Source: Candidatus Woesebacteria bacterium (GTDB lineage: Bacteria; Patescibacteriota; Saccharimonadia; Saccharimonadales; EFPC-124). From it: DNA of 64,000 bases. The stretch covers positions 96,616 through 160,615 of the forward strand of contig JASFQB010000001.1 in the NCBI GenBank assembly GCA_050115675.1. Direction: 5' to 3'. A program made the position numbers and the translations under genes. Positions within the stretch are counted from its first letter, which is position 1. Each line of letters starts with the position of its first letter. Positions 1 to 64,000 of the stretch are shown here, piece by piece. A model generated the notes under the pieces. The model saw only the letters and a program-made list of their open reading frames with translations. It did no database searches and was not told where the DNA came from.

Positions 1-150
1 TGACGATGAAGTAATAGTAAGATATTTTATAGTTATGCATAGTTATTGTGTGTTTTTTAGTCGCTTTTTTATCGCCTGATGGGCGGGTTGTTAAGGGTAC
101 TAAAGCACAAAAACAATCCGCCAAAAGGCGGTTTTTTTAAATGAGGTTAT

Positions 151-948
151 ATGGATAAATTATCAGAGCTACGAGATCAAATAGACAAAGTCAACGCTCA
201 ATTGATTGAACTACTAAACACGCGTGCAACCTTGGCTAAAATGGTTGGACAAGTAAAGGGTGATGCGCCGAAATTTGCGCCAGCGCGCGAGGCAGAAGTC
301 ATAAAAGAGTGTCAAAAAAGCAACAAAGGTCCACTACCCAGCAAAGCAATTGACGCAATTATGCGCGAGGTTATTGGCGCTTGTCTTAATTTAGAGCAAC
401 AGCTTAAAGTTGCATACTTGGGACCGGATGGAACCTACAGCCAAATTGCTGCACAAAAGCGCTTTGGAGCAATGACGCAGTATGTTCCATGTAAAAGCAT
501 CGACCTAGCCATTGCTACGGTATCGCGTGGTTTGGCAGATGTGGCTGTTGTTCCTGTAGAAAACAGCATTGAAGGCCCAGTCACTCGCACGCTAGATTTA
601 CTATACGGAGCTGGCTTGACTGTTTGTGGCGAGGTCATATTGCCAATTAACCATCAGCTGCTGGCAAATGTAGATTTTGCTAAAATAACAGAGGTAAAAT
701 CTCATCCGCAGTCGTTGGCTCAATGTCATTTATGGCTGCAAAATAATCTGCCAAATGCAAAAATTACCCCTGTTGCAAGCAATGCAGAGGCCGCAAAACA
801 AGCATCTGATAAAAATTCTACTTGCGCGGCAATTGCTAGCACTCAGGCGGGCGAGCTTTATGGCTTGAAAGTACTGGCTGGCAATATTGCTGACGAGCAA
901 AACAACACCACGCGCTTTTTGATGGTAGGTGAGGGTATTGATAATTAA
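151..948 (+). CDS. pheA: Chorismate mutase / prephenate dehydratase (P-protein), CM+PDT domains. The ORF stops at an in-frame TAA before the ACT domain.
   Basis: Chorismate-mutase helical N-terminus (LSELRDQIDKVNAQLIELLNTRATLAKMV). PDT domain motifs KVAYLGPDGTYSQ, VENSIEGPV and TRF (NTTRFLMVGEG). Confidence 0.8.
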   Translation: MDKLSELRDQIDKVNAQLIELLNTRATLAKMVGQVKGDAPKFAPAREAEVIKECQKSNKGPLPSKAIDAIMREVIGACLNLEQQLKVAYLGPDGTYSQIAAQKRFGAMTQYVPCKSIDLAIATVSRGLADVAVVPVENSIEGPVTRTLDLLYGAGLTVCGEVILPINHQLLANVDFAKITEVKSHPQSLAQCHLWLQNNLPNAKITPVASNAEAAKQASDKNSTCAAIASTQAGELYGLKVLAGNIADEQNNTTRFLMVGEGIDN

Positions 949-972
949 GCCACTAAAGACGATATAACAGCG

Positions 973-1218
973 TTGGTTTGCACTGTGTTGCACGCTCCGG
1001 GAGCTTTGCATGATTTGTTGGGCGAATTTGCTAAAAGCAGTGTAAACGTTTTGCGGTTGGTGCCTAGGCCAGAACCTCATGAGGTGTGGAGGTACAGGTT
1101 CTACCTAGATGTTTCTGGCAGTAAGTATGATAAAAATTTAGGCTTGGCATTGCAAAATATAAAAAATCGTAAAATTGCGCAAGTAAAGATTTTAGGCTCC
1201 TACCCAAAAGAGACATAA
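973..1218 (+). CDS. ACT regulatory domain of PheA, in the same frame as 151..948 but separated from it by TAA (946-948). Only a TTG start is available.
   Basis: ACT-domain pattern TALVCTVLHAPGALHDLLGEFAKSSVNVLRLVPRP...YRFYLDVSG. In-frame continuity with the upstream ORF was checked codon by codon. Confidence 0.55.
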   Translation: MVCTVLHAPGALHDLLGEFAKSSVNVLRLVPRPEPHEVWRYRFYLDVSGSKYDKNLGLALQNIKNRKIAQVKILGSYPKET

Positions 1219-1283
1219 TAAAGGTGGCAAACTAGTGATTAGCCAATCCGCCACCGGTTGCTAGGTAGGTGCATTATGTCCGA

Positions 1284-1451
1284 TCAGTAGTCGGGGCCGT
1301 CGCCTCCGTGGCTGCGAGGGCTGCGGCGTGGCGGACGATCAAACGCCGTCTTATCGCCAGCCCTGTACTGATCAACTCTGTCCTTGGCTTCCTTGCCACG
1401 ACTGATGATGGTAATAACTAGACCACCAATTGCCGCGAGTGTACCAAACAT
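1284..1451 (-). CDS. Small membrane protein (hypothetical), probable start at MFGTLAAIGG.
   Basis: One hydrophobic helix followed by a charged, Pro/Arg-rich tail. No recognisable family. Confidence 0.3.
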   Translation of the reverse strand: MFGTLAAIGGLVITIISRGKEAKDRVDQYRAGDKTAFDRPPRRSPRSHGGDGPDY

Positions 1452-1503
1452 GACAATCTCCCTAGATGGTTGCAACAATCTTACTTAAATTATTTTAGCA
1501 TGT

Positions 1504-1917
1504 TTATTCATTTGCCTCAGCCTCCTCTGCGTCTTCTTTGGTTGGGTGAATTGTGCCGTGCGGGTGGTGTGCTGGTCCGTAGACAGAATAAACCTTAAGG
1601 TCTTCTTGCCCGGTATTTATAACGTTGTGCCAGGTTCCTGCTGGTACAAAAATTGCATCCTCGCTTTTTGCGGGTTGTGATGTTAAATCGTCTTGACTCG
1701 GGCCCATTTTAACTTTAGCCTGACCTTGCTCTATGCGCAAAAATTGGTCGTTGTCGTTGTGAACTTCTAGGCCGATGTCGTGACCTGGTGCAATTGACAT
1801 TACAGTAAGCTGCAAGTTTTTGCCTGTCCAAATGGTTGCGCGATAATTATTATTTTGTATTGTTGCCTGCTCGATATTTGTTACATAAGGCGCTGGGCCG
1901 TGATCTGTTGTATCCAT
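1504..1917 (-). CDS. Cupin-domain protein.
   Basis: Cupin beta-barrel motifs (G..H.H....E...V..G, HNDNDQFLRIEQGQAKV, PAGTWHNVINTG). Confidence 0.6.
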   Translation of the reverse strand: MDTTDHGPAPYVTNIEQATIQNNNYRATIWTGKNLQLTVMSIAPGHDIGLEVHNDNDQFLRIEQGQAKVKMGPSQDDLTSQPAKSEDAIFVPAGTWHNVINTGQEDLKVYSVYGPAHHPHGTIHPTKEDAEEAEANE

Positions 1918-2053
1918 GCTATTTCCTCTTTATGTTTTTATTGTACGTGAACTGAGCGTTGCTTAAAAGAGTATTAGGTTGACCGAAGTATATTCATATT
2001 GTAAGATACCTTGTTGTTGAGATATATCGTACCTACCAGTTTTAGGGGGAGTA

Positions 2054-2812
2054 ATGGGCTTCGAGGCTTTTGCCTTGGTGCTGATGCTGCTTATCACTTT
2101 TGTTTTTAGAAAGCAGCTGATTCACGAGGTTAAAATGCAAGTGTTGCCTTCGTACGCGAACAAAGTAAAGGCTAGGATTGACCAAGAGCTTGAGCTGTCA
2201 AGGCGTGCTGAAGACGAGCGTATTGCTAATTTGGTCAGAGCTGCAATGAACGTCGAACGCTACAGGTTGAACCAGTTTCTTGATAGAGAACAGAGGGCTT
2301 TTAGCAAGGAATTTGATAATTATCATCGGCAAATTATGGAAGCGGTGAGGGCAACTATTGCGAAATTTGCTAACGAGCAGGTGCCCGACCTGGTAAAAAA
2401 ACTTGTGCAGTTGTCTGTAGAATCGCGAGATGATACCACAGTTATTTCTACTGGTGATTTTGCGGTGTTTTTGCGCCGTATGTATGAGTTTCGGGACAAA
2501 AGGGCAAAGCAGACCGAAGAAGAAAGTGCCAAGCGCAAAGCATTCATTGACGAGCTGCTTGTGTGGGCAAAGAATAATACGGGCAATGGTGACGCAGTTA
2601 GGTACTTACGCGACACCCTAAAAAGCATGGACGATGAACTGCAAGAGCTAAAGGGCGTTTACGAGAGGTACAAAGAAATCACCGAAAGTTTGCATGGAGA
2701 TGACTTTGACTCTATCCTTTTGGATGCAAGAATGGCTGATTGCCGCAATGCCATGGAGCAAATTGCTAAGGAGACGAAGGAGATTGTACAGGCTCTGTCG
2801 AGTTGTAGTTAG
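2054..2812 (+). CDS. Membrane-anchored coiled-coil protein (hypothetical).
   Basis: N-terminal TM helix followed by a long charged helical region. Ends at TAG and is followed by a terminator hairpin. Confidence 0.5.
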   Translation: MGFEAFALVLMLLITFVFRKQLIHEVKMQVLPSYANKVKARIDQELELSRRAEDERIANLVRAAMNVERYRLNQFLDREQRAFSKEFDNYHRQIMEAVRATIAKFANEQVPDLVKKLVQLSVESRDDTTVISTGDFAVFLRRMYEFRDKRAKQTEEESAKRKAFIDELLVWAKNNTGNGDAVRYLRDTLKSMDDELQELKGVYERYKEITESLHGDDFDSILLDARMADCRNAMEQIAKETKEIVQALSSCS

Positions 2813-2828
2813 TGTATCGCCAAAGTAA

Positions 2829-2866
2829 AAGCCGCGACTTATCGAAAGTCGCGGCTAGTTTTTTAT
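2829..2866. terminator. Bidirectional rho-independent terminator between convergent genes.
   Basis: Perfect 10-bp stem gccgcgactt/aagtcgcggc with loop atcga, followed by a T-run. Confidence 0.65.
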
Positions 2867-3663
2867 CACCTGTCTTGTCTAGATAATAAATCTCCTGCTA
2901 TTCTGCGGATTTCGGCCTCAATTTGAGACCATTCTGCGGTTGAAGTGCTGCAGGTAACATCTTTGTAGGCTTTGAGTGTTGTGCGGTTTAGTGCAATAAG
3001 CTCGCCGTCACCGATGATGCTGTACCATATAGAAGTCACTCCTCCAACTATAATGTTTCTATCGCGGAGAACAACTTGCTTGTATGCTTTAACTTTTCCT
3101 AGTACAACGCAGCCTGTTAATTCTACATGCCCATAACGGCTGACGACGTCATCTAAAACTAAAGCGTGTGACAATCTTACAGATCTCGAAGCTTCTACGT
3201 TTGCCAGTGCTGCATTAGCGGCGTCGACTTTGCCGTGTTGGCTTTTTAGAGAAGTGCGAATTTGGCCCCTTAAATCTCTTTTAAAGGAGGACAGATTAGG
3301 ATTTACCCCAAGCGCTTTCAAAAAACGTTGCATGCCCCCTGGCTGTGGTTCTGCAAGATCGCTGCCAAGTTTGTCGGCAAGTTCTAGTAGTTTGCTGGCA
3401 ACTTCTTCGTATCCGATAGTCAACCCTTGACTAATCAGCATTATCGCAATTTCTTGGTGGCCCATTTCGACCAGGCTTGAAATCTTGACACTGCCAATTA
3501 GTGTCTTTGCGGCCTGAATTGAACCTAGAGCATTCCAGTACTCGTGGATGCGCGGGTGTTCAAGTAGGTCCTTTACGGTTGGTTCTTGGTTTTGCCTTCT
3601 GAAATAACTAGCCATTACCCCACCTGATGAGCCGTAGAGATAGGACAAAGTATATAATAACAC
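2866..3663 (-). CDS. Hypothetical protein (265 aa).
   Basis: Long ORF with coding-like composition. No confident family assignment. Confidence 0.45.
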   Translation of the reverse strand: MLLYTLSYLYGSSGGVMASYFRRQNQEPTVKDLLEHPRIHEYWNALGSIQAAKTLIGSVKISSLVEMGHQEIAIMLISQGLTIGYEEVASKLLELADKLGSDLAEPQPGGMQRFLKALGVNPNLSSFKRDLRGQIRTSLKSQHGKVDAANAALANVEASRSVRLSHALVLDDVVSRYGHVELTGCVVLGKVKAYKQVVLRDRNIIVGGVTSIWYSIIGDGELIALNRTTLKAYKDVTCSTSTAEWSQIEAEIRRIAGDLLSRQDR

Positions 3664-3741
3664 TTTCGTTAATAATGTACAGGTTAATCATAAAAACGAT
3701 GTACATGTGGGTGGAAATTGTGTTATAATAACAGATATTAA

Positions 3742-3818
3742 GCACCCGTAGCTCAGCGGATTAGAGTACTTGGCTTCGAACCAAGTGGTCGCAAGTTCGA
3801 ATCTTGCCGGGTGTACCA
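3742..3818 (+). tRNA. tRNA-Arg (anticodon TCG at 3776-3778).
   Basis: Cloverleaf: acceptor GCACCCG/CGGGTGT, D-arm GCTC..GAGT, anticodon stem cttgg/ccaag with loop cttcgaa, T-arm GCAAGTTCGAATCTTGC, encoded CCA. Confidence 0.85.
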
Positions 3819-3821
3819 AGA

Positions 3822-3852
3822 TAAAACCCTCACACGCGTGAGGGTTTTATCT
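3822..3852 (+). terminator. Rho-independent terminator after the tRNA.
   Basis: Hairpin aaaaccctcacacgcgtgagggtttt followed by a T-rich tail. Confidence 0.6.
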
Positions 3853-3914
3853 TGGTCGACTTAAGGTAGTAGTTGCTCATGTTAATTAAAGATATTAACA
3901 TAGTATTATGGTAA

Positions 3915-6900
3915 ATGCTTATGCAAAAAGATCTTAGTGCGGCTGCTATGATAGATCGTGTTAAAAAATGGCTATTAATTGCCAAGGTGCTGGCGATGCT
4001 TTTGTTGCTAGCGCTATTGGGTGCTTGGGGCTCGCTTTTTGCAAAAGAAATCCTAGAGATGCCGGTAGGCTATACCTATACTGCCGATATCGTGTCATAC
4101 GATAATCTGTACGATTCTCAAAAACAACAGTATTCTGGCAGTGTTCAATCTAAAACGCTGTTTAGTTATAAGGCTTCTGGGGCAGAAGGTGATGTAAATA
4201 CTGTTGATGCGCTATTTAGCGTCAGTACTGTCGACGACGAGCCAATTTTTTCTGTTACAAGACAGTACGGTATTGACCACGAATCATTTATGCATGTAAA
4301 AGGTCATGGCGACAAAGATCGTGAGGGCTATTTGTTTGGTCCAAAAGGAGTGGTGGACAGTTTTAAGTATTGGCATATAAATTATGATCAGCCACTTACA
4401 ATGATGTATGATGGCGAAGAAGATATCCAGGGTCTTAAAACAATAAAATATACAAGCCATTTTACGGCAGATCAAACCGCAAACTTGACCAATCTTTCTG
4501 ATGTAGGTGTGACAAAAGGCATAAATCTTGATGGCGAAATCACACTATGGATTGAGCCAGAGACCGGTGATTTAATTAAGTACCAAGACGCCGCAACAGC
4601 ATACTATTATAATTTAGCAACTGGTGAACGTATTGAGCCATGGAACCAGTTTAGCAATCAATTTAGTTTTGACTCTGTTGCTAATCATGTGCGCATGGCG
4701 CAAAACGATAAGGCGTGGTACTTTTTTATAACTCAAGTTGCTTCGGCAGTGATACTGTTGGCGGTCGCAGCTTTAACGGCTTGGTGTGCTATTGACGTTA
4801 GGAATCTTTATAAGTTGCGCATCTCTAGTGTTACATTTGCTATAAATAGCGCAGCCATTATGATAAGCTTGATTGTTATTTTTGCTTGGATTATAGATGG
4901 TAATTCAGATGTTGTGGCATTGTTTGGAGACGCCTCAGAGGCAAATCCAATAATGGCGGTATGCGTACTTGTTTTATGCTTGTTAAAGATTGTTATGTCT
5001 TTGTTTAAGTTAAAGACCAGAGGACTTGTTCTAATTATTTTACTAGCTTTGGCTATGTTACTTTTATTATGCGCGAGCATACTTTGCAGTGTGTTTGGAG
5101 TATATATCCCGTTTATCTTTGGTTCATCTTTGATGCTTCCGGCAGTATTAGTGGCGGTAATATTGTTAAATGTCAATTGTCTTGTTTTGGCCTTCTGTTA
5201 TCTTGGTAAGCGTTATCCTGCTGTTTTATTGGCCTCGGTGCTAACACTGTTATTTATTGGGACTGTATCAGTCATAAGCAGCTTTTATCAGTTTGATTTT
5301 ACGCAACAGTCTAATTGGTATAGGCCGTTAAATTCGTATAGCGCAATATTATTTATGCTACTTGCAGTGGCCGACTGGCAGTCAAAGCCGATGGCGGGTG
5401 GCGGGTGGACACACAAGATTCATAAGCCTTATCTATGGGCGTTGGTTGTTATATTTGCCGGAGTATCGGTCACGGGCCTGGCTTGGAATGCAATAAAAGA
5501 CGTAATTGATCGCGGCGATACCTTACAGTTTCAGGCGGATGCAAATAAGATAGAAAACCTTGTTGAGCACAGTCTTGATGACTATGTTAATGTTTTGTTT
5601 GGCGCTAGAAGTCTATTTGCAGCCTCGGGGGACATCGACAGGGAGGAGTGGAAAGCCTATGTTGATGGATTGGATATGCCTATAAATTACCCTGGAAACC
5701 AAGGGGTTGGATTTTCTTTGGTGGTTCCAGTATCGCAAAAAGACGCTGTTGAGGCCAGAATCAGAAGCGAAGGCTTTTTGGATTTCGCTATAAACCCTGT
5801 TGATCCCCCAAGAGATGAATACACTGCCATTGTTTACCTTGAGCCGTTTGACGAAAGAAACCAGCGTGCTTTTGGCTATGACATGTTTTCAGAACCTGTA
5901 AGGCATGAGGCCATGTCTAGGGCAAAAGGCACCTATGATGCAGCTGCGAGTGGAAAAGTCACATTGTTACAAGAAACTTCAGAAGATGTGCAGGCGGGAT
6001 TTTTAATTTATGTTCCAGTTTACAAGGGCGGAGCAGAAGGCTTAGTGTCGCAGGATGAAAAAGACGACCTATTGGGTTATGTATACAGTCCCATTAGGAT
6101 GGGCGACTTTATGGACTCTGTGATTAAAGGACAAACTGGTGGAATAGGAGTTGAGGTATTTGATTCTGAGGATAAGTCTAGTGCTAGTGACCAGAATTTA
6201 ATGTACTCATCAAGCACTATTTCTGACGCAAACGCTGCCTTTAGCGCGTATGAAAAAGTAGAAATTGGCGGGCGCACATGGACAGTGTATTATTATAGCT
6301 TGCCAGGATATGTAACAAGCATATCGCAGGGTGTCCCAATAGCCGTATTGGTTGCAGGTTATGTTATAAGCGTCTTGTTAGGACTGGTTGTCTTTGGTTT
6401 AGTAAATTCAAGACAGCGGGCGTTACGACTGGCTCAGAACATAACAAAAGACTTAAAGTTTGAGCGAAATATGGCTGTTCGCACAGAGAAAAAAGACGAG
6501 GCAATACTTTCTAGTATAGGCGAAGGCCTTATCTTGTACGGAGTTAATGGTACAATCGAGCGCATGAACGAGGCCTCGTTAAAAATGCTTGGCATCAAAA
6601 ATGCTAATGTGGTTGGGATGGAGTTTACCGAGGTATTAAAGGCGGCAGACAAAAATGGTAAACCATTAGCTCATATTAAGCGTCCTTCTGTGCTGGCGGT
6701 AAAAAATAATCAGCTGATAAATACTAAACTTATTTACTTCAGAAAAGATGGCTCTCATTTTCCGGCAGAAATTACCGTTGCTCCAATTTCTACCCCCCGA
6801 GGGGGCGTAATCGGTGCCGTTGAGGTGTTTAGAGATATTACGCAAGAAGAAGCTCTTGATCAGGCTAAGACTGATTTTATATCTTTGGCTTCGCATCAAT

Positions 6901-7598
6901 TGCGTACACCGCTAACAAATACTAAATGGCTGCTAGAAATATTAATGTCAGGTGACGTAGGCAAGCTAAAGTCCAAGCAGCAAAAAATTGCAAAAGATCT
7001 TAACGACTCAAACGAGAGCTTAATAGAACTGGTAGTCTCGCTGTTAAATGTTACTCGTATCGAATCTGGCCGAATACGAATCACCCCAACATCTGTAAAT
7101 GTTTGCAAATTAGTTTCTGATGCTGTGAGCACGGTCAGTCCAAGGCTTAAAGAAAAAAATCAAAAAATCGATTTTGAATGCGCAAAACTGCCAAAAATTA
7201 TGCTAGATGAAAATATGGTAAGGCAGGTTGTTTTAAATCTGTTGACCAACGCTATAAAATATTCTCCAAATGATACTCAAATATCTGTTAGCGTAACGCG
7301 AGATGGAAAGGATGCTTTAGTCAAGGTTAAAGATAATGGCTATGGAATACCAAAAGAGCAACAAAAAGACGTGTTTGGTAAGTTCTTCAGGGCAAAAAAT
7401 ATTGCTCAAAAAGTTCCAGAAGGCAACGGGTTGGGCTTGTATCTTGTAGAGCAGATAGTACGTGCATCAGGAGGTAAAATTTGGTTTGAAAGCATCCAAG
7501 ACAAGGGTACGGCATTCTACTTTACAGTCCCGCTTAAGGGAGTGCATGCTAAGAAAGGAGAAGTTGCTATAGAAGAAAGGGGTGTAGTGTCTCAATAA
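3915..7598 (+). CDS. Large sensor histidine kinase with a periplasmic N-terminal domain, a multi-TM region, a CHASE domain, a PAS domain, HisKA and HATPase_c.
   Basis: CHASE signature YTAIVYLEPFDERNQRAFGYDMFSEPVRHEAMSRAKGT. H-box LASHQLRTPLTNTKW. ATPase N and G boxes (NLLTNAIKYS, GNGLGLYLV). Confidence 0.85.
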   Translation: MLMQKDLSAAAMIDRVKKWLLIAKVLAMLLLLALLGAWGSLFAKEILEMPVGYTYTADIVSYDNLYDSQKQQYSGSVQSKTLFSYKASGAEGDVNTVDALFSVSTVDDEPIFSVTRQYGIDHESFMHVKGHGDKDREGYLFGPKGVVDSFKYWHINYDQPLTMMYDGEEDIQGLKTIKYTSHFTADQTANLTNLSDVGVTKGINLDGEITLWIEPETGDLIKYQDAATAYYYNLATGERIEPWNQFSNQFSFDSVANHVRMAQNDKAWYFFITQVASAVILLAVAALTAWCAIDVRNLYKLRISSVTFAINSAAIMISLIVIFAWIIDGNSDVVALFGDASEANPIMAVCVLVLCLLKIVMSLFKLKTRGLVLIILLALAMLLLLCASILCSVFGVYIPFIFGSSLMLPAVLVAVILLNVNCLVLAFCYLGKRYPAVLLASVLTLLFIGTVSVISSFYQFDFTQQSNWYRPLNSYSAILFMLLAVADWQSKPMAGGGWTHKIHKPYLWALVVIFAGVSVTGLAWNAIKDVIDRGDTLQFQADANKIENLVEHSLDDYVNVLFGARSLFAASGDIDREEWKAYVDGLDMPINYPGNQGVGFSLVVPVSQKDAVEARIRSEGFLDFAINPVDPPRDEYTAIVYLEPFDERNQRAFGYDMFSEPVRHEAMSRAKGTYDAAASGKVTLLQETSEDVQAGFLIYVPVYKGGAEGLVSQDEKDDLLGYVYSPIRMGDFMDSVIKGQTGGIGVEVFDSEDKSSASDQNLMYSSSTISDANAAFSAYEKVEIGGRTWTVYYYSLPGYVTSISQGVPIAVLVAGYVISVLLGLVVFGLVNSRQRALRLAQNITKDLKFERNMAVRTEKKDEAILSSIGEGLILYGVNGTIERMNEASLKMLGIKNANVVGMEFTEVLKAADKNGKPLAHIKRPSVLAVKNNQLINTKLIYFRKDGSHFPAEITVAPISTPRGGVIGAVEVFRDITQEEALDQAKTDFISLASHQLRTPLTNTKWLLEILMSGDVGKLKSKQQKIAKDLNDSNESLIELVVSLLNVTRIESGRIRITPTSVNVCKLVSDAVSTVSPRLKEKNQKIDFECAKLPKIMLDENMVRQVVLNLLTNAIKYSPNDTQISVSVTRDGKDALVKVKDNGYGIPKEQQKDVFGKFFRAKNIAQKVPEGNGLGLYLVEQIVRASGGKIWFESIQDKGTAFYFTVPLKGVHAKKGEVAIEERGVVSQ

Positions 7599-7946
7599 AA
7601 GGCTGTAAAATATTATGGCTAGTAATAAAATTGCATTACAAAGATAAGGTTATTTTTGTATCTTCAGGCTGCGGCTCTGTTAATTGGCAATATTGCAGGT
7701 TGGTATACGGTTTGTAGTGAATTTATGGATTATTGCAATAATAGATAGCACCTTAATTAATCCATGGGCGTCAGCTTGTTTATACGGTTCGATTGCGTTT
7801 TTTTGTTGCATTCATTTGGACAGTTTTTGTAATTTTCAAAAAAGAACATGCTAACCTAACCAACCACGAGAAAAACTGTGGCTTTTGCTGTTGCGCGCAG
7901 GGGTAAACGGACTCTTCCGAATAGCGCTTGCTATTAAATCTACTAA

Positions 7947-8023
7947 TGGAGGGCCATCTGGGGATCGAACCCAGGACACCCTGCTTAAGAGGCAGGTGCT
8001 CTAACCGGCTGAGCTAATGGCCC
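7947..8023 (-). tRNA. tRNA-Lys (anticodon CTT; anticodon at 7987-7989 on the minus strand).
   Basis: The reverse complement folds as GGGCCAT..GCTC AGCCGGTTA GAGC..CCTGC CTCTTAA GCAGG..GGGTTCGATCCCC..ATGGCCCTCCA. Confidence 0.85.
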
Positions 8024-8126
8024 ACGACAAGTAGCATTATACAAGATTTAATTGGTTTTTAAAAGACCATATGCACCAAAAGACATACTAGTTGCCAGCT
8101 GGCCAAAAAGTTTTTATAATATAACT

Positions 8127-8369
8127 ATGGAACAAAATTATTCAAACAGACGAAACTACTTCATTGCTTTAATTTTAAGTATCTTTGTGGGGCAATTGGG
8201 TGTTGATAGATTTTATTTAGGAAAAATCGGCACTGGTCTTCTTAAGCTTATCACAGTAGGCGGTTTTGGTATTTGGTGGATTATCGATATTGTTTTAATC
8301 GCAACTGGTGACATGCGGGATGTAAATGGTCGGCCATTGACGCGCAAGTTTGATATACCTACAGAATAA
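8127..8369 (+). CDS. TM2-domain membrane protein.
   Basis: TM2-domain pattern ALILSIFVGQLGVDRFYLGKIGTGLLKLITVGGFGIWWIIDIV. Start at MEQNYS; the ORF-track start at 8052 lies further upstream. Confidence 0.6.
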   Translation: MEQNYSNRRNYFIALILSIFVGQLGVDRFYLGKIGTGLLKLITVGGFGIWWIIDIVLIATGDMRDVNGRPLTRKFDIPTE

Positions 8370-8421
8370 GCTATACTTAAGTAATGTAAATGTTGCTGTG
8401 TTCGACCTTTGGAGGTTGATT

Positions 8422-8601
8422 ATGCCTACCATCAAAAGTAAGAAACGCGCAGGTGAACGTTGTCTGAAAAAAGGGTGCACTTGTTGTGACCCTAAAAATC
8501 CTAATGATGGATGTAAAGGTCGTCTTGTGGCTCAACCAGGTAACTTGGTAACATGTGATTGCTGCGGGTTGACCTATGAGCAGGCTGATCCAGTTAGGTA
8601 G
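8422..8601 (+). CDS. Small Cys-rich (zinc-ribbon-like) protein.
   Basis: RBS ggagg lies 8 nt upstream of the ATG. Cysteine pattern C..C.CC.....C......C.CC suggests metal binding. Confidence 0.4.
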   Translation: MPTIKSKKRAGERCLKKGCTCCDPKNPNDGCKGRLVAQPGNLVTCDCCGLTYEQADPVR

Positions 8602-8649
8602 GTATGCTATTAAGCTAAGCTCAATATGGGCAATAGCTTACAATGCTAA

Positions 8650-8695
8650 GTATACACGCAGCATGATGCAAGAACATGCTGCGTGTATACTTTTT
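8650..8695 (+). terminator. Rho-independent terminator.
   Basis: Perfect 16-bp stem gtatacacgcagcatg/catgctgcgtgtatac followed by TTTTT. Confidence 0.7.
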
Positions 8696-8937
8696 AGATC
8701 ATTTTACCTCTTATTCCACGATGCGCCACAGCAATTGCATGTAGCGTTATTCGTGTCTTGGGCTACGAGTTTGCCCTTGCACTTTCTTCCACATTTACTG
8801 CATTATTCACCGCAAACGGAGCCAACAATTCTATCGGACGTACTAGGCATGGAAGGTTGCCTTTCGTAAAGAGGTATTTTTTATCCAGAACTCTATTAGT
8901 ACAGGCGTTTTAATTTGGAAAGTTTTTTATGATAAAT

Positions 8938-11475
8938 CTAATAACTGGTTTGTATCCATTCGCTGCCATTATAAACTTTTACGGGTTTTGTAACCCAAGC
9001 TGATCCGTTCCACACTTTTGCCGGCTTGGCTGTCCAGCTGCCATTGTAGACTTTTGCATTTCCGCCCGTGCCATCGCTTGTAATAAAATCTACAACGTTG
9101 CCAAATGCTACTGCGTCACCTACAGTTACGCCTGTTGTTCCCCACGCTTGCCAATGATAGCTAGCGCGCGCGGTTAAGCCGGTGGTGGCAACTCCCATTA
9201 TTTGATAAATGTAGGGTGATTTATCTGTCCACGCCCAACTTGCGGGGCTATCTGTAAAGTTTAGTTCCTGAGTGTCATTAAACCATGTGCCCGAAACTGG
9301 TCGGCCGCAAGCGACCAAAAAGTAATCTCCTATGACCATGCAGCCTGCGCTGCGTCTTGCAGAAGGAGTGTTGCTTGTTGCTTGCGTGGTCCACGATGTA
9401 AAAGAGCTTGTGCTTGTGTATCTAACGGTATTGTTTACAGCGGAGCCGTCGTATCCCCCAAAGCAAACTAGCCTTTGGTTGGTTGTATCGTAACCTAAAG
9501 TTGCTCCGCGAACAGCAAGACCTCCCGTTACTCCTGTGTCTGTCCAGGAGCAGTTTGCAGTGCTTATGTCTAAATAGAATAGTTGTGAAGTAAAAGTTGT
9601 GCCTCCAGTATTAGTGGCGCCGCCATGAATGTATAATCTGTTATTTGCCGAATCAAAAGCAAAGCAAGACTGCCAGGCGGTAGCCGGAGCTGATCCGGTT
9701 GGAGAAAGCTGGGTCCAAGCTTCTGCACCATCTGTTAAATCTAGCTCCCAAACATCGCCCAAAACTGCAGATTGGCTTTGTCCGCCCCACATAACCATTC
9801 GCTGATTGGTTACATCGTAACACCCATTCGCAAACCATCTTTGAGTTGGTAGGCTGCCACTTGGTGATAATTTTGTAGCATGATACATGCCATGAGAATC
9901 GGCTTTAAGCTCCCAGGTGTCGTTTGTGCGTTGATTTGCTCCGCACAGGCCGCCAAAATATATAGTACGTTGATTTGCAGAGTCGTAAACTGCCAGCCCT
10001 CCTTCGTTTGCCGGTATGCTAAAAGGTCCTTTGGCAGCAAAGCGCCACTTGTTAGCTGTTCGGTCGTATGCCCATATGTCTGAAACGTGTTCGCCACGAC
10101 TTGTTGTGGCGTCGTCGTCCATTGCGCTGTATCCGCTAATTAAAAGCCATTCGCTGCGATCGGAATCGTAAACACAGGTAGGTGCGTCGCGACCTCTAAA
10201 ATAATCAATTACTGTTAAGCCATACATTGGGGCGGTCGCGGAAGTGTCATTCATGTCAAACGCCCAGGTGTATTTGTTATTGCCGTCGTATCCGTATTGC
10301 GTGGCAAAAACAAACATGTTGCGGCTTGTGTCTATGGCAGAGGCGCAACTAGAAAATGCCAAAATTCCTTGGTTGGTTAAGTCGTTGCTTTTTATCTGCG
10401 TCCAAGCTTCTGCGCCAGAGGTTAATGAGAGCTGAATAACGTCATTGCGATTTGTACTGATTGATCCTTGCCAGCCACCAGTCAATAGTGCTCGGCCATT
10501 TATAGGGTCGTAGGCTATATTGAATAATTGTCTGCCTCCTGGTGTTGTGCCACTTGGTGATAATTGAGTAAAGCTGCTGCCACTTATGCTGTATTCCCAG
10601 GCGTCACTTAAGTAGTTGCTTCCATCGTAGCCGCTGGACACAATTAATCTTGCATTTGCTGAGTCATATATCATTCCTGCGCCAGATCGCCTTGAAGGAC
10701 TGCCGGCGGCACCATCCGCTGTTAGTGTGGTCCAAGTAACTGCGGCAGGGGAGTTGACATCAAAAGTGCAACGTTGCAAATCGTTAACCAATGCTGCGCT
10801 TGATCCCCCGAATAAGTAAAGGTCGGTTGTGCTTGATGTGGTATTTATCGGCACCATGGTTTGAGAGATATACGATCGTGTGGCTGGCGTGTTAGTCTGT
10901 GAAACCGTAGACCAGGCTTCGCTGTCTGGAGTGGTGATGTCAAGAGTGTGCATTTCGTTCAGGTTAGATGGAGAAGCGCCGCCCCAAACTATCATGTATG
11001 CTTTATCGACCGATCCAGACGTCGTGCCTCGTACAAATGCCGCACCAGCTAAGTTTTTTGCAGTTGGAGGTGTGCCAGAAGGGCTAAGCTTGCGCCAACG
11101 AGCATACGCGTCATCTGCAGAAAGCGAGTAAACGTCATTAAAACGAGTTACGCCGTTGTAGCCGCCAAAAAGTATAAAACGTTTGTTTTTTGCGTCGTAA
11201 ACTAAATTTGCTCCGCGACGCTGTGTTGGTAGATAAGTTTCTTTTAAAATTCGGGCAACATTGGTAGATGTAGCTGCGTCGCTAAAATTTGTGCCAGTTG
11301 GTCTGACTTCTGTGCTTAGACTTGTCGCAGATGCTGGTGTTGAGCTATAAACGTCAGATTCCAACCAAATATCATTAGAAATGCCATCGCCGGCAGTGTT
11401 TCCACCAGATACTATAGTGGTATATTGATCATCGCGATATTGTCCTCGCGGGACTATGTCTGGATCGCTGGCCAT
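8938..11475 (-). CDS. Kelch-repeat beta-propeller protein. It is the C-terminal receptor-binding-like module of a tail-fibre-like gene and begins directly after the TAG of 11476..11994.
   Basis: Multiple Kelch-type repeats (LVYDAKNKRFILFGGYNG..NDVYSL; repeated W..SPSGT motifs). C-terminal tandem WxxKPxKVxNGSxW repeats. Confidence 0.7.
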   Translation of the reverse strand: MASDPDIVPRGQYRDDQYTTIVSGGNTAGDGISNDIWLESDVYSSTPASATSLSTEVRPTGTNFSDAATSTNVARILKETYLPTQRRGANLVYDAKNKRFILFGGYNGVTRFNDVYSLSADDAYARWRKLSPSGTPPTAKNLAGAAFVRGTTSGSVDKAYMIVWGGASPSNLNEMHTLDITTPDSEAWSTVSQTNTPATRSYISQTMVPINTTSSTTDLYLFGGSSAALVNDLQRCTFDVNSPAAVTWTTLTADGAAGSPSRRSGAGMIYDSANARLIVSSGYDGSNYLSDAWEYSISGSSFTQLSPSGTTPGGRQLFNIAYDPINGRALLTGGWQGSISTNRNDVIQLSLTSGAEAWTQIKSNDLTNQGILAFSSCASAIDTSRNMFVFATQYGYDGNNKYTWAFDMNDTSATAPMYGLTVIDYFRGRDAPTCVYDSDRSEWLLISGYSAMDDDATTSRGEHVSDIWAYDRTANKWRFAAKGPFSIPANEGGLAVYDSANQRTIYFGGLCGANQRTNDTWELKADSHGMYHATKLSPSGSLPTQRWFANGCYDVTNQRMVMWGGQSQSAVLGDVWELDLTDGAEAWTQLSPTGSAPATAWQSCFAFDSANNRLYIHGGATNTGGTTFTSQLFYLDISTANCSWTDTGVTGGLAVRGATLGYDTTNQRLVCFGGYDGSAVNNTVRYTSTSSFTSWTTQATSNTPSARRSAGCMVIGDYFLVACGRPVSGTWFNDTQELNFTDSPASWAWTDKSPYIYQIMGVATTGLTARASYHWQAWGTTGVTVGDAVAFGNVVDFITSDGTGGNAKVYNGSWTAKPAKVWNGSAWVTKPVKVYNGSEWIQTSY

Positions 11476-11994
11476 CTAGTTTGTGCCTATCCACACATCG
11501 CCAGCAGACGGACTGGTAGGTGCGGTGCTGCTAACAGTTATTTTTGCAAAACCTGAGGCTTCTGCAACAGAAAGATTGGTGCGCGCAGTAGGGGCGTCTG
11601 CAACATCGCTTAAATTGCTTGCCGCAGCTAATTTGCCGCTTAAATCAGTAGTTAAATCGGTGATCTTGCTTTGCGAAATTGTGTCTACGTCGCTGTCGCC
11701 AATGTTAAGTGCGGCTAATTTTGATTTGGCTATGGCTGCCGTTGCGCTGATTTCGCTGTTGGCAATAGAAAGACTAAGCTTGCTCTGAGCTATTGCTGCT
11801 GACGTGTTTACTTCGCTATCCGTAATAGAAAGGCTAAGTTTACTTTGCTCAATGCTGGCGGATGATGCAACGGTGTCATTTGTGACCGCTCCAGATTTTA
11901 GGGTTCCACCGCTGGTGTGTGCCTGCAAAAGATAGTCGTTTAGGATTGTTCCCCAAACGCCGTCATCTCCTCCTGATACGGGTAATCTTGCCAT
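11476..11994 (-). CDS. Tail-fibre-like N-terminal module (172 aa), paralogous to the N-terminus of the DGR target at 54787.
   Basis: Shares M.RLP..G.DDGVWG..LND.L and ATAAIAKSKLAALNIGDSDVDTISQSKITDLTTDLSGK with the 54787 protein. Its TAG stop is immediately followed by an in-frame ATG of the Kelch ORF. Confidence 0.7.
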   Translation of the reverse strand: MARLPVSGGDDGVWGTILNDYLLQAHTSGGTLKSGAVTNDTVASSASIEQSKLSLSITDSEVNTSAAIAQSKLSLSIANSEISATAAIAKSKLAALNIGDSDVDTISQSKITDLTTDLSGKLAAASNLSDVADAPTARTNLSVAEASGFAKITVSSTAPTSPSAGDVWIGTN

Positions 11995-12151
11995 TGTCTA
12001 CCTCATTGCGCCTATGCTTTTACTCTATTATAAAGTAAATACTATAGCTACAAAAGCCCAAAATGATATTAGATTGGCTAAATGATTATTGGCATTGTTT
12101 TTGTATTTTGATACGATTTTACATACGGCCAGAGCAACCTAAGGAGTAGAA

Positions 12152-12658
12152 ATGTTTCGCATTGGGCTAGATGTAGGCGGTGTGATTATTGATTCTTTAG
12201 CTAATGACAATACGCCAACCGATTTTATGGGCGATCATTACTTACGAACTACAGCTGTTTCTGGTGCTCTCGATGGAGTCTGCGGGCTTGTTGAGCGCTT
12301 TGGGCGAGACAATGTGTACATCATTTCAAAGGCACGACGCCAAATGGTCCGAGATAGGATTGTTAGGTGGCTGTGGGCGCATGAATTTCTTCATAGCACT
12401 AGGCTAGAACGTGGCAACGTATTTTTTTGCAGTACGTGGATTGACAAAACTCCGATTGCGGCACAACTAAGGTTGAATGCTTTTGTGGATGACAGATGTG
12501 ATGTATTGCGATATATGCAGGTATCCGTTCCGTGGAGGTTTTTGTTTAGGCCTCAGCCGCGTCTTAGTCAAAACACAACGGGATTGGTTGCGGTTGCGAG
12601 TTGGAGGCAATTGACATTAAAAATCGATAGACTTCGTTCTGGTCGCCCCGTGCGCTAG
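12152..12658 (+). CDS. Hypothetical protein.
   Basis: ORF with a plausible terminator downstream (12671-12698). No confident family. Confidence 0.4.
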   Translation: MFRIGLDVGGVIIDSLANDNTPTDFMGDHYLRTTAVSGALDGVCGLVERFGRDNVYIISKARRQMVRDRIVRWLWAHEFLHSTRLERGNVFFCSTWIDKTPIAAQLRLNAFVDDRCDVLRYMQVSVPWRFLFRPQPRLSQNTTGLVAVASWRQLTLKIDRLRSGRPVR

Positions 12659-12765
12659 CCGTATTATTGAAGCCCGCTTGATCTAAGCGGGCTTTTTAAA
12701 CTGGTAATAAAAGTCTTAGCGGTGTAAAATTATAGTATACTTAAACTAGTAAATGGGTAGGCAGT

Positions 12766-13656
12766 ATGACTGACGTAATTATTGGCGTAAAAGGTCTTAT
12801 TAAAGATTTTGGACACAATCGGGCACTAAACAATTTGGATCTAACTGTTCATGCAGGTGAGGTCCATGGTTTTTTGGGTCCAAATGGCGCCGGCAAATCA
12901 ACGACTATTCGTATTTTGTTGGGAATGCTACATAAAAATGCAGGCGAGGTGCAACTTTTGGGTAAAGACCCGTGGCGTGACGCAGTAGAGTTGCATAAAC
13001 ACTTGGCCTACGTGCCGGGAGATGTAAGTCTTTGGCCAAATCTGTCTGGCGGAGAAGCTATCGATTTGCTTGGCAGGCTGCGTGGTGGGCCGGTAACTGC
13101 ACGGCGCCAAGAGTTAATTGATCGTTTTAATCTTGATCCTACTAAAAAATGCGGCACGTACTCTAAGGGTAATCGCCAAAAAGTTGCAATTATTGCAGCA
13201 TTGGCGTCTGATGTAGATTTGTATTTGCTGGATGAGCCTACATCTGGCCTTGATCCCCTAATGCAAGCTGTTTTTAACGAATATGTAACCCAGTTGCGTC
13301 ACGAAGGTAAAACCATCTTATTGTCCAGTCATATATTAGCTGAGGTTGACACGCTCTGTGACGAAGTAACAATTATCAAAGAGGGTAAAGATATTATCTC
13401 TGACAAGCTTTCGTCGTTGCGACACATGACTTACTCTACGGTTACTGTTCAAACAAAAAAACCAATTACAGGTTTAAACAAAATGCCCGATGTTTCTGAT
13501 GTTACGGTGAATGGCGATCATACTACATTTAGGGTAAAAAACGGCGGGCTAAGTGCAGCGCTTACGCATGTTGCCAAATTTGGTATGCATAGTATTTACA
13601 GCGCTCCGCCAACTCTAGAGCAATTATTTATGCGACACTACGAGGAAGCTGAATAA
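12766..13656 (+). CDS. ABC transporter ATP-binding protein.
   Basis: Walker A GPNGAGKST, signature LSGGEA, Walker B LYLLDEPTSGLD. Confidence 0.9.
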   Translation: MTDVIIGVKGLIKDFGHNRALNNLDLTVHAGEVHGFLGPNGAGKSTTIRILLGMLHKNAGEVQLLGKDPWRDAVELHKHLAYVPGDVSLWPNLSGGEAIDLLGRLRGGPVTARRQELIDRFNLDPTKKCGTYSKGNRQKVAIIAALASDVDLYLLDEPTSGLDPLMQAVFNEYVTQLRHEGKTILLSSHILAEVDTLCDEVTIIKEGKDIISDKLSSLRHMTYSTVTVQTKKPITGLNKMPDVSDVTVNGDHTTFRVKNGGLSAALTHVAKFGMHSIYSAPPTLEQLFMRHYEEAE

Positions 13657-15293
13657 TGAGTTTTAAAAATCTGTTTTCCGGAACTTTTAAGCTTTTTAGG
13701 CTTTATTTAAGATGCGATCGCATAAAACTTGCCATATGGATATTCGGTAGTATAGCAATAATGTACGCTTCTGCTTGGAGTGTGGTTGAGCTATACAAAA
13801 CACCCGAACAAATCTATGGCTATGTGTCTGTCGCTGTATCAAACGCAGCTTCTAGGGCGTTTAACGGGCCAATCTTAGGAGCGACTCAGGCCTCTGTTGT
13901 GCTTACCGAAACCTTTTCGTTTTTTACTTTGGTCGTGGCATTTGCCAGTACTCTTTTGGTTGTTCGCCATACTAGACAGGCCGAAGAAAACGGCAGGGCA
14001 GAACTTGTTACTGGTGGAGCGGTGGGTGTTTTTGCACCGTTAACAGCCTCCTTATTGCTGGCACTTTGCTTAAATATTGCACTTGGTGCTACATTTACTT
14101 TTAGTTATGTTGCTTGTGGATTAGGCTGGGGCGGGTCTGTTATGGCGGGGCTTGCCATGGGGATGGTCGGGGTCATTTTTGCAGCAATCGCAGCAATCGC
14201 AGCTCAAATTACGCAAACTTCTAGGGCTGCCAATGCCATTGCTGGTGGTGCAATAGGATTCTTCTTTCTAGTTCGAGCGGTAGGTGATGTTTTAGGTAAA
14301 GTTGAACCAAACGGAGTAGAGGTCAAAAGCTCTTGGTTGACTTTTTTGTCGCCAATGGGGTTGGCTCGCGAAACCCAGCCATTGGTTCGCGATAATATTT
14401 GGCCGGTTTACGTATTGTTGGCCCTTGCATTTTTACTGGTTATTATTGCATTTATAATATTAAAAAATCGCGATTTGGGCTCGGGGATTGTGCCCGTGCG
14501 GCGTGGTCCGCCAGAGGCATCTTCTTTGCTTTCAAACGTTTTTGGTCTAGCTTGGCGTCAGCAGTGTGGTTTAATAGTTGGATGGTCTGTTTGTATAGTT
14601 TTAATGGCAGCGATAGTCGGTGGTATGGCAGACGAAGCAGGCAAGTTTTCTTCTTCGAACCAAACAATGAACGATCTTATTACGCTATTGGGCGGAAGCG
14701 AGAATATCGTAAAAGCCTATCTAACATTTTGTATGTTGCTGATGGGCGTAATGGTTGCCGCATATACCATACAAGCGATGCAAAAAACCAGAGCCGAAGA
14801 AGTAGGCGGTAGGCTAGAGCAAATACTTGCTTGTCGCGTTAGTCGCATGTCTTGGCTACTAAGCCATGTTTTATTGGTGGCACTAGGAGGAACGCTGCTG
14901 CTTGTTTTAAGTGGTGTAGCGACGGGTTTGACCTACGGAATTGTAATTAATGATATTTGGAATCAAACATCTTCGTTGCTGGTTGCAGGTCTAGCGCAGT
15001 TGCCCGCAGTTTTAATATTTTTGGGATTCTCTGCGCTTAGCTTTGCTGTATTGCCAAAAATTTCTATAATGCTAGACTGGCTATTTTTTGCAGCATGCTA
15101 TGTAGTAATACAATTTGGTGAAGTATTTAAATTGGACCAGTGGGTTTTGGACTTGTCTCCATTTACGCACGTGCCAGCAATGCCCTCGCAAGATATTGCC
15201 TGGTGGCCAGTAGTTAGTATGACGATGATAGCTGTAGTTGGTATAATCGCCTCGCTCGTATTGTTTAGACGGCGTAATTTGACAACTGTATGA
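13656..15293 (+). CDS. ABC-2 type transporter permease.
   Basis: Start overlaps the upstream ATPase stop (ATGA). Polytopic membrane protein of about 12 TM helices. Confidence 0.75.
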   Translation: MSFKNLFSGTFKLFRLYLRCDRIKLAIWIFGSIAIMYASAWSVVELYKTPEQIYGYVSVAVSNAASRAFNGPILGATQASVVLTETFSFFTLVVAFASTLLVVRHTRQAEENGRAELVTGGAVGVFAPLTASLLLALCLNIALGATFTFSYVACGLGWGGSVMAGLAMGMVGVIFAAIAAIAAQITQTSRAANAIAGGAIGFFFLVRAVGDVLGKVEPNGVEVKSSWLTFLSPMGLARETQPLVRDNIWPVYVLLALAFLLVIIAFIILKNRDLGSGIVPVRRGPPEASSLLSNVFGLAWRQQCGLIVGWSVCIVLMAAIVGGMADEAGKFSSSNQTMNDLITLLGGSENIVKAYLTFCMLLMGVMVAAYTIQAMQKTRAEEVGGRLEQILACRVSRMSWLLSHVLLVALGGTLLLVLSGVATGLTYGIVINDIWNQTSSLLVAGLAQLPAVLIFLGFSALSFAVLPKISIMLDWLFFAACYVVIQFGEVFKLDQWVLDLSPFTHVPAMPSQDIAWWPVVSMTMIAVVGIIASLVLFRRRNLTTV

Positions 15294-15365
15294 TTGACTT
15301 GCTGAATAAAAGCGCATAAAATAAATGATTAAAGCGGTCAAGTCTAGTTTTAGAGAGAGGTTGCC

Positions 15366-15665
15366 ATGCCAACTTTCCCGACTCCAGAACAACTTTCTCA
15401 GCAGCAGCGCGCTGCAGTTCAGGCGGATGTCGAGAAGCTTCGTGCGGCCGTTATGGAGGCTTTTAATCGGCCAGGCTCTGACGGTAGCTATTACGTGTAC
15501 GTCGAAGGGTACTCTGATGTAGCTGTAGGGATTGTTATAAAGGAGCTTGAAGCATCTGCTTGGAGCGTCAGTTATGAGAGTAGCCCACGAGAGGGCTCTG
15601 CGTTGCGAATACGGCCCAATCCTGCTGCTTCTCGTGGGGGCGGAAACGCCACTGCTTGGCTCTGA
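15366..15665 (+). CDS. Hypothetical small protein.
   Basis: ORF with coding-like composition only. Confidence 0.3.
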   Translation: MPTFPTPEQLSQQQRAAVQADVEKLRAAVMEAFNRPGSDGSYYVYVEGYSDVAVGIVIKELEASAWSVSYESSPREGSALRIRPNPAASRGGGNATAWL

Positions 15666-15853
15666 CTTGTGATTGCCCCGTGACCCATATTCTGGGTCGC
15701 GGGGTATTTTTAGTTGTTGTCAAAAAACTTGTTAATTGCGCAAGGCGAGGTTGTATTGACTATTTAATTGTTTCGTTGTATTATTTACCAGATTGTTTGA
15801 CTCTATCGTCAGGCAAATTGTTCGTTACATGTTTATCCTAAAAGGGGATTGCA

Positions 15854-17653
15854 ATGGAGGCTCTAAAGCCAAGCGATCCGACCAGGATTGGTCCTTACGA
15901 GGTTGAGGGCGTTGTTGGTCGGGGCGGAATGGGCATTGTCTATTATTGTACAAGGGGCGCTACAGCAGTTGCCGTAAAAGTCATTAATCCAAATCTGAAT
16001 TACGATCTTGAAGCGCGTAGGCGTTTTAGGCGAGAAATTGTTGCAGCAAAGAAAGTTGGGGGCAATTGTGTTGCAAAGGTTGTTGATGAAGGCTCAGATC
16101 AGGGGATGCTCTGGTATGCCAGCGAGTTCATTGAGGGAGTAACCCTGCATCAGGCTGTAGCTCTAGAACGTTTTAACGATGATGCGTTCTCTAACCTCGT
16201 CCGTGGGCTGTGCAAGTCTTTGCGTGAGATCCACGGTTCGGGTATTGTGCATCGTGATCTAAAGCCGACAAATATTATGATTGGTCCGCGCGGTGCTGTA
16301 GTATTAGACTTTGGTATCTCTCATATTTTGGGAGGAACGGCAATTACGGCAACTGGCGAGGTGATTGGCACTGCCAATTATATGTCGCCTGAGCATTTTG
16401 GTATTGGACAAGTTAGTCAAGCGAGTGATATTTTTGCATTGGGTAGTGTTTTGGTTTTTGCTGCTACCGGAAGGCCAGCTTTTGGTAATCACCAAACTCT
16501 GGCTACGGCGATGCGCGCCATTTTGGATGATCCGCCTGACTTGCGCGGCGTATCTGGACTAGCGCGCAAGATTATTGAACTTTGTTTGCAGAAAGATCCA
16601 GCAAGACGTGCTACGCTAGACCAAGTCGAGGCGCTTTTGCCCGCTGCCAAAACGGTTGTTTTGGGCAATGCCGAATGGCTGCCGCCAACTGTTAAGCAGC
16701 GGGTACTGGCGTCAACAAAGGCCTATCCAAAACCTCAGGCTACGCGCGTTGCGCCAAGTTTAGCCGTATCCGTCGTGCCAGATCAGTCGCGGGATGGGAG
16801 TGCGGATCAGACGAATGGGCGAAGTAACGCAGATAATGATGAAATTAGCACAACTGCTGTCGCCATTGCTTCTATTGTTACATTAGCTCTTATTGTAAGC
16901 GCAGTCTGGTTTGTTGTTAGACCAGCCGGCTGGGCTGATCAGATTAGGGCAAATTCGCTTTTAGGAGATCTTCCGCAAGTAGAGTTTGTACCCAAAGAGT
17001 CTGGCTTGATTGATGCTGGTTCTGGCAGAACAATTGCCGTAATCAGTGCAGAATCTGTAGGTTATAATCTCTTGATTAAGGCGTCATTTGAAGGTTACGA
17101 TGTTCCTGGCGCGGCAGCTGCCGCAAATGCGCTGTGTGCTGCAACAAGCTATCGCGGCGAAGACGAAATAATTAAGTACGAAGGCAGCACTTCGTTGGCT
17201 GACCCCGTTTTTGTTATGAGCGACGGCAGTATGCAGGTAAGTGTTGTTTTTAGCGCGGCATTGACGCTTTCTTCCAAGGTCTGGATTGGTCAAGAGTGTG
17301 ATTTTAGCCAACGTCTTAATGTTGGTTATAATTACTATCAAAGCAGCCATGACACAATGGTTCTTACAAATCAAGGGCAGTCTGTGCCTGTACTTTTGCT
17401 TAGTGACGAAATGTTTGTCGTGCCAAGTGGTGCGGACGGCTACTACTACAAAGCCCACAACTCGGATGGATCGACAGAGATTGTTGTTCCACAAAAAATA
17501 ATCACTAAAAGTAAGGGCAATGTAGATTTTGATGTTTATCTAGCGAATGAAGGCGTAACAGAACCGTGGCTTTGTCTTAAGCGAGAAGCTGATAAAAGCC
17601 CGGAATCGTCCTGTAGTGCGACATTGGTAACAACGCATAATCCAGTTGAGTAA
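15854..17653 (+). CDS. Ser/Thr protein kinase with a TM helix and an extracellular C-terminal domain.
   Basis: Gly-loop GRGGMGIVY, VAVK, catalytic HRDLKPTNIM, DFGIS, TM segment at about residue 340. Confidence 0.85.
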   Translation: MEALKPSDPTRIGPYEVEGVVGRGGMGIVYYCTRGATAVAVKVINPNLNYDLEARRRFRREIVAAKKVGGNCVAKVVDEGSDQGMLWYASEFIEGVTLHQAVALERFNDDAFSNLVRGLCKSLREIHGSGIVHRDLKPTNIMIGPRGAVVLDFGISHILGGTAITATGEVIGTANYMSPEHFGIGQVSQASDIFALGSVLVFAATGRPAFGNHQTLATAMRAILDDPPDLRGVSGLARKIIELCLQKDPARRATLDQVEALLPAAKTVVLGNAEWLPPTVKQRVLASTKAYPKPQATRVAPSLAVSVVPDQSRDGSADQTNGRSNADNDEISTTAVAIASIVTLALIVSAVWFVVRPAGWADQIRANSLLGDLPQVEFVPKESGLIDAGSGRTIAVISAESVGYNLLIKASFEGYDVPGAAAAANALCAATSYRGEDEIIKYEGSTSLADPVFVMSDGSMQVSVVFSAALTLSSKVWIGQECDFSQRLNVGYNYYQSSHDTMVLTNQGQSVPVLLLSDEMFVVPSGADGYYYKAHNSDGSTEIVVPQKIITKSKGNVDFDVYLANEGVTEPWLCLKREADKSPESSCSATLVTTHNPVE

Positions 17654-17758
17654 CGACAAGTTGATGGGGTGGCCTGTAAAGGTCGCCCCTGTTTAATTAC
17701 TGAAGGTATTTGTGTATAATAATTACCATCAAAAAAGCATAATCAAAATGGCAAAATC

Positions 17759-19180
17759 ATGACAACAAGCTTAAAAGAACACAAAACAAAACCATTGCCC
17801 AAAGCCCTGTCTTTGCGCAAAATCATTGGGCCAAGTTTTATAATATTGGGACTTGGCTTGGGCAGCGGTGAGGTTATTTTATGGCCATATTTAGCTTCTC
17901 AATATGGGATGGGCATGATATGGGGTGCTGTTTTGGGCTTAACTTTGCAATTCTTTATGAATATGGAAATAGAGCGCTACGCACTTGCGCGCGGCGAAAG
18001 CATTTTTGTTGGTTTTGCGCGCAAGGCTAGATGGCTGCCGTTTTGGTTTGCGTTATCTACATTTATACCCTGGATGTGGCCAGGAATAGTCGCCTCGTCT
18101 GCAACTCTGATTAGCCATATTTTTGGAATATCTGATGTAAAATATGTGTCGGTTGGGCTTTTGGTGCTCATGGGCCTGATACTGTCTCTTGGGCCAGTGC
18201 TATACAAAACGGTAGAGACTCTGCAAAAAGTCTTAATTATCGCAGGCGTTCCATCAATTTTTGTAATTAGCATTATGCTTGCAAAGCCACAAGACTGGAC
18301 TGCAACAGCACAGGGTCTGGTGGGCGTTGGTGATGGTTATTGGTTATTTCCAGTTGGCATAGGACTGGCATTTATAGCCACAAAATTTACAAGTGCACTG
18401 GCGTATGCAGGGGCTGGTGGCAACTTAAACTTGGCTCAGTCGTTTTATGTTCGCGAAAAGGGTTTTGGAATGGGTAAATATGCTGGTCGCATTACTAGCT
18501 TGTTTACGGGTAAAAAAGAAAACGTAAGCCTAGAAGGTTTTAAATTTGCTGACACCGCAGAAAATACTAAACAGTTTAAAAAATGGTGGCGCACAATAAA
18601 CACCGAACACTTTTTGGTTTTTTGGCTTACTGGTTCGATTACAATTATTTTACTGAGCTTGTTGGCCTATACAACCACCTATCATGTAGGTGGATTAAGC
18701 GAGGGTATCGGATTTGTTGTAAATGAAGCCAACGTTATTGGCGAAAGGCTGGTGCCCGCTATTGGGATATTCTTCTTGATAGTTGTGTCACTTACGTTAT
18801 TTGGAACGCAACTAACAGTGTTTGACGCTACAAGCAGAATTATCGCAGAAAACGCAGTGCTAAGTGCTCCCAAGATGTTTAAAGCTAATCTAATTCCCAA
18901 GATATACTATGCAGTTTTGTGGTTGTTTATTTCTGTGGGAATAATCATTTCGCTATTCTTTAATGCTCAGCCTTTACAGCTGCTAGTTATAGCTGCAGTG
19001 CTAAATGCCTTTGCTATGTTTGTTCATAGTGGCCTTACGGTATGGTTAAATCGCACTAATTTGCCAAAATCTATACGCATAAACAATTGGCGTACAGCAG
19101 TTATGGTGTTTGCCTGTGTATTTTATGGTGTGTTTAGTATTTTTGTAATTGTTAGTGAAGTTCAAAAATTATTTAAATAA
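17759..19180 (+). CDS. Polytopic membrane transporter, divergent Nramp-like (APC superfamily).
   Basis: Nramp-like TM1-3 pattern (IGPSFIILG..GSGEV..QYGMGMIWGAVLGLTLQFF..ERYALARGES) but lacking the canonical DPGN motif. Confidence 0.45.
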   Translation: MTTSLKEHKTKPLPKALSLRKIIGPSFIILGLGLGSGEVILWPYLASQYGMGMIWGAVLGLTLQFFMNMEIERYALARGESIFVGFARKARWLPFWFALSTFIPWMWPGIVASSATLISHIFGISDVKYVSVGLLVLMGLILSLGPVLYKTVETLQKVLIIAGVPSIFVISIMLAKPQDWTATAQGLVGVGDGYWLFPVGIGLAFIATKFTSALAYAGAGGNLNLAQSFYVREKGFGMGKYAGRITSLFTGKKENVSLEGFKFADTAENTKQFKKWWRTINTEHFLVFWLTGSITIILLSLLAYTTTYHVGGLSEGIGFVVNEANVIGERLVPAIGIFFLIVVSLTLFGTQLTVFDATSRIIAENAVLSAPKMFKANLIPKIYYAVLWLFISVGIIISLFFNAQPLQLLVIAAVLNAFAMFVHSGLTVWLNRTNLPKSIRINNWRTAVMVFACVFYGVFSIFVIVSEVQKLFK

Positions 19181-19222
19181 AATCTTTTATAGATAAAATC
19201 AAGATGCTATAATATCCTCTGC

Positions 19223-19981
19223 TTGCCTATTTTGGAGGTTATTGTGCATTGGCGAGAATCGAGGATAACAAATCCGCGAGGCAGGGAAGTACTAAATAAT
19301 AATCCCGAGCTGGCTGGTGCTGTTGAGCGTTTTTTGTCTAGTCCAAAGCCAGAGGAGGCTATTGGTGGACAGTCACTAGGCTCAGGTACGTATTCTTCTG
19401 CTCGGCGTTTTGGCAATTTTTTGGTTAAAGTGTCTTCTGCTACCACTAATAAAAAGGCCCATCGCAAAAGCCAAGCTGGTTCTGAAGATTTGTTTAGGCA
19501 GTTTAAATTTTTGTCTGAACTTTACGACTATTTGCAAATTAAATCAATTACAACAATTGTAACCCCGCGGCAGTATTTTGCGTACAGGTCTCGTTGCGGA
19601 GCTTATCTGCTTTGTCAGCAGTATATGGACGGCTGGATTACGCTTAAAGAATGGGCCGAGTCTAGATATAGTCCAAATGTTGAGGAAGATGTGACTTTTG
19701 TTTCAGGCTACTGTGAGTATGTTCGATGGCGCGTGATGGATTTTGCTCAAAATGCTGGTTTTGAACGAGATTTAAACGATCTAAAGCTAAAAGATGGCAA
19801 ACTGCACGCCAGAAACATTCTGGTGCCTCAAGGCTGTGATTCTAGCCCAAGCATGCCTCTTTGTATCATTGATCAGCCCTGTACTTCGGCAAGGGCACCA
19901 AGAATCTGGGTGGACATGTTGACATGGTTTATGGGTTGTGCTAACCTTAATTTTGTGCCTAACAAGGGGCATCAGACCTGA
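19223..19981 (+). CDS. Hypothetical protein.
   Basis: ORF only. Confidence 0.35.
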   Translation: MPILEVIVHWRESRITNPRGREVLNNNPELAGAVERFLSSPKPEEAIGGQSLGSGTYSSARRFGNFLVKVSSATTNKKAHRKSQAGSEDLFRQFKFLSELYDYLQIKSITTIVTPRQYFAYRSRCGAYLLCQQYMDGWITLKEWAESRYSPNVEEDVTFVSGYCEYVRWRVMDFAQNAGFERDLNDLKLKDGKLHARNILVPQGCDSSPSMPLCIIDQPCTSARAPRIWVDMLTWFMGCANLNFVPNKGHQT

Positions 19982-19997
19982 AGGTGGGATTCACGGA

Positions 19998-20261
19998 ATG
20001 AGTAGCTTCTTTGGTAGTTGGAGTTCTAGTCGGCGGCGTCGACACGGCAGTTATGGTTACGGTGTTCCTGTGCAGCAGCCGGTTTACCCAGCTGTTGACC
20101 CGTATGGGAATGCTTATCCTGTTGATCAGTACGGACGTCCCGTCCCACCGCCACAGCCCTACGCTGTTAACCTTCGTCATCCTAGGCGACACGGCCATCG
20201 CAGGCATCACGGTAGTGGACACAGTATCTTCGATGCTGTTTTTGGTGGATCGTCTTCGTGA
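19998..20261 (+). CDS. Small His/Arg/Pro/Tyr-rich low-complexity protein (hypothetical).
   Basis: ORF followed by a double hairpin terminator at 20270-20330. Confidence 0.3.
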   Translation: MSSFFGSWSSSRRRRHGSYGYGVPVQQPVYPAVDPYGNAYPVDQYGRPVPPPQPYAVNLRHPRRHGHRRHHGSGHSIFDAVFGGSSS

Positions 20262-20331
20262 ATAAGCGTTGCGCTGGTAGGCCTTATGGCCTGTTAGCGC
20301 AACAACTAACTCGCAAAATGCGAGTTATTTT

Positions 20332-21309
20332 TTATTTAGGCTCAACCGTGTCAACTAAATTAATAGCCATTTGGTTTATTTGTGCGTAAGTTTCTGCGCC
20401 TAAAATGGTCCCAACTACCGTAACTTCTTTGCCATTTATGTTTTTTTGAGTAGAAAATAATACGGTGATGTCGGCCTGTAGACTATCGCCGTGCTTTATG
20501 CCGCTAAAACCATGCTTGTTTACTAGTCCGTTGTAGTTTGGGATGTCTCCTGCGTAGGGCATGTATCCGCCTGGGCTGCCAACAATTTCGGCAAATACTG
20601 GATTTTTCATTGCAGTTTCGCCAAGTCTAACTAAATCGCTAGGTGTGCTAATGGTTTGTGGGTCAAATCCGCTTGCGTCGCCACCAACTTGGGTGGCTTC
20701 AAGTTCTAATTCGTAAAGCATCCTGTTAGCGTACATATGATATTCGTCCATAGATCCAAATCCCCAGATAGCAGCTGTGTCAGCAATATTGTTGGCAGAC
20801 ATTAGTAGCATTGCTTCTAGTGCGTCGTAAAGCGTAATTGACACCCCTGCTTTTACAGAGGCGGCTGTGCCGTTTTTTGCCACATAATCTAAGTAGAGCT
20901 GTTCGTCTGATTCAGAAATATCAATCTGTGGGCCTTCTTCGCCGGGTTTTAAGGGGTATTTTTCTAGCAGCGCCATGGCGGTAATAACCTTAGCTATGCT
21001 GGCAATTGGCCTAGGTTCCGTGTCTCCGCTTGCCGCTATAACACCGTTGCCGTCATCTGTTATTCCAATTGCAGCAGCCTGAGCTCCTTCAGGCAAAATA
21101 TCGCTTGCTATGTATTCGCTTGGCTTAGATTCTAGCGCAATTTTTTGCCTTTTCGGTGTTGTTGATGTGGTTTGCGCAGACAGTCCTTGATCAAATCTTT
21201 GACCTTGCTGATAAAACCAAAAAACTAATCCACCAATTGCTGCAATGCAAAAAATAAGCAACCTGAAACGGCGTTTTTTTGGTTTTTTATATTTTGGTCT
21301 TAAAGCCAT
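20332..21309 (-). CDS. Serine-type D-Ala-D-Ala carboxypeptidase (PBP5/DacA-like, S11).
   Basis: N-terminal TM/signal region. SxxK (ASIAKV), SxN (SANN) and a KTG-like (KHG) motif. Confidence 0.7.
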   Translation of the reverse strand: MALRPKYKKPKKRRFRLLIFCIAAIGGLVFWFYQQGQRFDQGLSAQTTSTTPKRQKIALESKPSEYIASDILPEGAQAAAIGITDDGNGVIAASGDTEPRPIASIAKVITAMALLEKYPLKPGEEGPQIDISESDEQLYLDYVAKNGTAASVKAGVSITLYDALEAMLLMSANNIADTAAIWGFGSMDEYHMYANRMLYELELEATQVGGDASGFDPQTISTPSDLVRLGETAMKNPVFAEIVGSPGGYMPYAGDIPNYNGLVNKHGFSGIKHGDSLQADITVLFSTQKNINGKEVTVVGTILGAETYAQINQMAINLVDTVEPK

Positions 21310-21341
21310 GTACTAATAGTTTAACATGACCATTATATATG

Positions 21342-22718
21342 CTATTTTTTAAACTTTTTGTGCAATCTTCTGGCGTGGTTTCGTGCATCCTCTTTATACT
21401 CGTATAGCCCAAACATCATAGCAAAGGCGGCGACTGGGGTTAGTAATTTTGTGCTGATTTGCTCTGTTGCGTCAGTGGGGGTTGCGTCAGTGGTGTTATC
21501 GTTTTTTGCAGTTATGCCGCTGGCGATCTTTCGACATCTGTTGGTTTCGGGATTCCTTTCATATCCTTCTTTGCAGGGCGTTAACGAGCTTGTTTGTGCG
21601 GTTGCTATTTTGCGGCAGCGATTAGTTTCGGGATTGCGTTCGTATCCGGTTTTGCAGGCAACCAGTTGCTCTGCGTCTGTTACAATGTTTTTACATCTGT
21701 TGGTGGCAGGGTTTAAGTATTTGCCAGCTGGGCAGATTTTAATTTCATCTTCGTTATCCTCAGTTTTTTGTGCTGGGGCATTTGGCAAATTTGCAGCTCC
21801 AGGTGTTGGCCGATCTGTTAATTGCCACAACCCGTCGATGATGACCCATGATTGATCAGACTTTAAGGTAGGGTATTCAAAAATGTCTTCTTTGTCTGTT
21901 GCAACAAGCCAAACTTCGCCACCATTGTTAAGCAGCTTATCAGCTAGACTAATTGCTAGATAAGATTTGCTTTTTATTGTGTAACCGTCAAGTAAAATCT
22001 TATCTTGCTTGTCAGTGTGCAGCCAACAATTCGCAAGAGATACGTCTTGGTCGCCGCTATTATAAAGTTCAACAAATTCACCACCATTGGTATCTGCACC
22101 AGATGGATTTGCTAAAATCTCGGTCACAGTTACGTCTGAAGCATCGCATGTTTCTGTAATTTGGCTGTCTTCGTTTTGATCTTCGGTTTGCTCGCTGGCG
22201 TCTTCATCTATAAAAAGCTCATCATCAGAAAGTTCTGAAGCAGGGGAGTAGTCTGATGTTTCGCACACCCAGGCATTATCCGTCCTAGTAGTTGCACACG
22301 ATTTTGTTTCTGAAATGCTGCTGTATGTAATTGTTTGCACCTCTATACCGTCCACTGTAAGCGTTAGGGTGCCGCCAGTGTTGCTTAAGCTGAATAAATT
22401 GGCGTTGTTGGTTTTAGGAAAAATCGCTACTCGTTGATCTGGTTTTAGTACGATTGACGGTAAGGCTAGCTTGTAATTGTCTTTTGTGATAATTGCATTT
22501 GCAAGTATTTGCTGGGTGTCGGTAGGATTGTAAAGTTCAATAAACTCATCAATGCCCTGTCCATCACGCTCGCTGCCTTCGGCATTTGGATAAATCTCAG
22601 AAATAATAATCCCCAAATATTCATTTGTGACGTCCTGAGCTAAAGCTGGTAATGGAAAACTGGCACTTATCAACACCACTGATATGATAAGTCGTATTAT
22701 ACTTCCCCTCATAGGCAA
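21342..22718 (-). CDS. Secreted protein with two lamin-tail domains (LTD) and three Cys-rich repeats.
   Basis: Signal peptide. LTD motifs EFIELYNP and EFVELYNS. Three repeats of C(K/P)xGYERNPETNRCRKI. Confidence 0.7.
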   Translation of the reverse strand: MPMRGSIIRLIISVVLISASFPLPALAQDVTNEYLGIIISEIYPNAEGSERDGQGIDEFIELYNPTDTQQILANAIITKDNYKLALPSIVLKPDQRVAIFPKTNNANLFSLSNTGGTLTLTVDGIEVQTITYSSISETKSCATTRTDNAWVCETSDYSPASELSDDELFIDEDASEQTEDQNEDSQITETCDASDVTVTEILANPSGADTNGGEFVELYNSGDQDVSLANCWLHTDKQDKILLDGYTIKSKSYLAISLADKLLNNGGEVWLVATDKEDIFEYPTLKSDQSWVIIDGLWQLTDRPTPGAANLPNAPAQKTEDNEDEIKICPAGKYLNPATNRCKNIVTDAEQLVACKTGYERNPETNRCRKIATAQTSSLTPCKEGYERNPETNRCRKIASGITAKNDNTTDATPTDATEQISTKLLTPVAAFAMMFGLYEYKEDARNHARRLHKKFKK

Positions 22719-22783
22719 GTATGATAAGGCCAGTTTCCCATTTTGTCAAAAACTTTACGTCGCAAAGTTACTAAAAGTTGACA

Positions 22784-23587
22784 TCACGCGCATGTTTTTG
22801 CGAACGCTAGGTCTCGCTCAATAAGCTGCTCCCAAGAGGTAATGTTGCCGTTTTCGATTTCGCGAAGCGTATCTTCCGTGTATCTAGTAACTTGTGGCCT
22901 GTGGGTCGCGACTAGCGCGTTGGCCTCCGGAAGTGCAAACTCAAAATTGTACACCAAGGCAACTTGCGCCTGCTGAAACTTGAGGACCTTGTCTATAGAA
23001 GGAGCCTTGCCACTATTTTGCTCTCTGCAAAGCATGTGAGAGGATAATGGGCTAGTAGGCATAAACAGATCGCTAAAATCTCCGCAAGCAACACATTCGG
23101 CAACCTTTTTGGCGCTTTCTGATGGGTGGTCAATGTAATTGACTCTTTGTCCAATAAGGTTACCATTCTTGTCAAAAAGCGGCTCCGTGCAAACAATGGC
23201 ATGGGCGCAGACTTCTCCAAAAACGCTAGGAATACTCTTCGCAGTGTCAATCCTGTTTTTTAGCCATTCTGCAGAGGTTTGCTCATCATGTCCACGATTG
23301 GCGGGAAAACTTTGGCATACGTCGTGTGCGAGCCCCGCAAGGCGGCTAGCTCGAACCTCGGCGCGATTTAGTCCCAGTACTTTTGCCAATTTAGTGGACG
23401 TGTCCCCAACTAGCCTTGTGTGGAAGCCGTTGTGGTAGTACGCGATTTTCTCTACTCCCTTCCTAAAATGCGGGTATCCACTTCCGTATCTGTGATCAAC
23501 GTATCTAATCGTGCCTTGCTCAAGCAGTGCAATCTCACGACTGGCACGCCATGAAAGCCTGACACCCTCTAGGCCAATGCTGTTCAT
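22784..23587 (-). CDS. HD-domain phosphohydrolase-like protein.
   Basis: H..H....D pattern (HNGFHTRLV...LAGLAHDV). Confidence 0.45.
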   Translation of the reverse strand: MNSIGLEGVRLSWRASREIALLEQGTIRYVDHRYGSGYPHFRKGVEKIAYYHNGFHTRLVGDTSTKLAKVLGLNRAEVRASRLAGLAHDVCQSFPANRGHDEQTSAEWLKNRIDTAKSIPSVFGEVCAHAIVCTEPLFDKNGNLIGQRVNYIDHPSESAKKVAECVACGDFSDLFMPTSPLSSHMLCREQNSGKAPSIDKVLKFQQAQVALVYNFEFALPEANALVATHRPQVTRYTEDTLREIENGNITSWEQLIERDLAFAKTCA

Positions 23588-23669
23588 TGCAATCTCCCTT
23601 ACGTCCTTACCTTGCGTACTTCATTATGTTATCAGCTGCTATATAAATTTTGTAATTGTTGTGCAAAAA

Positions 23670-24473
23670 ATGCACAAGTGCTTAAATATAAACATGGTAA
23701 CAGACACAAGTTATGTAAAAGCTTACTTTAAAAAAATAGGATTTGTTCCAGAGATCGCCAGTATTTATCTGGCGCTATACAGATATGGAGAGCAAACGAT
23801 ATCTGAATTAGCTCGTAATTCTGGCGTAGAACGGACCAAAATATATCGCTTAACAGAAGAATTAAAAAGCACTAATCTAATTGAAATAGTGGTGCAATAT
23901 AAGCACATGATTTATCGTGCAGCACCAATTTCTAATTTACAAATTACTATTATGCAGCGCGAGCAAGATCTTAAAGTTTTGCAAAATGAGCTTAAAAATA
24001 TAAGTAATATTTTAGAAGTTAAAAGTTTGGAATCTGCAGTCTCACGAGTTCAGTTTTACAAAGGTTTTGAGGGTGTAAAGCAAATGTTTTGGAACGAAAC
24101 CTATAGTAAAAGCGAAGTTTTGTGTATTCTTTCTGAAAACATGCAAAGCAAAACAAAAGCAACGTTTTTTGAACGTTGGGCACGCAAATGCAACGATTTG
24201 GATATAAAATTTAGGGGAATTGTTGGTGACAATTTCGCAAAAACTCAACAAGAATGGCAAAAAAGAAACGTCAAAGAAAAGCTTAAAAACTGGCAGGAGC
24301 GATATGTGTCAGACGACATATTCGCAATAACTCATTCAACAATTATCTACAATGATATTGTGGCATACTATAGCTGGCGTGATGGTGAAATTTTTGGCAT
24401 AGAAATATATAATCAAGACATTGCCAATGCTCAAAAGGCTTTTTTTGAGATGCTGTGGCAAAAGCTGACTTAG
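23670..24473 (+). CDS. TrmB-like winged-helix transcriptional regulator.
   Basis: N-terminal HTH IYLALYRYGEQTISELARNSGVERTKIYRLTEEL typical of the TrmB family. Confidence 0.5.
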   Translation: MHKCLNINMVTDTSYVKAYFKKIGFVPEIASIYLALYRYGEQTISELARNSGVERTKIYRLTEELKSTNLIEIVVQYKHMIYRAAPISNLQITIMQREQDLKVLQNELKNISNILEVKSLESAVSRVQFYKGFEGVKQMFWNETYSKSEVLCILSENMQSKTKATFFERWARKCNDLDIKFRGIVGDNFAKTQQEWQKRNVKEKLKNWQERYVSDDIFAITHSTIIYNDIVAYYSWRDGEIFGIEIYNQDIANAQKAFFEMLWQKLT

Positions 24474-24919
24474 ATTGATCCCCCTCAAAAAGAGGGGGGT
24501 AGAGCGTAATTAGGTGTTACGGCCCATTGAGAATTGGCCTGGGGACGTGATTGGCTTGGTTTGAGCAGACTTTTTCGCCTTTCTCATCTACCGTTACTGT
24601 TCCTGTGCAGCGGATATATTTTACGTTGCGAAAAACCACGCAATTGCAGGAAGTCCCCTGAGACACGATTTCCTCCTAGCATGTGATTAACAGGTTCTAA
24701 GTATAATTTTAGTCGTTTTGCGGCTTTAATCAATTGTATGTGTTATTTTTAGCAACAGGGGATCAGTAAAAGGCTCAAGGGTTGACCTTTTGGGTAATTT
24801 CTGCTAATATAAATAGCATTGTGTAAATGATCCGGGTAAGTTTGTAGTTATTAGTACTCGATGTCATTCGTGCAATCAAGTATTTAGTAACTGTTTAAAA
24901 CAGACGAGGATTATTTTTT

Positions 24920-26110
24920 ATGTCTAAACAATTTTATTCTAATTCTAGACGATCATCTTTTAGATCGCGTCGCCCGAGTGCTCCTAGGGCAAAAAATCAA
25001 AAGCAGTATATTCATCCTAGTCGCTTTATTAAAGCTGCAAAACCTGTAGAAGAGGTTATATATACTCCAACTCACCAGTTTGATGATTTTGAGCTTAACG
25101 ATCTAATTAAGTCAAATATTAAAGCCAAGGGCTATGTGACTCCTTCTCCTATCCAGGATAAGGCTATTCCTGTTGGTCTTGATGGTAAGGATATTGTTGG
25201 TATTGCTAATACCGGTACGGGCAAGACGGCTGCTTTTGCATTGCCAATTTTGCACCAACTTATGCTTTACCCACAGGCCAAGGCAATTGTTATTGCGCCT
25301 ACGCGAGAATTGGCGCAGCAGATTGAAGAAGAATGTCGTGCCTTTGCTAAAGGCAGTGGCATGAATGCTGCCCTGTTAATTGGTGGCATGCCAATGCCTG
25401 CACAGCTTTACGAGCTAGGTCGCAATCCATCAATTGTTATTGGTACGCCCGGTCGTATTAAAGATCACGTGCAACGTGGCAGCTTAGACTTATCTAAGTT
25501 TACTTTGGTTGCGCTAGACGAGGTTGATCGCATGGTTGACATGGGCTTTATTAAAGACATTAGATTCCTACTTGGTCAGATCTCTGACACTCGCCAATCA
25601 TTCTTCTTTTCTGCCACATTAGATCCAAATCTTAAGGCATTAATAGAAAGCTTTTTGCGCGAACCCGTAACAATTTCGGTTAAAATGGGCGAAACAAGTG
25701 ATAATGTCGAGCAAAATGTTGTTCATTATACAGACACTGCTCACAAAATAGAGCAATTGCACGATGCGCTAATTCAAGAAAGTACCAAAAAGACTTTGAT
25801 TTTTGATGACACTCAGCGCAGCGTAGACCGCTTGGCAAAAACTTTGCAGGCACGAGGATTCAAATCTGATTCTATTCATGGTGGTAAAAGCCAGTCTCAA
25901 AGACAGCGTGCGTTGAACAAGTTTAAGCGCAACGACATTACTATTTTAGTAGCAACAGACGTTGCAGCGCGTGGTATTGACGTTGCTGACGTTACTCACG
26001 TTATTAACTACAGTACACCTCAGACTTACGAAGATTACGTACACCGAATTGGTCGTGCTGGTCGTGCGGGCCGCACTGGCTATGCTTTAACGTTTATCGA
26101 TAAGCAGTAG
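24920..26110 (+). CDS. DEAD-box ATP-dependent RNA helicase.
   Basis: Q-motif, Walker A GTGKTAAF, DEVD, SAT, HRIGRAGRAGRTG. Confidence 0.9.
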   Translation: MSKQFYSNSRRSSFRSRRPSAPRAKNQKQYIHPSRFIKAAKPVEEVIYTPTHQFDDFELNDLIKSNIKAKGYVTPSPIQDKAIPVGLDGKDIVGIANTGTGKTAAFALPILHQLMLYPQAKAIVIAPTRELAQQIEEECRAFAKGSGMNAALLIGGMPMPAQLYELGRNPSIVIGTPGRIKDHVQRGSLDLSKFTLVALDEVDRMVDMGFIKDIRFLLGQISDTRQSFFFSATLDPNLKALIESFLREPVTISVKMGETSDNVEQNVVHYTDTAHKIEQLHDALIQESTKKTLIFDDTQRSVDRLAKTLQARGFKSDSIHGGKSQSQRQRALNKFKRNDITILVATDVAARGIDVADVTHVINYSTPQTYEDYVHRIGRAGRAGRTGYALTFIDKQ

Positions 26111-26124
26111 TTTATATAAGACGC

Positions 26125-26170
26125 AAAAATCGCATCGCTTTTGGCTAAAAGGTGCGATTTTTGTTTTGTT
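26125..26170 (+). terminator. Rho-independent terminator.
   Basis: Stem aaatcgca/tgcgattt followed by a T-run. Confidence 0.5.
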
Positions 26171-26209
26171 TAATCTGACAAAACAGATAACTACTGCTAA
26201 TATGATTGT

Positions 26210-26788
26210 ATGATACCAATCTGGTTTGTTTACGTTGCCATTTTAATGCGTCTATTTAGTGGCGCACTTTACCTGGCGTCAATTTTAATAGGGCGGGCCA
26301 AACCTAATCCCGTAACATGGTTTTTTTGGGGATTAACTCCCTTAATTGCCTTTGCAGCGCAGGTTAGCAGTGGTTTTAGTGTGGATGCTTTGGTGACCTT
26401 GACGCTAAGTTTGGGGCCGCTTGCTATTTTTTTGACTGCGTTTATAAAACACCGAAAGCTTTGGAAATTTACAACATCCACTTTTGTTTGTGCTTTGTTG
26501 GCGGCGCTAGGTGTTGTGCTGTGGCAAATTACTGATGACCCAGTTTTGGCCACGATTTTTAGTATATTTGCAGATATATCAGCAAGTATGCCTACGGTTA
26601 TAAAATCTTACTTAAAGCCAGAAACAGAATGCGCGGTGCCGTATCTGATCTCTATGGCTAGCATGGCTACAACCCTTCTGACAATTAATGATTGGTCGTT
26701 TACAAATTATGGCTTTATTGTGTATATTTTTGCGATTAACTTTACAATTTTATCGGCCATATATCTGGGCAAACTGCGTCGCACCTAG
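26210..26788 (+). CDS. Polytopic membrane protein (hypothetical).
   Basis: Five to six hydrophobic helices. Confidence 0.5.
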   Translation: MIPIWFVYVAILMRLFSGALYLASILIGRAKPNPVTWFFWGLTPLIAFAAQVSSGFSVDALVTLTLSLGPLAIFLTAFIKHRKLWKFTTSTFVCALLAALGVVLWQITDDPVLATIFSIFADISASMPTVIKSYLKPETECAVPYLISMASMATTLLTINDWSFTNYGFIVYIFAINFTILSAIYLGKLRRT

Positions 26789-26973
26789 ATACTAAAAATA
26801 TATAATTTAGTGTTATAGAAAAGTTTTTGACGTTAAGTTATACTTAACGAGTGTAAAAAGGCTACATTGTTAAGCCATAACGTCGGAGGGTAGCGACTAT
26901 TATTAATTGTGACCAAAAACACGGCAGCGCGTCGTGGATTAACTTATTTAATGTTCAGTCAAGGCCGTTAGAG

Positions 26974-27981
26974 TTGGCAAAAAAACATAGGTTGGTAAAT
27001 GTGGCAAAAGATGCATTTATTGACATTCATAAAACATGCAGTAGCTTAGAATCGCCAGTAGACGATAAAGATTTAATCTATCAGTGCTTATTTAGGCTAT
27101 TCTCTTTTGCGCCTAGTATTTATATCAAAAAAGGTAAAGTCGTGCAAAAAACTTGGCTTGGTAGTAAGTATCATGAAGTAGAAAATGACGAATGTGTAGA
27201 ATTTTATCAAGATTGTTTGCTGGATATATACAACGAGCAAAAGGCATATTTGGCTGAGCGTTATTACAAGAATAACACCAAGCTGTTTAGCGACCTTCAT
27301 AAAATATTTTCTGGTTTTTGCTGCAGGGGCAAGATAAAAAATATTGCTGGTAGACCATATTTGGTGACTAGAAGCAGTAAAATCTTGCTAGAAATTAAAG
27401 AAATATCGCCAAGTTTTGCCCAGTTGGTTCACGAAAATTTTCATTATATGCATACTCCACGCAACAACGGTCCATGTTTGGGCTTATTTTTGCAGGATAA
27501 TAAATTGCCCTTTTCTGTTTTAGCGATAGAAAAGGTGGACAGGCATTATAAAAAAGCAGCGCTTGCATATTATGGAATGTCAGCAGACCATTGTTATGAA
27601 GTAACTAGGCTGTATAATGTCCATAGCTCGCCCTATAATACCTCAAGTCTAATGTTGTCTCAGGCCTCTACATATTTAAAAAATAACGACAGATATTGGC
27701 AGTCGACAATCTCAACTTTTATGCCTAGCTATGCAACAGGAGGTTCGATGTTTGGCGGTGGTTTTGAGCAAATATTGTTTGCGAAGCCTTGTAGGCATTT
27801 ATATCAAGAAACGCCCCAAGGTATGGCAACGAAAACCAACCGTACAGTCACTGCAAGAAATTGCTTAAGTAACATAACTAAAATTATGCCAGCCATAGAG
27901 TTAATTTATGCACGCGAAAGGAAATGCTCTGTTGTACGCAACGACCAGCAAATCTTGGTGAAAAAATCGCCATCAGGGTAG
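26974..27981 (+). CDS. Hypothetical protein.
   Basis: Long ORF, no family recognised. Confidence 0.4.
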   Translation: MAKKHRLVNVAKDAFIDIHKTCSSLESPVDDKDLIYQCLFRLFSFAPSIYIKKGKVVQKTWLGSKYHEVENDECVEFYQDCLLDIYNEQKAYLAERYYKNNTKLFSDLHKIFSGFCCRGKIKNIAGRPYLVTRSSKILLEIKEISPSFAQLVHENFHYMHTPRNNGPCLGLFLQDNKLPFSVLAIEKVDRHYKKAALAYYGMSADHCYEVTRLYNVHSSPYNTSSLMLSQASTYLKNNDRYWQSTISTFMPSYATGGSMFGGGFEQILFAKPCRHLYQETPQGMATKTNRTVTARNCLSNITKIMPAIELIYARERKCSVVRNDQQILVKKSPSG

Positions 27982-28007
27982 CGTATTGCTTAGTTTTATT
28001 GTACAAT

Positions 28008-28598
28008 ATGAAAGTGCAACGTAAATACGTCTATTTTACCACCATTAAAAACATCGATCAGCACATAGAAGTTGATCGTCAAGTTAATACTATTTTTAAG
28101 CGACACAGATGTCAGCTTATTAATGATTGGTGGCTAAAAGATTTTCCTTATGGCATAGACATTGTCGATAGACGAATAGAAAGTCAACTCTCTGACGCTC
28201 AAAGTGATTTAGGACAGGCAGAGTTTGCGGTTGTTGATTTTAGTATTAAATCTCGCTGGGCGTTTTTTAAGTCTATGTTGGCTGTACAAAAGAAGATTCC
28301 GCTATTGTGCATTGTTAAAAACAATCAAATCGAAAACGTTCCAGAAATGATATTAGCTAGCCAATCTGGACTTATGGCGGTTGCATCCTACGATACTATA
28401 GACGACCTTGAACCTCAAATAAAGCGTTTTCTTAAGCAAACCGGCACACTTAAAAAGCGATTTAATATAATGCTCAACACGACATCGCTTAAGCAGTTGG
28501 AAACTCTATCAGAAGAGCTAGAGTTGCCAAAAGCTGATGTTGTACGCAGCCTTATCGCTGACCACTACAAACATTTTTCTCAAAAACCTAAGCGTTAG
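28008..28598 (+). CDS. Hypothetical protein.
   Basis: ORF. The start is chosen at MKVQRKY and is uncertain. Confidence 0.35.
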   Translation: MKVQRKYVYFTTIKNIDQHIEVDRQVNTIFKRHRCQLINDWWLKDFPYGIDIVDRRIESQLSDAQSDLGQAEFAVVDFSIKSRWAFFKSMLAVQKKIPLLCIVKNNQIENVPEMILASQSGLMAVASYDTIDDLEPQIKRFLKQTGTLKKRFNIMLNTTSLKQLETLSEELELPKADVVRSLIADHYKHFSQKPKR

Positions 28599-29506
28599 TT
28601 GCTAACTACTGTTAACTGTTTTATTTTATCTGCAGAGCCTTTTAGGGCTTTTTTTGTTTCTTCTAGTAAATCGCTCTCAATGTTTACCTCAATTACAAGG
28701 TGAGAGTTTAGTTTTGCAAATTCTTTAATATTTTTTAGATCTTTATTATAGTTTGTTGGGTCAATTTCAAATTTAAAAAAGTGAAATTTATTAAACATAG
28801 GCTCAAGATCTTGATTTAAATTAGCAACATGCATTTTAGGCGGTTTTAGAGACTTAACAGAACTGTTTTTGCCTTTTACGGCCTGAACAATCTCGATAGC
28901 TTTTTTGCGATCAATGTTTTCAAAAGTATCTAAGTTGTCACTTATTACTGCAGTTTGAATATCGTATCCAGATATGTGGCTAACTACTCGCAATTTGCGA
29001 ATTGCGTCTAAGTCTATTCCTCCTGCTAGCATTACATTTTGGTCTTTATAAAGCTCTGCCATGTGTTGAATTGTAGGGTAGGGAATGCGCTCGCCAGTGC
29101 CACCAACGTAGTTTTTATTAACAATTACATAGTTTGATAGTAAAAATTCATTTGGCCTAGGAGAGATAACGGGTGAGGTAACGCCCATAATTATCAATGA
29201 TTTGCCAAAATACGATCGCAACATGGCAAAAAGTCCAGGAACAGGTGGATAATGAAGCTCGATTCCTTGACAGCCAGTACTTCTGATAAGCTCAATAATG
29301 CGCTCTATGCTTCGCTCTTTTGTTACTAATATGCTTTTGGTCTGAGGGAACTCATTGGCTAGCATACGGTTAATTTGCTGAAAAACCGGAATGCGCTCAA
29401 GATGGTCGCGAGTAACCAAATGCAAGCCAATAAAGTCCACGCCTTGTTCGGCAAGAGTGCGGGCTTCGTATATATTTTTGATGTTACTTATTTTAAGCAG
29501 TCGCAT
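28595..29506 (-). CDS. trpF: Phosphoribosylanthranilate isomerase-like (TrpF-like) protein with a C-terminal extension of about 100 aa.
   Basis: PRAI-like TIM-barrel motifs: MRLLKISNIKNIYEARTLAEQGVDFIGLHL, VGGTGERI, LAGGIDLDAIRKL. Confidence 0.5.
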   Translation of the reverse strand: MRLLKISNIKNIYEARTLAEQGVDFIGLHLVTRDHLERIPVFQQINRMLANEFPQTKSILVTKERSIERIIELIRSTGCQGIELHYPPVPGLFAMLRSYFGKSLIIMGVTSPVISPRPNEFLLSNYVIVNKNYVGGTGERIPYPTIQHMAELYKDQNVMLAGGIDLDAIRKLRVVSHISGYDIQTAVISDNLDTFENIDRKKAIEIVQAVKGKNSSVKSLKPPKMHVANLNQDLEPMFNKFHFFKFEIDPTNYNKDLKNIKEFAKLNSHLVIEVNIESDLLEETKKALKGSADKIKQLTVVSN

Positions 29507-29517
29507 GTATCCTCCTC

Positions 29518-30213
29518 TTATAAAATGCAGTCCACTAAAATTTTAAAATCGGTCGTTTTTTCTACCTGAACAAAATTTAACTTGCAGTTTCGCGCAAAGG
29601 CGCTGTCAACTCTAATGTCGTCGCCAACATAGTAAAAGTCAGAAGAATGGCGAATAAATTTTTGCGGAACCCTTGACAGTCCAAATGCGTCTGGCTTGTC
29701 GTGCAGAATGCCTTTTTTGTCGCGTAAGCTATCCTCGCCAACAACAAAACAAAAAAAGTACGAAGTTTTGGTTTTATCAAGAACGGCTTTAATTACACTT
29801 TCGCGCGCACTAGATATTATTCCCAGCGTGCAGTTATTTTTTTGTAGCTTATGCAGCGCTAATTTTAGATTGTGTCCTAGCCGTGCCGACAGGTTGCTTG
29901 CAGGCATGCTGTCGATAATTGCCAGTGCATGGGCCTCTTTTTGTTGTACCAGCAACTCTGCTAGTTTATCACTATCTGGCTGATTGTAGTGAGCTTTAAG
30001 CCTTTCTGCCTTATTTTTATCGCTCAAAAGATGCTGCTTAACGCGATTTTCGCTGTCAAAACGCTCGTTAAGCCACAGCACTTCTGGCAAATGGGCATCT
30101 AAATTTGGCTCAAGATCGGCCTTTTGTAAAATTTGCTCCCAAGCTTTGCGATGAACATCGCTTAAATATATGATTGTTTTGTCAAAATCAAATGCCACAA
30201 ACCTCTTTTGCAT
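29518..30213 (-). CDS. HAD-superfamily hydrolase (phosphatase).
   Basis: Motif I FDFDKTII, motif IV YVGDDIRVD. Confidence 0.7.
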   Translation of the reverse strand: MQKRFVAFDFDKTIIYLSDVHRKAWEQILQKADLEPNLDAHLPEVLWLNERFDSENRVKQHLLSDKNKAERLKAHYNQPDSDKLAELLVQQKEAHALAIIDSMPASNLSARLGHNLKLALHKLQKNNCTLGIISSARESVIKAVLDKTKTSYFFCFVVGEDSLRDKKGILHDKPDAFGLSRVPQKFIRHSSDFYYVGDDIRVDSAFARNCKLNFVQVEKTTDFKILVDCIL

Positions 30214-30571
30214 TTTTACCTCGTTTTCTTATTATTTTGTTGTTTTAAAAAAACAAGCCTGTTGCTTGCTTTTTTGAGTTTAGAAAAAAATTTTGTTACT
30301 GTAGCTAGTTGGGTAAAAATGCCTGCAAAATGCCAAAAAGGACACGCAACGTCATAAAAGCGAGGGAGGGGTGCCTCGTTTTGACGGGTGTCCTTTGGGC
30401 ATGCTAAAGTTACTGAGTCACACACAATTTGGTACTGACCAGTAAAACTACGCATAATAAATAATTGTATACACTGCTTGTATATAAATCAAGTAGATTC
30501 TAAAGTTATTATTGCCAACAGAGTGGCGGGGTCTGTATTTTTACTTAAATATGTTGTATAATATAATCGAT

Positions 30572-31018
30572 ATGACAAAGCAAATGTCCTCAATACTTGA
30601 CGGATATCCAGTTCCGCCAGAGTTTGACAAATACTGTTTAAAGCTTATTAGCACCAAAGAAATAGATTCGGTCAAAAAGCTTAAAGACTTTTGGCTTTAC
30701 GCTATTGAAGTTGGCAAAGAATATGGGCCAGAATACAGAGATGCCATAGCCGATTGGGCGATATATATTGCGCATTTTGCTACAAAGATACCAGGCATAA
30801 AAGCCGTAGGAGCGACTAAAAATGCAAACTTGTCTGTGGCATATCTGATGCTGCATTCGTATTGTCCTTTTACGCCTGGCGCAAGCACTTCTGATGAAGT
30901 GTGGACTCAAATAGAAGGAGTTGTTAAAGGCATAGAAACAAACAAAATGGCGCTGCATCAAAAGATATACTTTGACACAGCGCCGCAGCGCTTTTTAAAG
31001 CGGTATTTTAGGCGTTAG
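30572..31018 (+). CDS. Hypothetical protein.
   Basis: ORF. A -10-like tataat lies at 30559-30566. Confidence 0.4.
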   Translation: MTKQMSSILDGYPVPPEFDKYCLKLISTKEIDSVKKLKDFWLYAIEVGKEYGPEYRDAIADWAIYIAHFATKIPGIKAVGATKNANLSVAYLMLHSYCPFTPGASTSDEVWTQIEGVVKGIETNKMALHQKIYFDTAPQRFLKRYFRR

Positions 31019-31536
31019 TACAGCCTGTTTCGGGTTTTCTTAATAGCTCTAACTTCTTGTTCGCTAAGATATCTTAAGTCAACACCTTGCATGTATTTGG
31101 GGTCAACTGGCTCAAGCCAATGAGTTACGGTGCCGTCTTGCAATACGATATGTCCGTGATCGATATTATTTAGCGGATTGCTGCCTGCCCCGCCATAGTA
31201 AATATCCATGCGGCCTCTTTTGCTGGTAGAATTAAATACGCAGACGGCGCGGTAATCGCCCAGCCTGCCGTGCTCCATCCAAAATTCGGGATGGTTACGA
31301 TTGCCTCGGGCGCGTTCTGTCTGTACAATCTTGTGATACTCTGCGGTTTGCTCTGCTACATACCTATCAAGGTCGGCATCTGCGGCGGCATCCATGGCTA
31401 GCTTGCGCCTAAGGTCCTCGCGCTCGCGCCGAATTTCCCAAACCGATTTGCCCGTCAAAAACGACTCTACGCCCTCTTTGACTTGGTCAGTAATTTTGCC
31501 GACAATCCAAGACCCAGCCTCACCAAAAAAGCCCAT
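31015..31536 (-). CDS. Hypothetical protein.
   Basis: ORF only. Confidence 0.4.
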   Translation of the reverse strand: MGFFGEAGSWIVGKITDQVKEGVESFLTGKSVWEIRREREDLRRKLAMDAAADADLDRYVAEQTAEYHKIVQTERARGNRNHPEFWMEHGRLGDYRAVCVFNSTSKRGRMDIYYGGAGSNPLNNIDHGHIVLQDGTVTHWLEPVDPKYMQGVDLRYLSEQEVRAIKKTRNRLY

Positions 31537-31669
31537 TTTGGGCCTCCTAACAAAGTAGAGTAGCCCAGGAATCTCCTGTGCTTAAAGTATTTTATATTAA
31601 GCAGGGTAACTTGTCAAATTAACTATTTAAGGTTGGTGCTAACGGCTAAAAAATGGTATAATGACCTTA

Positions 31670-32479
31670 ATGAAAATATTAAATGGTGCAGAGTTAGCTG
31701 GTTTTATTAAAGAGCGCCAAGTGCAGCAGGTGCGAGGTTTGCGCCAGGCTTTAGGTGTTAAACCCAGGCTGGCTATTGTGCGCACTAATCCTGCACCAGT
31801 TGTAGACGCTTATATGCGCTTAAAACAGGGCTATGGCGAGGATATTTTGGTAGATGTTGATGTACATACAATTGACCAGTCGCAAGCTATTTTGCTTATA
31901 AAGCAGTTAAACGCTGACGAGTCAGTTCATGGCATAATTGTGCAGCTGCCAGTGCCCGATATCTCTCAAACAGATGAGATTTTAAATACGGTTGACCCCA
32001 AAAAAGATGTAGACGGACTAGGTCAAAACGCTATTTATGATGCTCCTACCCCGATGTCGGTCAACTGGCTACTTGCGGGATATAACATTGAGTTGCGAGG
32101 CAAGCAGATAGTTGTTGTGGGGCAGGGCAGACTTGTTGGCCGGCCTTTGGCAAGAATGTGGCAAAATTCTGGATTAAATGTTAGTGCTGTAGACAAAAAT
32201 ACTGATAATATTTCTGAAGTTATTTTGCAGGCAGACGTTATTGTGTCGGCCACTGGCGTACCAGGGTTAATTACAAGCAGTATGGTAAAAAACGGTGCAA
32301 TTGTGGTTGATGCTGGTGTTGCAACAGATAAAAACGGTCTTGTGGGCGACGTCGCTGCTGATGTGCGCGAACGCGACGATGTTACAATTACCCCCGAAAA
32401 AGGCGGAGTTGGTCCGTTAACGGTTTGTGCTTTGTTTGATAACGTTATTAGGGCTGCCCGAAAAAGCGCAGAGTCGTAA
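31670..32479 (+). CDS. folD: Bifunctional methylenetetrahydrofolate dehydrogenase / methenyl-THF cyclohydrolase.
   Basis: FolD motifs: LAIV..NPA..Y...K, HGIIVQLPVP, DVDGL, NAD-binding GQGRLVGRPLA. Confidence 0.85.
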   Translation: MKILNGAELAGFIKERQVQQVRGLRQALGVKPRLAIVRTNPAPVVDAYMRLKQGYGEDILVDVDVHTIDQSQAILLIKQLNADESVHGIIVQLPVPDISQTDEILNTVDPKKDVDGLGQNAIYDAPTPMSVNWLLAGYNIELRGKQIVVVGQGRLVGRPLARMWQNSGLNVSAVDKNTDNISEVILQADVIVSATGVPGLITSSMVKNGAIVVDAGVATDKNGLVGDVAADVRERDDVTITPEKGGVGPLTVCALFDNVIRAARKSAES

Positions 32480-32484
32480 AATAA

Positions 32485-32862
32485 TTATTTTTTAGATTTA
32501 GAAATTGCTTCTTTTATCTTTTTGACCACTTGGCTAGGTGTTAGGTCTGCTTTGACTATGTAAGATTGTACGTGTAGGCCGTCTAAAGATGATGGGGCTT
32601 CTTCTTCGCCTAGATTTGTTAAAACTAACACGGGAATGTCGCGACCCCAGGGTTGTTTACGAATAAGCGCAAGGGCTTCGGCGCCAGACATTTTGGGCAT
32701 TCTAAGGTCAAGTAAAATTACATCTGGTAGTATTTTTTCTACCAGGGCAACGCCTAGCTCGCCGTTTTCGGCAATTTGTACCTCAAAACCTTCGGCTTCG
32801 AACTTCATGCGATACATTTGCGAAATGACTGGGTCGTCTTCGATAATTGCAATGCGAGTCAT
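32485..32862 (-). CDS. Single-domain response-regulator receiver (CheY-like).
   Basis: Conserved residues in IAIIEDD, LLDLRMPKMSG and PVLVLT. Confidence 0.75.
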   Translation of the reverse strand: MTRIAIIEDDPVISQMYRMKFEAEGFEVQIAENGELGVALVEKILPDVILLDLRMPKMSGAEALALIRKQPWGRDIPVLVLTNLGEEEAPSSLDGLHVQSYIVKADLTPSQVVKKIKEAISKSKK

Positions 32863-32930
32863 ACTATTACCATAACATATCCAAACTGACACCCACAAAA
32901 ACGTAGGTGCCAGTTTTGTTGAGTGCTATG

Positions 32931-33194
32931 TTAAAAATCTGGCAGGTTGTCTAGGTTATCTGTGCCTGTTTCGTCTGGCTCGCTGCGTAAATACATGCCG
33001 TCTTTTACGCCTGGATCATGAACTACTATTACCTCAATATCGTCGCCGGTTCCGCTGGTTGTTGTGTATGTTTGTGCGCCACTTTCAATATCTTGAATGG
33101 CTTCCATCTTTGTAGCCATGCCCCAGCTGCCTTTGATGGCGGTAATGTCGCCATCATTATCTTTTCTAGTGTGAGTGATAAGTCTTGTGCTCAT
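32931..33194 (-). CDS. DUF3892-like small protein.
   Basis: Pattern DITAIKGSWG...TYTTTSG..IEVIVVHDPGVKDGMYLRSEPDETGTDNLDNLP matches the DUF3892 fold family. Confidence 0.45.
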   Translation of the reverse strand: MSTRLITHTRKDNDGDITAIKGSWGMATKMEAIQDIESGAQTYTTTSGTGDDIEVIVVHDPGVKDGMYLRSEPDETGTDNLDNLPDF

Positions 33195-33329
33195 ATCTTC
33201 CTTGCTAAGTTAGTTAATCCTATAAATATAGTATCAAGCTTGTAGATGATCTATCAAATGAGCGTTACTGCCTATTTACTTTTTGTATTGATAGTGTTAT
33301 ATTTTTGACATAAGGTCAATTTTACCATC

Positions 33330-34838
33330 ATGACACCTATATCACCTTGGCCTAAATTTTACGAAGACCCGAATCGTTTGATTCAGGACTTGAACAAAGT
33401 GCCTGAACAAACTTGGCGCGAGCGAGCAGAGCAATCTGCCCTCGCGCTTTTTTGTTCTGCGTCCAGTAGAGTTCCGGCCTATAAAAAATTTTTAAAAACC
33501 AATGGCGTTGACCCTAAAAAAGTCAAAACAATAGCAGATTTTGCCAAGCTGCCGCACATTACTAAAGAAAACTATTTGCGCCAGTATCCATTGGCCGAAT
33601 TGGCATGGGATGGCAAGATCGGCAGCGCAAGTATGGTAAATCGCAGTTCTGGCTCTAGTGGTCAGCCGTTTTATTGGCCAAGCGATCAAAGTCAGCGCAA
33701 CGAAGTTGGCGCGGCTTATGACATTGTTTTTAGCCAAATGTTTGGCATGCGTCAGTTAAAAACCTTGGTTATTATTGCTTATGGCATGGGAAGTTGGGTT
33801 GCTGGCACGACCACGCTTTTGTCATCTATAGAATATATGAACAAATATGACTGCATGTTTATCACTCCTGGTTACAATAAAAACGAGGTGATAGAAATTT
33901 GCAAAAACCTTGGTCCAAATTTTGATCAGGTGGTTATTTGCGCATACCCACCTTTAATAAAAGAAATAATTGATGCAGGTGAGGACGTGGGCATTGACTG
34001 GCCAAAGTTAAGTCCAAAGTTTATCTTTGGCGCAGAGGCTTTTGGCGAGGAATTTAGAGATTATATTTTAGAGCAAGTGGGGTCGAATAATCCGTTTTTG
34101 GACACTATGAATACAATTGGCTCGGCCGATGCCATGATTATTGGTCACGAAACTCCAATTTCTATTGCTTTGCGCAGAATGATTCATGCTAGTCCAAAGT
34201 TTCATGACCAGGTCTTGGGTAGCGGGCGCATGCCAACTTTGGCTCAGTACTATCCTTGGCAAAAATATTTACAGGTTGAGGATAGCGAGCTTTTAATAAC
34301 CAGCAATGGCGCAATACCTTTGATAAGATACAATATTCATGATAATGCAAAAGTGTTTACCTATGGTGAGCTGGACGAAATCGCCAAAACATATGGTCAC
34401 GAAGGAATTGTCGAGGCTTTGCCTGCAAATTTGCGCTATAGATACAATTGGCAGCTGCCTTTTGTGTTGCTTTACGGAAAAAGCACAAACGCACTGAAGT
34501 TTTATGGGGCCATTGTATATCCCGAAAACGTAAAAGCTGCACTAGAAAAACCGGCTTGGGCGCATTACTTTACGGGTAAGTTTAAGATGGAAAAATACTA
34601 TGACGCTAGGCAAAGTCAGCGTTTACGCTTGCATTTAGAACTGTCTCCTGGGGCTGTGACAGATGAGGTTGATATAAAATCATTGCAAAAAAACATTGTA
34701 GAAACGCTGTGCGAGATGAACAGCGAGTATAGGTCATCTTATCGCGACACGGGGAGTAAGGCGATTCCGGCAGTTAAGCTAATCAATTATGGTCAATTCG
34801 AGCTTAACAACAACAATAATAAGCATAGGTATGTGTAA
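33330..34838 (+). CDS. Adenylate-forming enzyme of the phenylacetate-CoA ligase / CapK / F390-synthetase family.
   Basis: P-loop-like SSGSSGQPF (like SSGTTGKP of PaaK), about 500 aa with a two-subdomain layout. Confidence 0.6.
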   Translation: MTPISPWPKFYEDPNRLIQDLNKVPEQTWRERAEQSALALFCSASSRVPAYKKFLKTNGVDPKKVKTIADFAKLPHITKENYLRQYPLAELAWDGKIGSASMVNRSSGSSGQPFYWPSDQSQRNEVGAAYDIVFSQMFGMRQLKTLVIIAYGMGSWVAGTTTLLSSIEYMNKYDCMFITPGYNKNEVIEICKNLGPNFDQVVICAYPPLIKEIIDAGEDVGIDWPKLSPKFIFGAEAFGEEFRDYILEQVGSNNPFLDTMNTIGSADAMIIGHETPISIALRRMIHASPKFHDQVLGSGRMPTLAQYYPWQKYLQVEDSELLITSNGAIPLIRYNIHDNAKVFTYGELDEIAKTYGHEGIVEALPANLRYRYNWQLPFVLLYGKSTNALKFYGAIVYPENVKAALEKPAWAHYFTGKFKMEKYYDARQSQRLRLHLELSPGAVTDEVDIKSLQKNIVETLCEMNSEYRSSYRDTGSKAIPAVKLINYGQFELNNNNNKHRYV

Positions 34839-35995
34839 TGTTAAAAACTTCTTTAGTGCCATTTTGGCAGTCACCTAAAATATTGTCTGTAAAAACAGAA
34901 GATGATTTTGCCGAGGTACAAAAACTTTACGATAGTGGTCAAGTGAGGCAGTTTTTTGACTCGGCAGAGCTTGCTATAAACGAACTTTACGACATTTCTT
35001 ACCCAGAGCAAAAAGATCTTCCAAAAAGCCAAAAAACAAATTACGACAATTTTGCAAAAAAATATTTATGGCCAAAAGGTGACTTTGTATTTTATCAGCA
35101 CAATGGATTGCTGGTAAGATTTTTAGGTTGTGAAGAACTTAGGGCGCTGCGCACTTCGCGTAATCGTAATTTAATTACAAGGCAAGAGCAAGATAAGCTT
35201 TACAGATCAAAAATTTTTGTTGCAGGTATGAGTGTGGGTAGTAATATTGTAGAATCGCTAGTAACGAGCGGTGTTGGTGGGTGTCTGGCTCTGGCGGATA
35301 TGGATATAATAGAACCTAGCAATTTAAATAGAATCCGTGTGCCATATTGGCACGTTGGAATGCATAAATGCGACTCTGTCGCAATTAGAATGAACGAAAT
35401 TGATCCGTACTTGCATTTTGATTTGCATAAAAAGGGCATAGACATGCAAAATATCAGGCAAATCATAGAAGAATCCAAGCCAGACATAATTGTTGACGAA
35501 GTAGACCAAATCCAAGTTAAAATTGCTTTGCGTCGTTTAGCAAAACAAAAAAGGATTGCTGTTGTTTCTGCGGCAGATGACGGTGACGATGCGTTGCTTG
35601 ATATCGAGCGTTACGACACCGATGCTGATTTGCCAATTTTTAATGGCTTGGTTCCAGAAGATGTTGTAAGAGGGCTCGAGGATGCAAACGACATGCCGCG
35701 GCAACAACTTGGTTTGTTGATTGGTAAATATTTTGTTGGCTCAAAAAACATACCATTGCGCATGTTTGAGTCGTTGGGTGAGGTTGGCAAAACGTTACCA
35801 AGTTGGCCGCAGCTGGGGAGTGCCGCAACTCAATCTGGCCTAGCGGTCGCATACGCGTGCAGAAAGATTTTATTAAATCAGCCAATTAAAGCAGGCAGAT
35901 CTGTAATAGGTTGCGACGCGGCTCTTTTCAGTGATAAAAGCGATTCAAAAAAACTAAAGATCTACCAAGATCAGTTGGATAAGTTTAAATTCTAG
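34838..35995 (+). CDS. ThiF/MoeB/E1-like adenylyltransferase-fold protein with an N-terminal extension of about 130 aa.
   Basis: Rossmann IFVAGMSVGSNIVESLVTSGVGGCLALADMDIIEPSNLNRI. Overlapping stop/start (TAATG) with the upstream gene. Confidence 0.6.
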   Translation: MLKTSLVPFWQSPKILSVKTEDDFAEVQKLYDSGQVRQFFDSAELAINELYDISYPEQKDLPKSQKTNYDNFAKKYLWPKGDFVFYQHNGLLVRFLGCEELRALRTSRNRNLITRQEQDKLYRSKIFVAGMSVGSNIVESLVTSGVGGCLALADMDIIEPSNLNRIRVPYWHVGMHKCDSVAIRMNEIDPYLHFDLHKKGIDMQNIRQIIEESKPDIIVDEVDQIQVKIALRRLAKQKRIAVVSAADDGDDALLDIERYDTDADLPIFNGLVPEDVVRGLEDANDMPRQQLGLLIGKYFVGSKNIPLRMFESLGEVGKTLPSWPQLGSAATQSGLAVAYACRKILLNQPIKAGRSVIGCDAALFSDKSDSKKLKIYQDQLDKFKF

Positions 35996-36060
35996 AACCC
36001 TCACTGTTTTCAGTGAGGGTAAGTGCTTAGCTTCTTGAGTCAAATTTTTTATCAGTTAAG

Positions 36061-36899
36061 CTATTTGGCAATTGTCAAAACATTGCTTGACAATAATCTG
36101 GGAGCGCGTGGCATCTGTTTTTTTGCCTTCCCAATGCGCACAAGAGCCACGGGTAATTCTGAAGTGCCAAATGCATTTTGTAGAATTTCTCTGCTGGGGG
36201 GATATTCTATTGATGCGCCCAGCACGGTTGCGTCTAGTTGATTGTGTGAAACATGCAAAAGTAGATTTTGCAAGGTTCTTCCCGCTTGTATCCAATGCAA
36301 AATGTCGTCTTCGTCTGTGCAAATTAGCGCCAATATTGGCGCATTAGATAGGTTTTTTTGATCTTTTTTTGCTTGAGAAATTTGAATTGGGAGGTTTTTT
36401 ATTAGTGTTTTTGCAACAATCGAAACGGGTCCAGGTATGCCCTGAATTGCTGCGGGCATACCAGTATACTGACTTGTCCAATTTGGGTGAACCCACATAG
36501 AGAGTTCGTGTCTAAACTGTTTTGTCATTAAGCTCTTAACTGCTAAGTTTGCTGCTTGGCCAACTTTTTGTTTAGATTTTTGTCGGTTATAAGATGAATT
36601 GAGGCGCCATCGATCTCTAGCTGTTTTGCGGGTAGTAGTTTGTTTATGGCGATGGATCTTTTGTGATAATTGCTGTGATTGCACTGTCTTGATGTAAGCT
36701 GACAGAGTTGCTTTTTATTGGGCCATTTTACAGATATCTTTGCAATTGGTTGTTTTTTGGTTTGTAGCTTTATTCTATATTCAATTTTGTAAGCGTCTGC
36801 CGCTAATGCAATGTTTTGAATTGCCGCACCAATGCTTAGATAGGCCTGGCGCATTACCTTGTCTGACACGGGCAATGTTCGACTGGACTCTAAAGACAC
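36061..36899 (-). pseudogene. Nitroreductase-family gene split into two overlapping frames (36543..36899 and 36061..36684). Possibly frameshifted.
   Basis: Both pieces carry nitroreductase-like C-terminal motifs (SIGAAIQNIALAADAY; AGRTLQNLLLHVSHNQLDATVLG). The two ORFs overlap by about 140 nt in different frames. Confidence 0.35.
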
Positions 36900-37084
36900 G
36901 TAAATTGTTGAGAATTTTTTATCTATTTTAAACTTCCAGGGCTGTGCATTGTGTGCAGATGGAGCAATTAGTGCGTAGCCGATCTTTGTTGTTTATTTTT
37001 GACAAATCTTCAGGGGTGATCTGCCATGCTTTATGATTAGGTTTCACTTTAGTCTAATCCTTACTATAATAAAAGTATTCAATT

Positions 37085-39229
37085 ATGCTTTTGCTTTTTG
37101 TAACAATTCTGGCATTGTCCGCTCAAATACTCTTGGCTTTGGTTGTGCTACTTAAAGACAGCTCTAGCCTGCGCAATAGGGCGTTTGGATTGCTGTCGAT
37201 GGCGCTACTTATTTGGGCCGCCTTAAATTATTACGATGCAATCCCTGGCATGCCGCATGATATCTATGTTATCCGTTCTATCATGTTTTTTGCTGTACTG
37301 CAAAACATTTTCTTTGTTTTATTTAGCTTCTCTTTAAAAAATAAGCCACTAAAGTTTGGGCTGCGGTTTTGGGCTTATGGATTAATTAGCATAATTGCGG
37401 GAACCATGTGCTATACGCCGTTTATGTTTTCGGAGGTGGGTGTGGGTGGCTACCCTGTTGCGCAGCCTGGGATGCTAGCGTTTTTGATTCATGCAATTGT
37501 GTCAGTTGCTGCTGGCTTTAAGAGTGTTGTTGGCGAATACAAAAAGTCTGTAGGGGTGTACCGCAGGCAATTGTTGTATATCCTACTAGCTTCTGTGGTT
37601 TTGTGGGGAATTGTGCCGCTAACTAATTTTGTTTTGTCTATGACCTTAAGAACTGCTGTATTTTCTGCTGTTAGTCCGTTGTATTCGTTTGTTTTTTCTA
37701 CTTTAATCGCTTATGCAATTATTAGGCATCGTTTATTTGATATTAGACTGGCGATTGCCAGGGCTTTAACGTATCTTTTGCTGTTTGCAACTTTGGTTTT
37801 GGGCTACGCACTAATGGTGTTTGGGATAATTCAGCTGTTTTTTGCAGACCAATCTGGCATAACTCCAGAGCAAAACGCCATTTATATTGCTGCTGCTTTG
37901 TTTTTGGCAGTAACATACGAGCCTTTAAAGCGCTTTTTTAGGCGCTGGACAAACAAGGTTTTCTTTCAGGATGCTTACGACACCAAGTACGTAATAGATC
38001 AAGTGACTTCTGTTTTGGTGCGTGCATCTGGCCTAAGCGATATTTCTAGGCAGTCGCTTGAAGTACTTACTGCGTATTTAAAGGTAGAGTGTGCTGCTGT
38101 AATTATTCCTGATGGAGATGAATTTCCGCAAGGGCGAATCGTAATAGTCGGTCATAAAAAAGTTGATTACAACGATATACTGCAAAAACTGCCGAAAAGG
38201 CTAGCTAGCGTAACGTTAATAGACGATTTTAGCAATCCCGAAAGTCAAACCTACAAACTAATGCGCCTTTATAATATTGCAGCGTGCGTGCGCTTAGAAA
38301 GCTCTAAAGAGCAAATTGGCTACATGATGCTCGGGTTTAAGCAAAACGGTCATGCGTACACCAACCAAGATGTAGAGCTGATTAGAATTGTGGCGGACGA
38401 GTTGGCTGTGGCGGTTCAAAATACGCTGCGTTTTGAAAAGATTGCGGCCTTTAATCAAACTCTTCAACAAGAAATAGAAGATTCTACAAAACAGCTGCGC
38501 GCCAACAACAAAAAACTGCAAGAGCTAGACGAAGCAAAAGATGAGTTTATCAGCATGGCCTCACATCAATTGCGTACGCCGCTTACGAGTGTTAAAGGCT
38601 ACCTGTCAATGGCGTTAGAGGGCGATGCTGGTGAATTAAAGCCAGGTCAAAAAAAGCTGATAGAAGAAGCCTACAGCAGTGCTCAGCGTATGGTTTACAT
38701 GATTTCTGACTTTTTAAACATTTCGCGCATTAAAACAGGTAAGTTTGTTTTAGAACGCGAAACTGTGCGCTTACCTCAACTTATAAAAGAAGAGCTGCCA
38801 CAGATAGAGTCTACGGCAAAGTCGCGTGGCATAACAGTAAACGTGTTTTTGCCAGAGCACTTTCCGGCTTTGCGTCTTGACGAGAACAAGATTCGCCAAG
38901 TGATAATGAATTTTATGGATAACGCTACGTTTTATTCAAATAGTGGCGGCAACATAGACATCGAGCTTACTCAAGATGGTAAAGACGTGATGTTTACAGT
39001 AAAAGACGATGGTATTGGTGTGCCAGACAAAGAACAAGCAAAAATATTTACCAAGTTCTTTAGAGCTTCAAATGCGCGTCATATGCGCCCTGACGGCACG
39101 GGTCTTGGGCTGTTTATGGCCAAAAAAGTCATAACCGCGCACGATGGCGAACTAGTATTTAAAACAGCAGAAAACAAAGGCAGTACGTTTGGGTTTAGGC
39201 TGCCAATTGGGCCAAATAAGGCAAGGTAA
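37085..39229 (+). CDS. Sensor histidine kinase with an N-terminal multi-TM sensor, a GAF-like domain, HisKA and HATPase_c.
   Basis: About 7 N-terminal TM helices, a GAF-like region, H-box MASHQLRTPLTSVKGY and a G-box GTGLGL. Confidence 0.85.
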   Translation: MLLLFVTILALSAQILLALVVLLKDSSSLRNRAFGLLSMALLIWAALNYYDAIPGMPHDIYVIRSIMFFAVLQNIFFVLFSFSLKNKPLKFGLRFWAYGLISIIAGTMCYTPFMFSEVGVGGYPVAQPGMLAFLIHAIVSVAAGFKSVVGEYKKSVGVYRRQLLYILLASVVLWGIVPLTNFVLSMTLRTAVFSAVSPLYSFVFSTLIAYAIIRHRLFDIRLAIARALTYLLLFATLVLGYALMVFGIIQLFFADQSGITPEQNAIYIAAALFLAVTYEPLKRFFRRWTNKVFFQDAYDTKYVIDQVTSVLVRASGLSDISRQSLEVLTAYLKVECAAVIIPDGDEFPQGRIVIVGHKKVDYNDILQKLPKRLASVTLIDDFSNPESQTYKLMRLYNIAACVRLESSKEQIGYMMLGFKQNGHAYTNQDVELIRIVADELAVAVQNTLRFEKIAAFNQTLQQEIEDSTKQLRANNKKLQELDEAKDEFISMASHQLRTPLTSVKGYLSMALEGDAGELKPGQKKLIEEAYSSAQRMVYMISDFLNISRIKTGKFVLERETVRLPQLIKEELPQIESTAKSRGITVNVFLPEHFPALRLDENKIRQVIMNFMDNATFYSNSGGNIDIELTQDGKDVMFTVKDDGIGVPDKEQAKIFTKFFRASNARHMRPDGTGLGLFMAKKVITAHDGELVFKTAENKGSTFGFRLPIGPNKAR

Positions 39230-39235
39230 AGAGTT

Positions 39236-39454
39236 TTAAAATAGCCTGACAAGTTCGTAAATCAGCCAAGAAAATATTAACACTCCGCCAACAATGTAGG
39301 ATATGACTTTGACTTGGCGCTTGTGCTCAAGCCACCACTCGCCAAAACGGCTGCGCTGTACGGCCTGGTAATGGTGCACGACGGGCGCACGTGATTTGGC
39401 GTCCTTGCCCCTGTAGGCCTTATTGCGCTTTTTAGAAATCTTTTTAGAACTCAT
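39236..39454 (-). CDS. Small basic membrane protein (hypothetical).
   Basis: Lys/Arg-rich N-terminus and a C-terminal TM helix. Confidence 0.3.
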   Translation of the reverse strand: MSSKKISKKRNKAYRGKDAKSRAPVVHHYQAVQRSRFGEWWLEHKRQVKVISYIVGGVLIFSWLIYELVRLF

Positions 39455-39525
39455 AATGGTTGAATTATAGCAAAAAATAAACCGCCCTGCGCAAAAGATA
39501 AACTTTGTGCAGGGCGGTTTTGTTT

Positions 39526-40296
39526 TTATCGCATCTTGTCCCTAAACTTGGCAATCTCGTTTGGTGACAGTTTTGAAAGCCTTTGCCAGACTTCTTCTGG
39601 GCAGTCTTTCCATAGCTCCCTTTGCTTATCAAGATACTCGTCATGTCCACATGTGGGTGGCCAAAACTTAATGTCGAGCCATTCGGTCAAACTTTCGCTT
39701 GATGGAGCTGGAGCAATGTAGCAGTGCACCTTGTCTAAAAGTGCTATTATGGCATAGGCTACGTTGATTGGCGCTTTGTGTCTAATTCGTAGATCTTCTG
39801 TCAGAGTAGCGCTTAGCCGCATTTCTGCTGCGCATGAGTTTGCAAGCCTAAACTCCATTCCTGACCCAATTGACCTACCAGGCGTAGGCATAAAGTGAGG
39901 TAAGTCTCGCCAGTATTCTCCTCTAAAAAGCCGTGGAGCGTAGTCGTCATAGATATAGTCGGGTTCATCCGTGCCGTAGTGGCTTTTGATGTATGTACGT
40001 CGTGGTAGAAGGCTTGACGACAGCTTGGCGCTTAAGCCAAGCTCCCAATTTGACATTACATGACCCGCTGTATAGTGTTTACCCTCGTTCAAAATGGCAT
40101 ACACAACTCCACAGGCTTGCGGCACTTCAAAAATCAACATGGTACTGCGATATGTGAATGTGCATGGTTCGTACACTCTGCCCAGGTGTGTAAAACGCAG
40201 TCCGGTGCGCGAAGTAATTTGATTAACTACGTCTTGGATGTAAGCTGGCGTTGCCAGGTGTTTCATCCAGCGGTTTGGATTGCTTTGGCGTGCCAT
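39526..40296 (-). CDS. Hypothetical protein.
   Basis: ORF. Start uncertain (40296 or 40338). Confidence 0.4.
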   Translation of the reverse strand: MARQSNPNRWMKHLATPAYIQDVVNQITSRTGLRFTHLGRVYEPCTFTYRSTMLIFEVPQACGVVYAILNEGKHYTAGHVMSNWELGLSAKLSSSLLPRRTYIKSHYGTDEPDYIYDDYAPRLFRGEYWRDLPHFMPTPGRSIGSGMEFRLANSCAAEMRLSATLTEDLRIRHKAPINVAYAIIALLDKVHCYIAPAPSSESLTEWLDIKFWPPTCGHDEYLDKQRELWKDCPEEVWQRLSKLSPNEIAKFRDKMR

Positions 40297-40438
40297 GTGC
40301 CTCTCCTGTCTGCTGTCAGAAAGAACGAGTAACCTCATAATTATAGCACTTCTAGTGGCTTAGGCTCTAGACATTATATCTATTAGTGATATAATGTCTA
40401 GTTGTCTGTTAGTGCACATACAAGAAAGAGGTATTGAT

Positions 40439-40750
40439 ATGGCTGGCAGGTATGATCTGGGGGCACTCAATGCTCAACCTGCTAATGAAGCAACCCCCGT
40501 CGAGCGGAAGTTCTTGCGTTTGCTCGCCTCGTCTGGCTGGGATGTTCGCAGCGGCCGTGCTTGGGTCTTTACTGACAATAACATGCTCCACGTATTGCTG
40601 AAGATCGCCTCGGGCACGGTGGTTATTGTCCCCTGCCGTGATGCGTTTGTGCCCATTTATCACACGGATCACGACGGCTTCTCTCGAACTCTAGCGGGCC
40701 TTCGGCCCGGGCTTACGCCGCAGGAATTTGAGGAAGTTATCGCTTGGTAA
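40439..40750 (+). CDS. Hypothetical protein.
   Basis: ORF with a strong terminator downstream. Confidence 0.4.
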   Translation: MAGRYDLGALNAQPANEATPVERKFLRLLASSGWDVRSGRAWVFTDNNMLHVLLKIASGTVVIVPCRDAFVPIYHTDHDGFSRTLAGLRPGLTPQEFEEVIAW

Positions 40751-40807
40751 GGCCTAGGGCGTAGTCACGAATGTGCTACATTTAGGTTGGTTAGTGCAAT
40801 AATTTTT

Positions 40808-40856
40808 GGCCGTTCTGTGCAAAGTTTTATTTTGCACAGAACGGCCTGTTTTTTAT
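40808..40856 (+). terminator. Rho-independent terminator.
   Basis: 16-bp stem ggccgttctgtgcaaa/tttgcacagaacggcc followed by TTTTTT. Confidence 0.7.
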
Positions 40857-40914
40857 TTAAAAATACAAAAACCACTCAGTTTAAGAGTGGTTTTTGCTTT
40901 CAGAGCGGTCAGCC

Positions 40915-42781
40915 CTATTTTTTAATTGTGTTTTTTATTGCACGTCGGCTGCGGGTCCAAGATGTTAATCCTAATCCAATTGCGCCTGTGCCAAATACTG
41001 TGCCAATCGTGGCTTCTATGCCTGTAGATGGCAATTCTTCTGGGGTTTCTGGTTGCTGCGGAGTTTCGGTGCAGCGTTCGTCTCCAACTGGTATGCCTGG
41101 CTTGCACTCCTCTATAGGAGGCTGCCCAACAGTTAACTTGCCAGCACAATCGTCAGACGTTACGTCTGTAACAATTTTGCCGTCTACAGCAAACGCAATG
41201 CTTACACGAGTGGTGTAATCTCCAGGTGTGGCATAGGTGTGAGTTTGGGTTTCTTGGCCTGCACCCACGGTTAGGCTTTGTCCGTCGCCAAAGCTAAAGG
41301 TGTATTGCTTAACAACCACCTGGCCTTGCGTAGAAGGCAAAACGGTGAACTCGTATGTATCGCGGCTTTTTTTAACGATGTTAAGCGACTTGCAGGTATA
41401 GATGTTATCTACGGGCTGCTCGGTCACCTCAAAGTTAGCCTTACAGCTGTCTGCTGTGACGGTTTTTTCTTGACCGTCAACGTCAACGGTTAAGTAGGCC
41501 TGGACACTGTACTTGCCGGCAGTTTGTTGAACGTAGTTTTGGCTGGTGCTGTTAGAAATCTCTTTGCCATCTGCATCTTTAACAACGTAAGTGTATTTTA
41601 CAAAGTCTGCGTTTTCTATTTTGCTTGTAGCTGTAAACTGGTACTGTGTGCGCGAAATAGTTTTAACAGATAGGGCAGAGCACTCATAAACTGGCTGTAC
41701 GCAAGTTTTGTTTGTGGTTACATTTGCGTCGTCTTCTTTAGAACCGTTGTCGGTTTCTACTGTGGCAACGTTGTGCAGGGTATTTTCGCCGCATTCTGGA
41801 AGGCTGTCGTTGCTGTTGACCTTGGCACTAAATATTACCCAGGCGTTGCCGTTTGGTGCGTAAGAGCCAATGTTTACGCCATCTGTTGTAATGTTGTCAG
41901 ATATTTTGGCGCCATCAGGATTTTGGCTGTTGCTTAACGTGCTGCTGCCAGCAACGTAGGCCATGCCTTCTGGAAGGTTGTCTTTGATGACAACGTTGTC
42001 TTGCTGAACAGCGCCGGTGTTTTTGTAGTAAACAATGTAATCAACGACTTCGCCAGGGGTTGTTTCTAGCGAGTCGACCCACTGATTTTGTCCGTGTTTG
42101 CTAACTTTTTTAAACATTTCAAACTTAGCTTCGGCTTTTACCTTAATTTTAAAGGTTACGGCGCCGGCAGAGTTTAAACAGCCGTTCCAGGTGCCAGATA
42201 GGTCTTTGTCGCCAACCTTTACGCCATCTGTGATTAGGCTGTCTGCCAATGTAGTTTGCTGGAAGTTAGTATGTAGCATTGCGGATCCGCTAACATACTC
42301 AAGTTCAACTTTATTGTCACTTGTAAGTTTGGCGGTGTCGTAAACTTCGCCAGGGTTGGTGTTGCTGGCGTTAACAAAGGCAGCAACAGTGGCGTTGCCG
42401 TCAACAAACTGAGGCAATAGAGCGCGCACGGTTACATCTTTGGCTATGCCAACGCCGCTGTCGTTTAGGGTTTCGGAGGCGTTGTTGTGAATGTAAACCT
42501 GAACCTGATACTCGTGGCCTTCAATAAGCTTGGTTTGAGCACTTAAGGCCTCGCCTGTCGTTAAGTCTTTTATAGTGGTAAACTCACGCTCGTCACCATA
42601 ATTTGGGTTGTTGGTTATAGAGTTAAAAACAGGGTAAGAAGCAGGATGCTCCATGGTAAAGGTGGTGCGGTCTGGGCTCCAGGCCATAACTGCCGCAGGC
42701 ACCAAAATAGCCAAGGCTATAATTGGCAATGCCAAAAAGCGCTTGGGCAGGTAGCTTAATAAGTTTTTATACTTTTTCATG
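40915..42781 (-). CDS. LPXTG-anchored surface protein with DUF11-like and PKD-like repeat domains.
   Basis: Signal peptide after MKKYKNLLSYL (RBS gggaga). C-terminal LPSTG motif followed by a hydrophobic segment and an RSRRAIKNTIKK tail. PKD-like YTFSFGDGQ..THTYATPGDYT. Confidence 0.75.
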
Positions 42782-42944
42782 TGTCTCCCTAAACTGTGGT
42801 TAATGTTATTAAAATGTAATTTTGGTATAATTTCAAGTTTTACAAATCGAATTGTTACAAATCGTGTAGTGTTGTTGCCAGGAGGAGCAACCACTTGAGC
42901 TTGTGGCTCGTTGTGGATGCTCCCCCTGGACGGGTGTCAACAGA

Positions 42945-43901
42945 TCAGCATGCGGTGATTCCAGGCGGACAGCCAGCATTTGTCCCAGGGTTAGTGGGGG
43001 CGGGTGCGGCTGTCTCGGGTGGCGGCGTTGAACGCGCCGTCACCTTTGGCGCTGGGGCCGCGGTTGTCTGCGGCACCAGTACGTTTCCGCTGTTCGCCGT
43101 TGGCCGGGTTTCGGCCGTTGGTGCAGCTGGATTATTTATTGGCTTCTCGACACCCGCAGGCTGCGGGGCGGTGGCCTTACCTGGAAGTTCCGGCGGTGAA
43201 GTCGTTCTGCTTTTTGTCGGGGTCTCCGACGGAGTCGCAGATGGCGTCACCCCAGGCGAACCGGACGGTGCGACAGGTGGAAGTAGCGGATTGCCACACA
43301 CTGCCTTGTGGGCAGGTCTGACATCTTCGGTTCCGGGCTCGTGGCCAGGAACAAAGAAGACTACCTCTCCTACGGGAAGAACTTGCGTCTGCCAAGCTTG
43401 CACATCCGCGCTGTCTTGTGGACAGTAGTGGTTGAGTACCAGCATGGTGGCTGGCAGCTCGATGTACATTAGCTGACTAACGTAGTCGCTTACCCGTTGC
43501 ACGGGAGTCAGGTTGTCCCAATCGGGCACCGTCTCGTCAACGAGATAGTAGTCCTTGTGGGCGTTGTAGAATCGGTCAAGTTTTTCAGCTTCAGCCTGGT
43601 GCAAAAGCAGCCATTCTGAAGCCATTTGAGGGCCATTTTCCTCGGCAAACCCCAGGTCATCATTTGCCTTTGGGGTTTCATCGCGCAGCCAGCATTCGCC
43701 GGGTCCTACTTCGCCTTGCGGCTGAGCAGGAATCGTACTGTCTATCACCGTAAAGTCGCCAAGACTGACGAAAGACGGTGATGGGGAAGCATTGGTGGCA
43801 ATGTTGCCGCCGTAACTTCCGCCAAAACTGCCAGACGTCGCCATGGTCAAAAACGTAACCACGGCTAGCGACGCAAGCAGCCATTCGGTGATGCGTCGCA
43901 T
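42945..43901 (-). CDS. Secreted Pro/Thr/Ala-rich protein (hypothetical), high GC.
   Basis: Signal peptide MRRITEWLLASLAVVTFLTMATSG. Long PT-rich C-terminus. GC is about 60%, against about 42% for the flanks. Confidence 0.45.
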   Translation of the reverse strand: MRRITEWLLASLAVVTFLTMATSGSFGGSYGGNIATNASPSPSFVSLGDFTVIDSTIPAQPQGEVGPGECWLRDETPKANDDLGFAEENGPQMASEWLLLHQAEAEKLDRFYNAHKDYYLVDETVPDWDNLTPVQRVSDYVSQLMYIELPATMLVLNHYCPQDSADVQAWQTQVLPVGEVVFFVPGHEPGTEDVRPAHKAVCGNPLLPPVAPSGSPGVTPSATPSETPTKSRTTSPPELPGKATAPQPAGVEKPINNPAAPTAETRPTANSGNVLVPQTTAAPAPKVTARSTPPPETAAPAPTNPGTNAGCPPGITAC

Positions 43902-43910
43902 GACGCCTCC

Positions 43911-44630
43911 TTACTGGTTGTCGTCGGTGTTGGGCTGTTGTGGCGCGCGCCGGTAGGCCGGACCGGTACGAACTCCCTGACGGGGGTCGGTGCCATCCGG
44001 GTTTGCGGGGCGTCGCGCTTGTGTTGTCCTTGCGGGACGTGCTGGACGATCGGGTCGACGCGTGCGGTGACGCTGCGGCACCTGGTGCTGCGTGTCAGCT
44101 CCGGGCTGGACCTGCGGAAGCGGAGCGGTAGCGCCGTTCCAGTCCTCGTCCTCCCCGCGGTAGTAATCGTCCGAAAAGTCCGTCAGAGGGTTCTGAGGTG
44201 CGTTTGCTTGCGGGTGAGCCTGCTGACGAGCGTGCGGTGCGCGCGTGGCATTGCTGCCGTCGTTCGCATCGTTGTCGTCAGACGAACGCTCCCGCCGCTG
44301 CTGAGCGCGTTCCATGTTGCGCCGCCTGGTGTGCATGCGCGCACGAACCCAGCTGATGCACGGCTTCCTCCCGAAGATCACGAACAAGATTATCATTACC
44401 GTGGCGATCTTGTTGTCGTTGATCCATCCGAACAGCCCCGAGATCAGGCCAAGCAGTCCGTCTCCGAATCCGGGGGCCGTATAACTTCCAGAGATGTTGA
44501 CGTTTTCGAGGCCACTGATCTTGTGAAGCTCGGCCGAGATGGCCGCAGCCTGCGTAACGTCGCTGTTGAGCGATGCCTGGTTGATGTACCAGGAGTAGGC
44601 GAGGTTGAGAACTACGATTGCCAGGGCCAT
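43911..44630 (-). CDS. Membrane protein with an Arg/Pro/Gln-rich disordered C-terminal tail (hypothetical), high GC.
   Basis: Two TM helices. The start at MALAIVV is uncertain; the ORF-track start at 44879 lies in AT-rich, probably non-coding sequence. Confidence 0.4.
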   Translation of the reverse strand: MALAIVVLNLAYSWYINQASLNSDVTQAAAISAELHKISGLENVNISGSYTAPGFGDGLLGLISGLFGWINDNKIATVMIILFVIFGRKPCISWVRARMHTRRRNMERAQQRRERSSDDNDANDGSNATRAPHARQQAHPQANAPQNPLTDFSDDYYRGEDEDWNGATAPLPQVQPGADTQHQVPQRHRTRRPDRPARPARTTQARRPANPDGTDPRQGVRTGPAYRRAPQQPNTDDNQ

Positions 44631-44933
44631 GAGCCCGGCGTTCTTTCTGATGAACTTAAACACGGCTTTCTCCGTTCTTGATCGATGTCTGATCTGTTGT
44701 ACGCTGCCTAGTGCAGCAACACACCTTAAAATGGGGGGAATTTTAAGGCGCGTTGCCACACTAAGTGCGCACGAACTGTAATAATTCGATTTGTTAATGT
44801 ACTCGCTTCTGACCTCCACCTCTGTTGTCCTAAGAAGCGATACTGTTATAAATATAACACTTTTAAGCAAAAAAGTCAATACTTTGTTGTGTAATGTAAA
44901 AGGCGGGGACGTTTGAAGATCCCCGCCTAAGAG

Positions 44934-45269
44934 CTATGCTTTGTTGTCGAGCTTTTGCATTACCCTATGTACCAGGGTGGCAACTTGGTTTTCGATTGCC
45001 TTACTGTGATCAGCCTCGCGCTTGTCGCGATCGGCTTGAGTCTCGGAGGCTCTTTCTTGATAGGTCTTGTCGATCACGCCCGACCTCATGTCGCGCCGTA
45101 CCCTGGTTTCGATGTTTTCTCGGCTAAGCTTACCAAGATTTACGCCGTTGGCAAGGTGACCAACAAGCCAGTTGTTCCAGTAGGTGTCCATGGCCCTAAC
45201 TGCTGGCGTCCAATGTGCCAGCATTAGGGCAACAACAAAAACTGCGCCAACCGCAAAAATACAGGTCAT
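44934..45269 (-). CDS. Small membrane protein (hypothetical).
   Basis: N-terminal TM helix. High-GC block. Confidence 0.35.
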   Translation of the reverse strand: MTCIFAVGAVFVVALMLAHWTPAVRAMDTYWNNWLVGHLANGVNLGKLSRENIETRVRRDMRSGVIDKTYQERASETQADRDKREADHSKAIENQVATLVHRVMQKLDNKA

Positions 45270-45376
45270 TATTCCTCCAGAGTCTCGTGTAGACTTGCAA
45301 TATAGTAAGGCTTTGGTGATTGCTTGTCAATAGAAGTACTGCCCCGTTTTGTTTGTTAAGCAAAACGGGGCAGAGT

Positions 45377-46297
45377 CTAGCCAAAACTTAGGGCGGCAAC
45401 AGTTGCTCGCCTGTGGTCTGGCCACATATTACCAATGGTAAGTTCGCGCCTTCGAGGTTTGATAAACCTAGCATTGTTCTGTGTGTCTAGCTCGCCAATT
45501 TGGCTCATACTCAGTTTGACAACAGCGGTGTAAACTGTGGTCCAAAAGTTTAGCGTGTGCACTTTACTGGTCGGCCTGATGGCGCGAACGATTTTAAAGC
45601 CTGCCTCGGGCGGAGTAAAAATTCCAGCCTCAAGCATTAGGATTCTGCGTGCTGCCGCATGAATACCTTTAACCGTAACTGGGCGGTTGCTCGCCTTCCA
45701 CTGCGGCATGGTCAGGCCGTAGTCAGCTGGTAAAACATAGCCACCAACAAGTGCCGGAATCGTTCTCCCTTCGGACTGCCTGTCGATGACAAGAAAACTA
45801 TTATCTGGAGTTACAAGCACCACATCTGTAACAACGTTATTGCCAAAATAAAAACCGTAGCCAATGCCCGTAGGCATGCCAATGTCAGGATGACAAAGCA
45901 ATCTTACGACGTTAGGATTAATGGGGCGACCATGCAGATCAAGGGCCAGCCCAGAATCCGAAAACACTCTACTAAGCTGTTCTGGAACCTGCCAATTGTT
46001 CTTGTGGCTGGTGTTATAGTCTAGATCGATGTCCCGGCTGTGCATGAGTCGGCGATTAGGATGTGATGGAACGTCGTAACCCTCTGGAATAAGATAGCGT
46101 CCATTTGATCCGCGAAGCCTTGCGATACTATGTGGACTTCTTACGGTCCAGCGAGCATTCTCTCTTTTGTGTCCAGATGGTTTAACATTATTAGCGATTT
46201 CATCTAGATCTTCATCTGTGTATTCGCGTCCTCCATATCCCTGACCCCAAAGCCTATGGTCTGGAACAATAGCATAGTCTTGCTCTGCAAAGTTCAC
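45377..46297 (-). CDS. Hypothetical protein, possibly a degenerate Nudix-like fold.
   Basis: Weak Nudix-like segment (LVIDRQSEGR..ALVGGYVLP...AARRILMLEAGIF) lacking a canonical REx2EE box. Confidence 0.35.
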   Translation of the reverse strand: MNFAEQDYAIVPDHRLWGQGYGGREYTDEDLDEIANNVKPSGHKRENARWTVRSPHSIARLRGSNGRYLIPEGYDVPSHPNRRLMHSRDIDLDYNTSHKNNWQVPEQLSRVFSDSGLALDLHGRPINPNVVRLLCHPDIGMPTGIGYGFYFGNNVVTDVVLVTPDNSFLVIDRQSEGRTIPALVGGYVLPADYGLTMPQWKASNRPVTVKGIHAAARRILMLEAGIFTPPEAGFKIVRAIRPTSKVHTLNFWTTVYTAVVKLSMSQIGELDTQNNARFIKPRRRELTIGNMWPDHRRATVAALSFG

Positions 46298-46393
46298 AGC
46301 GGTGCTCCAATCCCTAGATGGTGACTACTACTAGTGTAGCAAAAAGCGCACCAGATAAAATAGTGCGCTTAGTGCTAATTGTCATAAATGACG

Positions 46394-47665
46394 TTATTTT
46401 TTAAAGATGGTGTTTTTGATGTCGCGACGAGTTCGTACGTAGTAGCGACCAGCAGCAGCTATGCTGCCTGCGCCCAATGCACCACCTAGAAGCTCGGCTG
46501 GGCCTGTGCTTGGTAGCTCTTCGGGCGTTTCAGGAGTTTCTTCGTCGTCGATGGTGATTGTTGTTTCACAGTTAACGCTTTTAACCTCTTTTGCAATGTT
46601 AAAGTTGGCTGTTGCGACAATGGTGTATGTGCCAGCTTTTGCATATTCGTGCTTGGTTGTTACGGTTGTGCCGTCGTTGGTTGTTAGGTCTTTTGCAGAT
46701 TGACTGTCGCCAAAGCTAAAGTTTGCAGTTTTTAGAACAGCTCCACCGCTAGCAGAAGTTGTGGCAGTAAACTCGTAGTTTGTGCGAGTTATTTTTTTAG
46801 CGGTTAGCGCAGAACATTCGTAAATTGGGGTAGGTGGTTGAGGAACGTCTACTAACTTTGTACATTCAACGCGGGTGTCGCTTTTTTCTGATCCGTTTAC
46901 GTTAAAGTAAACTGTTGCTTTGGCTGTATATTGGCCTGGTGCGTAGGTGTGAGTAACTTCTTGGTCGAAGTTGCTTGTTATGGTTTTGCTTTTGCCGTCA
47001 CCAAAGTCGTAAACGATTTTTGTAACGGTAGCTCCATCTTTTACATAGGGAGTAGCTACATACCTGTAAGTAGAATCGCTAACTTTAGTTTGCTGAAGCA
47101 TTTCACACTTGTAGCCTGGGCTTTTGCCCCAAGATGGGTTACCACAGGCTGTTAAAACAGCAAGCTTCATGCTGTGGTCGTCGCTGTTAAATACAGCGTA
47201 GCCATCAAGAGAGTTAGCAGCAAAGCTTATTTGAGTTTTGCTGTAGTAGTAGGTGTTTCCAGCGATGTTAATAGTGGAACGGTTGGTGCTGCCAGATTGG
47301 CGGCCAAGACTATAGGCGTCGGTGGCAACAATTGTGCCGTCGTCGGTTTTAATCTCTCCGTTTTTGTAAACTGTAACGTGTTGACTTTGGTTGGCGACTT
47401 CGTTGCCAGTTACACCCCAGTTGCCGTAAATGTTTTGCAGGTCGCCGTATGGGTTTTGTTGGAATTTAGACCAAAAATCACCCAAGTTGCTGTAACCACA
47501 TTTAATAACCGCGTTGTTATCGCAGTCTACGGCTGCATTTGTTTTTGCAGGGTTAAATAGGCCAAATGTAATGGCCGCACCGCTTAAAATCACAAAAGCA
47601 CTAGCAACAAGTATTTTGCTGCCGGCTGCATGACGAACATAATTAAAAATAGTCTTAACTTTACG
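46394..47665 (-). CDS. LPXTG-anchored surface protein with PKD-like repeats, paralogous to 40915..42781.
   Basis: Signal peptide. PKD-like YDFGDGKSK..THTYAPGQYT. C-terminal TPEELPSTG followed by a hydrophobic segment and an RRDIKNTIFKK tail. Confidence 0.7.
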   Translation of the reverse strand, partial: RKVKTIFNYVRHAAGSKILVASAFVILSGAAITFGLFNPAKTNAAVDCDNNAVIKCGYSNLGDFWSKFQQNPYGDLQNIYGNWGVTGNEVANQSQHVTVYKNGEIKTDDGTIVATDAYSLGRQSGSTNRSTINIAGNTYYYSKTQISFAANSLDGYAVFNSDDHSMKLAVLTACGNPSWGKSPGYKCEMLQQTKVSDSTYRYVATPYVKDGATVTKIVYDFGDGKSKTITSNFDQEVTHTYAPGQYTAKATVYFNVNGSEKSDTRVECTKLVDVPQPPTPIYECSALTAKKITRTNYEFTATTSASGGAVLKTANFSFGDSQSAKDLTTNDGTTVTTKHEYAKAGTYTIVATANFNIAKEVKSVNCETTITIDDEETPETPEELPSTGPAELLGGALGAGSIAAAGRYYVRTRRDIKNTIFKK

Positions 47666-47775
47666 CATAACACCTCCTAATGTGTCTGTATAGTACACTA
47701 TCACATATGTGCAAAAAAGTCAATTTACTTACGCTTAAAAACTTTGCGTTTTATGGTGTATACTAGAGTTGTTTT

Positions 47776-48177
47776 ATGAAAAAGAATAAAAATTTACCAC
47801 TGTTGATGAACGCATCAATAAAAGCGGGCTTTCCTAACCCGGCCGAAGACAGCGGGGGAGTGGGGCTGGACCTAAATGACTTGCTGGTTAAGCACCCTGT
47901 TAGTACATATTATTTGAGGGTTGAAGGCGATTCTATGACGGGTGTTGGTATAAATACGGGCGACATTGTAGTGGTGGACAAATCACTACAGCCGCGCAGC
48001 GGAGATATTGTAGTGGCAGCTGTAGAGGGCGAATTTACGCTGAAAAGACTTAAAAAACAGGGACAGCAGGCATGGTTGTTAGCAGAGAATCCAAATTATC
48101 AACCAATTGCCTTGCACGAAGCTCAAGATGCTCAAATATGGGGTGTGGTCACTTTTTGGATACACAAGCAAAGATAA
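47776..48177 (+). CDS. umuD: UmuD-like S24 peptidase (LexA C-terminal domain only).
   Basis: Catalytic Ser in VEGDSM and Lys in the LKRL region. No N-terminal HTH. Confidence 0.7.
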   Translation: MKKNKNLPLLMNASIKAGFPNPAEDSGGVGLDLNDLLVKHPVSTYYLRVEGDSMTGVGINTGDIVVVDKSLQPRSGDIVVAAVEGEFTLKRLKKQGQQAWLLAENPNYQPIALHEAQDAQIWGVVTFWIHKQR

Positions 48178-48274
48178 TTTTAAAAAAGAGGCCCGCACAA
48201 AGTGGGCTGAGTCAAGCGGTATTTAGCCACTTGATGCGAGCCTCCTTGTTCGAGCCCCCGACCTTGTCGGATTA

Positions 48275-49363
48275 TTAGGCGGTTGCAAACCGCTTGTTTA
48301 GTACTGCATTGCAGATGCCGTAAAGTATGTGGGTCATGATGATCGCGGGGATCACAATTGCCACGGTGCCCGTCGCCAATCCAAGTGACGCGGCGGTCAG
48401 ACCGTTTTGGTGACCGATGGCCAGGTACAGCCTGTCTTGCTTGGAGTATCCGCTGCCAATGGTGACTAGTGGAACCACAATTGCCTGCGAAATGAATGCC
48501 ATTGCTCCCAGGGCAAGACCCCAGAACATTTGGCTGTCAAGGCCATTGCTGGTGACGTGCTCAAAAAGCAGCCATCCCACAATTGTGCCAGCCGCCAAAA
48601 ACGAGAATCGCGCGGCGGTCTCGAGCTTGGCGTTGATCCAATCGTAGGCCTTAGTCTCTGGGCGAATGCAAAGCCCCATCAGGGCCAGGCCAAACATCCA
48701 GTACCAAGTTGCCCCGGCCAGAATGGCGACGACGAGCAGAATTGCCGTAGAAGCGATTTTTCTGAACATGCTACCACGGTATACCAGTCGCCACATCCAG
48801 ACAGCAACAGCCACTAAGGCAAGGTTGAAGAACAGGTATAGTCCGTAGCCTGTAGCGCTGTCAATCTGTACGCTGTTGATCTGGATTCCCAGGTTAAACT
48901 TAAAGGTTTGTTGCGTGATGACCAGCATGACTGTCAAAAGCACCGTAACTGGGTCGTCCAAAGACGACCAAGCGCGAAGTAGGTTGTCGGCCTTCTTAGA
49001 GATGTGTGACGAACCAACCAACGCTCCAACAGAGAGGGGGTCGATCTGCGCCACAACCAGTCCGAGCACCAAAAACATTGGCTGTCCGCTGGCAAAATAC
49101 AGCGCGATCCCGATGATGAGCGCCTTAACAAAGACGCCAACCGTGACGGCCAGTGCGACGACTCGCCAGTCACTACCCTTTAGCTCGTTTTTGTCGATTC
49201 CAAAGGTGCAGCCAACCAGGCCGGCGCCTAGTAGTAACGCGTAAAACCAGGGGTTACCTTGAAGGTTAATGCTAGAGGAGTTCCCGATTGCGCCAATAAT
49301 TAGCGTTAGTATTACCAGTGTGCGTATGCCCATTTTTTGAACGATGTTAAGCATTGTGTGCAA
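48275..49363 (-). CDS. Cation:proton antiporter-like polytopic membrane transporter.
   Basis: About 11 TM helices with a CPA-type fold pattern. GC is about 50%, higher than the flanks. Confidence 0.55.
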   Translation of the reverse strand: MHTMLNIVQKMGIRTLVILTLIIGAIGNSSSINLQGNPWFYALLLGAGLVGCTFGIDKNELKGSDWRVVALAVTVGVFVKALIIGIALYFASGQPMFLVLGLVVAQIDPLSVGALVGSSHISKKADNLLRAWSSLDDPVTVLLTVMLVITQQTFKFNLGIQINSVQIDSATGYGLYLFFNLALVAVAVWMWRLVYRGSMFRKIASTAILLVVAILAGATWYWMFGLALMGLCIRPETKAYDWINAKLETAARFSFLAAGTIVGWLLFEHVTSNGLDSQMFWGLALGAMAFISQAIVVPLVTIGSGYSKQDRLYLAIGHQNGLTAASLGLATGTVAIVIPAIIMTHILYGICNAVLNKRFATA

Positions 49364-49665
49364 CCTCTTTCGTGTATGACGAAAAGACTGTTATATAAAA
49401 ACATGAAATTGTAAAAAAGTAAACCCCTTGCTGCAAGATGACAAGGGGCAGGTTGTTCTACTCTGGCGGGATACCTCCGATTGCCATCATAAGCTGTGTA
49501 AATCGGTATACAATGGCATCTTCGCGACTTGTTGGAGTATCGCTTGGCTCGTTGCTTTGCGTGGTTGGCGGGTTTGTGTTTTGGTCGGCTTGATCTTGGT
49601 TGGCCTTGACCTGCTGCGCCATGGTTTTTCCTTTCGCCCGAAAGAACTGTTTTATAATACAACAC

Positions 49666-50970
49666 ATGACACGTAAAGCAAAAGTTTTTGCATTAGTAGA
49701 TTGCAATAACTTTTTTGTAAGCTGCGAACGAGTTTTTAGGCCAGACTTGTGGAACAAGCCCGTGGCTGTTTTAAGTTGCAATGATGGCTGCATTGTGGCG
49801 CGCAGCAACGAGGTAAAACAAATTGGAATTCCTATGGGTTCGCCTTTGTTTAAGGTTAAAGATGTTGTGGCTGCAAACAATATAACTTTGTTTTCGGGCA
49901 ATTTTGCTTTGTATGGTGATTTTTCGCAACGAGTGGTGCAAATTCTGCAATCTGCCTGCCCTGATGTTGAGGTGTACTCTGTTGATGAGTCGTTTTTAGA
50001 GATTTCTGCTTTAAATATTGATAATTATCACGATTGGGCAGCAAAACTCAGAGCGAACATTTTGCAATGGACAGGCATACCTGTATCAATAGGGGTGGCG
50101 CCTACAAAAACTTTGGCAAAGGCGGCCGCCGAATTTGCTAAAAAGACTTTTTTGCCAGATGGCGTGCATGTTTTGTGTAGTGACGGGCAAATTTCGCCTA
50201 CCGAGGCTAAAAAGCGCCATGATGATCTTTTAAGATGGCTGCCGATAGATGATGTGTGGGGTGTGGGGCGCAGGCTGGCTCCAGTTTTGCGGCAAAAGGG
50301 CATATCTACGGCCCAGCATTTAACAGAGGTGGGCGATAAATGGGCTCAGCAGCAGCTAAGTATATCTGGTGCCAGGACTGTGTGTGAGCTAAGGGGTGAG
50401 TCGTGCATTCCAATGACAAAACAAGAGCCTCAAAAAACTATAGCCAGCACAAGATCTTTTGGTCATACCGTGCGTAATTATTACGAATTAGAAGGAGCGA
50501 TCGCTACTTACGCAGCTCAGGCAGCGGCAAAGTTGCGTAATCAAAACAGTGTTGTAAGTGCGATTTTGGTGTTTTTGCGAACAAGTAAAAAATACGACAA
50601 AAAATATGGTGCTAGTATTGTTGTGCAAATACAGCAGCCTAGTGCAGACACAGGGGCAATTATTGGTGCCGCATTGAGCGGTTTGGCCTCTATTTACGAT
50701 AAAGATTTAGCATATAAAAAGGGTGGAATCGTGCTGTTGGATTTAGCGCCTGCGACTGCATGGCAGATGTCTTTATTGGATCAAAATCCAAGTAAAATTG
50801 ACCAGCAAGTTGCATTGATGAGCGCCGTAGATACACTAAACCAAAAATACGGCGTGCGTCTTGTGCAACATGCTAGCGAACAGATTGCCGGAAAAAGTTG
50901 GCAAAGCAAGTCGCAGCTGTGTAGCCCTGCGTACACCACAAATTGGCTCGCATTACCAAAAGTTGGGTAA
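49666..50970 (+). CDS. umuC: Y-family DNA polymerase (UmuC/DinB-like).
   Basis: FALVDCNNFFVSCERVFRPDLWNKPVAVLSCNDGCIVARSNE...IGIPMG (palm catalytic Asp/Glu motifs), SVDESFLE. Confidence 0.85.
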   Translation: MTRKAKVFALVDCNNFFVSCERVFRPDLWNKPVAVLSCNDGCIVARSNEVKQIGIPMGSPLFKVKDVVAANNITLFSGNFALYGDFSQRVVQILQSACPDVEVYSVDESFLEISALNIDNYHDWAAKLRANILQWTGIPVSIGVAPTKTLAKAAAEFAKKTFLPDGVHVLCSDGQISPTEAKKRHDDLLRWLPIDDVWGVGRRLAPVLRQKGISTAQHLTEVGDKWAQQQLSISGARTVCELRGESCIPMTKQEPQKTIASTRSFGHTVRNYYELEGAIATYAAQAAAKLRNQNSVVSAILVFLRTSKKYDKKYGASIVVQIQQPSADTGAIIGAALSGLASIYDKDLAYKKGGIVLLDLAPATAWQMSLLDQNPSKIDQQVALMSAVDTLNQKYGVRLVQHASEQIAGKSWQSKSQLCSPAYTTNWLALPKVG

Positions 50971-51104
50971 ATGGCCTTAAGAGTGTTCTTGTTTGGTTCT
51001 TGACCGCTACCGATATCTGTGTCACCATTAGTTTAAGCACGGTGTTGTGGCAGGGCTAAAAAAGCTCGCAATAGCGTGCAGTACTGATCGAAAGGGGTTC
51101 TGTT

Positions 51105-51437
51105 ATGTCCAGTCATCGTCTTTCTGTTGATGTGGTCCCCCAGGCTAGTTTTGGCCAGACTCGTAGACGTCGTGGACATATTGTTCTTGTTCTTGAGCGG
51201 GTTACCGCTATCAAGCACGCGTACACAAATGGAAGGTGGGATGATCTAGCGTGGGGCGGAGTTGTTTTGGCTATTGTGCATAAGCTTAACGCTTCTATGC
51301 AAGACGGCAAACCGAAGTTTACAAATGGTGAAGTGGACGCAACTTTGCGTTATTTGTGGGGAGCGGGCGAAATCACAGCGCCAGAGGAAAGTGCGGACGA
51401 GAAGGGTAGTCATCACGTAGCGATCGCTGGAGTTTAA
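51105..51437 (+). CDS. Hypothetical protein.
   Basis: ORF only. Confidence 0.3.
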   Translation: MSSHRLSVDVVPQASFGQTRRRRGHIVLVLERVTAIKHAYTNGRWDDLAWGGVVLAIVHKLNASMQDGKPKFTNGEVDATLRYLWGAGEITAPEESADEKGSHHVAIAGV

Positions 51438-51624
51438 CGGTTTGCGGTTTTTGTGCCAATAACCATGCTTTAAGCTGTTGATGGTGCAAAGGCAGTAACC
51501 CCAAGAGTCTGTAGGTGGCACGTTACGCATAGCGTGTCACCTACGCGCATTGCAACAAAGGACTTTTCAAAGTCCACTTTTTTTGTTATAATTTACATCT
51601 GTTAGGCTATGCTCGTAGCTATAT

Positions 51625-51700
51625 GGCCCCTTCGTCTAGTGGTTAGGACATCAGGTTTTCATCCTGAAGATCGCGGGTTCGAGTCCCGCAGGGGTCACCA
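51625..51700 (+). tRNA. tRNA-Glu (anticodon TTC at 51658-51660).
   Basis: Acceptor GGCCCCT/AGGGGTC, anticodon stem tcagg/cctga with loop ttttcat, T-arm GCGGGTTCGAGTCCCGC, encoded CCA. Confidence 0.85.
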
Positions 51701-53249
51701 TAAGAGAATTTTTTGCTTCCAGTAATTGGAAGACCGGCGACACCCCTGTAAAAAGGGGTGTTTTTTGATTTCGACCAACCAAATCTGCATAGGTTGGTAA
51801 TGTACGGAAAATCAGGCCGAAAAACTGGGCTTTTTTGACCGGGTCAATCTGTTTTACGACCAGTTCATCCAAGTTTTCGACGAAATATTTTACGCGGGCA
51901 ATTACCCGGTCTATACTCATTGGCTTCTTAGCTTCCATCTTCATCCTTTCGAGTGACAGCTGCTTAATTTGTTTATCTACGTCCTCTAGCTCTTCATTTA
52001 GGTGCTGCTGAGCCGAAGGGGCGATTGTAGCGAAGTTTTTGGCCATGCTGCGAGCCTGCTGCGTAAGGTCATTGATCTTACTGTCGATTACGGCGATTTG
52101 CGCATCATGATATGCCACACGCTTTTCATAAGCATCTTTAATGGCAACGAACAGCGTGTCGATGTCTTGCTGCGAAAATTCCAAACCGCCAACAAATTCT
52201 AGCACGCGCATTTCGAGCTCTTCTTTTTTAACGCGGAACTTATGTTCGCGCTTGTCGCAGTGGTAATACGAATAGTAATTGCCGGTTTTGCCGCGAGAGG
52301 CACTGCCAAGCAGTGGCTTGTTGCATTCCGGGCACATTACAAAATTCTTGAATGCAAAGTCCGAGTGGCGCGTGCCTTTTGGCGTGGCATTTTCCGGCGC
52401 TACATTATCCGTAATCGCAATCTTGTTGTTGGGCATTTCTATAATTACTCGCTTGCCCTTGTTGGCGCGGTTGAATAGGTCGATTGAAACAATCCCATCA
52501 AACATACATTTAACCGGCTGGCCTTGTGTCCATTTCTCGACATTTATGCCTGCATAGATTGGATTGCGTACCATTTTCCAGAGCTTCTTTTCGTCCAGCA
52601 GGGCTGGCTCGGTTCGCCTAACAATGCGCGACCTGTCGTCTTTTGCGCGGCGTAGCTGCGGCCGTCCGCGATAACCCATATCGTTCAACTTCTTGGCAAT
52701 CTCGCGGTCGCTAAATTGGCCGCTGGCACGAAGTTCAAATAGCGCAACAATGTATTTAGCTTCCTGCGGGTGCGGCTTTAATACCATACGCTTGCCGTGT
52801 TGTGTTTCTACTTTTTCGCTCACTAGGCCATACGGTGCGCGCCGCATCCAATAGCCCATTTGCGTGTAGCGGATTTCGGCACCAATGACGCGGCTCAAAA
52901 TATCTCGCACTTCGTCTTTTGACCGTTCGGCTTCCAGCATTTCCGATTTGCGGCTTGGTGAGTATTTGCTCCATTTGTATTCCTGCCCGAGGTGCGCCAG
53001 TGTGTTGACCTGCTCGTGGCTAATGACGCCATAGGTATCAACGAGCGTCACGCGGCATTCTTCTTTGCTGGCCGATTCCAAGAACACAAAGAACTTTTTG
53101 ATGGTGATTCCCCGGTTATCGGCGTAGCGTTCGATCTGCTCTTTTTGCGCTTCCGGCGAGTCGCCGTCGGTGCCTTGCTTGGTGGTCGAAACACGAATCG
53201 CGGCAACTGCATACTTACTATTTTGTGGCTGCATTTTCTCCCTCCTCAA
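51651..53249 (-). CDS. Large serine recombinase (phage-integrase type).
   Basis: N-terminal resolvase catalytic domain (AVAAIRVSTTKQ), recombinase domain, zinc ribbon (CPECNKPL...YYHCDKREHK) and a coiled-coil. The last ~16 codons overlap the 3' half of tRNA-Glu. Confidence 0.85.
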   Translation of the reverse strand: MRREKMQPQNSKYAVAAIRVSTTKQGTDGDSPEAQKEQIERYADNRGITIKKFFVFLESASKEECRVTLVDTYGVISHEQVNTLAHLGQEYKWSKYSPSRKSEMLEAERSKDEVRDILSRVIGAEIRYTQMGYWMRRAPYGLVSEKVETQHGKRMVLKPHPQEAKYIVALFELRASGQFSDREIAKKLNDMGYRGRPQLRRAKDDRSRIVRRTEPALLDEKKLWKMVRNPIYAGINVEKWTQGQPVKCMFDGIVSIDLFNRANKGKRVIIEMPNNKIAITDNVAPENATPKGTRHSDFAFKNFVMCPECNKPLLGSASRGKTGNYYSYYHCDKREHKFRVKKEELEMRVLEFVGGLEFSQQDIDTLFVAIKDAYEKRVAYHDAQIAVIDSKINDLTQQARSMAKNFATIAPSAQQHLNEELEDVDKQIKQLSLERMKMEAKKPMSIDRVIARVKYFVENLDELVVKQIDPVKKAQFFGLIFRTLPTYADLVGRNQKTPLFTGVSPVFQLLEAKNSLMVTPAGLEPAIFRMKT

Positions 53250-53383
53250 AGATCATGTCCAGTAGTATGTCGGCCAGAATTTCCAGCTTTTCACCATCTC
53301 CAAGACCGACAATCTCAGGTAATTCTGGCTGATTATTTTGTGACCCTCTTGCTGTGCTCATAGAAGTAAACTAGCTTTTATAG

Positions 53384-53399
53384 TTATAGTATACTATAA
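53384..53399. repeat. Perfect 16-bp palindrome TTATAGTATACTATAA in the AT-rich gap.
   Basis: Read directly from the sequence. Lies between the recombinase and the Replic_Relax gene. Confidence 0.6.
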
Positions 53400-53737
53400 C
53401 AAATAGAGATAGTTAAAGCGTTTTAGGGCACTATTTACACCCTTGCGGGCTAGGGTGTAAATGCAACTATTTCTAATCTGTTAGCGCTTGTTTTTCCGTG
53501 TTACCTATCTTATAAATATATGGGTAGGTGGGGTTGGTTGGAATTGTATGTGCCCATTATACCTGCATACTTAAAACTATACCAAGAACAAAAGCTAAGA
53601 CAGAGAAAATAAAGAACCTAAAGAAGAAAACTAATAACCATGCTTAAAGAACAACTAACTCTGAACCTACCTACTAATACCTATCTAAGAATACGCATAC
53701 TAACAAACTGACGAATAAACGTAAATGTAATCCGTAC

Positions 53738-54667
53738 ATGACGAAATTACCAAAACTAACCAGAAAACAAGGCGAAATACTAGAACTGCTCTACAGGTTC
53801 AGATTCCTAAACCGCATCCAGATACAAGCACTACTACTGCACAAAGACCCGAAAACCATTAACCTGTGGTTGCGTGATCTGCGCTCCAAAGGCTACGTCG
53901 AATGGATATACTCAACCCACTTCGCCGAGAAGACCAAACCAGCTGTCTACTACCTCGGACTAAACGGTGTACGATATCTGCGTACGCTTACTAGGGAGGA
54001 AGAAGTAACGGGCGACGATCCAGAGACCGACGAGGGCGGCGACCCTAAGCCTACACCAGCCTACCCGCCAGAAGAACTGCGCAAACGCTACAAAGAGCCA
54101 ACCCGCAGTCAAACCTATATTGACCGCTGCATCCTGATAGCAGACTGCGTACTTGCTCTAGACCAAGCGAGCTTTGACAACCGGATGCAAGGCAAAAGGC
54201 TCAGCTATTACATTCAGACAGAAGCAGACTACTTGCTTGAACGCAGCTACTACCATTTTGTACTGGATATTGACGACGAACTAATCCACCCGCACCTTTT
54301 GTTTTGCCAGGACAAAACAAACAAAGACGGCGAGGAAATAACCCTAGAAAGCTATATCCTGGAAGTATTTGATCCAACCCTGCCGCGCTACCGTATGAAA
54401 AAGCGCCTTGGTGATTACGTGAAGTTCCTGGATGACGAGGGTGACACGTGGAAAGAGCAGACGGATACCGACAAGCTGCCAGTTATCCTATTTGTCTACC
54501 CCCGAACAACTGACCTCATTTATGCGAAACGAAGAACACGAAAACTCGTTGCCGACGCGTGGTATTGGGAGGATGACGACACCGAAAGGCCACGGGTGCG
54601 GTTTACGACGATGGAGAAGTTGAAACAAAGCGGCTTGTTAGCGAAGGAGATTTGGGAGCAAGCCTGA
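53738..54667 (+). CDS. Replication-relaxation (Replic_Relax) family protein.
   Basis: N-terminal wHTH LTRKQGEILELLYRFRFLNRIQIQALL...LRDLRSKGYVE typical of PF13814. Confidence 0.55.
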   Translation: MTKLPKLTRKQGEILELLYRFRFLNRIQIQALLLHKDPKTINLWLRDLRSKGYVEWIYSTHFAEKTKPAVYYLGLNGVRYLRTLTREEEVTGDDPETDEGGDPKPTPAYPPEELRKRYKEPTRSQTYIDRCILIADCVLALDQASFDNRMQGKRLSYYIQTEADYLLERSYYHFVLDIDDELIHPHLLFCQDKTNKDGEEITLESYILEVFDPTLPRYRMKKRLGDYVKFLDDEGDTWKEQTDTDKLPVILFVYPRTTDLIYAKRRTRKLVADAWYWEDDDTERPRVRFTTMEKLKQSGLLAKEIWEQA

Positions 54668-54786
54668 CTGTCCGCCTCCGCGTCTTTTATCTGGCCGAGA
54701 GCTATTGTAACTACCCCCCCATCCTGTACAATAGAAACCATAAGCGTAGAATAGATATGAGTGTACGAAGGTAATAGAAAAACGGT

Positions 54787-56316
54787 ATGTCACGGCTTCC
54801 GCAACCTGGTGCAGATGATGGTGTTTGGGGTGATGTCCTCAACGACTTTTTAGGCGTATCCCACAATAGTGACGGTACGCTTAAAAGCAGTGCCCTGTCT
54901 TCCAAGGCAAATGACACAGCCACCGTACACAACACAGGCAATGAGTCCATAGCCGGAGTAAAGACCTTCACCTCCAGCCCTGTAGTTCCTACCCCCACAA
55001 CCAACACCCAAGCAGCTAACAAACAGTACGTAGACAATACAGTATCTGCCGGTGCGCCAGACGCCACTACGTCCGCACCAGGCCTAATACAACTAGCCGG
55101 TGACCTAGGCGGCAGCGGCACCATAGCAACTGCCCCTGTCATATCCGACAGCGCAGTAACAACCAGCAAGATAACCAACGGCGCCGTCACCACAGCCAAG
55201 CTGGCTACTGGCAGCGTAACTACCAACGAGATAGCCGACGGCACCATAACAGACACCGACATTAGTGCCACGGCCGCCATAGCCAAAACCAAACTGGCAA
55301 GCCTAAACATCACAGATAGTGATGTAAGCGCTATATCCGAAAGCAAAGTTACCAACCTGACAACCGACCTAGCAGGCAAAGAACCAACGATCACTGCCGG
55401 CACCACTGCTCAGTACTACCGTGGCGACAAATCGTGGCAAACCCTGGATAAAACAGCCGTAGACCTAGCCAATGTAGACAATACCAGCGATGCAAACAAA
55501 CCAGTTTCTACCGCCACCCAAACAGCCTTAGACGCCAAGCTGGACTACGCCACCGCCCCCACCGGCTACATTCGCGTGCCCGGCAACCCCAAGTTCGGTA
55601 CCACTGACTTCTATGTCATGAAGCACGAAGCCAAGAACGTCGGCGGCGTACCTACCTCCCAGGCAGCCAGTACGCCATGGGGCAGTATCTCCCAGGCCAG
55701 TGCCATAGACGCAGCTAGAAGCCTTGGCCCGGGCTACCACCTGATAACCGAGGCCGAATGGATGACCATTGCTTACAACGCCCTGTACGTAGGCAGCAAC
55801 TGGACCGGCGGCAGTGTTGGCTCAGGAGCGCTCTTCTCCGGCCATAACGACAACAACCCGGGCAACGCGCTTGACGCTGATACCAACGACGCCAACGGCT
55901 ACTACGGTACTGGCAACGTGAGCCCCAGCAACCAGCGCCGGACATTAACCCTCAGCAACGGAGAGGTCATCTGGGATCTAGCCGGTAACGTCTGGGAATG
56001 GACTGATGCCCAGATCATTGGCAGCGACCAGCCGACTGTTGCCAGCCCCGGTTTTGCCTGGCGCGAGTTTACCGCCATTACCAAGTGGGGAGCGCTGAAC
56101 TATGCCCTGCCTACGGGCAGAGGCTGGAACTCCAGCCAAGGCCTCGGCCAGATCTATTCCGACGGCACCAGCACCAATACGACGCTGTACGGCTTCATCC
56201 GCGGCGGCGGCTGGGGCCAAGGCAGCGACGCGGGCGCGTTTTCGCTCTACTTGAACCACACGCCGTCGTTCACGCACGCGGCCGTCGGGTTCCGGGTTGC
56301 CAGGAGTATTCTGTAA
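54787..56316 (+). CDS. DGR target protein: tail-fibre-like N-terminus with a C-terminal FGE-sulfatase / C-type-lectin-fold domain carrying the variable region.
   Basis: N-terminus paralogous to 11476..11994. C-terminus GYHLITEAEW..NVWEWT..RGGGWGQGSDAGAF..GFRVARSIL is an FGE/CLec fold. The last 118 bp match the TR with adenine-specific differences. Confidence 0.8.
   Translation: MSRLPQPGADDGVWGDVLNDFLGVSHNSDGTLKSSALSSKANDTATVHNTGNESIAGVKTFTSSPVVPTPTTNTQAANKQYVDNTVSAGAPDATTSAPGLIQLAGDLGGSGTIATAPVISDSAVTTSKITNGAVTTAKLATGSVTTNEIADGTITDTDISATAAIAKTKLASLNITDSDVSAISESKVTNLTTDLAGKEPTITAGTTAQYYRGDKSWQTLDKTAVDLANVDNTSDANKPVSTATQTALDAKLDYATAPTGYIRVPGNPKFGTTDFYVMKHEAKNVGGVPTSQAASTPWGSISQASAIDAARSLGPGYHLITEAEWMTIAYNALYVGSNWTGGSVGSGALFSGHNDNNPGNALDADTNDANGYYGTGNVSPSNQRRTLTLSNGEVIWDLAGNVWEWTDAQIIGSDQPTVASPGFAWREFTAITKWGALNYALPTGRGWNSSQGLGQIYSDGTSTNTTLYGFIRGGGWGQGSDAGAFSLYLNHTPSFTHAAVGFRVARSIL
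56189..56306 (+). repeat. DGR variable region (VR).
   Basis: 118-bp alignment to 57463..57580 shows 19 mismatches, of which 16 fall at TR adenines. Confidence 0.8.
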
Positions 56317-56345
56317 TCTATGCCGCGAATAAGGGGAAGAGTATC

Positions 56346-57360
56346 ATGACGAAACAAATGTCTGAGAGCATGCATCTTCAGCGCGCGGAGCGCGCATCCT
56401 CGTTGTTCGACCAAGTTGCCAGCTTTGAAAACCTCTACGCCGCGTACCAGGCGGCGGCCCGCGGCAAGCACGACCGGGTCGCTACGCTACGCCACGATTT
56501 GCATGCCGAAAAGATTTTGTGGCGGTTACGCTGGGAGCTACTGAATGGCCGGTACCGCCACGGCAAGTACCGGCGGTTTACGATTGTCGAGCCCAAGGCG
56601 AGGGATGTTAGCGCCGCACCGTTTACCGACCGCATCGTTCACCATGCGGTTGTCCAAGTGGTAGAACCGCTATTTGAGCGCGGCTTTATATATGACAGCT
56701 ATGCTTGCCGCCGCAGGAAAGGCACGCACCAGGCGGCTTTGCGGTTGCAGCATTTTCTGCGCTCTGCATCAACATCTATTGGTCATACAGGACGGTTGTA
56801 TGTGCTTCGTGCCGATATCCGGAAGTTTTTTGCCCGTATTGACCACGACGTGCTCAAGGATATATTGCGCCGCAAGCTCCCCGATGCCCGATTGCGGGAG
56901 CTATTGGGCCTGATTATTGATTCATTCTCCGAGATTGTGCCGCAAACGCCGCAGGCGGAATCCTCTCTCTCGATCTGAACGCGGCTTGCCGATAGACAAC
57001 CTTACCTCGCAGCTTCTTGCTAACTTGTACCTCAACGAGCTCGACCAGTTCGCAAAGCATACATTGCGATCACGCTATTACATACGGTATATGGATGATT
57101 TTATTATCCTGCACCCGGACAAAAGGTATCTTCGAGAGGTGTTGGCATCTTTACACCAGTATGTTAACCAAAATTTGCGGCTTGAGTTACATTTCAAGAA
57201 GACCAATATTCATCCATTTTGTGACTACGAGCGTTTTGTGGGTTACGAACTAGGCTTGTATCACCGGCGGCTGGCCAGGCCGACAGTACAGCGTTTTCGG
57301 CGGCGGTATAAGAGGCTGCAACTCCGCGACCCCGCTGCCGCCGATGACAGTTTGGCTTAG
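56346..57360 (+). CDS. DGR reverse transcriptase. Its frame is broken near 56961-56978 (frame 0 -> frame +1) at a (TC)4 tract.
   Basis: RT motifs EPKARDVSAAPFTDRIVHHA, DGR-specific LPIDNLTSQ (I/LGxxxSQ), YMDDFIIL. RBS aagggga upstream. The first part ends at TGA 56976-78 and the RT continues in the 56917..57360 frame. Confidence 0.8.
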
Positions 57361-57462
57361 TTTACCGCTTACGCCCATTTTGCCCATGCCGATGGATTAC
57401 TGCGGACGTTTCGGACCAGAGAGGGCCGACCATAGATATGCACAAGAAAGAGATAAATAACC

Positions 57463-57580
57463 ACGGTTTCATCCGCGGCGGCAACTGGAACAACGGCAGC
57501 AACGCGGGTGCGTTTACGCTCAACTTGAACAACACGCCGTCGAACACGAACACGAACATCGGGTTCCGGGTTGCCAGGAG
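57463..57580 (+). repeat. DGR template repeat (TR), AAC-codon-rich.
   Basis: TR reads ...aac tgg aac aac ggc agc aac..aac ttg aac aac..aac acg aac acg aac atc ggg ttc cgg gtt gcc agg ag. VR differs almost only where TR has A. Confidence 0.8.
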
Positions 57581-57780
57581 CTTGGCTCCAAGGCCTGTAA
57601 GGGCCGGCAGGGGTGCTACCTTGGTTACGGCCGGTAGCAGCGTGCTTTCAAAGATCTCCCGTTTGCCTCTGTCCTGGCCGGTGCGTTTATGCTGCGGCCG
57701 AATACGAACGGGCCAGCCGTGGCGGTATTATGCCGATTCTGTTGGCCCGGCCCTTCGGGGTACGGTGCGGGCTGGGTGTC

Positions 57781-58122
57781 ATGGATGACCTGATCGTATT
57801 CCGCAAGATGTACGAATACCTATCCTGGTTACGGCCCAGCGTTGAACGCTTCGCGCGGATGCACCGTTACGGTCTAGGGAACGAGATGGAGCAGTCAGCG
57901 CTGACGGTACTTCGTCACATAGTTAGTGCGAACTTTGCTGCGGACAAGCTGCCTGCCATCGGGCGGGCTTTAGTGGAACTTGAGGTCTTGCGGATATATC
58001 AGCGCCTTACTTATGATTACAAGTTGCTTAGTGGCCGCCAGTTTACTCATGCGAGTGCGCTGCTTGATGAAATAGGGCGGCTACTGCGGGGTTGGCATAA
58101 AAGCTATCGCGGTCCTCGCTAG
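57781..58122 (+). CDS. avd: Accessory variability determinant (Avd), a four-helix-bundle protein.
   Basis: 114 aa. Pattern MDDLIVFRKMYEYLSWLRPSVERFAR...LVELEVLRIY...ALLDEIGRLLRGW closely mirrors Bordetella phage bAvd (LIVERYERVISYLYPIAQSIPRKHG...AEVGRILGSW). Confidence 0.75.
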   Translation: MDDLIVFRKMYEYLSWLRPSVERFARMHRYGLGNEMEQSALTVLRHIVSANFAADKLPAIGRALVELEVLRIYQRLTYDYKLLSGRQFTHASALLDEIGRLLRGWHKSYRGPR

Positions 58123-58180
58123 AGGTGTCGCCCGGGCGGCTCATGCGCATATATTGGTAATAGGGTATAATAATTCTGAT

Positions 58181-58399
58181 ATGAATACGCGGATTGGCAA
58201 AGTTATCGGTGCGAACTTGCAAAAGACTCGTAAAGAGCTGCACCTCACTCAAGAAGAAGCCGCCAAAAAAGTTGGCTTGACAACCAATTACTATGCAATG
58301 TTGGAACGCGGCGAGGCTACAGCGTCAATCGAGACCTACTACGCAATATTTTCCATGCTAGGCGTCAAGGCGTCGGATATTCTGCCCGAGCGCGCCTAG
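58181..58399 (+). CDS. XRE-family helix-turn-helix transcriptional regulator.
   Basis: HTH_3 pattern LTQEEAAKKVGLTTNYYAMLERGE. A -10-like tataat lies at 58166-58171. Confidence 0.7.
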   Translation: MNTRIGKVIGANLQKTRKELHLTQEEAAKKVGLTTNYYAMLERGEATASIETYYAIFSMLGVKASDILPERA

Positions 58400-58605
58400 T
58401 TCTTGCTTTTTTTCTTCTCATCCAACGATTTTTTAAGCTTCTCGGCTAGCCCCTCATCGGCACGCGCTAGCTCATTGCCAAAGCCCTCTATCGAATCAAG
58501 ATACTGGATGGCATATTCCCGATTGGTATTCTTGGGGTCATAAACCTGCAAATACCGGAGTATCTTTTGGATATCTTCTTCGTTTTTGTGGTATTCGTCG
58601 TACAT
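58396..58605 (-). CDS. Hypothetical small acidic protein.
   Basis: ORF only. Confidence 0.3.
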   Translation of the reverse strand: MYDEYHKNEEDIQKILRYLQVYDPKNTNREYAIQYLDSIEGFGNELARADEGLAEKLKKSLDEKKKSKN

Positions 58606-58815
58606 ATATGCTCCAGTATATCATTCGAGCTAGACTAACAGATTATCGATTCCTATAAACCGTACCATCTGCCATGCGCGCGGCGTAGTGTAAGCCCCCC
58701 CAATACACTAAACACACACCGGAAGTAAAATCCTGCTAAAAAGATCTAACTAAAAAAGGTGTAAAATAAGTAACATTGTGGTTAGCATTGCCACGCAAAC
58801 AGGGAGTATTTACAT

Positions 58816-59946
58816 ATGGCCAAACCCATAGATCCTCAGCTAAAACAAGAAATAATGACTGCCGTCTCCAGCGGTATGACCCAACTGGAAGCCAGTCGCC
58901 TCTATGGCGTCAGCTCCAAGACCATTAGCACTTGGTGTCGTCAGGATGTGATTGGTAGTGATAAAAATTATATAGCTCAAATTAACAAACTCAAACGAGA
59001 GTTGGACAACGCCTACCGTGTCATTGGTAAGCTGTCAGCTCATACTGACCGCCCAAAAGGCTAGCCGGCCCTGGAGGAGGTCGAACCGGGCTTTAAGCGG
59101 CAAATGGCTAGCGCTGTGGGTATTGGCCGCACCAGCTTGTACAGTCATTCTACAGTTCAATCCAGCAAAGACCTTCAAGCAATCCGGGAATTGCAAGTCG
59201 CTCATAACCAACATCCGCTATACGGCGTTCGTAGGCTCGCACTGCACATGGGCTGGAGCGAAAACAAGACCCGGCGGATTCGTCGCCGTGCCGGCGTGGT
59301 AGCGGTCAGGCCACGCAAAAAGTACCGTGGTTACGGTGGCAAACCTGAGATTGCTACACCCGGTAACCATCTGCACGTCTATGCCCTGTTCAAGGACGGT
59401 TCCAATCCGCAAAAAGGCATGGATCACAGTCTCATGACCCAAGAAGCCAATGCATGGACGCAAGATTTTACATATTTACGTATTCGCTCAGGCATGTTTT
59501 ATCTGGCGTTGGTCATGGATCTTACGACCCGTAAAATCCTGAGCTGGAAGCTTGGCACTAACCATAGTGCCAGTCTGACACATATAGCGCTCATCCAAGC
59601 GCTTAGAAACAACCCCGGTCCATCGATTCTACATAGTGATCGCGGTAGTGAATATCTTAGTGAGCGCCATCAATCTACCTGTGTTAGGTTTGGCATCCGG
59701 CTCAGCGCAAGCAAACCGGGATCGCCCTGGCAAAATGGCTACATGGAACGATGCATTAAAAGTATTAAGGAAGAGCTCGGTAACCTCGCTGCTTACCGGA
59801 ACATTGACGAGTTGTATTTTGGCGTTGCCAGCGCAATTGCCTATTACAACAACGACCGTATTCACTTGGCTCTCAAAACCACACCGACGGCTTACGCCGC
59901 CGGTTTACGGAGTCGAGACGGGGTGTTCGGGGAAAAGGGAACTTGA
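58816..59946 (+). mobile_element. IS3-family insertion sequence. OrfA (HTH, 58816..59064) and OrfB (DDE rve integrase, 59104..59946) are in the same frame, separated only by TAG at 59062-59064.
   Basis: OrfA HTH (MTQLEASRLYGVSSKTISTW) with a leucine zipper. OrfB DDE core (D in VMDLTTRK, D in HSDRGSEY, E in GYMERC). The frame arithmetic (59104-58816=288) shows a single in-frame stop rather than a -1 frameshift. Confidence 0.75.
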
Positions 59947-60396
59947 CATAGACTCAATGCGCCGCATCACTTCGCAACTGTCGTTTTGTGACAAAATGTT
60001 GAGCGAGCCTTCGTACAGTATATTCCGGTCAAGAATAGCAACTTTGCGGTGATGATTGCCGGTATATAGAACCTGCACGCCCATGTGTTGCAGCTTAGAT
60101 ATCGCCTCGTGGGCGTCATCTTGCCATCGACCTTCGTCGTGAGTGCGGGGATCGCGGGTATTGATAGCTATGCGCACCCTGCGGGATTTTAGCTTCTCTA
60201 ATGTCGGCAGTAACGTCTTGAGCCGACGATTTGTTATAAACGGGCACTCAATAACAACCTCGCTATGGCAACTCGCCAGGTCTTTCATAAAAGCCGGGTA
60301 AAAAGTATCTTGATCGTAGAGCTTTGAGCTAAGCAGATCAGCCGGAGCCGCCGAACGGTTGAATAGCCTAAACATGGTTAATCTCCTTGTCAGCAA
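59905..60396 (-). CDS. PLD-superfamily HKD nuclease-like protein (single HKD motif, Nuc-like).
   Basis: HxK(x)4D(x)6GSxN motif in NHHRKVAILDRNILYEGSLNI. The 3' end overlaps the IS3 right end. Confidence 0.6.
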   Translation of the reverse strand: MLTRRLTMFRLFNRSAAPADLLSSKLYDQDTFYPAFMKDLASCHSEVVIECPFITNRRLKTLLPTLEKLKSRRVRIAINTRDPRTHDEGRWQDDAHEAISKLQHMGVQVLYTGNHHRKVAILDRNILYEGSLNILSQNDSCEVMRRIESMSSSLFPEHPVSTP

Positions 60397-60410
60397 GCAT
60401 CACGCCCAAG

Positions 60411-60545
60411 GCTTTCAACCGAGGCTCAAGATACTCCAACTCCTCTAAAAAGGTTTCGACCCTACTCGTTCTTGGGCTCACCATAAAATTATTCCATATA
60501 TAAAAAGAGTTCGACGATTTATTCTGCCGGGCTCTTTTTGTATTG
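60411..60545 (-). repeat. Repeat copy A (novel ~135-bp element): conserved small ORF (MVSPRTSRVETFLEELEYLEPRLKALGV..., ATG at 60484-60482) with an upstream hairpin and AT-rich box.
   Basis: About 75-80% nucleotide identity to 61291..61425 and 63038..63126. The minus-strand frame is open and conserved in all three copies. Confidence 0.6.
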
Positions 60546-60644
60546 CTATCTCTGTTATTTTGAGTTCGATTCTCTTTTGGTACCATTAGTCGGCATCATG
60601 AAAAATTATTGACATAAATACTTCGTGTATATACAATTGTAGAT

Positions 60645-60908
60645 ATGAATACGTATACAGCCACCGTTATCAAGACAGGAAATTCATATGCATTGCGCGT
60701 ACCTAAAAAGTATGTTGAAGACGCGCAGTTAAAGTCGGGGCAGAAAACTTCTATTGCCTTACCTTTGCCCGAGCCGACTCAAAATCGTGAGAAAATACAA
60801 AACATTCTTCGCCAGTTGCAAGAGGCTGGTGCATATAAAGATGTCACCGATCCCGTGGCATGGCAGCGCGAGATACGTAAAGATCGCCCACTGCCCGGAA
60901 GAGGATAG
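60645..60908 (+). CDS. vapB: AbrB/MazE-fold antitoxin (VapB-like).
   Basis: Swapped-hairpin motif VIKTGNSYALRVPKKYVE. Lies immediately upstream of a PIN toxin. Confidence 0.7.
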   Translation: MNTYTATVIKTGNSYALRVPKKYVEDAQLKSGQKTSIALPLPEPTQNREKIQNILRQLQEAGAYKDVTDPVAWQREIRKDRPLPGRG

Positions 60909-60915
60909 GCTAGTC

Positions 60916-61278
60916 ATGATTATCCTTGACTCAAACATCTTTATTTATCTTGCGAGTGGCGTGCTTGATCGAAAGGTTATTAGCGATAAAGAAATTGCAC
61001 ACGCAAGTATTACGAAGATTGAATGCTTGGGCTTTTCGCGCATCCATGCAAACGAGCTTTTGTTACTCGAAGCACTTTTTGGTGAATCGTATGACCTGCC
61101 ACTTACTGTAGGTGTTGTAAGACAGGCAATACAGTTACGCCAAGCCAAAAACATTAGTCTGGGAGATGCCATTATAGCCGCAACTGCACTTGAGCACGGC
61201 TATGAGCTGTGGACGGCAAATATAGATGACTTCGCCCACATTGAAGGTCTGCGCGTCCACAACCCTCTTCAGCGTTAG
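60916..61278 (+). CDS. vapC: PIN-domain ribonuclease toxin (VapC).
   Basis: MIILDSNIFIY (first Asp). Conserved acidic residues in ..ECLGF.., ..DAIIAATA.. and ..NIDDF. Confidence 0.75.
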   Translation: MIILDSNIFIYLASGVLDRKVISDKEIAHASITKIECLGFSRIHANELLLLEALFGESYDLPLTVGVVRQAIQLRQAKNISLGDAIIAATALEHGYELWTANIDDFAHIEGLRVHNPLQR

Positions 61279-61282
61279 TTAC

Positions 61283-61425
61283 CTAAATACCCAATACTTT
61301 CAATCGGAGCTCAAGATATTCCAACTCACCGAAGAGGGTTTCGACCGGCGCCTCCCTTAAGATCACCATAAATTTATTCCATATATAAAAAGAGTTCGAC
61401 AGTTTATTTTGTCGGACTCTTTTTT
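61283..61425 (-). repeat. Repeat copy B with a 28-aa small ORF (MVILREAPVETLFGELEYLELRLKVLGI, 61283..61369) and a terminator-like hairpin (61385-61425).
   Basis: Hairpin aagagttcgaca/tgtcggactctt followed by a T-run. Core identical in pattern to copies A and C. Confidence 0.6.
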
Positions 61426-61471
61426 ACGTGATCACCTCTGATAAGAGGTGTTCGATTCCTCTTAGGCAGCA

Positions 61472-61954
61472 TTATCCGTTTAGGCCTGATTTCTTGATGA
61501 GGTCGGCGTACTCGTCTAGTAAGCCTACTATACCCAATTTCGTGTCTTCACTGAACTCGCCTAATAAAATTAGATCATCGATTATCACAAGTAACTTATC
61601 TTTTGAGACAAGGTTGGCCGCAACCCAAAGTACGATATTCTCCATCTCAACTATAAATTTTGGGACTAAATTATCGTATCCGTTAATAGTGAGAAAGTAG
61701 GCACCTAGCACAATAGCCGTTCGTTTGTTTCCGTCAGTAAAGCAATGGCTTTTTGCTATTGAGTAAACTAAATGAGTTAGCTTGTGGGTCATATCCGGAT
61801 AGTAATCATCTACCCGAATATGCGCGAGCGCGCTTTCTAGCAAATTGCGATGAAGAACGCCGCTCAATACTCCAGTCTTACTTCCTGATATAGTAATAAC
61901 ATTGTCGTAATGCTCATATGCTTGATCGACACCAAAGTAGAGAAATTGTGACAT
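61472..61954 (-). CDS. doc: Doc (death-on-curing) Fic-fold toxin.
   Basis: Fic/Doc motif HCFTDGNKRTA. Confidence 0.8.
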   Translation of the reverse strand: MSQFLYFGVDQAYEHYDNVITISGSKTGVLSGVLHRNLLESALAHIRVDDYYPDMTHKLTHLVYSIAKSHCFTDGNKRTAIVLGAYFLTINGYDNLVPKFIVEMENIVLWVAANLVSKDKLLVIIDDLILLGEFSEDTKLGIVGLLDEYADLIKKSGLNG

Positions 61955-62970
61955 TACTTATCCTTTAGCCTCTTGAATGTTTCCTTGTATTCCTCGATTC
62001 TTTCTGCAAGTTCAGCACTCTTATCCCCTAGGAAGCGTTCGAATTCGGCAGTATTTAGTGGCCCTACATATTCCTTTAGCTCAGGATGCAACACATCGCG
62101 AAACCCATAATCACGACTTGCCATTTTTGTTCGAGCCATTTGTATCTGTGGAACCCATGCGGGGTTGCTCTCGAAATTATTGAATAACTCATCAACTTCC
62201 GTGGGGGATAGCTTCCTCCCTTTCTCTTCGCTCTTTTTTTGCAGTTCATTAGCTAAGCCGGTTTCGTACATTGATATAGTAGTTAAGACTTCTGAATACA
62301 TTGTATTCCGTATGTCTTCTTTTTTAGCAAGATTCAATAACGTTCTATACTCTCTGGCATGTTCTTTAAAGATACTCTTATAAATTTTGTCGGTGTAAAT
62401 CGTATATTTGAAATTGCCCATGTCAACACAGCTGGTTAGGGCATCGATAAATTCTTTTTTATAGTTCTGCCCTGCGAAAAGACTAAGTAAATATGTATCA
62501 TCTCTCTGATTTATGTACTTGGGGCTTCCACCTGCTTTCTTGCCTACGACATCTATAACAATATTTAATATAACCCCTCTAAGGAGGCGCGCTTTGTCGC
62601 TTTCCGTAAGAAGCATGCCTATATTGAGAAAGGCTCGAAAATTCATTATGCCGAGCCGTCTTGTTTTTTTGATACCGACATTCGTGTCGGTATCAAACTC
62701 TTTTTGGTACTCCCTAAGAAGTTCTCCGGTCAAAACTTCATAGCCATTTTGCTTTAATTCATCGGCATAATTGACAAGGTAGCGCTCAATGGTGCGCTGG
62801 TCAACTTCATAAAATTGTGCAACCTGGCGAACTGTAAACTTATACTCTGACCTAAATTTGACACCCGTCAAACCCACTTCCTTCTGAATAGCTTCAAGGG
62901 CGTAAGGATTATTTAGAATATTACGCCTGTCAACTTCTGAATCTGAAAGTAGATTTCCCATATGCTTCAT
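61954..62970 (-). CDS. RhuM-family / DNA-binding protein in the antitoxin position upstream of doc (TAATG overlap).
   Basis: RhuM-like segment LGIMNFRAFLNIGMLLTESDKARLLRGVILNIV. 338 aa, far larger than Phd. Confidence 0.5.
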   Translation of the reverse strand: MKHMGNLLSDSEVDRRNILNNPYALEAIQKEVGLTGVKFRSEYKFTVRQVAQFYEVDQRTIERYLVNYADELKQNGYEVLTGELLREYQKEFDTDTNVGIKKTRRLGIMNFRAFLNIGMLLTESDKARLLRGVILNIVIDVVGKKAGGSPKYINQRDDTYLLSLFAGQNYKKEFIDALTSCVDMGNFKYTIYTDKIYKSIFKEHAREYRTLLNLAKKEDIRNTMYSEVLTTISMYETGLANELQKKSEEKGRKLSPTEVDELFNNFESNPAWVPQIQMARTKMASRDYGFRDVLHPELKEYVGPLNTAEFERFLGDKSAELAERIEEYKETFKRLKDK

Positions 62971-63024
62971 TATACCGCAGAGCAGCTACCAGGACTATCT
63001 GGTTAATAAGCAGGCTAAATGTAG

Positions 63025-63126
63025 TCAATCACGCACCTCATCTAGGCCAAGCATCTTCAACCGTGGCTCAAGATATTCGAGTTCACCAAAGAGGGTTTCG
63101 ACCGGCGTCGTCCTTAAGCTCACCAT
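63025..63126 (-). repeat. Repeat copy C with a 33-aa small ORF (MVSLRTTPVETLFGELEYLEPRLKMLGLDEVRD), directly upstream of the RhuM-Doc operon.
   Basis: Conserved core ggctcaagatattcgagttcaccaaagagggtttcgaccggcg..ccttaagctcaccat. Confidence 0.6.
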
Positions 63127-63437
63127 GCCATTATTGTAACTTCTACTGAAACACTAACAGATGAACAAAAACCTGCACAAATCGTGCGGGTTTTTTGTTG
63201 GTTTGCGCCACCTCTGTTGTGAGTGTTCCAGAATTTATCTTTCGCTTTGGGCTAAGCGCATTTCACTATCAAACACAATAACTCACACCAATGCGGTACT
63301 TAGTTTTGCCTATTCACTTATAATTTTATATTTACCCTTGAACCTCGGGGCAACCTTTGGTAAGCTACGCGGTCAAAACTTCCAAATATGTAAGTAACGG
63401 CAAGCATATCCCATCTACAGAATAGGAAGGAATTGGG

Positions 63438-63896
63438 ATGAACCGTTTCGTGCGCCGGATCGTTACCGGCGCGGCGATGATCGCTACGGCGGTTGTTGGC
63501 GTAGGCCTGCAGGCTACGCCGGCAAATGCGCAGACGCGACCAATCGTCATCACCGACGATGTCAACATCCGACCAAATCCGAATACCGGTCAGGCTCCGC
63601 TCAAGCTCATGCCCAAGGGCTCGCGCCCCACGTACATCTGCTACGTGGACGGGCAAAACGTGGGCGGGACCACCAAGTGGTTCAAGGTCAGTTGGGGAGG
63701 CGTGCAGGGGTACTACTCGTCCATCGCGGACGACGTGCCATTGTCTGCGCAGGGCAACATCCAGGGAAACTACGGTATCCCACGGTGTGGCACCGGCGCG
63801 GACATCAACCAAGGGTCTGGCAGGGACGCGGTGGTCACCGTACAGCCCGAGATGCTCGTGTCCGAACCGTACAACCGCTCGACAACCGCCACCTAG
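63438..63896 (+). CDS. Secreted SH3b-domain protein. After an in-frame TAG (63894-63896) it continues in frame into a CHAP amidase/peptidase motif that runs off the window. High GC (~62%).
   Basis: RBS ggaagga. Signal peptide MNRFVRRIVTGAAMIATAVVGVGLQATPANAQ. SH3b pattern VNIRPNPNTGQ..KWFKVSWGGVQGYYSS. CHAP motif FADCTWFVSQALWAGG downstream of the TAG. Confidence 0.55.
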   Translation: MNRFVRRIVTGAAMIATAVVGVGLQATPANAQTRPIVITDDVNIRPNPNTGQAPLKLMPKGSRPTYICYVDGQNVGGTTKWFKVSWGGVQGYYSSIADDVPLSAQGNIQGNYGIPRCGTGADINQGSGRDAVVTVQPEMLVSEPYNRSTTAT

Positions 63897-64000
63897 GCGT
63901 TCAATCACGCCATGGACGTGCGCGGCAACATGTTTGCCGACTGCACGTGGTTTGTGAGTCAGGCGCTGTGGGCTGGCGGCTTGCACCAGACCAGCATGTG

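Follow-up and report, generated by a model that had tools for sequence, protein, structure and literature searches.

The locus studied here, which lies within a window of 64,000 nucleotides (the whole stretch of DNA that was analyzed), is probably a two-gene operon for a phage-type two-subunit fibre and not one recoded gene. Its products are almost certainly two separate proteins, with no fusion, and the TAG between the genes is a genuine, ancient stop codon of the upstream gene, the same-frame ATG that follows being a coincidence of a very tight junction. In the arrangement that we propose, the upstream 172-aa protein would be the shaft, built from a phage-tail-type anchor domain, a helical stalk that varies in length and an invariant tail at its C-terminus, and the downstream 845-aa Kelch double-propeller protein would be an exchangeable tip. 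Since the shaft and the Kelch protein carry two halves of one motif, they probably join after translation, not by read-through.

The 172-aa ORF is located at 11476..11994 on the minus strand, with its TAG stop at 11476-11478, and the 845-aa Kelch ORF occupies 8938..11475 on the same strand, starting with an ATG at 11473-11475 in the frame of the 172-aa ORF. Read on the minus strand, the junction (11473..11478) is ...GGCACAAAC TAG ATG GCC..., the shaft stop directly abutting the Kelch start, exactly as described in the original prediction. Tight or overlapping stop/start junctions were common in the window (e.g., 12766..13656/13656..15293 and 33330..34838/34838..35995). An SD-like GAGG was present at 12001..12004 (minus strand), 6 nt upstream of the shaft ATG, and none was found ahead of the Kelch ATG; since a motif of this kind precedes just 11 of 37 starts in the window, its absence is weak evidence for translational coupling. 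The Kelch gene would be translated by coupling or by re-initiation at the abutting ATG. A promoter/terminator scan gave counts at or below the shuffle expectation, and a tandem repeat finder run on the locus returned nothing relevant at the DNA level. The proximity of a tRNA-Lys gene pointed out earlier is real (tRNA-Lys(CTT) at 7947-8023) and appears irrelevant, a relative with an 87% identical Kelch protein having the same chromosomal neighbours.

The junction was then compared across 14 related stand-alone Saccharimonadales loci, the window being counted among them. Both genes were present and separate in all 14, the shaft stop directly following GDxWxDTN and the Kelch start (MASDPD) being conserved. 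The distance between stop and start was 0 nt in the window, L006 and L023, 1 nt in L001, L004, L008, L022 and L024, 3 nt in L082, 4 nt in L019 and 7 nt in L016, while L002 and L003 showed a TAATG overlap (-1 nt); in L005, a gap of 23 nt held an SD-like GGCGGTGAT, and the Kelch start was GTG. The two ORFs were in frame in 4 of the 14 loci, i.e., at chance level (binomial test against 1/3, p = 1.0), and the closest relative (Kelch protein 87% identical, same gene neighbourhood) was out of frame, reading TAA-a-ATG. In the phage loci, the frame relation between the upstream and downstream genes was spread roughly evenly over all three frames. The stop codon at this site was TAA or TAG in relatives, with TGA also being used in phages. 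Purifying selection was strong on both genes (dN/dS 0.05-0.09), with values of 0.08-0.09 for the shaft against relatives and 0.05 for the Kelch gene. Further, a search with the fused 1018-aa sequence as query detected the N-terminal module fused to Kelch in none of 111 homologues, the longer Kelch homologues having a different, lectin-like N-terminal domain.

These comparisons bear on two readings that keep the ORFs together. Programmed TAG read-through or recoding, giving a 1018-aa shaft–Kelch fusion alongside the 172-aa product, would be in line with two ORFs that share a frame without a spacer, and three relatives are in frame as well (L006 and L023 with a gap of 0 nt, L082 with a gap of 3 nt). 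Nevertheless, it is very improbable given the chance-level frame counts, the out-of-frame closest relative and the even spread in phages, and the Kelch start methionine was invariant in 38 stand-alone orthologues, which begin with MASDPD..PRGQYRNDQ. Neither a conserved frame relation nor a reassigned or suppressed stop was observed, and no conserved recoding signal was found among the relatives compared. TAG is a normal stop here, terminating 14 of the 43 long ORFs in the window, the Kelch ORF among them; genome-wide TAG reassignment was rejected because TAG is so frequently used in this way, and no suppressor tRNA with a CUA anticodon was found within the 64-kb window. A fusion would also leave the motif halves apart, because the repeats form the very end of the Kelch protein. 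The original prediction had allowed for two proteins or a fusion; since relatives consistently have two separate ORFs, in a varying frame relation, the fusion is contradicted and two proteins is the supported outcome, although read-through at a low level may occur here as at any stop codon. Hardly credible at all is the second reading, in which a recent nonsense mutation, or an error in the assembly, would have split one gene at the TAG, leaving a pseudogene or an artefact. The genome is metagenome-assembled and the shaft has an unusual D170G change two codons before the stop, but all orthologues have the stop at exactly this site, as do the viral-contig and cultured-phage loci that were examined and a large number of short matches from a wider protein search; neither ORF is interrupted, both evolve under purifying selection, and no fused homologue was found. 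Before an in-frame stop–ATG junction is taken as a candidate for read-through, related loci should be checked.

From N- to C-terminus, the shaft protein consists of an anchor domain, a stalk of helical repeats and the tail motif, and its orthologues range from 94 to 468 aa. The N-terminal domain (MARLPxxGxDxGxWGxxLNDYL...G.L, residues 1-37, 11884..11994, minus strand) is common to the target of a diversity-generating retroelement (DGR) in the window and to a large fibre-like family, with invariant columns at M1, R3, L4, P5, G8, D10, W14, G15, L18, N19, L22 and G30; in that family it heads proteins with many C-terminal heads, including beta-helix and GDSL lipase domains. The stalk (residues 38-126, 11617..11883, minus strand) consists of a variable length of ~20-aa AAIAxSKLxLSIxxSEV repeats and is predicted to form long helices, which span residues 39-96 and 100-126 at a pLDDT above 90 in the AF2 monomer model (pLDDT 80.5 for the whole protein). 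In the alignment, the window stalk was one 20-aa repeat longer than those of its closest relatives.

Several lines of evidence agree with the earlier description of the locus as tail-fibre-like. The shaft-family profile matched a solved short tail fibre, gp92 (9zd7, E 1e-6), at the NLSDxxxxARTNL motif. There were also weak matches to PHROG tail-fibre families, and the DGR target, the paralogue of the shaft, matched DUF5907, BppL_N and a large number of PHROGs for tail fibres. In viral contigs, proteins with this N-terminal domain follow tape-measure or tail genes, and in two viral loci such a protein is encoded beside head, tail and tape-measure genes. Both fibre-type sequence features and homologous modules in phage tail-gene neighbourhoods were found. 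A role for the 172-aa protein as assembly chaperone or adaptor needed only in Kelch folding, instead of as a structural shaft, would suit a small protein whose gene adjoins a larger one and is tightly coupled to it. This is improbable, however: genes for known tail-fibre chaperones are usually located downstream of the fibre gene, shaft orthologues reach 378-468 aa with long fibre repeats of the DUF5907 type, tail-bearing phage proteins are up to about 1400 aa long, and the N-terminal domain is common to large fibre-like proteins, the DGR target included.

The paralogue, a 509-aa ORF at 54787..56316 on the plus strand and outside the operon, is a DGR target: its variable repeat (VR, 56189-56306) lies within an FGE/CLec-type domain at the end of the protein, the template repeat (TR) is at 57463-57580 and a bAvd gene at 57613-58122, and 16 of the 19 mismatches between VR and TR fall at TR adenines. 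The paralogy proposed in the original prediction was borne out, with 59% identity to the DGR target over shaft residues 1-41 (E 3e-13) and 45% identity between shaft residues 34-121 and residues 110-198 of the target (E 1e-16), including the shared block ATAAIAKxKLAxLNIxDSDV..IS.SK.T.LTTDL.GK. The shaft thus has the N-terminal domain and stalk block in common with a DGR C-type-lectin/FGE protein (Bordetella phage Mtd type), and both probably use the same mounting site. In contrast, the DGR target carries its head on the same polypeptide, and the Kelch operon is without a VR; as the TR had no second match elsewhere in the window, including the region at 8.9-12 kb, the Kelch operon is not a DGR target. 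The suggestion that the Kelch propeller replaces the FGE/CLec head at one junction within a single polypeptide does not fit the data: the 172-aa protein has an invariant tail of its own that is absent from the DGR target, as is the triple repeat, and no homologue joins the N-terminal module to Kelch in one chain. A single shaft family appears to come with two kinds of head, a lectin that the DGR diversifies or a Kelch head that is detachable.

In the tip protein, the two Kelch propellers have a beta domain on either side, the C-terminal one being followed by the triple repeat, and its gene ends with TAG. Its Kelch repeats scored above the Pfam thresholds (PF24681, E 4e-60, 203 bits against a cut-off of 50; PF24981, E 2e-34), and the AF2 model (pLDDT 90.4, pTM 0.89) had the propeller fold. 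The best PDB fold matches were the six-bladed Kelch domains of LZTR1, KLHDC2, KLHDC3 and KLHDC10 (TM-score about 0.8 over one propeller); this likeness is generic to propellers, at an identity of 16-19%, and the window protein differs in having two propellers and extra beta domains. KLHDC2 binds C-terminal peptides, which is a lead only, and binding of the shaft tail by the Kelch propeller itself in KLHDC2 style was set aside, as this tail also pairs in phages with proteins that are not Kelch. Signal peptides were absent from both the shaft and the Kelch protein.

The two proteins end in the two putative halves of a split unit. The shaft tail, AKITVSSTAPTSPSAGDVWIGTN-COOH (residues 150-172, 11479..11547, minus strand), would be the first half; its consensus of ~25 aa is KITVGTTAPSSPxxGDxWxDTN-COOH, in which the position after KITV varies (KITVxTTAPSSP...), and the AF2 model places strands at residues 152-155 and 167-170. 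Every shaft orthologue ends with ...GDxWxDTN*, the stop directly followed the tail in 31 of 31 viral loci, and tail-terminated proteins were also found in cultured Rhodobacter and Sinorhizobium phages. The second half would be present in three copies at the C-terminus of the Kelch protein, as a triple 13-residue repeat detected by regular expression, AKVYNGSWTAKP / AKVWNGSAWVTKP / VKVYNGSEWIQTSY (residues 806-845, 8941..9060, minus strand).

The same KVWNGSAWVxKP repeat ends unrelated proteins encoded downstream of tail-bearing phage genes. A downstream same-strand ORF with two or three, never more, 13-residue KVWNGSxW repeats was observed in 44 of 56 tail-bearing loci; a relaxed reading added 3, and 5 more were truncated contigs. 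By comparison, no ORF with a run of repeats was detected in 209 kb from viral loci that lack the tail motif. The bodies of the repeat-bearing proteins are unrelated (845 aa for the Kelch protein versus 82, 209, 244, 280 and 428 aa for others), and the tail-bearing gene was upstream of the repeat-bearing gene in all 21 Saccharimonadales loci and in the viral loci, a co-oriented and adjacent arrangement of conserved order. In some loci a protein of ~277 aa (or 633 aa), absent from the window, is encoded between the two, so that the joint may involve a third subunit missing from the window. Long Kelch forms keep the repeats at an internal instead of a C-terminal position.

In other proteins, tail and repeat are contiguous in a single unit of ~40 aa. 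P0210 has five copies of such a unit, '..TVGTSAPSSPQVKDQWLDTNYSPxLFKxWNGSAWV..', and related units were found in P0208, P0236 and P0213. An HMM of the P0210 unit matched the shaft C-terminus with its positions 4-23 (E 3e-5, the best of 436 window ORFs) and residues 820-829 and 832-842 of the Kelch protein with its positions 29-39 (the second best of the 436). The contiguous units weakly resemble Pfam DUF2510 and DUF2793, both of unknown function and of the GxWxD…W.G..W type (P0210 against DUF2510, E 8e-4, below the cut-off; P0236 against DUF2793, 30.8 bits with a cut-off of 27), whereas the window's own proteins match neither. None of the profile libraries searched gave a function for the tail or the repeat, and the joint motif is unannotated in them; PHROGs and Pfam returned nothing or 'unknown function' for the ~277-aa, 633-aa and repeat proteins, a PDB sequence search with a repeat protein gave no real match, and the motif strings yielded only OCR noise in full-text literature. 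As a separate observation, P0242 contains three tails in one 94-aa chain.

Cultured phages were searched by tblastn, which gave nothing with a 60-aa tail segment at E 0.01, while a second query at E 10 identified Rhodobacter and Sinorhizobium phages. In the Rhodobacter phages RcMcDreamy (gp12-13-14) and RcZahn (gp39-40-41) and the Sinorhizobium phage phiM12 (SmphiM12_096/094), as in the window, the first protein ends with …HVGTTAPSSPAVGDLWVDTN* and the downstream one with a triple KVWxGSAWVxKP repeat, and the junctions are equally tight, SmphiM12_096/094 being joined by TAATG. In contrast to the window, the protein bodies are different, none of them a Kelch protein, the Rhodobacter phages have a ~277-aa protein in between, and the tail-bearing proteins do not begin with a domain of the MARLP type. 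The RcZahn genes are located just after those for a distal tail protein and a GTA TIM-barrel protein, and those of RcMcDreamy among replication genes. In annotated phage records, every copy examined is entered as a hypothetical protein, and the PHROGs families that match have unknown function. The literature on the RcGTA head spike contained no link to these phage genes, and that on Saccharibacteria DGRs and fibres and on the phiM12 proteome nothing directly usable. A prophage in the window was rejected, no head or tail PHROGs being found among the ORFs at 37-63 kb; neither other phage structural genes among the window ORFs tested nor a baseplate-like partner for the N-terminal domain in the window was detected.

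Co-occurrence of the two halves and their contiguous versions in other proteins suggest that the subunits associate. Whether the shaft tail docks onto the Kelch triple repeat is, on these sequence data, an evenly balanced question. If so, the tail, as strands A-B of a ~40-residue beta unit, would pair after translation with the KVWNGSAWV repeats as strands C-D, rebuilding across two chains a unit that is continuous elsewhere, and the three repeats of one tip chain would accept three tails of a shaft that we assume, by analogy with fibres, to be a trimer. A less likely explanation, though one to be taken seriously, is that the proteins are co-expressed and separate, each motif half binding a common third component (such as a polymer of the cell wall or capsule, a particle or the ~277-aa protein) and not the other half, so that co-occurrence would reflect shared targeting. 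Genes that intervene between the tail-bearing and repeat-bearing genes in several loci, the weak matches of the contiguous units to DUF2510 and DUF2793 as small motifs, and the internal repeats of long Kelch forms are consistent with it. However, complementation fits better than independent binding because the halves are contiguous in P0210 and related proteins; moreover, the repeat number never exceeds three across unrelated protein bodies, and gene order and tight linkage are strict. The assembly in Saccharimonadales would most likely serve attachment to another cell or surface, the Kelch propellers being the binding part.

Across many phages and Saccharimonadales genomes, a short tail that hardly varies and the triple repeat that matches it connect the shaft gene with the tip gene. 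We tentatively propose, while considering it somewhat doubtful, that tail and repeat form a previously undescribed, widely used plug-and-socket joint, with a ~40-residue beta unit split over two polypeptides, in which the three tails of a trimeric fibre complete three tandem half-units of one tip; phages and Saccharimonadales would then swap tips without in-frame recombination, and the fibre of the cells may sit on a structure whose genes lie elsewhere. Such a joint would solve a 3:1 symmetry mismatch and let phages of unrelated hosts and Saccharimonadales exchange tips such as Kelch propellers and small domains on one shared shaft, and a mount encoded elsewhere would recall the dispersed fibre genes of gene transfer agents. 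Should docking hold, fibre shafts in metagenomes could be matched to their tip (receptor-binding) proteins by a simple rule read from sequence, and the joint would offer a natural scaffold for exchanging binding domains. The operon also points to surface proteins that these episymbiotic bacteria may use for attachment.

The long tail fibre of phage T4 is assembled end to end from gp34, gp35, gp36 and gp37, encoded by adjacent genes. The proposed fibre resembles it in having adjacent, co-oriented shaft and tip genes for separate chains, in that a monomeric piece can join trimeric ones, and in an exchangeable tip. In contrast, it has no sequence relation to the T4 joints, its split ~40-residue beta-unit joint is inferred and not solved, and the window operon stands alone in a Saccharimonadales chromosome. 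Phage structural proteins extended by recoding include lambda G/GT (-1 frameshift) and Q-beta A1 (read-through); their likeness to the window, abutting ORFs in a structural-protein locus, is superficial, since here neither the frame relation nor a recoding signal is conserved. Finally, the window tail departs from the consensus at G170, a position occupied by D in the 21 other orthologues of the alignment and in every phage and viral-contig copy read; the change might impair docking or stem from an error in the sequence.

The two ORFs lie head to tail on the minus strand, one encoding a 172-aa protein (11476..11994, ending in TAG; hereafter the shaft) and the other an 845-aa Kelch protein (8938..11475), whose ATG is the codon directly after that TAG, in the same frame, so that the junction reads ...GDVWIGTN-stop-MASDPDIV.... 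Every detail of this arrangement in the original prediction, including the paralogy of the 172-aa ORF to the DGR target, was confirmed. The same prediction had proposed that the locus yields either two proteins or, by read-through of the TAG, a 1018-aa fusion. In the window, TAG is an ordinary stop, terminating 14 of the 43 long ORFs, the Kelch ORF among them, and three tRNAs (Arg, Lys and Glu) were found. Both genes showed dN/dS values of 0.05-0.09 against their relatives, indicative of strong purifying selection.

An artificial query of 1018 aa, in which both products were fused, retrieved 111 homologues, none of which spanned the junction. Stand-alone Kelch homologues of 844-851 aa were found by the dozen, and 38 such orthologues all began with MASDPD..PRGQYRNDQ, Met1 being invariant. 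We also compared the junction at 14 loci, including the window, where the Kelch gene stands alone. In all 14, the upstream gene product started with MARLPxxGxDxGxWGxxLNDFL and ended in ...NLSDVxxxxARTNLxVPxAxGFAxITVxTTAPSSPxxGDxWxDTN, followed immediately by a stop codon. TAG and ATG directly abut in the window and at loci L006 and L023, while the stop and start are separated by 1 nt in L001, L004, L008, L022 and L024, by 3 nt in L082, by 4 nt in L019 and by 7 nt in L016; they overlap as TAATG in L002 and L003, and a gap of 23 nt with an SD-like GGCGGTGAT precedes a GTG start in L005. The junction of the closest relative, with a Kelch protein 87% identical, reads TAA-a-ATG, and its neighbours (an ABC transporter, a TM2 protein and a CHASE kinase) are those of the window. 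At more distant loci, an extra gene (269 or 633 aa) follows the tail-bearing gene and precedes a longer Kelch gene. In-frame junctions were present at 4 of the 14 loci, as expected by chance. These results showed that two genes give two proteins, with an ancient stop whose place, right after a conserved tail, is fixed, and a junction that is tight but variable in frame; the in-frame relation of TAG and ATG in the window is a coincidence. Read-through at the module junction was therefore unsupported, since in relatives the two ORFs are consistently separate genes, the outcome that the original prediction had named as counting against it. Judged from the sequences compared, no read-through fusion is conserved as a product, and a recoded fusion gene was rejected on its membership tests.

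The protein search retrieved approximately 90 relatives of the shaft. Orthologues that were aligned or read ranged from 94 to 217 aa, and those from related loci reached 468 aa. In the shortest (94 aa), nothing but the N-terminal domain and the last ~50 residues was present; the stalk that makes up the middle varies in length, and the window shaft has one 20-residue repeat more than its closest relatives. GD[VIL]W[IV]DTN formed the C-terminal end of all shaft orthologues aligned, read or recovered, save for a D-to-G change in the window, where WIGTN (residue 170, 11485-11487, minus strand) replaces the W[IV]DTN of all 21 other aligned orthologues. D, not G, was also found in every phage and viral-contig copy read; G170 reflects either genuine variation at a site that is almost invariant or an error in the sequence. 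In the AlphaFold2 model, an N-terminal helix is followed by two long stalk helices (pLDDT above 90), and residues 152-155 and 167-170 form a C-terminal beta hairpin. The NLSDxxxxARTNL element matched repeats of solved phage tail fibres (9zd7 gp92, E 1e-6). Many Saccharimonadales proteins begin with the N-terminal domain and differ in their C-terminal parts (among them beta-helix and GDSL lipase domains and the DGR lectin), and in the viral contigs checked, proteins with this domain were encoded inside tail-gene clusters, in one case directly 3' of the tape-measure gene. A third MARLP N-terminal-domain protein of the same MAG (P0168, PVI21_03820, 121 aa), located on another contig, had an N-terminus 69% identical and neither the tail nor a recognisable head; it may be a fragment.

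With regard to the 845-aa product, its assignment as a Kelch protein came from PF24681 (E 4e-60). In the confident AlphaFold2 model (pLDDT 90.4, pTM 0.89), two propellers are flanked by an N-terminal beta domain and a C-terminal beta region, with the Kelch domains of LZTR1 and KLHDC2 as the best PDB fold matches. Its C-terminus is a triple repeat, AKVYNGSWTAKP AKVWNGSAWVTKP VKVYNGSEWIQTSY. Longer Kelch homologues differed by a lectin-like domain of another kind at the N-terminus, by an extension at the C-terminus, or by both. Such forms of 1046-1620 aa (P0035, P0036, P0044, P0057 and P0065; loci L007 and L010-L013) have, on the N-terminal side, one or two lectin-like domains (FSDNFNDNSLDxxKW...) plus another domain; on the C-terminal side, a ~220-aa extension follows the triple repeat, which thereby becomes internal.

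Scanning viral contigs for GD[VIL]W[IV]DTN yielded 31 loci, and in all of them the ORF, from under 100 to about 1400 aa in size, stopped immediately after the motif. The same tail was present at the C-terminus of proteins of cultured phages, namely Rhodobacter RcMcDreamy gp12 and RcZahn gp39 and Sinorhizobium phiM12_096, all annotated as hypothetical. The genes downstream of the tail-bearing gene encode unrelated bodies, yet almost always one protein ends in a triple 13-residue K[VI]WNGSxWVxKP repeat, the form that also closes the window's Kelch protein. Examples were observed in viral contigs (209, 245, 280, 283 and 428 aa), in RcMcDreamy gp14 (82 aa) and in phiM12_094 (244 aa, with a TAATG junction). 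A census of 56 tail-bearing loci revealed a downstream repeat run on the same strand in 44, never with more than three repeats, and degenerate repeats in 3 more, while 5 contigs were truncated. No repeat run was detected in 23 tail-less viral loci (209 kb) used as a control. A ~270-aa family (MAITTLDG...SLWRATGQPxQGAIP...), without Pfam or PHROG matches, is encoded between the tail-bearing and repeat-bearing genes (L013, 3014-3823; L079, 5092-5928, RcMcDreamy gp13; L080, 5121-5951; L035, L043, L049, L065 and L075) in Rhodobacter phages, viral contigs and some Saccharimonadales genomes, and could contribute a third subunit to the shaft/tip joint.

A profile of the tail had 1970 matches among 1.84 billion representative proteins. 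Many were short proteins ending exactly at the tail; in large proteins the tail was internal and in tandem. The 900-aa protein P0210 contains five complete, contiguous units (...TVGTSAPSSPQVKDQWLDTNYSPxLFKxWNGSAWV...), each made of a tail half, six residues and a repeat half in a single chain, and related contiguous units were found in P0208, P0213 and P0236. Among all 436 window ORFs of 50 aa or more, an HMM of the five P0210 units had its top match in the C-terminal 20 residues of the 172-aa ORF (HMM positions 4-23, E 3e-5) and its second best in the Kelch C-terminus (residues 820-829 and 832-842; HMM positions 29-39, E 0.01). This fusion-type "Rosetta stone" evidence argues that tail and triple repeat fit together. 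Other chains differed in composition: P0208 (899 aa) has 14 units, P0242 (94 aa) has three tail halves and ends at the third, and P0286 (60 aa) has two.

Taken together, these data point to a conserved operon for a two-subunit fibre of phage type, in which we infer that the tail docks onto the triple repeat. The shaft would assemble as a fibre, probably a trimer, whose three C-terminal tails would make whole the three half-units that a single Kelch chain carries at its C-terminus, such that a monomeric, exchangeable tip would be attached to the shaft. Since an SD-like motif precedes only 11 of 37 starts of large ORFs in the window and a TATAAT-like sequence lies directly 5' of several (e.g., 39526..40338, minus, and 19223..19981, plus), leaderless mRNAs would seem to be frequent there. 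Translation of the Kelch gene may be coupled at its abutting start, although the scarcity of SD-like motifs in the window weakens the argument for this. Neither protein has a signal peptide, and the window ORFs that were tested yielded no phage head or tail gene. Among known systems, the multi-protein tail fibre, exemplified by gp34-37 of T4, comes nearest in principle; by actual relationship, the unannotated gene sets of the Rhodobacter and Sinorhizobium phages are closest. The tail/repeat pair found no description in Pfam, PHROGs, a PDB sequence search or a full-text search for the motif strings, and the contiguous units gave only weak links to DUF2510 and DUF2793. The split motif linking both genes thus appears undescribed in the resources searched and merits modest follow-up.

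The 509-aa ORF (54787..56316, plus) is a genuine DGR target, with 16 of 19 mismatches between VR (56189-56306) and TR (57463-57580) at TR adenines and an adjoining bAvd gene. Shaft residues 1-41 are 59% identical to it, and the stalk block 45% over 89 residues. The shaft/Kelch locus was itself tested as a DGR target and rejected. The 509-aa protein could represent a sister design of the shaft/Kelch fibre, its head being fused, not docked. Besides the target with its VR, the TR and bAvd, the DGR island (51651-62000) encodes a serine recombinase (51651-53249), a Replic_Relax protein (53738-54667) and an rve integrase (59104-59946); direct repeats occur there as two pairs with a spacing of 885 nt (60405-60539 and 61290-61424).

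With respect to provenance, Candidatus Woesebacteria is the NCBI source label (PVI21_00660/00665; P0001/P0112); it may be wrong, since the named close homologues and syntenic loci are labelled Saccharibacteria/Saccharimonadales. The shaft/Kelch operon (P0061, 64% identical) recurs at L082, on a 957,675-bp contig (JARAUW010000001.1; 0.96 Mb) of GCA_033792395.1, an assembly labelled Streptomyces caniscabiei. The locus has a GC content of 51%, and its Kelch start was probably mis-called, given that MAGDPD lies 3 nt past the shaft stop. Apparently, a Saccharibacteria genome was co-assembled here from a Streptomyces culture, which hints at a host association.

Follow-up and report, generated by a model that had tools for sequence, protein, structure and literature searches.

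What do two different adenylate-forming enzymes encoded back to back, with a nitroreductase-like gene on the opposite strand beside them, make in a bacterium of the Patescibacteriota, and do these genes belong together at all? The genes lie in a 64,000-nt stretch of contig JASFQB010000001.1 of a Candidatus Woesebacteria bacterium, here called the window. The features considered are as follows.

32485 to 32862, minus strand: response regulator consisting of a receiver domain alone, 125 aa in the gene call of a second assembly, L088 (longest ORF to 32898; Pfam Response_reg, 4.8e-19)
33275 to 33303, plus strand: weak promoter-like site, TTTACT-17-TATATT with TG, 27 nt 5′ of the ligase start (consensus scan alone)
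33330 to 34838, plus strand: adenylate-forming ligase with a PaaK fold, 502 aa, from a subfamily linked to ThiF and kinase genes (AlphaFold2, Foldseek, motifs, dN/dS)
34838 to 35995, plus strand: ThiF-like protein, 385 aa, by sequence the counterpart of the cyclase (N-terminal) half of the oxazolone synthetases of the Rv1355c/TrzS family (NCBIfam, motifs, model)
35997 to 36020, no strand assigned: hairpin ACCCTCACTG-TTTT-CAGTGAGGGT in the gap between the ThiF gene and the convergent oxidase gene (read from the sequence)
36061 to 37047, minus strand: Acg-type flavin-dependent oxidase gene, nitroreductase superfamily, read as a pseudogene (tblastn and DNA alignment with the intact orthologue of a related locus, L083)
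37085 to 39229, plus strand: sensor histidine kinase with an N-terminal 7TM domain (HisKA_7TM-HisKA-HATPase_c), 714 aa (Pfam)

The ligase and the ThiF-like protein

The first-pass annotation had described two adenylate-forming folds in translational coupling, and this description holds: the TAA stop codon of the ligase gene and the ATG start codon of the ThiF gene have one base in common (gtgTAATGtta). Compared with their L083 orthologues, which are 90% and 78% identical, the ligase and ThiF genes have dN/dS values of 0.06 and 0.12, respectively. Thus, both ORFs are real genes.

The ligase, which contains the motif SSGSSGQPF, had no match in a Pfam scan, and its profile matches to PaaK/F390-synthetase were weak and N-terminal. 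Its AlphaFold2 model (pLDDT 86) shows a confident PaaK fold. The closest solved structures were PaaK1, PaaK2 and BT_0428 (TM 0.6 to 0.69), followed by NatL2, AjiA1 and ClxA, and the best 37 Foldseek matches belonged to the PaaK family throughout (these six proteins and HCL; E values down to 2.5e-22). The two-domain PaaK/ANL fold, the P-loop, the hinge Asp and the C-terminal Lys expected of a family member are all present, and S106-S107-G108..G111, R333-Y334..D338 and the C-terminal K498 are invariant among homologues. The ligase shares this fold (TM 0.5 to 0.69) and these motifs with PaaK1/2 and with NatL2, AjiA1 and ClxA of benzoxazole pathways, but it is 13 to 19% identical to them, about 70 residues longer and placed in another genomic context. 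NatL2, AjiA1 and ClxA condense the adenylate with a nucleophile without CoA.

In the ThiF-like protein, Pfam places the ThiF domain at residues 107 to 246. An N-terminal extension had been noted at 130 aa; the extension stands, at a length of about 105 aa. The protein matched the NCBIfam model NF005901 ("Rv1355c family") with 250.6 bits (query residues 12 to 367, profile positions 12 to 343 of 722), compared with 79 bits or less on other ThiF models. That it stays under the cut-off set for the whole protein is due only to the oxidase half being encoded separately. One ThiF-oxidase fusion does exceed that cut-off (485 versus 476 bits). Among 801 representatives (E<1e-30), the nearest relatives that do not stand alone were ThiF-oxidase fusions, and full-length fusions were 37 to 38% identical to the window protein. 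Judged from its sequence, the whole protein, with its extension, corresponds to the N-terminal half of Rv1355c (TrzS) family members. The profile alignment, which begins at position 12, likewise marks the extension as a trait common to the oxazolone synthetase family and no peculiarity of this protein.

The structure model of the ThiF-like protein has a pLDDT of 90. Residues G130, S132-V133-G134-S135, D154-M-D156, N162-L-N-R165, K177, D220-E221 and D223 were invariant in 25 homologues; these motifs align with the nucleotide-binding and adenylation motifs of solved ThiF-type proteins and include a putative equivalent of TrzS D217. TcdA, the tRNA ct6A synthase, ranks among the nearest solved proteins by both sequence and structure; it is a ThiF-family enzyme that also forms an oxazolone through carboxylate adenylation. 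TcdA, however, acts on tRNA and has neither the N-terminal extension nor a ligase or oxidase partner. A literature search on AclA (9egb), which is the nearest ThiF-type protein of solved structure, gave no paper on its function.

A protein-conjugation-like system had been suggested, in which the E1-like enzyme would adenylate the C terminus of a protein, possibly the kinase or the regulator. The E1-like family and the constant kinase neighbor fit this idea. On the other hand, no Cys is invariant in the ThiF alignment, so there is no conserved thioester or Zn site; no ubiquitin-like, E2, JAB, ThiS or MoaD gene was conserved nearby in the gene clusters across 81 related loci; and the C termini of the kinase and the regulator are not Gly-Gly. 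We consider conjugation very improbable.

Database labels ("phenylacetate-CoA ligase" and "molybdopterin/thiamine biosynthesis adenylyltransferase") would instead make the two genes chance neighbors with housekeeping roles, namely, a phenylacetate-CoA or capsule (CapK) ligase beside a ThiF/MoeB enzyme of thiamine or molybdopterin synthesis. Against this, the scores fall far under the equivalog cut-offs: 48.9 versus 646.3 bits for PaaK (TIGR02155, N-terminal half only), 79 versus 159 for ThiF and 61 versus 266 for MoeB. Capsule, ThiS and MoaD genes are absent nearby, and no paa catabolic genes were found in the window or the related loci. Gene fusions and co-conservation in variable order, described below, refute this reading, which we regard as extremely unlikely.

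The flavin oxidase gene

The nitroreductase-like gene adjoining the ThiF gene had been called split or duplicated. It is split and not duplicated: its ORFs of 118 aa and 207 aa cover successive parts (positions 32 to 153 and 125 to 316; 92 and 44 bits) of one 319-position Acg-family profile and so represent one broken gene. A tblastn search with the intact L083 oxidase returned three pieces, in frames -2, -3 and -2. Relative to this intact 339-aa orthologue, the gene carries two frameshifting deletions, one of 17 bp at about 36983/36984 and one of 1 bp in an A-run at about 36577 to 36581, as well as an in-frame deletion of 18 bp at about 36723. The alignment sets the gene at 36061 to 37047, which is 148 nt past its earlier end coordinate.

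We favor the reading that this gene is a pseudogene. The dN/dS of its pieces is about 0.1, which indicates that inactivation was recent. L088, assembled from run SRR11713588 and representing the same organism, matches the window without a difference over 13,158 nt, the oxidase lesions included; it probably comes from the same sample as the window and is to that extent not fully independent. An assembly error is unlikely, since a 17-bp deletion is atypical for sequencing error and L088 is identical. Because the 1-bp frameshift falls near the boundary of two nitroreductase-like halves, an oxidase working as two split half-domains was also weighed; it is disfavored, as no start codon precedes the APSAHNAQPW motif of the first half.

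Neither the oxidase pieces nor the intact orthologues matched any SagB-type model in NCBIfam; their main matches were to the Acg and Rv1355c families. The intact orthologues fit the Acg-family model NF047509 end to end with 196.3, 193.5 and 216.7 bits (cut-off, 199). In other words, they scored 193 to 217 bits on the Acg/Rv3131 model versus 60 to 72 bits on the part of the Rv1355c model that covers the oxidase. Acg/Rv3131 has been designated FDO-B, and FDO-A is the group with the proven desaturases, i.e., the TyzC, TrzS and OxzB domains (Grigg et al.). By profile scores, the oxidase is nearer to FDO-B than to FDO-A. Its intact orthologues come close to the mycobacterial Acg family (Rv2032/Acg, Rv3127 and Rv3131; DosR regulon) by an end-to-end profile fit at about the curated cut-off. 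The mycobacterial proteins are not ThiF linked, whereas the window oxidase is both a cluster member and a pseudogene. We know of no substrate for any Acg-family protein of the M. tuberculosis dormancy regulon.

The hairpin between the two convergent genes is probably a bidirectional terminator. It was missed by a consensus terminator scan because it has no T-run, and it is kept in L083 with a compensatory change from A-T to G-C.

Conservation of the cluster

The ligase and ThiF genes occurred together in 41 of the 81 related loci, in four gene orders and both orientations, and four further contexts found from the ThiF side contained the same cluster. The hosts were mainly MAGs labeled Patescibacteria (CPR). 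A 7TM histidine kinase was present in 37 of the 41 linked loci, two of the four exceptions being contig ends; in ThiF-linked loci, the kinase orthologues are full length and adjoin the ligase or ThiF genes. A response regulator orthologue lay at most five genes from the ligase in 20 of 41 ThiF-linked loci versus 1 of 40 unlinked loci. This regulator lacks an output domain and so does not imply simple control of transcription. The ThiF-linked ligases form a clade of their own, separate from unlinked homologues.

Some relatives carry fusions of these genes: ThiF-ligase (P0081), ligase-ThiF (P0302) and ScyB-like dehydrogenase-ligase-ThiF (P0317). The dehydrogenase part of the last is also termed Trp-dehydrogenase-like. 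ThiF is elsewhere fused to an oxidase and a hydrolase (P0327) or to an aromatic ammonia-lyase/aminomutase (P0350). Fusion and co-conservation in varying order indicate that the cluster genes are functionally linked. The neighborhood check proposed earlier thus came out in favor of the pair, and the suspected functional tie between the nitroreductase-fold and ThiF genes was confirmed by ThiF-oxidase fusions and by the oxidase itself, which is intact in 28 of the 41 linked loci. Both oxidase and kinase are kept (the oxidase intact) in L083 to L087. Of the 13 linked loci missing the oxidase, two are contig ends and one is the window with its pseudogene; about a quarter of the related clusters lack the gene.

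The azoline/SagB/YcaO frame offered at first would make the cluster a RiPP maturation system: the E1-like protein would bind or activate a precursor, the nitroreductase-fold enzyme would oxidize azolines and the ligase would tailor the peptide. In Foldseek alignments, the ThiF model covers 320 to 347 columns of MccB and PaaA compared with about 270 of ThiF/MoeB, and the N-terminal extension might overlay a peptide-clamp domain, but the rmsd is 10 to 11 Å. Moreover, the oxidase is Acg type, the conserved accessory genes encode amino-acid-metabolizing enzymes, and neither YcaO nor TfuA turned up in the Pfam scan of ORFs around the cluster or in the Pfam annotations precomputed for L088 and L083. 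No unassigned ORF of at least 400 aa lies within 5 kb. No precursor peptide had been evident, and the small-ORF search likewise gave no conserved cluster of small ORFs (at least 60 aa). The sole small ORF nearby, an 87-aa DUF3892 ORF (32931 to 33194), was rejected as a substrate peptide: a tblastn search matched it to none of 82 loci, and it is missing even from the 90%-identical L083. RiPP maturation is therefore improbable. The apt comparators are the oxazolone synthetases built of ThiF and a flavin oxidase (OxzB, TyzB/TyzC and TrzS).

A candidate oxazolone-type pathway

[quoted passage not shown] The cluster resembles TrzAS (Rv1356c-Rv1355c, M. tuberculosis), OxzAB (Pseudoalteromonas rubra) and TyzACB (Rv2336-2338c) in having a ThiF-like ATP-dependent cyclase of the same family, N-terminal extension included, and a nitroreductase-superfamily flavin oxidase partner of tandem, monomeric Acg-like architecture. 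As in TyzBC, ThiF and oxidase are separate genes in the window, and aromatic amino acid metabolism is implicated through fusions and neighbors. Unlike these systems, the cluster has a PaaK-fold ATP-dependent ligase as constant partner where they have an N-acyl amino acid synthase (acyl-CoA/ACP acyltransferase); no acyltransferase was found among the Pfam-scanned flanking ORFs or the gene clusters conserved across the 81 loci. The cluster further differs in its FDO-B-type, often missing oxidase, in its co-conserved 7TM histidine kinase and in its hosts, mainly Patescibacteria rather than Actinomycetota or Proteobacteria.

We propose, with a probability of about 0.5, that the conserved cluster makes a small molecule of the oxazolone type from an acid derived from an aromatic amino acid and an amino acid, and that the window copy has already lost its oxidase. 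In many relatives, an aminotransferase, a ScyB-like amino acid dehydrogenase or an NAD-binding enzyme would first supply a 2-oxo or aryl acid (or an amino acid). The ligase, in the place of OxzA/TyzA/TrzA, may then adenylate the acid and couple it with an amino acid to form an N-acyl amino acid; a CoA thioester for an unlinked acyltransferase would be an equally plausible product. By homology to TyzB, TrzS and OxzB, the ThiF-like protein would adenylate the alpha-carboxylate, and the amide oxygen would close the 5(4H)-oxazolone. The Acg-type oxidase, again by homology, would desaturate the C-alpha-C-beta bond, a step lost in the window. From their adjacency, the 7TM histidine kinase and the single-domain response regulator may sense the product or control the pathway. 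No aminotransferase, dehydrogenase, epimerase-like, methyltransferase or hydrolase partner was found across the 64-kb window.

Loss of the oxidase from 13 of the 41 linked loci means that desaturation is dispensable or that the chemistry is different. In the latter case, both enzymes could activate carboxylates for intermolecular ligation to a pseudo-dipeptide, amide or ester, with no oxazolone end product and with an optional Acg-type flavoprotein in another role. The uncharacterized FDO-B/Acg type of the oxidase and its patchy presence agree with this alternative, as do some ThiF homologues whose fusion partner is an alpha/beta hydrolase or an MIO lyase instead of an oxidase. The study of stieleriacine-type N-acyl dehydrotyrosines, too, saw no oxazolones and described the part played by ThiF as enigmatic (PMC12479983). 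Set against this, the full length of the ThiF protein, with its extension, aligns to the cyclase half of a family in which every characterized member makes oxazolones, and TrzS without oxidase activity still gives the saturated oxazolone (PMC12856293), so that oxidase loss is compatible with cyclization. We regard such other chemistry as possible but rather unlikely. Under the oxazolone-type pathway, the window copy may be in decay, or its output may be limited to an N-acyl amino acid or a labile, saturated oxazolone.

The authors of the TrzS study pointed out that oxazolone products resemble signaling molecules (PMC12856293). A speculative and, in our estimate, quite unlikely extension is that the product of the ligase-ThiF(-oxidase) cluster, an aromatic N-acyl amino acid or oxazolone, is a signal molecule mainly of Patescibacteria, with the 7TM histidine kinase as its receptor.

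The combination with a PaaK/CapK-like ligase had been thought to belong to no described pathway, and a search of what has been published on oxazolones and ThiF revealed no such pathway; nor did the searchable literature on oxazolones, ThiF and Patescibacteria describe a ligase-fed, kinase-linked variant. Pathways to oxazolones and N-acyl dehydroamino acids were discovered only between 2020 and 2025. Exchange of the acyltransferase for an ATP-dependent ligase, if true, would widen the known biosynthetic logic, and an Acg-type flavoprotein gains a defined pathway context. Patescibacteria have a minimal metabolism, and to our knowledge almost no specialized metabolites are known from them. A cluster kept beside a sensor kinase in many of their lineages is a testable lead to sensing or signaling by episymbionts. 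If the product were indeed a signal with its receptor, the cluster would represent dedicated small-molecule communication, autoinducer-like or between symbiont and host, conserved across the candidate phyla radiation, and would provide the first substrate context for Acg-type flavoproteins.

Gene layout and the ligase–ThiF pair

The window carries a PaaK-fold ligase gene and a ThiF-family gene in tandem, converging on the pieces of an Acg-type flavin oxidase gene, with a histidine kinase gene beyond.

Features of the cluster in the window
33330..34838, +, ligase ORF, 502 aa
34838..35995, +, ThiF-family ORF, 385 aa
36061..36684, -, oxidase piece ORF, 207 aa; Acg profile positions 125-316
36543..36899, -, oxidase piece ORF, 118 aa; Acg profile positions 32-153
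Downstream flank, HisKA_7TM histidine kinase, 714 aa

Both ORFs of the pair are present, and the TAATG overlap reported in the first-pass annotation is read in the sequence (gtgTAATGtta), the stop of the ligase ORF and the start of the ThiF ORF having one base in common. A hairpin with a 10-bp stem (35997-36020) lies between the convergent ThiF and oxidase genes; it is also kept, with a compensatory change, in L083, the closest relative, whose oxidase is intact. In L083, a 131-aa predicted membrane-protein ORF (12696-13091) lies between ThiF and oxidase, and about 500 bp including this ORF are missing from the window (about 36020-36060). The upstream flank of the pair holds a stand-alone receiver-domain regulator, a DUF3892 ORF, and FolD. 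The DUF3892 ORF (87 aa, 32931-33194, minus strand), flanked by the response regulator and ligase genes, is missing from the 90%-identical L083 and from every other related locus, and is therefore a recent insertion and no part of the cluster. No aminotransferase or dehydrogenase partner accompanies the window copy.

A Pfam scan of the ligase gave no match, and its N-terminal part matched PaaK and F390 synthetase weakly (49 bits versus a cut-off of 646). Its AlphaFold2 model (pLDDT 86) has the two-domain PaaK fold, with PaaK1, PaaK2 and BT_0428 as the best solved structures (TM 0.6-0.69), followed by NatL2, AjiA1, 2-hydroxyisobutyryl-CoA ligase and ClxA. The P-loop (S106 S107 G108 .. G111), R333-Y334..D338 and the C-terminal K498 are invariant in 19 homologues. 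As judged from these residues, the PaaK-type active site is intact; given their invariance, the protein should be a competent adenylating enzyme. NatL2, AjiA1 and ClxA carry out direct condensation without CoA, and by analogy a direct, CoA-independent condensation by the window ligase is plausible. Its closest relatives carry Saccharibacteria/Saccharimonadales labels, and the ThiF protein has a 100% identical counterpart at NCBI under the name of a 'Candidatus Woesebacteria' MAG; the window is therefore part of a Patescibacteria (CPR) genome.

The best profile for the ThiF protein was, by far, the NCBIfam Rv1355c family (250.6 bits, compared to 79 bits for ThiF proper). The alignment (query 12-367, profile 12-343 of 722) runs along the entire protein, so that its N-extension, too, pairs with the N-terminal half of that family. 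In an exhaustive HMMER search, 801 of 1.84 billion representatives qualified as relatives (E<1e-30); the top-ranking ones include 720-760-aa ThiF-oxidase fusions with 37-38% identity, one of which passes the Rv1355c cut-off (485 versus 476 bits). Invariant residues include the nucleotide-binding motifs but no cysteine, and the model (pLDDT 90) matches AclA (9egb), ThiF, MoeB, TcdA, MccB and PaaA. These profile matches assign the protein to the oxazolone-synthetase ThiF family.

Elsewhere in the window, tRNA-Glu (51625-51700) borders on a serine-recombinase-domain ORF (532 aa, 51651-53249, minus strand), with a slight overlap at the 3' end of the latter; this ORF is followed by a GC-rich region at 54-58 kb (0.53-0.56 versus about 0.43 elsewhere) with a DUF5907-repeat protein inside; 51625-58000 is possibly an integrated mobile element. 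Signalling or otherwise unusual genes for a small genome (3915-7598, 8938-11475, 15854-17653 and 49600-50970) comprise a CHASE-PAS histidine kinase of 1227 aa whose N-terminus is PorA-like, a Kelch-repeat protein (845 aa), a Ser/Thr protein kinase (599 aa), and a polymerase of the Y family (ImpB/UmuC-like).

The broken oxidase gene

The nitroreductase-like gene had been described as split or duplicated. It is split; duplication does not hold, since the two overlapping minus-strand ORFs are consecutive parts of one 319-position "Acg family FMN-binding oxidoreductase" profile. With the intact 339-aa orthologue of L083 as reference (its ligase and ThiF are 90% and 78% identical to those of the window), the window copy spans 36061-37047 and has three lesions: 17 bp are deleted at about 36983/36984, 18 bp at about 36723 (in frame), and 1 bp within an A-run at about 36577-36581. 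Because of the deletions, the native GTG start at 37047 is not in frame with the middle 143 codons, and the shifted frame has no start codon ahead of the APSAHNAQPW motif. A second assembly (Logan, run SRR11713588) is identical to the window over 13,158 nt.

Compared to L083, dN/dS was about 0.1 for the oxidase pieces, 0.06 for the ligase, 0.12 for ThiF, and 0.05 for the kinase. The ligase and ThiF genes are thus real and under purifying selection. The oxidase pieces have values similar to those of their intact neighbors, so the split oxidase is a single, recently inactivated gene. Against the Acg/Rv3131 model (cut-off 199), its intact orthologues align over the full length with 193-217 bits; their match to the oxidase half of the Rv1355c model is weak (60-72 bits).

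Conservation of the cluster

A one-genome-per-species scan yielded 485 loci with ligase relatives. The ORFs of the best 80, of two further loci (L001 and L002) and of the window were called and clustered.

Gene content of the clustered loci
Ligase ORF recovered: 81 loci
ThiF gene within five genes of the ligase or fused: 41/81 loci
7TM histidine kinase: 37/41 ThiF-linked loci (two of the other four stop at a contig end)
Acg-type oxidase: 28/41 ThiF-linked loci
Response regulator: 20/41 ThiF-linked loci
Aminotransferase, ScyB-like dehydrogenase or NAD-binding epimerase-like protein: 22/41 ThiF-linked loci

Fusion proteins
P0081, 879 aa, ThiF-ligase
P0302, 863 aa, ligase-ThiF
P0317, 1242 aa, ScyB-like Trp/ELFV dehydrogenase-ligase-ThiF
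P0327, 1010 aa, ThiF-oxidase-alpha/beta hydrolase
P0247, 654 aa, ThiF-hydrolase
P0350, 924 aa, ThiF-aromatic amino-acid (MIO) ammonia-lyase/aminomutase

The first-pass annotation had proposed checking whether the pair is co-conserved, and the 41/81 loci together with the fusions bear this out. Gene order and orientation differ between loci (ligase>ThiF>oxidase<kinase>, oxidase>ThiF>ligase>kinase>, ThiF>ligase>oxidase>kinase>, ligase>oxidase>ThiF>), which points to a functional link instead of inherited synteny, and the fusions confirm the linkage. From these natural fusions, a complex of ligase and ThiF would be predicted. Four more contexts, found starting from ThiF, all have the order aminotransferase< ThiF> ligase> oxidase< kinase>. 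The ligase, ThiF, oxidase and kinase are therefore functionally linked, being co-conserved and partly fused. Methyltransferases and alpha/beta hydrolases occur occasionally. In P0249, P0300, P0329 and P0361, an N-terminal domain of about 300 aa without assignment precedes ThiF.

In a neighbor-joining tree, the ThiF/kinase-linked ligases formed one clade, mostly labelled Patescibacteria (Saccharibacteria, Lloyd-, Yanofsky-, Nealson-, Andersen-, Roizman- and Berkelbacteria) and including four MAGs labelled Gammaproteobacteria. Unlinked homologues from Methylococcaceae, Pseudonocardiaceae, Chloroflexia, cyanobacteria and Chthonomonadales made up the other. Complete clusters were found on five MAG contigs (L007, L019, L070, L081, L084), four with a Gammaproteobacteria label and one with a Binatia label; these may be mis-binned Patescibacteria contigs or reflect horizontal transfer. 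At five loci (L016, L037, L039, L040, L078), a linked-clade ligase lies beside a 7TM histidine kinase without a ThiF or oxidase gene at the locus; the ligase-kinase pair may thus be the most persistent core. Eight unlinked homologues with Pseudonocardiaceae or Actinomycetota labels (L044, L055, L056, L060, L062, L066, L069, L075) share another conserved context, with a beta-lactamase-like secreted protein downstream and, in several cases, a PNPOx-like flavoprotein upstream.

A proposed route and its relation to known oxazolone pathways

In the proposed route, an aminotransferase, a dehydrogenase or a lyase, if the cluster has one, would supply an acid derived from an aromatic amino acid. The ligase would adenylate this acid and couple it to an amino acid. 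The ThiF enzyme would then adenylate the alpha-carboxylate of the resulting N-acyl amino acid, closing an oxazolone ring, and the Acg-type oxidase would introduce the C-alpha=C-beta double bond. The kinase and regulator would act either as sensors of the product or as a control on the pathway.

The oxidase is gone from 13 of the 41 linked clusters (two of them contig ends), including the fresh pseudogene in the window, which shows that it is the dispensable member. Lacking an aminotransferase or dehydrogenase partner as well, the window copy may represent a reduced cluster or one in decay. The most serious rival to the oxazolone route keeps the same cluster and an optional flavoprotein, with two carboxylate activations serving intermolecular ligation and no oxazolone. 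In the related enzyme TrzS (Rv1355c), which converts N-acyl-Trp from the acyltransferase TrzA to N-acyl tryptazolone, ATP-dependent cyclization precedes O2-dependent desaturation, and TrzS without oxidase activity still yields the saturated oxazolone (PMC12856293). RiPP and protein-conjugation readings, both floated earlier, and a housekeeping reading were each contradicted by specific tests.

The module of ThiF and flavin oxidase is of a known kind, as in TrzAS, TyzACB and OxzAB. TyzA/TyzB/TyzC act equivalently on N-acyl-Tyr, with ThiF and the flavin-dependent oxidase as separate proteins (PMC10404671), OxzAB is the founding example (bioRxiv 10.1101/2020.06.11.147165), and clusters of an N-acyl amino acid synthase, ThiF and nitroreductase (with or without a methyltransferase) make N-acyl dehydrotyrosines (PMC12479983). 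Each of these pathways starts with an N-acyl amino acid synthase. The window-type cluster, in contrast, has a constant PaaK-fold ligase in place of the acyltransferase, an oxidase of the Acg type rather than of subgroup FDO-A, and a near-obligate 7TM kinase neighbor. Published accounts of the TrzAS, TyzABC, OxzAB and dehydrotyrosine clusters mention no PaaK-type ligase, Patescibacteria or linked histidine kinase, and a direct literature search likewise gave no result. The ligase partner, the Acg-type oxidase, the 7TM kinase neighbor and the spread across Patescibacteria lineages are not described in the literature found. The interest lies in this conserved cluster, rather than in the partly decayed copy in the window.

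Follow-up and report, generated by a model that had tools for sequence, protein, structure and literature searches.

A probable old islet of GC-rich orphan envelope genes within a conserved cell-surface locus of a candidate-phyla-radiation bacterium

The 64-kb window, the whole stretch of DNA that was analyzed and the basis of all positions given here, contains a conserved cell-surface locus. The organism belongs to the candidate phyla radiation and carries the label Candidatus Woesebacteria. The six genes of the locus, all on the minus strand, are labelled LPXTG_B-P4-P3-P2-P1-LPXTG_A in order, with umuC-umuD beside LPXTG_B. The outermost genes encode sortase-type surface proteins: LPXTG_A (40915–42780, minus strand; 621 aa) combines a signal peptide with DUF11 and PKD domains and a C-terminal LPSTG, and LPXTG_B (46394–47668, minus strand; 424 aa) has two PKD domains. 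The predicted hallmarks of sortase anchoring (N-terminal signal peptide, LPXTG motif, hydrophobic stretch, and basic tail) are present in both, and both finish with PETPEELPSTG followed by a Gly/Ala-rich hydrophobic stretch (Gly/Ala/Ile/Leu) and a basic tail of the form RSRR/RTRR...KK. Identity of 33% across 265 residues (E = 9e-25) makes them true paralogues. An earlier note on this DNA had recognized the paralogous PKD/DUF11 LPXTG proteins and their characteristic ends, but the gene limits are those given here.

The note had also described the four intervening genes and their products correctly; all lie on the minus strand, and the predicted topologies match. The 318-aa product of P1 (42945–43901, minus strand; GC 0.58) is secreted and an orphan. 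One hydrophobic signal or anchor at the N terminus precedes a globular part of ∼190 aa, in which Cys and His residues are conserved; a Pro/Ala/Thr tail of 128 aa follows (Pro 23%, Ala 16%, Thr 15%) and carries a conserved CPPGI(T/S)xC motif at its end. The structure model is poor (pLDDT 33.5). The product of P2 (43911–44663, minus strand; GC 0.62), a membrane protein of 250 aa and likewise an orphan, begins at a GTG start codon. The open reading frame (ORF) is 322 aa long, but the first 72 codons belong to the leader and not to the protein. The protein contains two membrane helices and an Arg/Ala/Pro/Gln/Asp tail of 132 aa, the length of which varies. P3 (44934–45269, minus strand; GC 0.52) encodes a small protein of 111 aa, in which a single membrane helix lies at the N terminus and the rest is helical and charged. 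The 306-aa product of P4 (45377–46297, minus strand) is cytoplasmic, has no membrane helix, and adopts a Nudix fold in its C-terminal part; its composition is ordinary. The surrounding region is rich in mobile DNA: it includes umuDC, whose two genes are separated by an inserted gene, as well as an insertion sequence and a tRNA-Glu island. The island at tRNA-Glu (51701–63126), which holds a recombinase gene and the tRNA-Glu gene, is separate from P1–P3, and within 40.9–47.7 kb no integrase, transposase, tRNA target, or flanking direct repeats were found.

Two long ORFs run antisense to the block, one to the P1 tail (42895–43428, plus strand; 177 aa) and one to P2 (43938–44681, plus strand; 247 aa). 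The first is spurious because it is the opposite frame, that of P1, whose protein sequence relatives conserve; the second because the P2 sense tail frame is conserved up to a DDNQ stop common to the relative L002. Both ORFs are by-products of GC content, as the note had supposed.

The GC-rich patch is real, but it is half as long as was claimed. A GC content of 58%–60% had been attributed to the whole of 42895–46330, where the value is 54.1%; positions 42895–44663 reach 59.9%, and 44664–46330 only 47.9%. Within the window, GC content peaks over P1 and P2 together, at 0.603 for a frame of 1719 nt (window mean 0.450, SD 0.045), and the top five 300-nt frames all fall within 43.85–44.35 kb. Other GC-raised stretches lie at 48.3–48.9, 55–58, and 63.3–64 kb. 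Relative to 29 core genes (mean GC3 0.394, SD 0.046), GC3 is 0.571 in P1 (z = +3.9), 0.725 in P2 (z = +7.2), and 0.571 in P3 (z = +3.9), compared with 0.440 in P4 (z = +1.0). The atypical block therefore consists of three genes, P1–P3, and not four: P4 is ordinary and P3 mildly GC-rich.

About half of the GC excess comes from the amino-acid make-up of the two long disordered tails, those of P1 and P2, in which the abundant Pro, Ala, Thr, Arg, and Gly have GC-rich codons. The rest is synonymous GC enrichment, a preference for GC-ending codons found in all three genes. The amino-acid effect and the synonymous excess are +0.083 and +0.070 for P1, +0.066 and +0.124 for P2, +0.031 and +0.055 for P3, and +0.035 and +0.019 for P4. 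The synonymous excess of P1–P3 is as large as that in demonstrably inserted DNA of the window, namely a membrane gene at 48275–49363 that separates umuD from umuC and is missing from L002 (+0.095), and the tRNA-Glu island (+0.068 to +0.092). Raw tetranucleotide frequencies are likewise atypical: they correlate with the core at 0.03, where the null minimum is 0.72. The GC-normalized signature (0.37), however, lies inside the core null range (mean 0.41, minimum 0.15) and does not separate candidate sources. An atypical composition of P1–P3 is borne out at synonymous sites and does not come from amino-acid content alone.

The abrupt change in GC content might suggest a high-GC contig joined by mistake into a low-GC genome. 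Nothing else speaks for such a chimera, and this reading deserves practically no credence. An identical stretch of 20,957 nt (100% identity), junctions included, is present in a second assembly, and the junction regions are conserved non-coding DNA with promoters and hairpins. The same junctions are found in L002, a diverged relative known from an independent assembly of a different sample. There, the full order umuC-umuD-LPXTG_B-P4-P3-P2-P1-LPXTG_A is kept, with the same GC excess in P2 and P1. Four-fold-site divergence between the window and L002 is 0.21–0.54. The lowest value belongs to LPXTG_A, whose protein is 95% identical to its counterpart; P3 evolves fast, with 48% identity. The conserved order of the six genes in so diverged a relative rules out both a chimera and a recent insertion, and by this comparison the block is older than the split from L002. 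L002, the sole relative with flanks, carries the block in the same position. In the more distant L003 and L007, whose loci are too short to show the flanks, P2 and P1 are again adjacent and high in GC3 (0.51–0.63); the P2 protein of L007 is only 30% identical.

Insertion through recombination between the paralogous flanks, also proposed in the note, does not agree with their sequences, which share only 33% protein identity and DNA matches of 22 nt or less. The two genes are, in addition, direct repeats, so recombination between them would delete the block rather than insert it.

Taken together, P1, P2, and P3 (42.9–45.3 kb) are probably, though by no means assuredly, a small, old, lineage-restricted islet of orphan envelope genes, and the islet is not the product of recent insertion or faulty assembly. 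The most likely source of the genes is a pool of moderately higher GC content, probably mobile elements of the lineage itself; entry would have preceded the split from L002, with domestication since. We infer this acquisition from composition alone, and no donor or mobility gene tied to P1–P3 was found. The high GC3 kept in three or four diverged lineages would fit equally well with selection on native genes. In that case no transfer took place, and the GC content reflects amino-acid content together with selection at synonymous sites, for example on mRNA structure or on translation of the disordered tails. Amino-acid content does account for half of the excess, the excess has persisted in L002, L003, and L007 despite heavy synonymous turnover, the GC-normalized tetranucleotide signature is in the native range, the promoter described below is of native type, and the leader is conserved and elaborate. 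This reading is nonetheless rather unlikely. The synonymous excess is equally strong in the ordinary, non-low-complexity N-terminal halves (+0.073 in P1 and +0.143 in P2), and demonstrably inserted DNA in the window has the same excess. Persistence also allows for an ameliorating import, since a simple decay estimate from four-fold-site divergence gives a loss of ∼40% of the initial excess since the split.

An islet of this kind resembles horizontally acquired islets of orphan surface and membrane genes in its atypical composition and codon use, its lineage-restricted envelope proteins, and its setting in a region rich in mobile DNA. It differs in that P1–P3 lack an integrase, a tRNA gene, and direct repeats of their own, as well as a relative with an empty site, and in that their position is conserved in a well-diverged relative and their regulatory signals are of native type.

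The earlier note had described the composition as actinobacterial-like and suggested that the block came from high-GC actinobacterial hosts of an epibiont. Pro/Thr linkers and Arg/Pro tails are indeed frequent in actinobacterial proteins, and the GC3 of P1–P3 is elevated. It reaches only 0.57–0.73, however, against 0.75–0.95 in the actinobacterial homologues of P4, which does not support an actinobacterial type of composition. The search for relatives gave a divided answer. P1 returned three cluster matches from 5.8 billion protein clusters, one of them P1 itself, and P2 returned four from 1.84 billion representatives, one of them P2 itself; neither had an actinobacterial match in these collections. 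For P3, the scope was local loci and HMM libraries, in which no actinobacterial homologue was found. Actinobacterial kin were found for P4, but not for the GC-rich P1 and P2.

The Nudix-like character ascribed to P4 is borne out by its C-terminal half. The AlphaFold2 model (mean pLDDT 75.6) matches YmfB and ADP-ribose pyrophosphatases over ∼160 residues in a Foldseek comparison with the PDB (probability 1.0, E ∼1e-5). At the sequence level, no Pfam match was obtained at E 0.1, and P4 satisfies neither the canonical box GX5EX7REUXEEXGU nor the PF00293 threshold, although some of its homologues carry PF00293. The box is degenerate, with an insertion of ∼20 residues and RRILMLEAG in place of the RRKLAEETG of homologues; P4 therefore lacks one glutamate of the EE pair. 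P4 shares 36%–44% identity with Nudix proteins from Actinokineospora, Lentzea, Saccharopolyspora, and Amycolatopsis. These actinobacterial copies are carried by Pseudonocardiales plasmids, prophages, and a conjugative-type element; besides them, one Saccharimonadales genome has a homologue. With the Pseudonocardiales plasmid and prophage hydrolases (NZ_CP024896 and NZ_CP045481), P4 is alignable over 93%–99% of its length and has 58 invariant positions and the Nudix fold in common. It differs from them in its local low-GC composition, the lost glutamate, a score below the Pfam Nudix threshold, and a branch outside the actinobacterial clade in a crude neighbor-joining tree.

Gene exchange takes place between Saccharibacteria and their actinobacterial hosts. 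The present case is similar in that the rare P4 family is common to candidate-phyla-radiation genomes and actinobacterial mobile elements, and the copy in Saccharimonadales has kept a high GC content (0.655, compared with 0.537 across its locus). It is different in that the organism is labelled Woesebacteria and the GC-rich genes P1–P3 fall outside the shared set. The adjoining P4, with its relatives on mobile elements, is an argument that P1–P3 or the whole block came from such hosts, but we consider this origin quite improbable. P4, the sole gene with actinobacterial kin, is not GC-rich, its actinobacterial homologues have no P1–P3 homologues beside them, and the block is older than the L002 split. 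Woesebacteria have no known host, actinobacterial or other. P4 has a history separate from that of the islet: it belongs to a rare Nudix family and is fully adapted to the local composition.

A new finding is that P2 and P1 form a putative translationally coupled pair with its own predicted promoter and a conserved, highly structured leader. The P2 TAA stop codon overlaps the P1 ribosome-binding site AGGAGG. Upstream of the pair, a promoter-like site, TTGACT-17-TATATT with a TG extension, lies at 44851–44879 (minus strand); its L002 counterpart is TTGACA-17-TATATT, and the −35 region is similar to that of a site upstream of LPXTG_B (repeat D4). Directly past the P3 stop codon is a GC-rich, terminator-like hairpin (44901–44928, minus strand). 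The P2 5′ leader, with a predicted fold of −71.8 kcal/mol (z = −7.4), contains a near-perfect hairpin of ∼32 bp (44699–44772, minus strand); 5 of 33 predicted pairs are changed on both sides in L007. A conserved stem-loop (CCAGGGGGAGCA ... TGCTCCTCCTGG; 42878–42929, minus strand) lies just past the P1 stop codon and shows a compensatory A-T to G-C change relative to the L002 copy.

The pair is bracketed by a 28-nt inverted repeat. Arm A (44770–44797) is part of the P2 leader and precedes the start codon by 107 nt; it is mostly unpaired in the local fold and invariant in L007. Arm B (42839–42866) lies between the P1 stop codon and the LPXTG_A start, at the same place as in L002. The arms are complementary at 24 of 28 positions, compared with 19 of 28 for the next-best partner across the whole window. 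The host-type promoter, the structured conserved leader, the translational coupling, and the bracketing repeat are all signs of domestication of P2-P1.

One possibility is that the repeat bounds a DNA cassette, moved by a transposase in trans or flipped by a recombinase as an on/off switch for surface genes. The arms are unique in the window, enclose exactly its GC-richest 1.9 kb, leave the promoter outside, and are conserved in L002, where the same position is changed in both; recombinase and transposase genes are present within 10–15 kb. The arrangement recalls the mobile insertion cassettes reportedly described in the Bacillus cereus group, in which passengers between transposon-type inverted repeats are said to be moved in trans. 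As in those elements, two foreign-looking passengers lie between imperfect inverted repeats with no transposase inside. P2-P1 differs from them in having no target-site duplication at the arms, and no second copy or matching insertion-sequence ends in the window, and in that each arm keeps its own conserved differences. A mobile or invertible cassette is very improbable: a metagenome scan for further arms gave only chance matches in an unrelated coding gene, orientation and position are constant in all assemblies seen, the nearby recombinase sits on an island that is absent from L002, and no conserved recombinase was found adjoining the locus. The inter-arm differences, moreover, are themselves kept between genomes.

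In the reading preferred here, the arms may pair within a P2-P1 transcript, forming a 5′-3′ panhandle that would control processing or stability. The energy of the predicted duplex is −27 to −29 kcal/mol, with co-variation between genomes at one position. Pairing of the 5′ and 3′ untranslated regions within one mRNA occurs in Staphylococcus aureus icaR, and RNase III processing stems flank rRNA genes. P2-P1 is comparable in that one of the complementary segments belongs to the 5′ leader and the other closely follows the last stop codon, but here they are 1.9 kb apart around two genes, and the proposed pairing is read from the sequence of two complete loci and the single co-varying position.

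The roles of the islet proteins are suggested by predicted topology alone. From their anatomy only, P2 would sit in the membrane with both ends cytoplasmic, P1 would be exported with its Pro/Thr-rich stalk projecting, and the two, together with the two sortase-anchored PKD proteins, may be part of a cell-surface apparatus. A Pam pilus operon has been described in candidate-phyla-radiation bacteria of the Saccharimonadia and Microgenomatia (bioRxiv 10.64898/2026.03.03.709456). The present locus similarly encodes Ig-like/PKD-type secreted surface proteins, and LPXTG_B weakly matches the PamR model (NCBIfam NF058578) in one local Ig-like stretch of 56 residues, with 26.3 bits against a cut-off of 300. 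No pilin or chaperone homologues were detected in the locus, and the pam operon context is absent. In contrast to the Pam system, the surface proteins here appear to be LPXTG-anchored.

The six genes at 40915-47668 run head to tail on the minus strand in the order LPXTG_B, P4, P3, P2, P1 and LPXTG_A. The outer two encode sortase-type surface proteins, LPXTG_B (47668-46394, 424 aa) with two PKD domains and LPXTG_A (42780-40915, 621 aa) with DUF11 and PKD domains; their paralogy, proposed in the earlier note, is evident from 33% identity over 265 residues (E 9e-25), and PKD and DUF11 domains as well as LPSTG sorting signals are present in them. Enclosed by them are P4 (46297-45377, 306 aa), a cytoplasmic protein of Nudix fold with no membrane helix; P3 (45269-44934, 111 aa), with one N-terminal membrane helix; P2 (44663-43911, 250 aa), with two membrane helices and a disordered tail of 132 residues (15% Arg, 13% Ala, 13% Pro, 12% Gln, 11% Asp); and P1 (43901-42945, 318 aa), which is exported and has a single N-terminal hydrophobic segment and a 128-residue Pro/Thr/Ala tail (23% Pro, 16% Ala, 15% Thr). 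The same note's protein descriptions were borne out in helix counts, tail compositions and the LPSTG signals of the flanks, and the long antisense open reading frames that it had mentioned were found at 42895-43428 and 43938-44681. Structure prediction for P1 from three sequences gave a mean pLDDT of 33.5. Because membrane, exported stalked and small membrane proteins sit among sortase-anchored PKD proteins, the function of P1-P3, as far as topology and neighbours go, points to a cell-surface module. Membership of the Pam pilus system was rejected, as LPXTG_B scored 26 bits where the cut-off is 300. Downstream of LPXTG_A, a perfect 16-nt inverted repeat (40808-40846) forms a bidirectional terminator-like hairpin, which is adjoined by a second minus-strand terminator (40897-40865).

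A high-GC block had been reported at 42895-46330. The anomaly is real, but its extent was set too long: the whole interval has only 54.1% GC against a window mean of 45.1%, with 59.9% at 42895-44663 and 47.9% at 44664-46330. The fine profile peaks at 43.0-43.3 kb (0.65) and again at 43.85-44.35 kb (0.67-0.68), and P1 and P2 together have the highest GC in the window (0.603 in a 1719-nt frame; mean 0.450, sd 0.045). Other GC-elevated patches lie at 48.3-48.9, 55-58 and 63.3-64 kb. The expected GC of each gene was recomputed from its amino-acid sequence with the codon usage of a core reference (29 genes at 1-39.3 kb; GC3 mean 0.394, sd 0.046), giving an amino-acid effect and a synonymous excess. 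GC3 was highest in P2 (0.725, z +7.2; amino-acid effect +0.066, synonymous excess +0.124), followed by P1 (0.571, z +3.9; +0.083 and +0.070) and P3 (0.571, z +3.9; +0.031 and +0.055); P4 stood at 0.440 (z +1.0; +0.035 and +0.019) and the flanking genes at 0.412 (LPXTG_B) and 0.481 (LPXTG_A). The amino-acid effect reached +0.14 in the tails of P1 and P2, and the ordinary N-terminal halves still had a synonymous excess of +0.073 (P1) and +0.143 (P2). Since the tails carry the former and the N-terminal halves keep the latter, the GC anomaly is roughly half protein composition and half codon choice. As a caution, peaks of 65-68% GC in a 45% GC genome can be half disordered Pro/Ala/Arg tails and need not indicate a high-GC donor. 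Tetranucleotide results agree with the GC3 picture and add little to it. The raw correlation of block and core was 0.03 (null mean 0.885, minimum 0.72); the GC-normalised z-score signature was 0.37, inside the null range (mean 0.41, minimum 0.15), and at 2.3 kb had too little power to separate core, island and Actinokineospora.

The locus was recovered independently. P1 and P4 are identical to PVI21_00830 and PVI21_00845, hypothetical proteins on a 203-kb contig of a metagenome-assembled genome that bears the label Candidatus Woesebacteria bacterium, and over 20,957 nt the window is 100% identical to a second assembly (SRR11713588). A diverged relative's locus from a different sample (L002, a 27-kb contig from SRR28815410) aligns at 75-87% nucleotide identity and has the same order, umuC-umuD-LPXTG_B-P4-P3-P2-P1-LPXTG_A; P2 followed by P1 also occurs in two short contigs of more distant relatives (L003 and L007). 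No publication on the environment of the samples was found under their run accessions. An assembly chimera is ruled out by the second assembly and the matching gene order. Differences from L002 at four-fold sites were 0.54 for umuD and P3, 0.52 for P4, 0.48 for LPXTG_B, 0.44 for P2, 0.33 for umuC, 0.27 for P1 and 0.21 for LPXTG_A. These values and the shared order indicate that the block is older than the deep split between the two lineages and that the locus is probably a recombination mosaic. L002 shows a similar GC3 pattern (P1 0.506, P2 0.648, P3 0.613) against flanking genes at 0.40-0.49.

Divergence in LPXTG_A and P1 (0.21-0.27) is about half that in P2, P3, P4, LPXTG_B and umuD (0.44-0.54), and the switch falls inside the P2 tail (40915-43901 against 43911-48177). 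Since synonymous divergence halves at this point, the LPXTG_A-P1 stretch may have passed by recombination from one lineage to the other. In L002, P2 carries an in-frame TGG to TAG change (~9700-9760; window P2 codon ~176), beyond which the frame is kept up to the shared DDNQ stop; the TAG could be read through, or it could stem from a sequencing error or from nonsense mutation in the recent past.

P1 and P2 have few relatives. P1 gave three clusters among 5.8 billion (P1 itself and relatives of 81% and 60% identity) and P2 four among 1.84 billion representatives (P2 itself and relatives of 64%, 30% and 30% identity), in which the two-helix N-terminal part is kept and the basic tail varies in length. 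Searches of P1-P3 against Pfam, NCBIfam and PADLOC gave nothing significant, and no PDB sequence was matched below E 0.1 in profile searches; viral contigs held no relative of the P1 and P2 families, and P3 had one marginal match in PHROGs (phrog_18252, E 0.0033), a phrog of unknown function. The proposal of an actinobacterial source for these genes is not supported: they are orphans in these searches, and no P1-P3 homologue was found beside the actinobacterial copies of P4. Insertion through the paralogous flanks, also suggested earlier, is unlikely, because the flanks are direct repeats, are 33% identical and share DNA matches of at most 22 nt.

The synonymous bias of P1-P3 resembles that of local mobile DNA, not that of Actinobacteria. 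An 11.4-kb island (51701-63126) that is absent from L002 begins exactly at the 3′ end of tRNA-Glu (51625-51700), has a short TCACCA repeat at both ends and shows a synonymous excess of +0.068 to +0.092. It encodes a large serine recombinase (51651-53249), a Replic_Relax protein (53738-54667), an IS3-type transposase (59104-59946), PIN and Fic/DOC proteins and a retroelement. From its gene content, the GC-rich region 54787-58122 (0.54-0.58) looks like a candidate diversity-generating retroelement, with a target protein bearing an FGE-sulfatase/C-type-lectin-like domain (54787-56316), a reverse transcriptase (about 56085-56978) and a bAvd accessory protein (57613-58122). Also absent from L002 is a gene for a 362-aa multi-pass membrane protein (48275-49363, within 48181-49644; GC3 0.631, synonymous excess +0.095), which matches no family and, on the opposite strand, separates umuD (47776-48177) from umuC (49600-50970). 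Because umuD and umuC are adjacent in L002, this gene would be either an insertion in the window or a deletion in L002.

The most economical reading is that P1-P3 would have been imported long ago from the mobile gene pool of the lineage itself, after which the composition of the disordered tails would have raised GC to the local peaks. It is also possible that P1-P3 are native and that their codon bias was selected. The GC-rich orphan genes were already in the ancestor shared by the window and the well-diverged L002, and they now carry what seem to be native regulatory signals. Together P1-P3 make up an islet of orphan envelope genes whose composition is atypical. Candidate-phyla-radiation bacteria are thought to be host-dependent, and their surface proteins are likely contact points. 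Two sortase-anchored PKD proteins and fast-evolving orphan envelope genes in a conserved locus are a reasonable candidate for a host interface.

A specialist might pursue only two points, the kinship of P4 with Pseudonocardiales proteins and the P2-P1 unit with its structured leader and bracketing repeat. P4 is the one real link to Actinobacteria, a rare Nudix family common to Pseudonocardiales mobile elements and a Saccharimonadales genome. Its ten cluster matches, itself included, comprise two named NUDIX hydrolases of Actinokineospora. Homologues in species-representative genomes occupy seven loci, one in Saccharimonadales (L008, 44% identity) and six in Pseudonocardiales (two in Actinokineospora, one each in Lentzea, Saccharopolyspora, Amycolatopsis and a metagenome-assembled genome). 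One actinobacterial copy belongs to a prophage that also encodes WhiB, terminase, portal and capsid proteins, and another to a conjugative-type element in which WhiB and TraA-like genes occur; matches were also found on two Amycolatopsis plasmids and one IMG/VR contig, and none among 50,697 phage records. The model of P4 (pLDDT 75.6) has a Nudix fold in its C-terminal half (Foldseek probability 1.0), which Pfam does not detect; its Nudix box is interrupted and one catalytic glutamate is gone. GC3 lies at 0.75-0.95 in the actinobacterial copies, and the composition of P4 in the window is local. The L008 homologue (~4900-9000, DATEFB010000023.1) has 65.5% GC and GC3 0.79 in a locus of 53.7% GC with housekeeping genes, and looks like a more recent import of this family into another candidate-phyla-radiation lineage. 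A crude neighbour-joining tree has as its deepest branch P4 from the window together with that from L002, and this branch falls outside the actinobacterial clade. P4 has thus been transferred between phyla, but long ago, and the transfer may have gone either way; it is a small data point on gene flow between candidate-phyla-radiation bacteria and Actinobacteria.

The P2-P1 unit is preceded by a GC-rich terminator-like hairpin 3′ of the P3 stop (44928-44901, minus strand) and a strong promoter-like site, TTGACT-17-TATATT (44879-44851, minus strand), which is kept in L002 and whose -35 region is similar to that upstream of LPXTG_B. The 180-nt P2 leader, including a 5′ stem-loop, folds at -71.8 kcal/mol (z -7.4) and contains a near-perfect hairpin of ~32 bp (44772-44699, minus strand). 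In L007 the leader fold has z -9.2, with a hairpin of other sequence in the same place, and in the leader alignment fold 5 of 33 predicted pairs keep pairing through two-sided changes. As the TAA that ends P2 overlaps the P1 ribosome-binding site AGGAGG, the two genes are probably translationally coupled. A stem-loop after the P1 stop (42929-42878, minus strand) shows a compensatory change relative to L002. The Rfam scan of 40.7-47.9 kb returned sub-threshold noise only. Reading the hairpins as integron cassette (attC) sites was rejected, judged by eye, as the leader hairpin is near-perfect and without RYYYAAC/GTTRRRY ends.

P2-P1 is bracketed by the arms of a 28-nt inverted repeat, arm A in the P2 leader (44797-44770) and arm B just upstream of the LPXTG_A promoter region (42866-42839). 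Of the 28 positions, 24 match between the arms (19 for the next-best candidate in 64 kb), and their 12-nt core occurs only twice in the window. Both are found in the same places in L002, with a predicted duplex of -28.6 kcal/mol (-26.8 in the window). At position 15 both arms have T in the window and C in L002, so that pairing is kept, and the four differences between the arms are kept in both genomes. Arm A is unchanged in L007 although P2 there is only 30% identical, and is mostly unpaired in the local fold. Neither a target-site duplication at the arms nor a further copy of the repeat in the window was found. Six metagenome matches to the motif all fell in one coding stretch of an unrelated large Rhs/YD-like gene and were dismissed as chance. 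From the two loci, action of the arms at the RNA level, as a 5′-3′ panhandle of the P2-P1 transcript, is favoured.

The repeat and structured leader are the sole part of the locus that could lead to something new. It is rather improbable that P2-P1 represents a novel type of self-contained surface-protein cassette whose ends carry a cis-regulatory RNA and panhandle not seen before. In such a cassette the 28-nt arms and the ~32-bp leader hairpin may be a functional device: an mRNA panhandle may lead to RNase III-type processing and couple P2-P1 expression to LPXTG_A, or the arms may be DNA sites at which whole surface genes of candidate-phyla-radiation bacteria are inverted or mobilised.

Elsewhere in the window, no response regulator, of interest for an operator site, was found beside the histidine kinase at 37085-39229. 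At 33330-35995, a ThiF/E1-like protein (34838-35995), preceded by an unannotated 502-aa protein, matches many E1-E2 models of an anti-phage defence library and may be part of a ubiquitin-like conjugation defence system. Some doubt about the taxonomic label arises from two genes that are unusual for a reduced candidate-phyla-radiation genome, one for a 1227-aa CHASE/PAS histidine kinase with an N-terminal PorA-like region (3915-7598) and one for a chorismate mutase/prephenate dehydratase (151-948).

Follow-up and report, generated by a model that had tools for sequence, protein, structure and literature searches.

A frame-broken reverse transcriptase gene in a Candidatus Woesebacteria DGR and a probable repeat-slippage switch among its Patescibacteria relatives

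Prokaryotes have two classic systems of localized hypermutation, DGRs and simple-repeat contingency loci, and these have been treated as separate. The DGR of Bordetella phage BPP-1 is made up of a reverse transcriptase (RT; bRT), the Avd protein, a TR and a VR in mtd, and DGRs are also found in the CPR (Patescibacteria). Simple-repeat (SSR) contingency loci include the poly-G genes of Campylobacter jejuni, the poly-G hmbR/hpuAB and CTCTT-repeat opa genes of Neisseria, and the tetranucleotide lic/mod genes of Haemophilus. Tracts are hypermutable at lengths of roughly 5–6 or more dinucleotide units, or 8–9 or more nucleotides in a homopolymer. In phasevarions, a repeat within an enzyme gene (the mod genes of type III restriction-modification systems) toggles indirect, population-wide, second-order effects. 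In the open-access literature we found no description of a phase-variable, repeat-bearing or frameshifted DGR RT, and an earlier mention in work on CPR DGRs is possible. Here we analyse a DGR in which the RT gene is interrupted at a short dinucleotide tract and compare it with the DGRs of its relatives.

The window, i.e. the whole stretch of 64 kb of Candidatus Woesebacteria DNA that was analysed, carries a DGR at 54.8–58.1 kb, with all parts on the plus strand in the order target/VR, RT, TR, Avd. The target gene is an ORF of 509 aa (54787–56316) with the VR at its C-terminus, where the last 118 nt pair with the TR. Its product has weak Pfam matches to BppL_N, DUF5907 and FGE-sulfatase/C-type-lectin-like families, and the FGE-sulfatase score of 21.6 bits falls below the curated cut-off of 23.3. 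The VR (56189–56306) and the TR (57463–57580) are 84% identical over 118 nt, and their differences are concentrated at TR adenines, as is characteristic of DGRs: 16 of the 19 mismatches lie there. The other three (T>C, C>A and T>C) match the number of non-A mismatches given in a preliminary description of this locus. An ORF at 57438–57788 overlaps the TR and was dismissed as spurious. The Avd gene (57781–58122) is intact and its product gives a full-length match to Pfam bAvd (PF22296, 5.1e-18), covering positions 1–106 of the 107 in the profile. The RT, once its frame is repaired, matches Pfam RVT_1 (4.8e-16) and is 55–62% identical to full-length RTs that adjoin bAvd genes and TR/VR pairs. 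It has the RT fold and the YMDD of the DGR clade, and its motif 4 reads PIDNLTSQ, with Asp in place of Gly.

The DGR looks like part of an integrated element beside tRNA-Glu. Upstream of it are the tRNA-Glu gene itself (51625–51700), a serine recombinase and a Replic_Relax protein, and downstream are an HTH gene, an IS3-type transposase, a PLD-like protein and a PIN protein. We found no other YxDD-type RT motif in any frame of the 64-kb window; an RT encoded elsewhere in the genome, beyond these 64 kb, could work in trans with the intact TR and Avd.

The RT gene is split between two frames. Frame 0 runs from the ATG at 56346 to ...QAESSLSI and ends in a TGA at 56976–56978. This N-terminal part (56346–56978) holds the motifs up to 'YVLRADIRKFFARIDH' and 'LIIDSF' and is identical to a public protein of 210 aa (P0001; PVI21_00900, from a Candidatus Woesebacteria MAG). 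From 56914 onward, frame +1 is open; it encodes ...SRSERGLPIDNLTSQ...YMDD... and runs to a TAG at 57358–57360, the C-terminal part of the RT (RSERGLPIDNLTSQ...YMDD...) occupying 56971–57360. These frames and coordinates agree with the preliminary description, and its placement of the break on a TC tract also holds. The distance from DSYACR to the PI(G/D)N motif is 295 nt (mod 3 = 1), and this spacing, together with the homology of both flanks (GGAA..(TC)n..GATC) to those of relatives, leaves for the shift only the 10 nt between the conserved GAA and CGA codons. These 10 nt are the tract itself, so that the shift falls in TCC(TC)4 (56961–56971), with (TC)4 at 56964–56971. As in contingency genes, the change of frame thus coincides with a repeat tract inside the ORF. 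The addition of one TC gives a continuous ...AESSLSRSERGLPIDN... protein, i.e. (TC)5 is in frame, as had been proposed. Deletion of a single base, the second repair proposed, likewise restores the frame, except for loss of the last C, which produces a TGA.

Taken alone, the tract is within what chance would produce. The window has one copy of TCTCTCTC where 0.48 are expected, and 34 of 100 shuffled versions contain at least one. Nine other four-unit dinucleotide tracts are found in the 64 kb and none is longer; homopolymers of 9 or more nucleotides and long repeat tracts of any kind are absent from the window. The non-random feature is the coincidence of the tract with the frame break, along with its homology to long tracts in relatives.

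Repeat tracts are classic sites of indel error and the species appears to be known from one underlying sample, and the preliminary description had named a sequencing error as one alternative, in which the true genome would have (TC)5 and an intact RT. We regard such an artefact of sequencing or assembly as very unlikely. Over 6,633 bp that include the break, the NCBI/JGI MAG contig is 100% identical to a Logan assembly made independently from SRR11713588, so that the one sample of this species has yielded two identical assemblies. Short reads are not prone to errors in a dinucleotide tract of four units, and the other long ORFs in the window are intact. Furthermore, the gene carries a nonsense substitution and a Gly-to-Asp change, both beyond the reach of indel errors.

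The nonsense substitution is the TAG at 57358–57360, which, with the frameshift at 56961–56971, leaves the window without an intact, translatable RT gene. It aligns to a conserved Gln codon (Lys, Ser or Asn in some sequences) of ...SWQQFxAY... in all full-length relatives. It removes the last 24 residues, which are conserved in all 25 full-length relatives and predicted to be helical, and the C-terminal helices lost in this way are structured in the AlphaFold model of a relative (P0005). The remnant past the TAG (57361–57435; FTAYAHFAHADGLLRTFRTREGRP, then TAG) is still in frame, and its 24 codons (FTAYAHFAHADGLL...) continue to match invariant columns of the group (F340, A342, Y343, F346, A347 and L352), which argues that the TAG is a recent nonsense mutation. 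That the codon is read as an amino acid was ruled out, because TAG also terminates the adjacent Avd and HTH genes and is thus a stop in this genome. The second change puts Asp where the PIGN(L)TSQ motif has a near-invariant Gly (G218D; GAC at 56995–56997). Of the other members of the group, 25 of 25 have Gly at this position, as do 169 of the 175 motif matches in the fetched loci as a whole.

Other signs of decay are weaker. At 169 highly conserved columns, the window's RT deviates 16 times, the most of 26 sequences (the others deviate at most 10 times); part of the excess may come from its having the longest branch in the group, and this looser test is only suggestive. A strict leave-one-out test on invariant columns gave three unique changes for the window and 0–3 for intact relatives, and was dropped as evidence of decay because the window falls within their range. 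Three non-A TR/VR mismatches are only slightly above the 0–2 seen in relatives. The window's tract, with four units, is the shortest in the RT group, and no in-frame allele of its species was found among 5.8 billion proteins. As in pseudogenes, more than one independent inactivating lesion is present: the frameshift, the nonsense codon and, in a motif that hardly varies, a radical substitution. Elsewhere the RT is well conserved, which suggests that inactivation was recent, and among the alternatives offered in the preliminary description it is a recently inactivated RT that fits best. Most likely the RT has lost its activity for good and the VR is frozen. This call rests mainly on the TAG and G218D, which, judged from the sequence, have probably abolished activity between them.

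The preliminary description had called for a comparison with related genomes. The closest relatives of the RT are 55–70% identical and mostly lie on Patescibacteria contigs, of the Saccharimonadia type and others. In many, the protein is cut short within this loop, and the tails start just past a run of Gly or of Ser-Leu. The loop lies between motif 3 (...LRADIxKFF.SIDH...IIDSY) and motif 4 (GxPIGNLTSQ), and in relatives carries (CT)9–17 or G11–12, lengths typical of contingency genes that (TC)4 in the window does not reach. Among the dinucleotide tracts, (CT)9 is out of frame by +1 (L001 and L002), (CT)17 (L166 and L167) and (TC)15 (L170; GCA_002793885.1) are out of frame by +2, and (CT)7T(TC)17 (L165) and (TC)11 (L171) are in frame. 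Among the poly-G tracts, G11 is in frame in L169 and out of frame by +1 in L003, while G12 is out of frame by +1 in L168 and by +2 in L060. Both wrong phases are therefore represented, +1 in L001, L003, L168 and the window and +2 in L060, L166 and L170. The flanks GGAA-TCC(TC)n-GATC are common to the window and to the (CT)9, (CT)17 and (TC)11 alleles of L001, L166 and L171.

These flanks bear on another account of the window's RT, in which it is an ordinary pseudogene that suffered a random frameshift in a chance (TC)4, there is no switch, and the repeats of relatives are unrelated low-complexity insertions. The tract lies within chance expectation for the window, the short-tract relatives P0002 and P0004 (...LSRSYGLPIGN) are stably in frame, and loop sequences are highly variable across the group, all of which would suit this account. 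However, both flanks (GGAA-TCC and GATC, followed by R-S-x-G-L-P-I codons) are shared with the (CT)9–17 alleles, and the Ser-Leu-Ser coding register is the same as in relatives. Moreover, the tract makes up about 10 of about 1,017 nt, and a random frameshift would land there in about 1% of cases. We therefore consider an ordinary pseudogene improbable.

Tract length is polymorphic among near-identical genomes of the relatives. L168 and L169, from sibling runs, differ over 3,660 bp by no mismatch and a single gap, which is one G in the tract and separates an out-of-frame from an in-frame allele. The in-frame L165 and the out-of-frame L166 differ over 3,170 bp by one mismatch and a 13-nt gap in the tract. 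Clusters formed at 90% identity hold truncated and full-length members together, with identical flanks, and also in-frame length variants (P0150 vs P0151 and P0124 vs P0149). The possibility that the RT is made as two separate polypeptides was ruled out by the in-frame, single-ORF alleles in these same clusters. A census that combined several protein searches with the members of the 90% clusters found 14 in-frame and 20 out-of-frame alleles with a repeat-encoded run, a split close to the one-third in frame that is expected from random phase. Alleles without such a run were in frame in 20 cases and out of frame in about four, including the window. Searches with the N-terminal part as query listed only short proteins; this listing appears biased towards targets of similar length and gives no ratio of in-frame to out-of-frame alleles. 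As a control, none of 157 distant DGR RT loci was broken in this segment among the matches listed, which came from group-alignment scans of genomes and metagenomes and were almost exclusively distant RTs (38–46% identity). On viral contigs, a search with the window's N-terminal fragment returned nothing closer than 43% identity.

Out-of-frame alleles of relatives are not pseudogenes. L001 and L166 are both out of frame, and over the 144 codons past the break they differ by 57.8 synonymous and 20.2 non-synonymous changes (dN/dS 0.05). Within the 90% clusters, out-of-frame and in-frame alleles have identical ORFs downstream of the break. Codons past the break are thus under strong purifying selection in the relatives, and out-of-frame alleles that are otherwise intact occur there; the window's allele, with its TAG and G218D, is not of this kind. 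The DGRs have also been active recently. L001 and L002 come from two samples, both have the out-of-frame (CT)9, and they show 17 differences in 1,855 bp. All 17 fall at positions of the VR that correspond to TR adenines, and neither VR has a non-A mismatch to its TR. It follows that this DGR diversified very recently despite the out-of-frame allele of its assembled RT. Rapid switching, mixed populations and leaky expression would all fit this observation.

Leaky expression across (CT)9 or G11–12 is also what would be seen if full-length RT were made by recoding, through a programmed ribosomal frameshift or transcriptional slippage, with attenuated expression as the outcome and no switch at the level of DNA. 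Apart from the recent change in the L001 and L002 VRs, the evidence speaks against recoding, which we consider extremely unlikely. Alleles shifted by +1, alleles shifted by +2 and true in-frame alleles exist in near-identical strains, a distribution predicted by random slippage of DNA and not by a single programmed shift. No slippery site or stimulator is shared other than the repeat, and the repeat itself differs in type (CT or G). At the stop in the window (AUC UGA A), the preceding codon allows no +1 re-pairing of the tRNA by the rule known from prfB-type sites, and (TC)4 is too short for slippage by RNA polymerase. Even a recoded product would still be truncated by the TAG.

The structure predicted for the loop is compatible with variation in tract length. 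In the AlphaFold model of the in-frame P0005 (mean pLDDT 80), the repeat-encoded residues 179–215 have pLDDT values below 50 and are predicted to be disordered, which would explain why in-frame length changes are tolerated. We propose that a group of Patescibacteria DGR RTs has a disordered surface loop encoded by a hypermutable (CT)n or poly-G tract, in which slipped-strand mispairing would change the number of repeat units. Each change would move everything from motif 4 onward, including YMDD and the C-terminus, into or out of frame, and would thereby reversibly toggle cDNA synthesis and with it adenine mutagenesis of the VR. In the window's lineage, (TC)5 may have contracted to (TC)4, or a longer tract may have contracted, to leave the gene one unit short of the in-frame state. 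The copy would then, or in parallel, have acquired the premature TAG, with loss of the C-terminal helices, and the Gly-to-Asp change in PIGN. The VR and TR may since have begun to drift at non-adenine positions, as would be expected of a locked-off, decaying RT and a frozen VR.

We regard it as probable that the RT group carries a repeat-slippage switch and that the window's copy is a contracted, out-of-frame and most likely permanently inactive member. For the group, we observe tract homology, length polymorphism that includes both frame states, purifying selection and recent VR change, and a switch by repeat slippage is strongly supported. Slippage as the mechanism, its rates, the phenotypic effect and an adaptive value of switching are what we infer from this pattern.

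The preliminary description had placed the phase-variable switch in the window itself. Tract polymorphism, both phases and selection bear out the idea for the RT group; for the window's copy, four units, the TAG and G218D make it unlikely. A switch that still works in this genome would have to interconvert (TC)4 and (TC)5 at a useful rate, with the RT off only for a time, and to yield, when in frame, a functional RT that is truncated at the TAG and has PIDN in its motif 4. In favour of such a switch are the behaviour of the homologous site in relatives, an RT that is otherwise well conserved, an intact TR, Avd and target, and a sequence past the TAG that is still perfectly conserved; a minority subpopulation with (TC)5 and CAG may exist. 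Against this, the tract is no longer than nine chance tracts in a window devoid of long repeats, and with four units it should rarely revert by slippage. Any slip that restored the frame would leave both the TAG and the Asp in place, the one at the cost of 24 predicted helical residues conserved in 25 of 25 full-length relatives, the other at a site that is Gly in 169 of 175 motif matches. The three non-A mismatches and the lack of an in-frame allele in public data point the same way. We thus consider a live switch in this genome improbable, and favour the reading in which the group switches and this copy has been locked off.

Repeats are also seen at other sites in DGRs of Patescibacteria. 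RTs that are 38–44% identical to that of the window have (GA)11–17 or G12 in a different loop, which follows DSYACR...FLRS; in this loop, (GA)17 (L124) and (GA)11 (L031) are in frame and (GA)15 (L178) is out of frame. Among 26 truncated proteins, out of 120 short clusters listed, most end right after ERERER or GGG. Target genes have tracts at their 5´ coding ends, G11 in L060 and G9 in L168/L169, and in L060 the flanks of the target-gene tract match those of the RT tract. In the fetched loci, the RT segment has about nine times the density of long repeats found elsewhere (0.34 vs 0.038 per kb), an enrichment that falls to about 4.5-fold when loci fetched because of a repeat are left out. One possibility, which we judge to be more plausible than not, is that Patescibacteria DGR RTs are true contingency genes, in which repeats in two disordered RT loops and, often, poly-G tracts at target 5´ coding ends would reversibly switch hypermutation and its target, with the window as a locked-off, decaying example.

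If a repeat tract does switch a DGR RT, one hypermutation system would control the other. A lineage could halt diversification upon arrival at a good receptor or adhesin variant and restart it later, and a population could freeze a useful VR variant while keeping a reserve of diversifiers. In a metagenome survey, DGRs have been sorted into active and inactive classes (PMC8144416); RT switching, if it occurs, would help to explain many of those considered inactive. Annotation is also affected, as split RT genes are currently called hypothetical fragments, e.g. P0001. For the genome studied here the consequence is narrower, namely a DGR that is most likely dead, with a frozen VR; the interest lies mainly in the group-level phenomenon exposed by the broken RT gene.

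Among known systems, the locus resembles the BPP-1 and CPR DGRs in its IGxxxSQ-type motif 4 and YMDD, in its Avd, a four-helix-bundle protein, and in the adenine-specific TR/VR pair at the C-terminus of the target. It differs from them in the order target, RT, TR, Avd and in the interruption of the RT gene. The coding of one protein in two overlapping frames is reminiscent of programmed frameshifting (prfB, +1; IS3, −1; dnaX), from which the group departs in having no conserved slippery site or stimulator and in the existence of both wrong frames alongside in-frame alleles. With its short tract in the wrong frame and its additional lesions ((TC)4, TAG and G218D), the window's RT is similar to the locked-off alleles and pseudogenes of phase-variable genes, except that the long ancestral tract of its lineage is deduced from flank homology. 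The relatives resemble SSR contingency loci: the length of an intragenic repeat shifts the frame, otherwise identical strains differ in it, and downstream codons are under selection. Unlike in contingency loci, the hosts are Patescibacteria from environmental metagenomes, and the four units of the window's tract are below the usual hypermutable length. Also unlike in those loci, the switched gene is that of a DGR RT, i.e. a targeted mutator, and not that of a surface protein or methyltransferase. By analogy with phasevarions, the effect of such a switch would be of second order; in contrast to them, it would toggle localized hypermutation of one target gene and not methylation across the genome.

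Besides the frame break at its TCC(TC)4 tract, the reverse transcriptase (RT) gene of the DGR in the window carries further lesions. A GAC codon (56995-56997) places Asp where motif 4 of DGR RTs, PIGNLTSQ, has a near-invariant Gly, and a premature TAG occupies the position of a conserved Gln/Lys codon, followed by an in-frame remnant of the RT C-terminus (57358-57435 for the TAG and remnant). In the 24 codons 3´ of this TAG, the frame is kept and the conserved C-terminal motif of the group (F.AY..FAHA.GLL) is matched. Further downstream, an ORF of 116 aa (57438-57788) overlaps the template repeat; it was rejected as a gene and considered spurious because its translation, GFIRGGNWNNGSNAGAF..., merely mirrors the variable region.

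The DGR appears to be located on an element integrated at tRNA-Glu (51625-51700), given that a large serine recombinase gene on the minus strand (51651-53249) extends with its 3´ end into this tRNA gene and that a Replic_Relax protein is encoded next (53738-54667). A gene for a Y-family (ImpB/MucB/DinB-like) DNA polymerase (49600-50970) lies just upstream of the tRNA and the integrated element. Directly downstream of the DGR and an HTH gene is an IS3-family transposase with rve domains (orfA, 58816-59064; orfB, 59104-59946), followed by a PLD-like gene on the minus strand (59905-60396) and, beyond both, a PIN-domain gene (60754-61278). Elsewhere in the window, two ORFs without Pfam match, 26974-27981 and 27924-28598, lie on the same strand and have 58 nt in common; this pair could be another split gene or just two genes.

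Among close relatives with poly-G in the RT loop between motifs 3 and 4, repeats are also found in the DGR target genes. Locus L060 has G11 (1963-1973) and the near-identical loci L168 and L169 have G9 (468-476), in each case within the 5´ portion of the coding sequence, where the tract separates an upstream ATG from the transmembrane helix, and the target genes are out of frame in the assembled sequence. In L060, the target-gene and RT-loop tracts have identical flanks (CCCCCAGC-Gn-TGCTAGCCA). Judged from these sequences, the target gene may be phase-variable too, like the RT. Two public proteins of the same RT group, P0009 and P0158, have the C-terminus ...EIGRAHV, and this corresponds to the Illumina adapter GAGATCGGAAGAGCACACGTC in translation; adapter sequence thus terminates some public contigs of the group.

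In more distant Patescibacteria DGR RTs, the loop that follows DSYACR...FLRS holds a second repeat site, which consists of (GA)11-17 or poly-G (L031, 4382; L124, 532; L125, 3084; L152, 4381; L178, 3376; and L043, G12). The alleles of L124 and L031 are in frame and that of L178 is out of frame. The 26 truncated proteins read among 120 short clusters listed end mostly right after ERERER or GGG. Finally, genes located 5´ of the RT contain long poly-G or CT tracts at many distant DGR loci, DPANN archaeal loci among them. Examples are L153-L158 (G12-14, approximately 680 nt before the DSYACR codons), L058, L088, L098, L038, L007, L030, and L027, where the tract is (CT)19.
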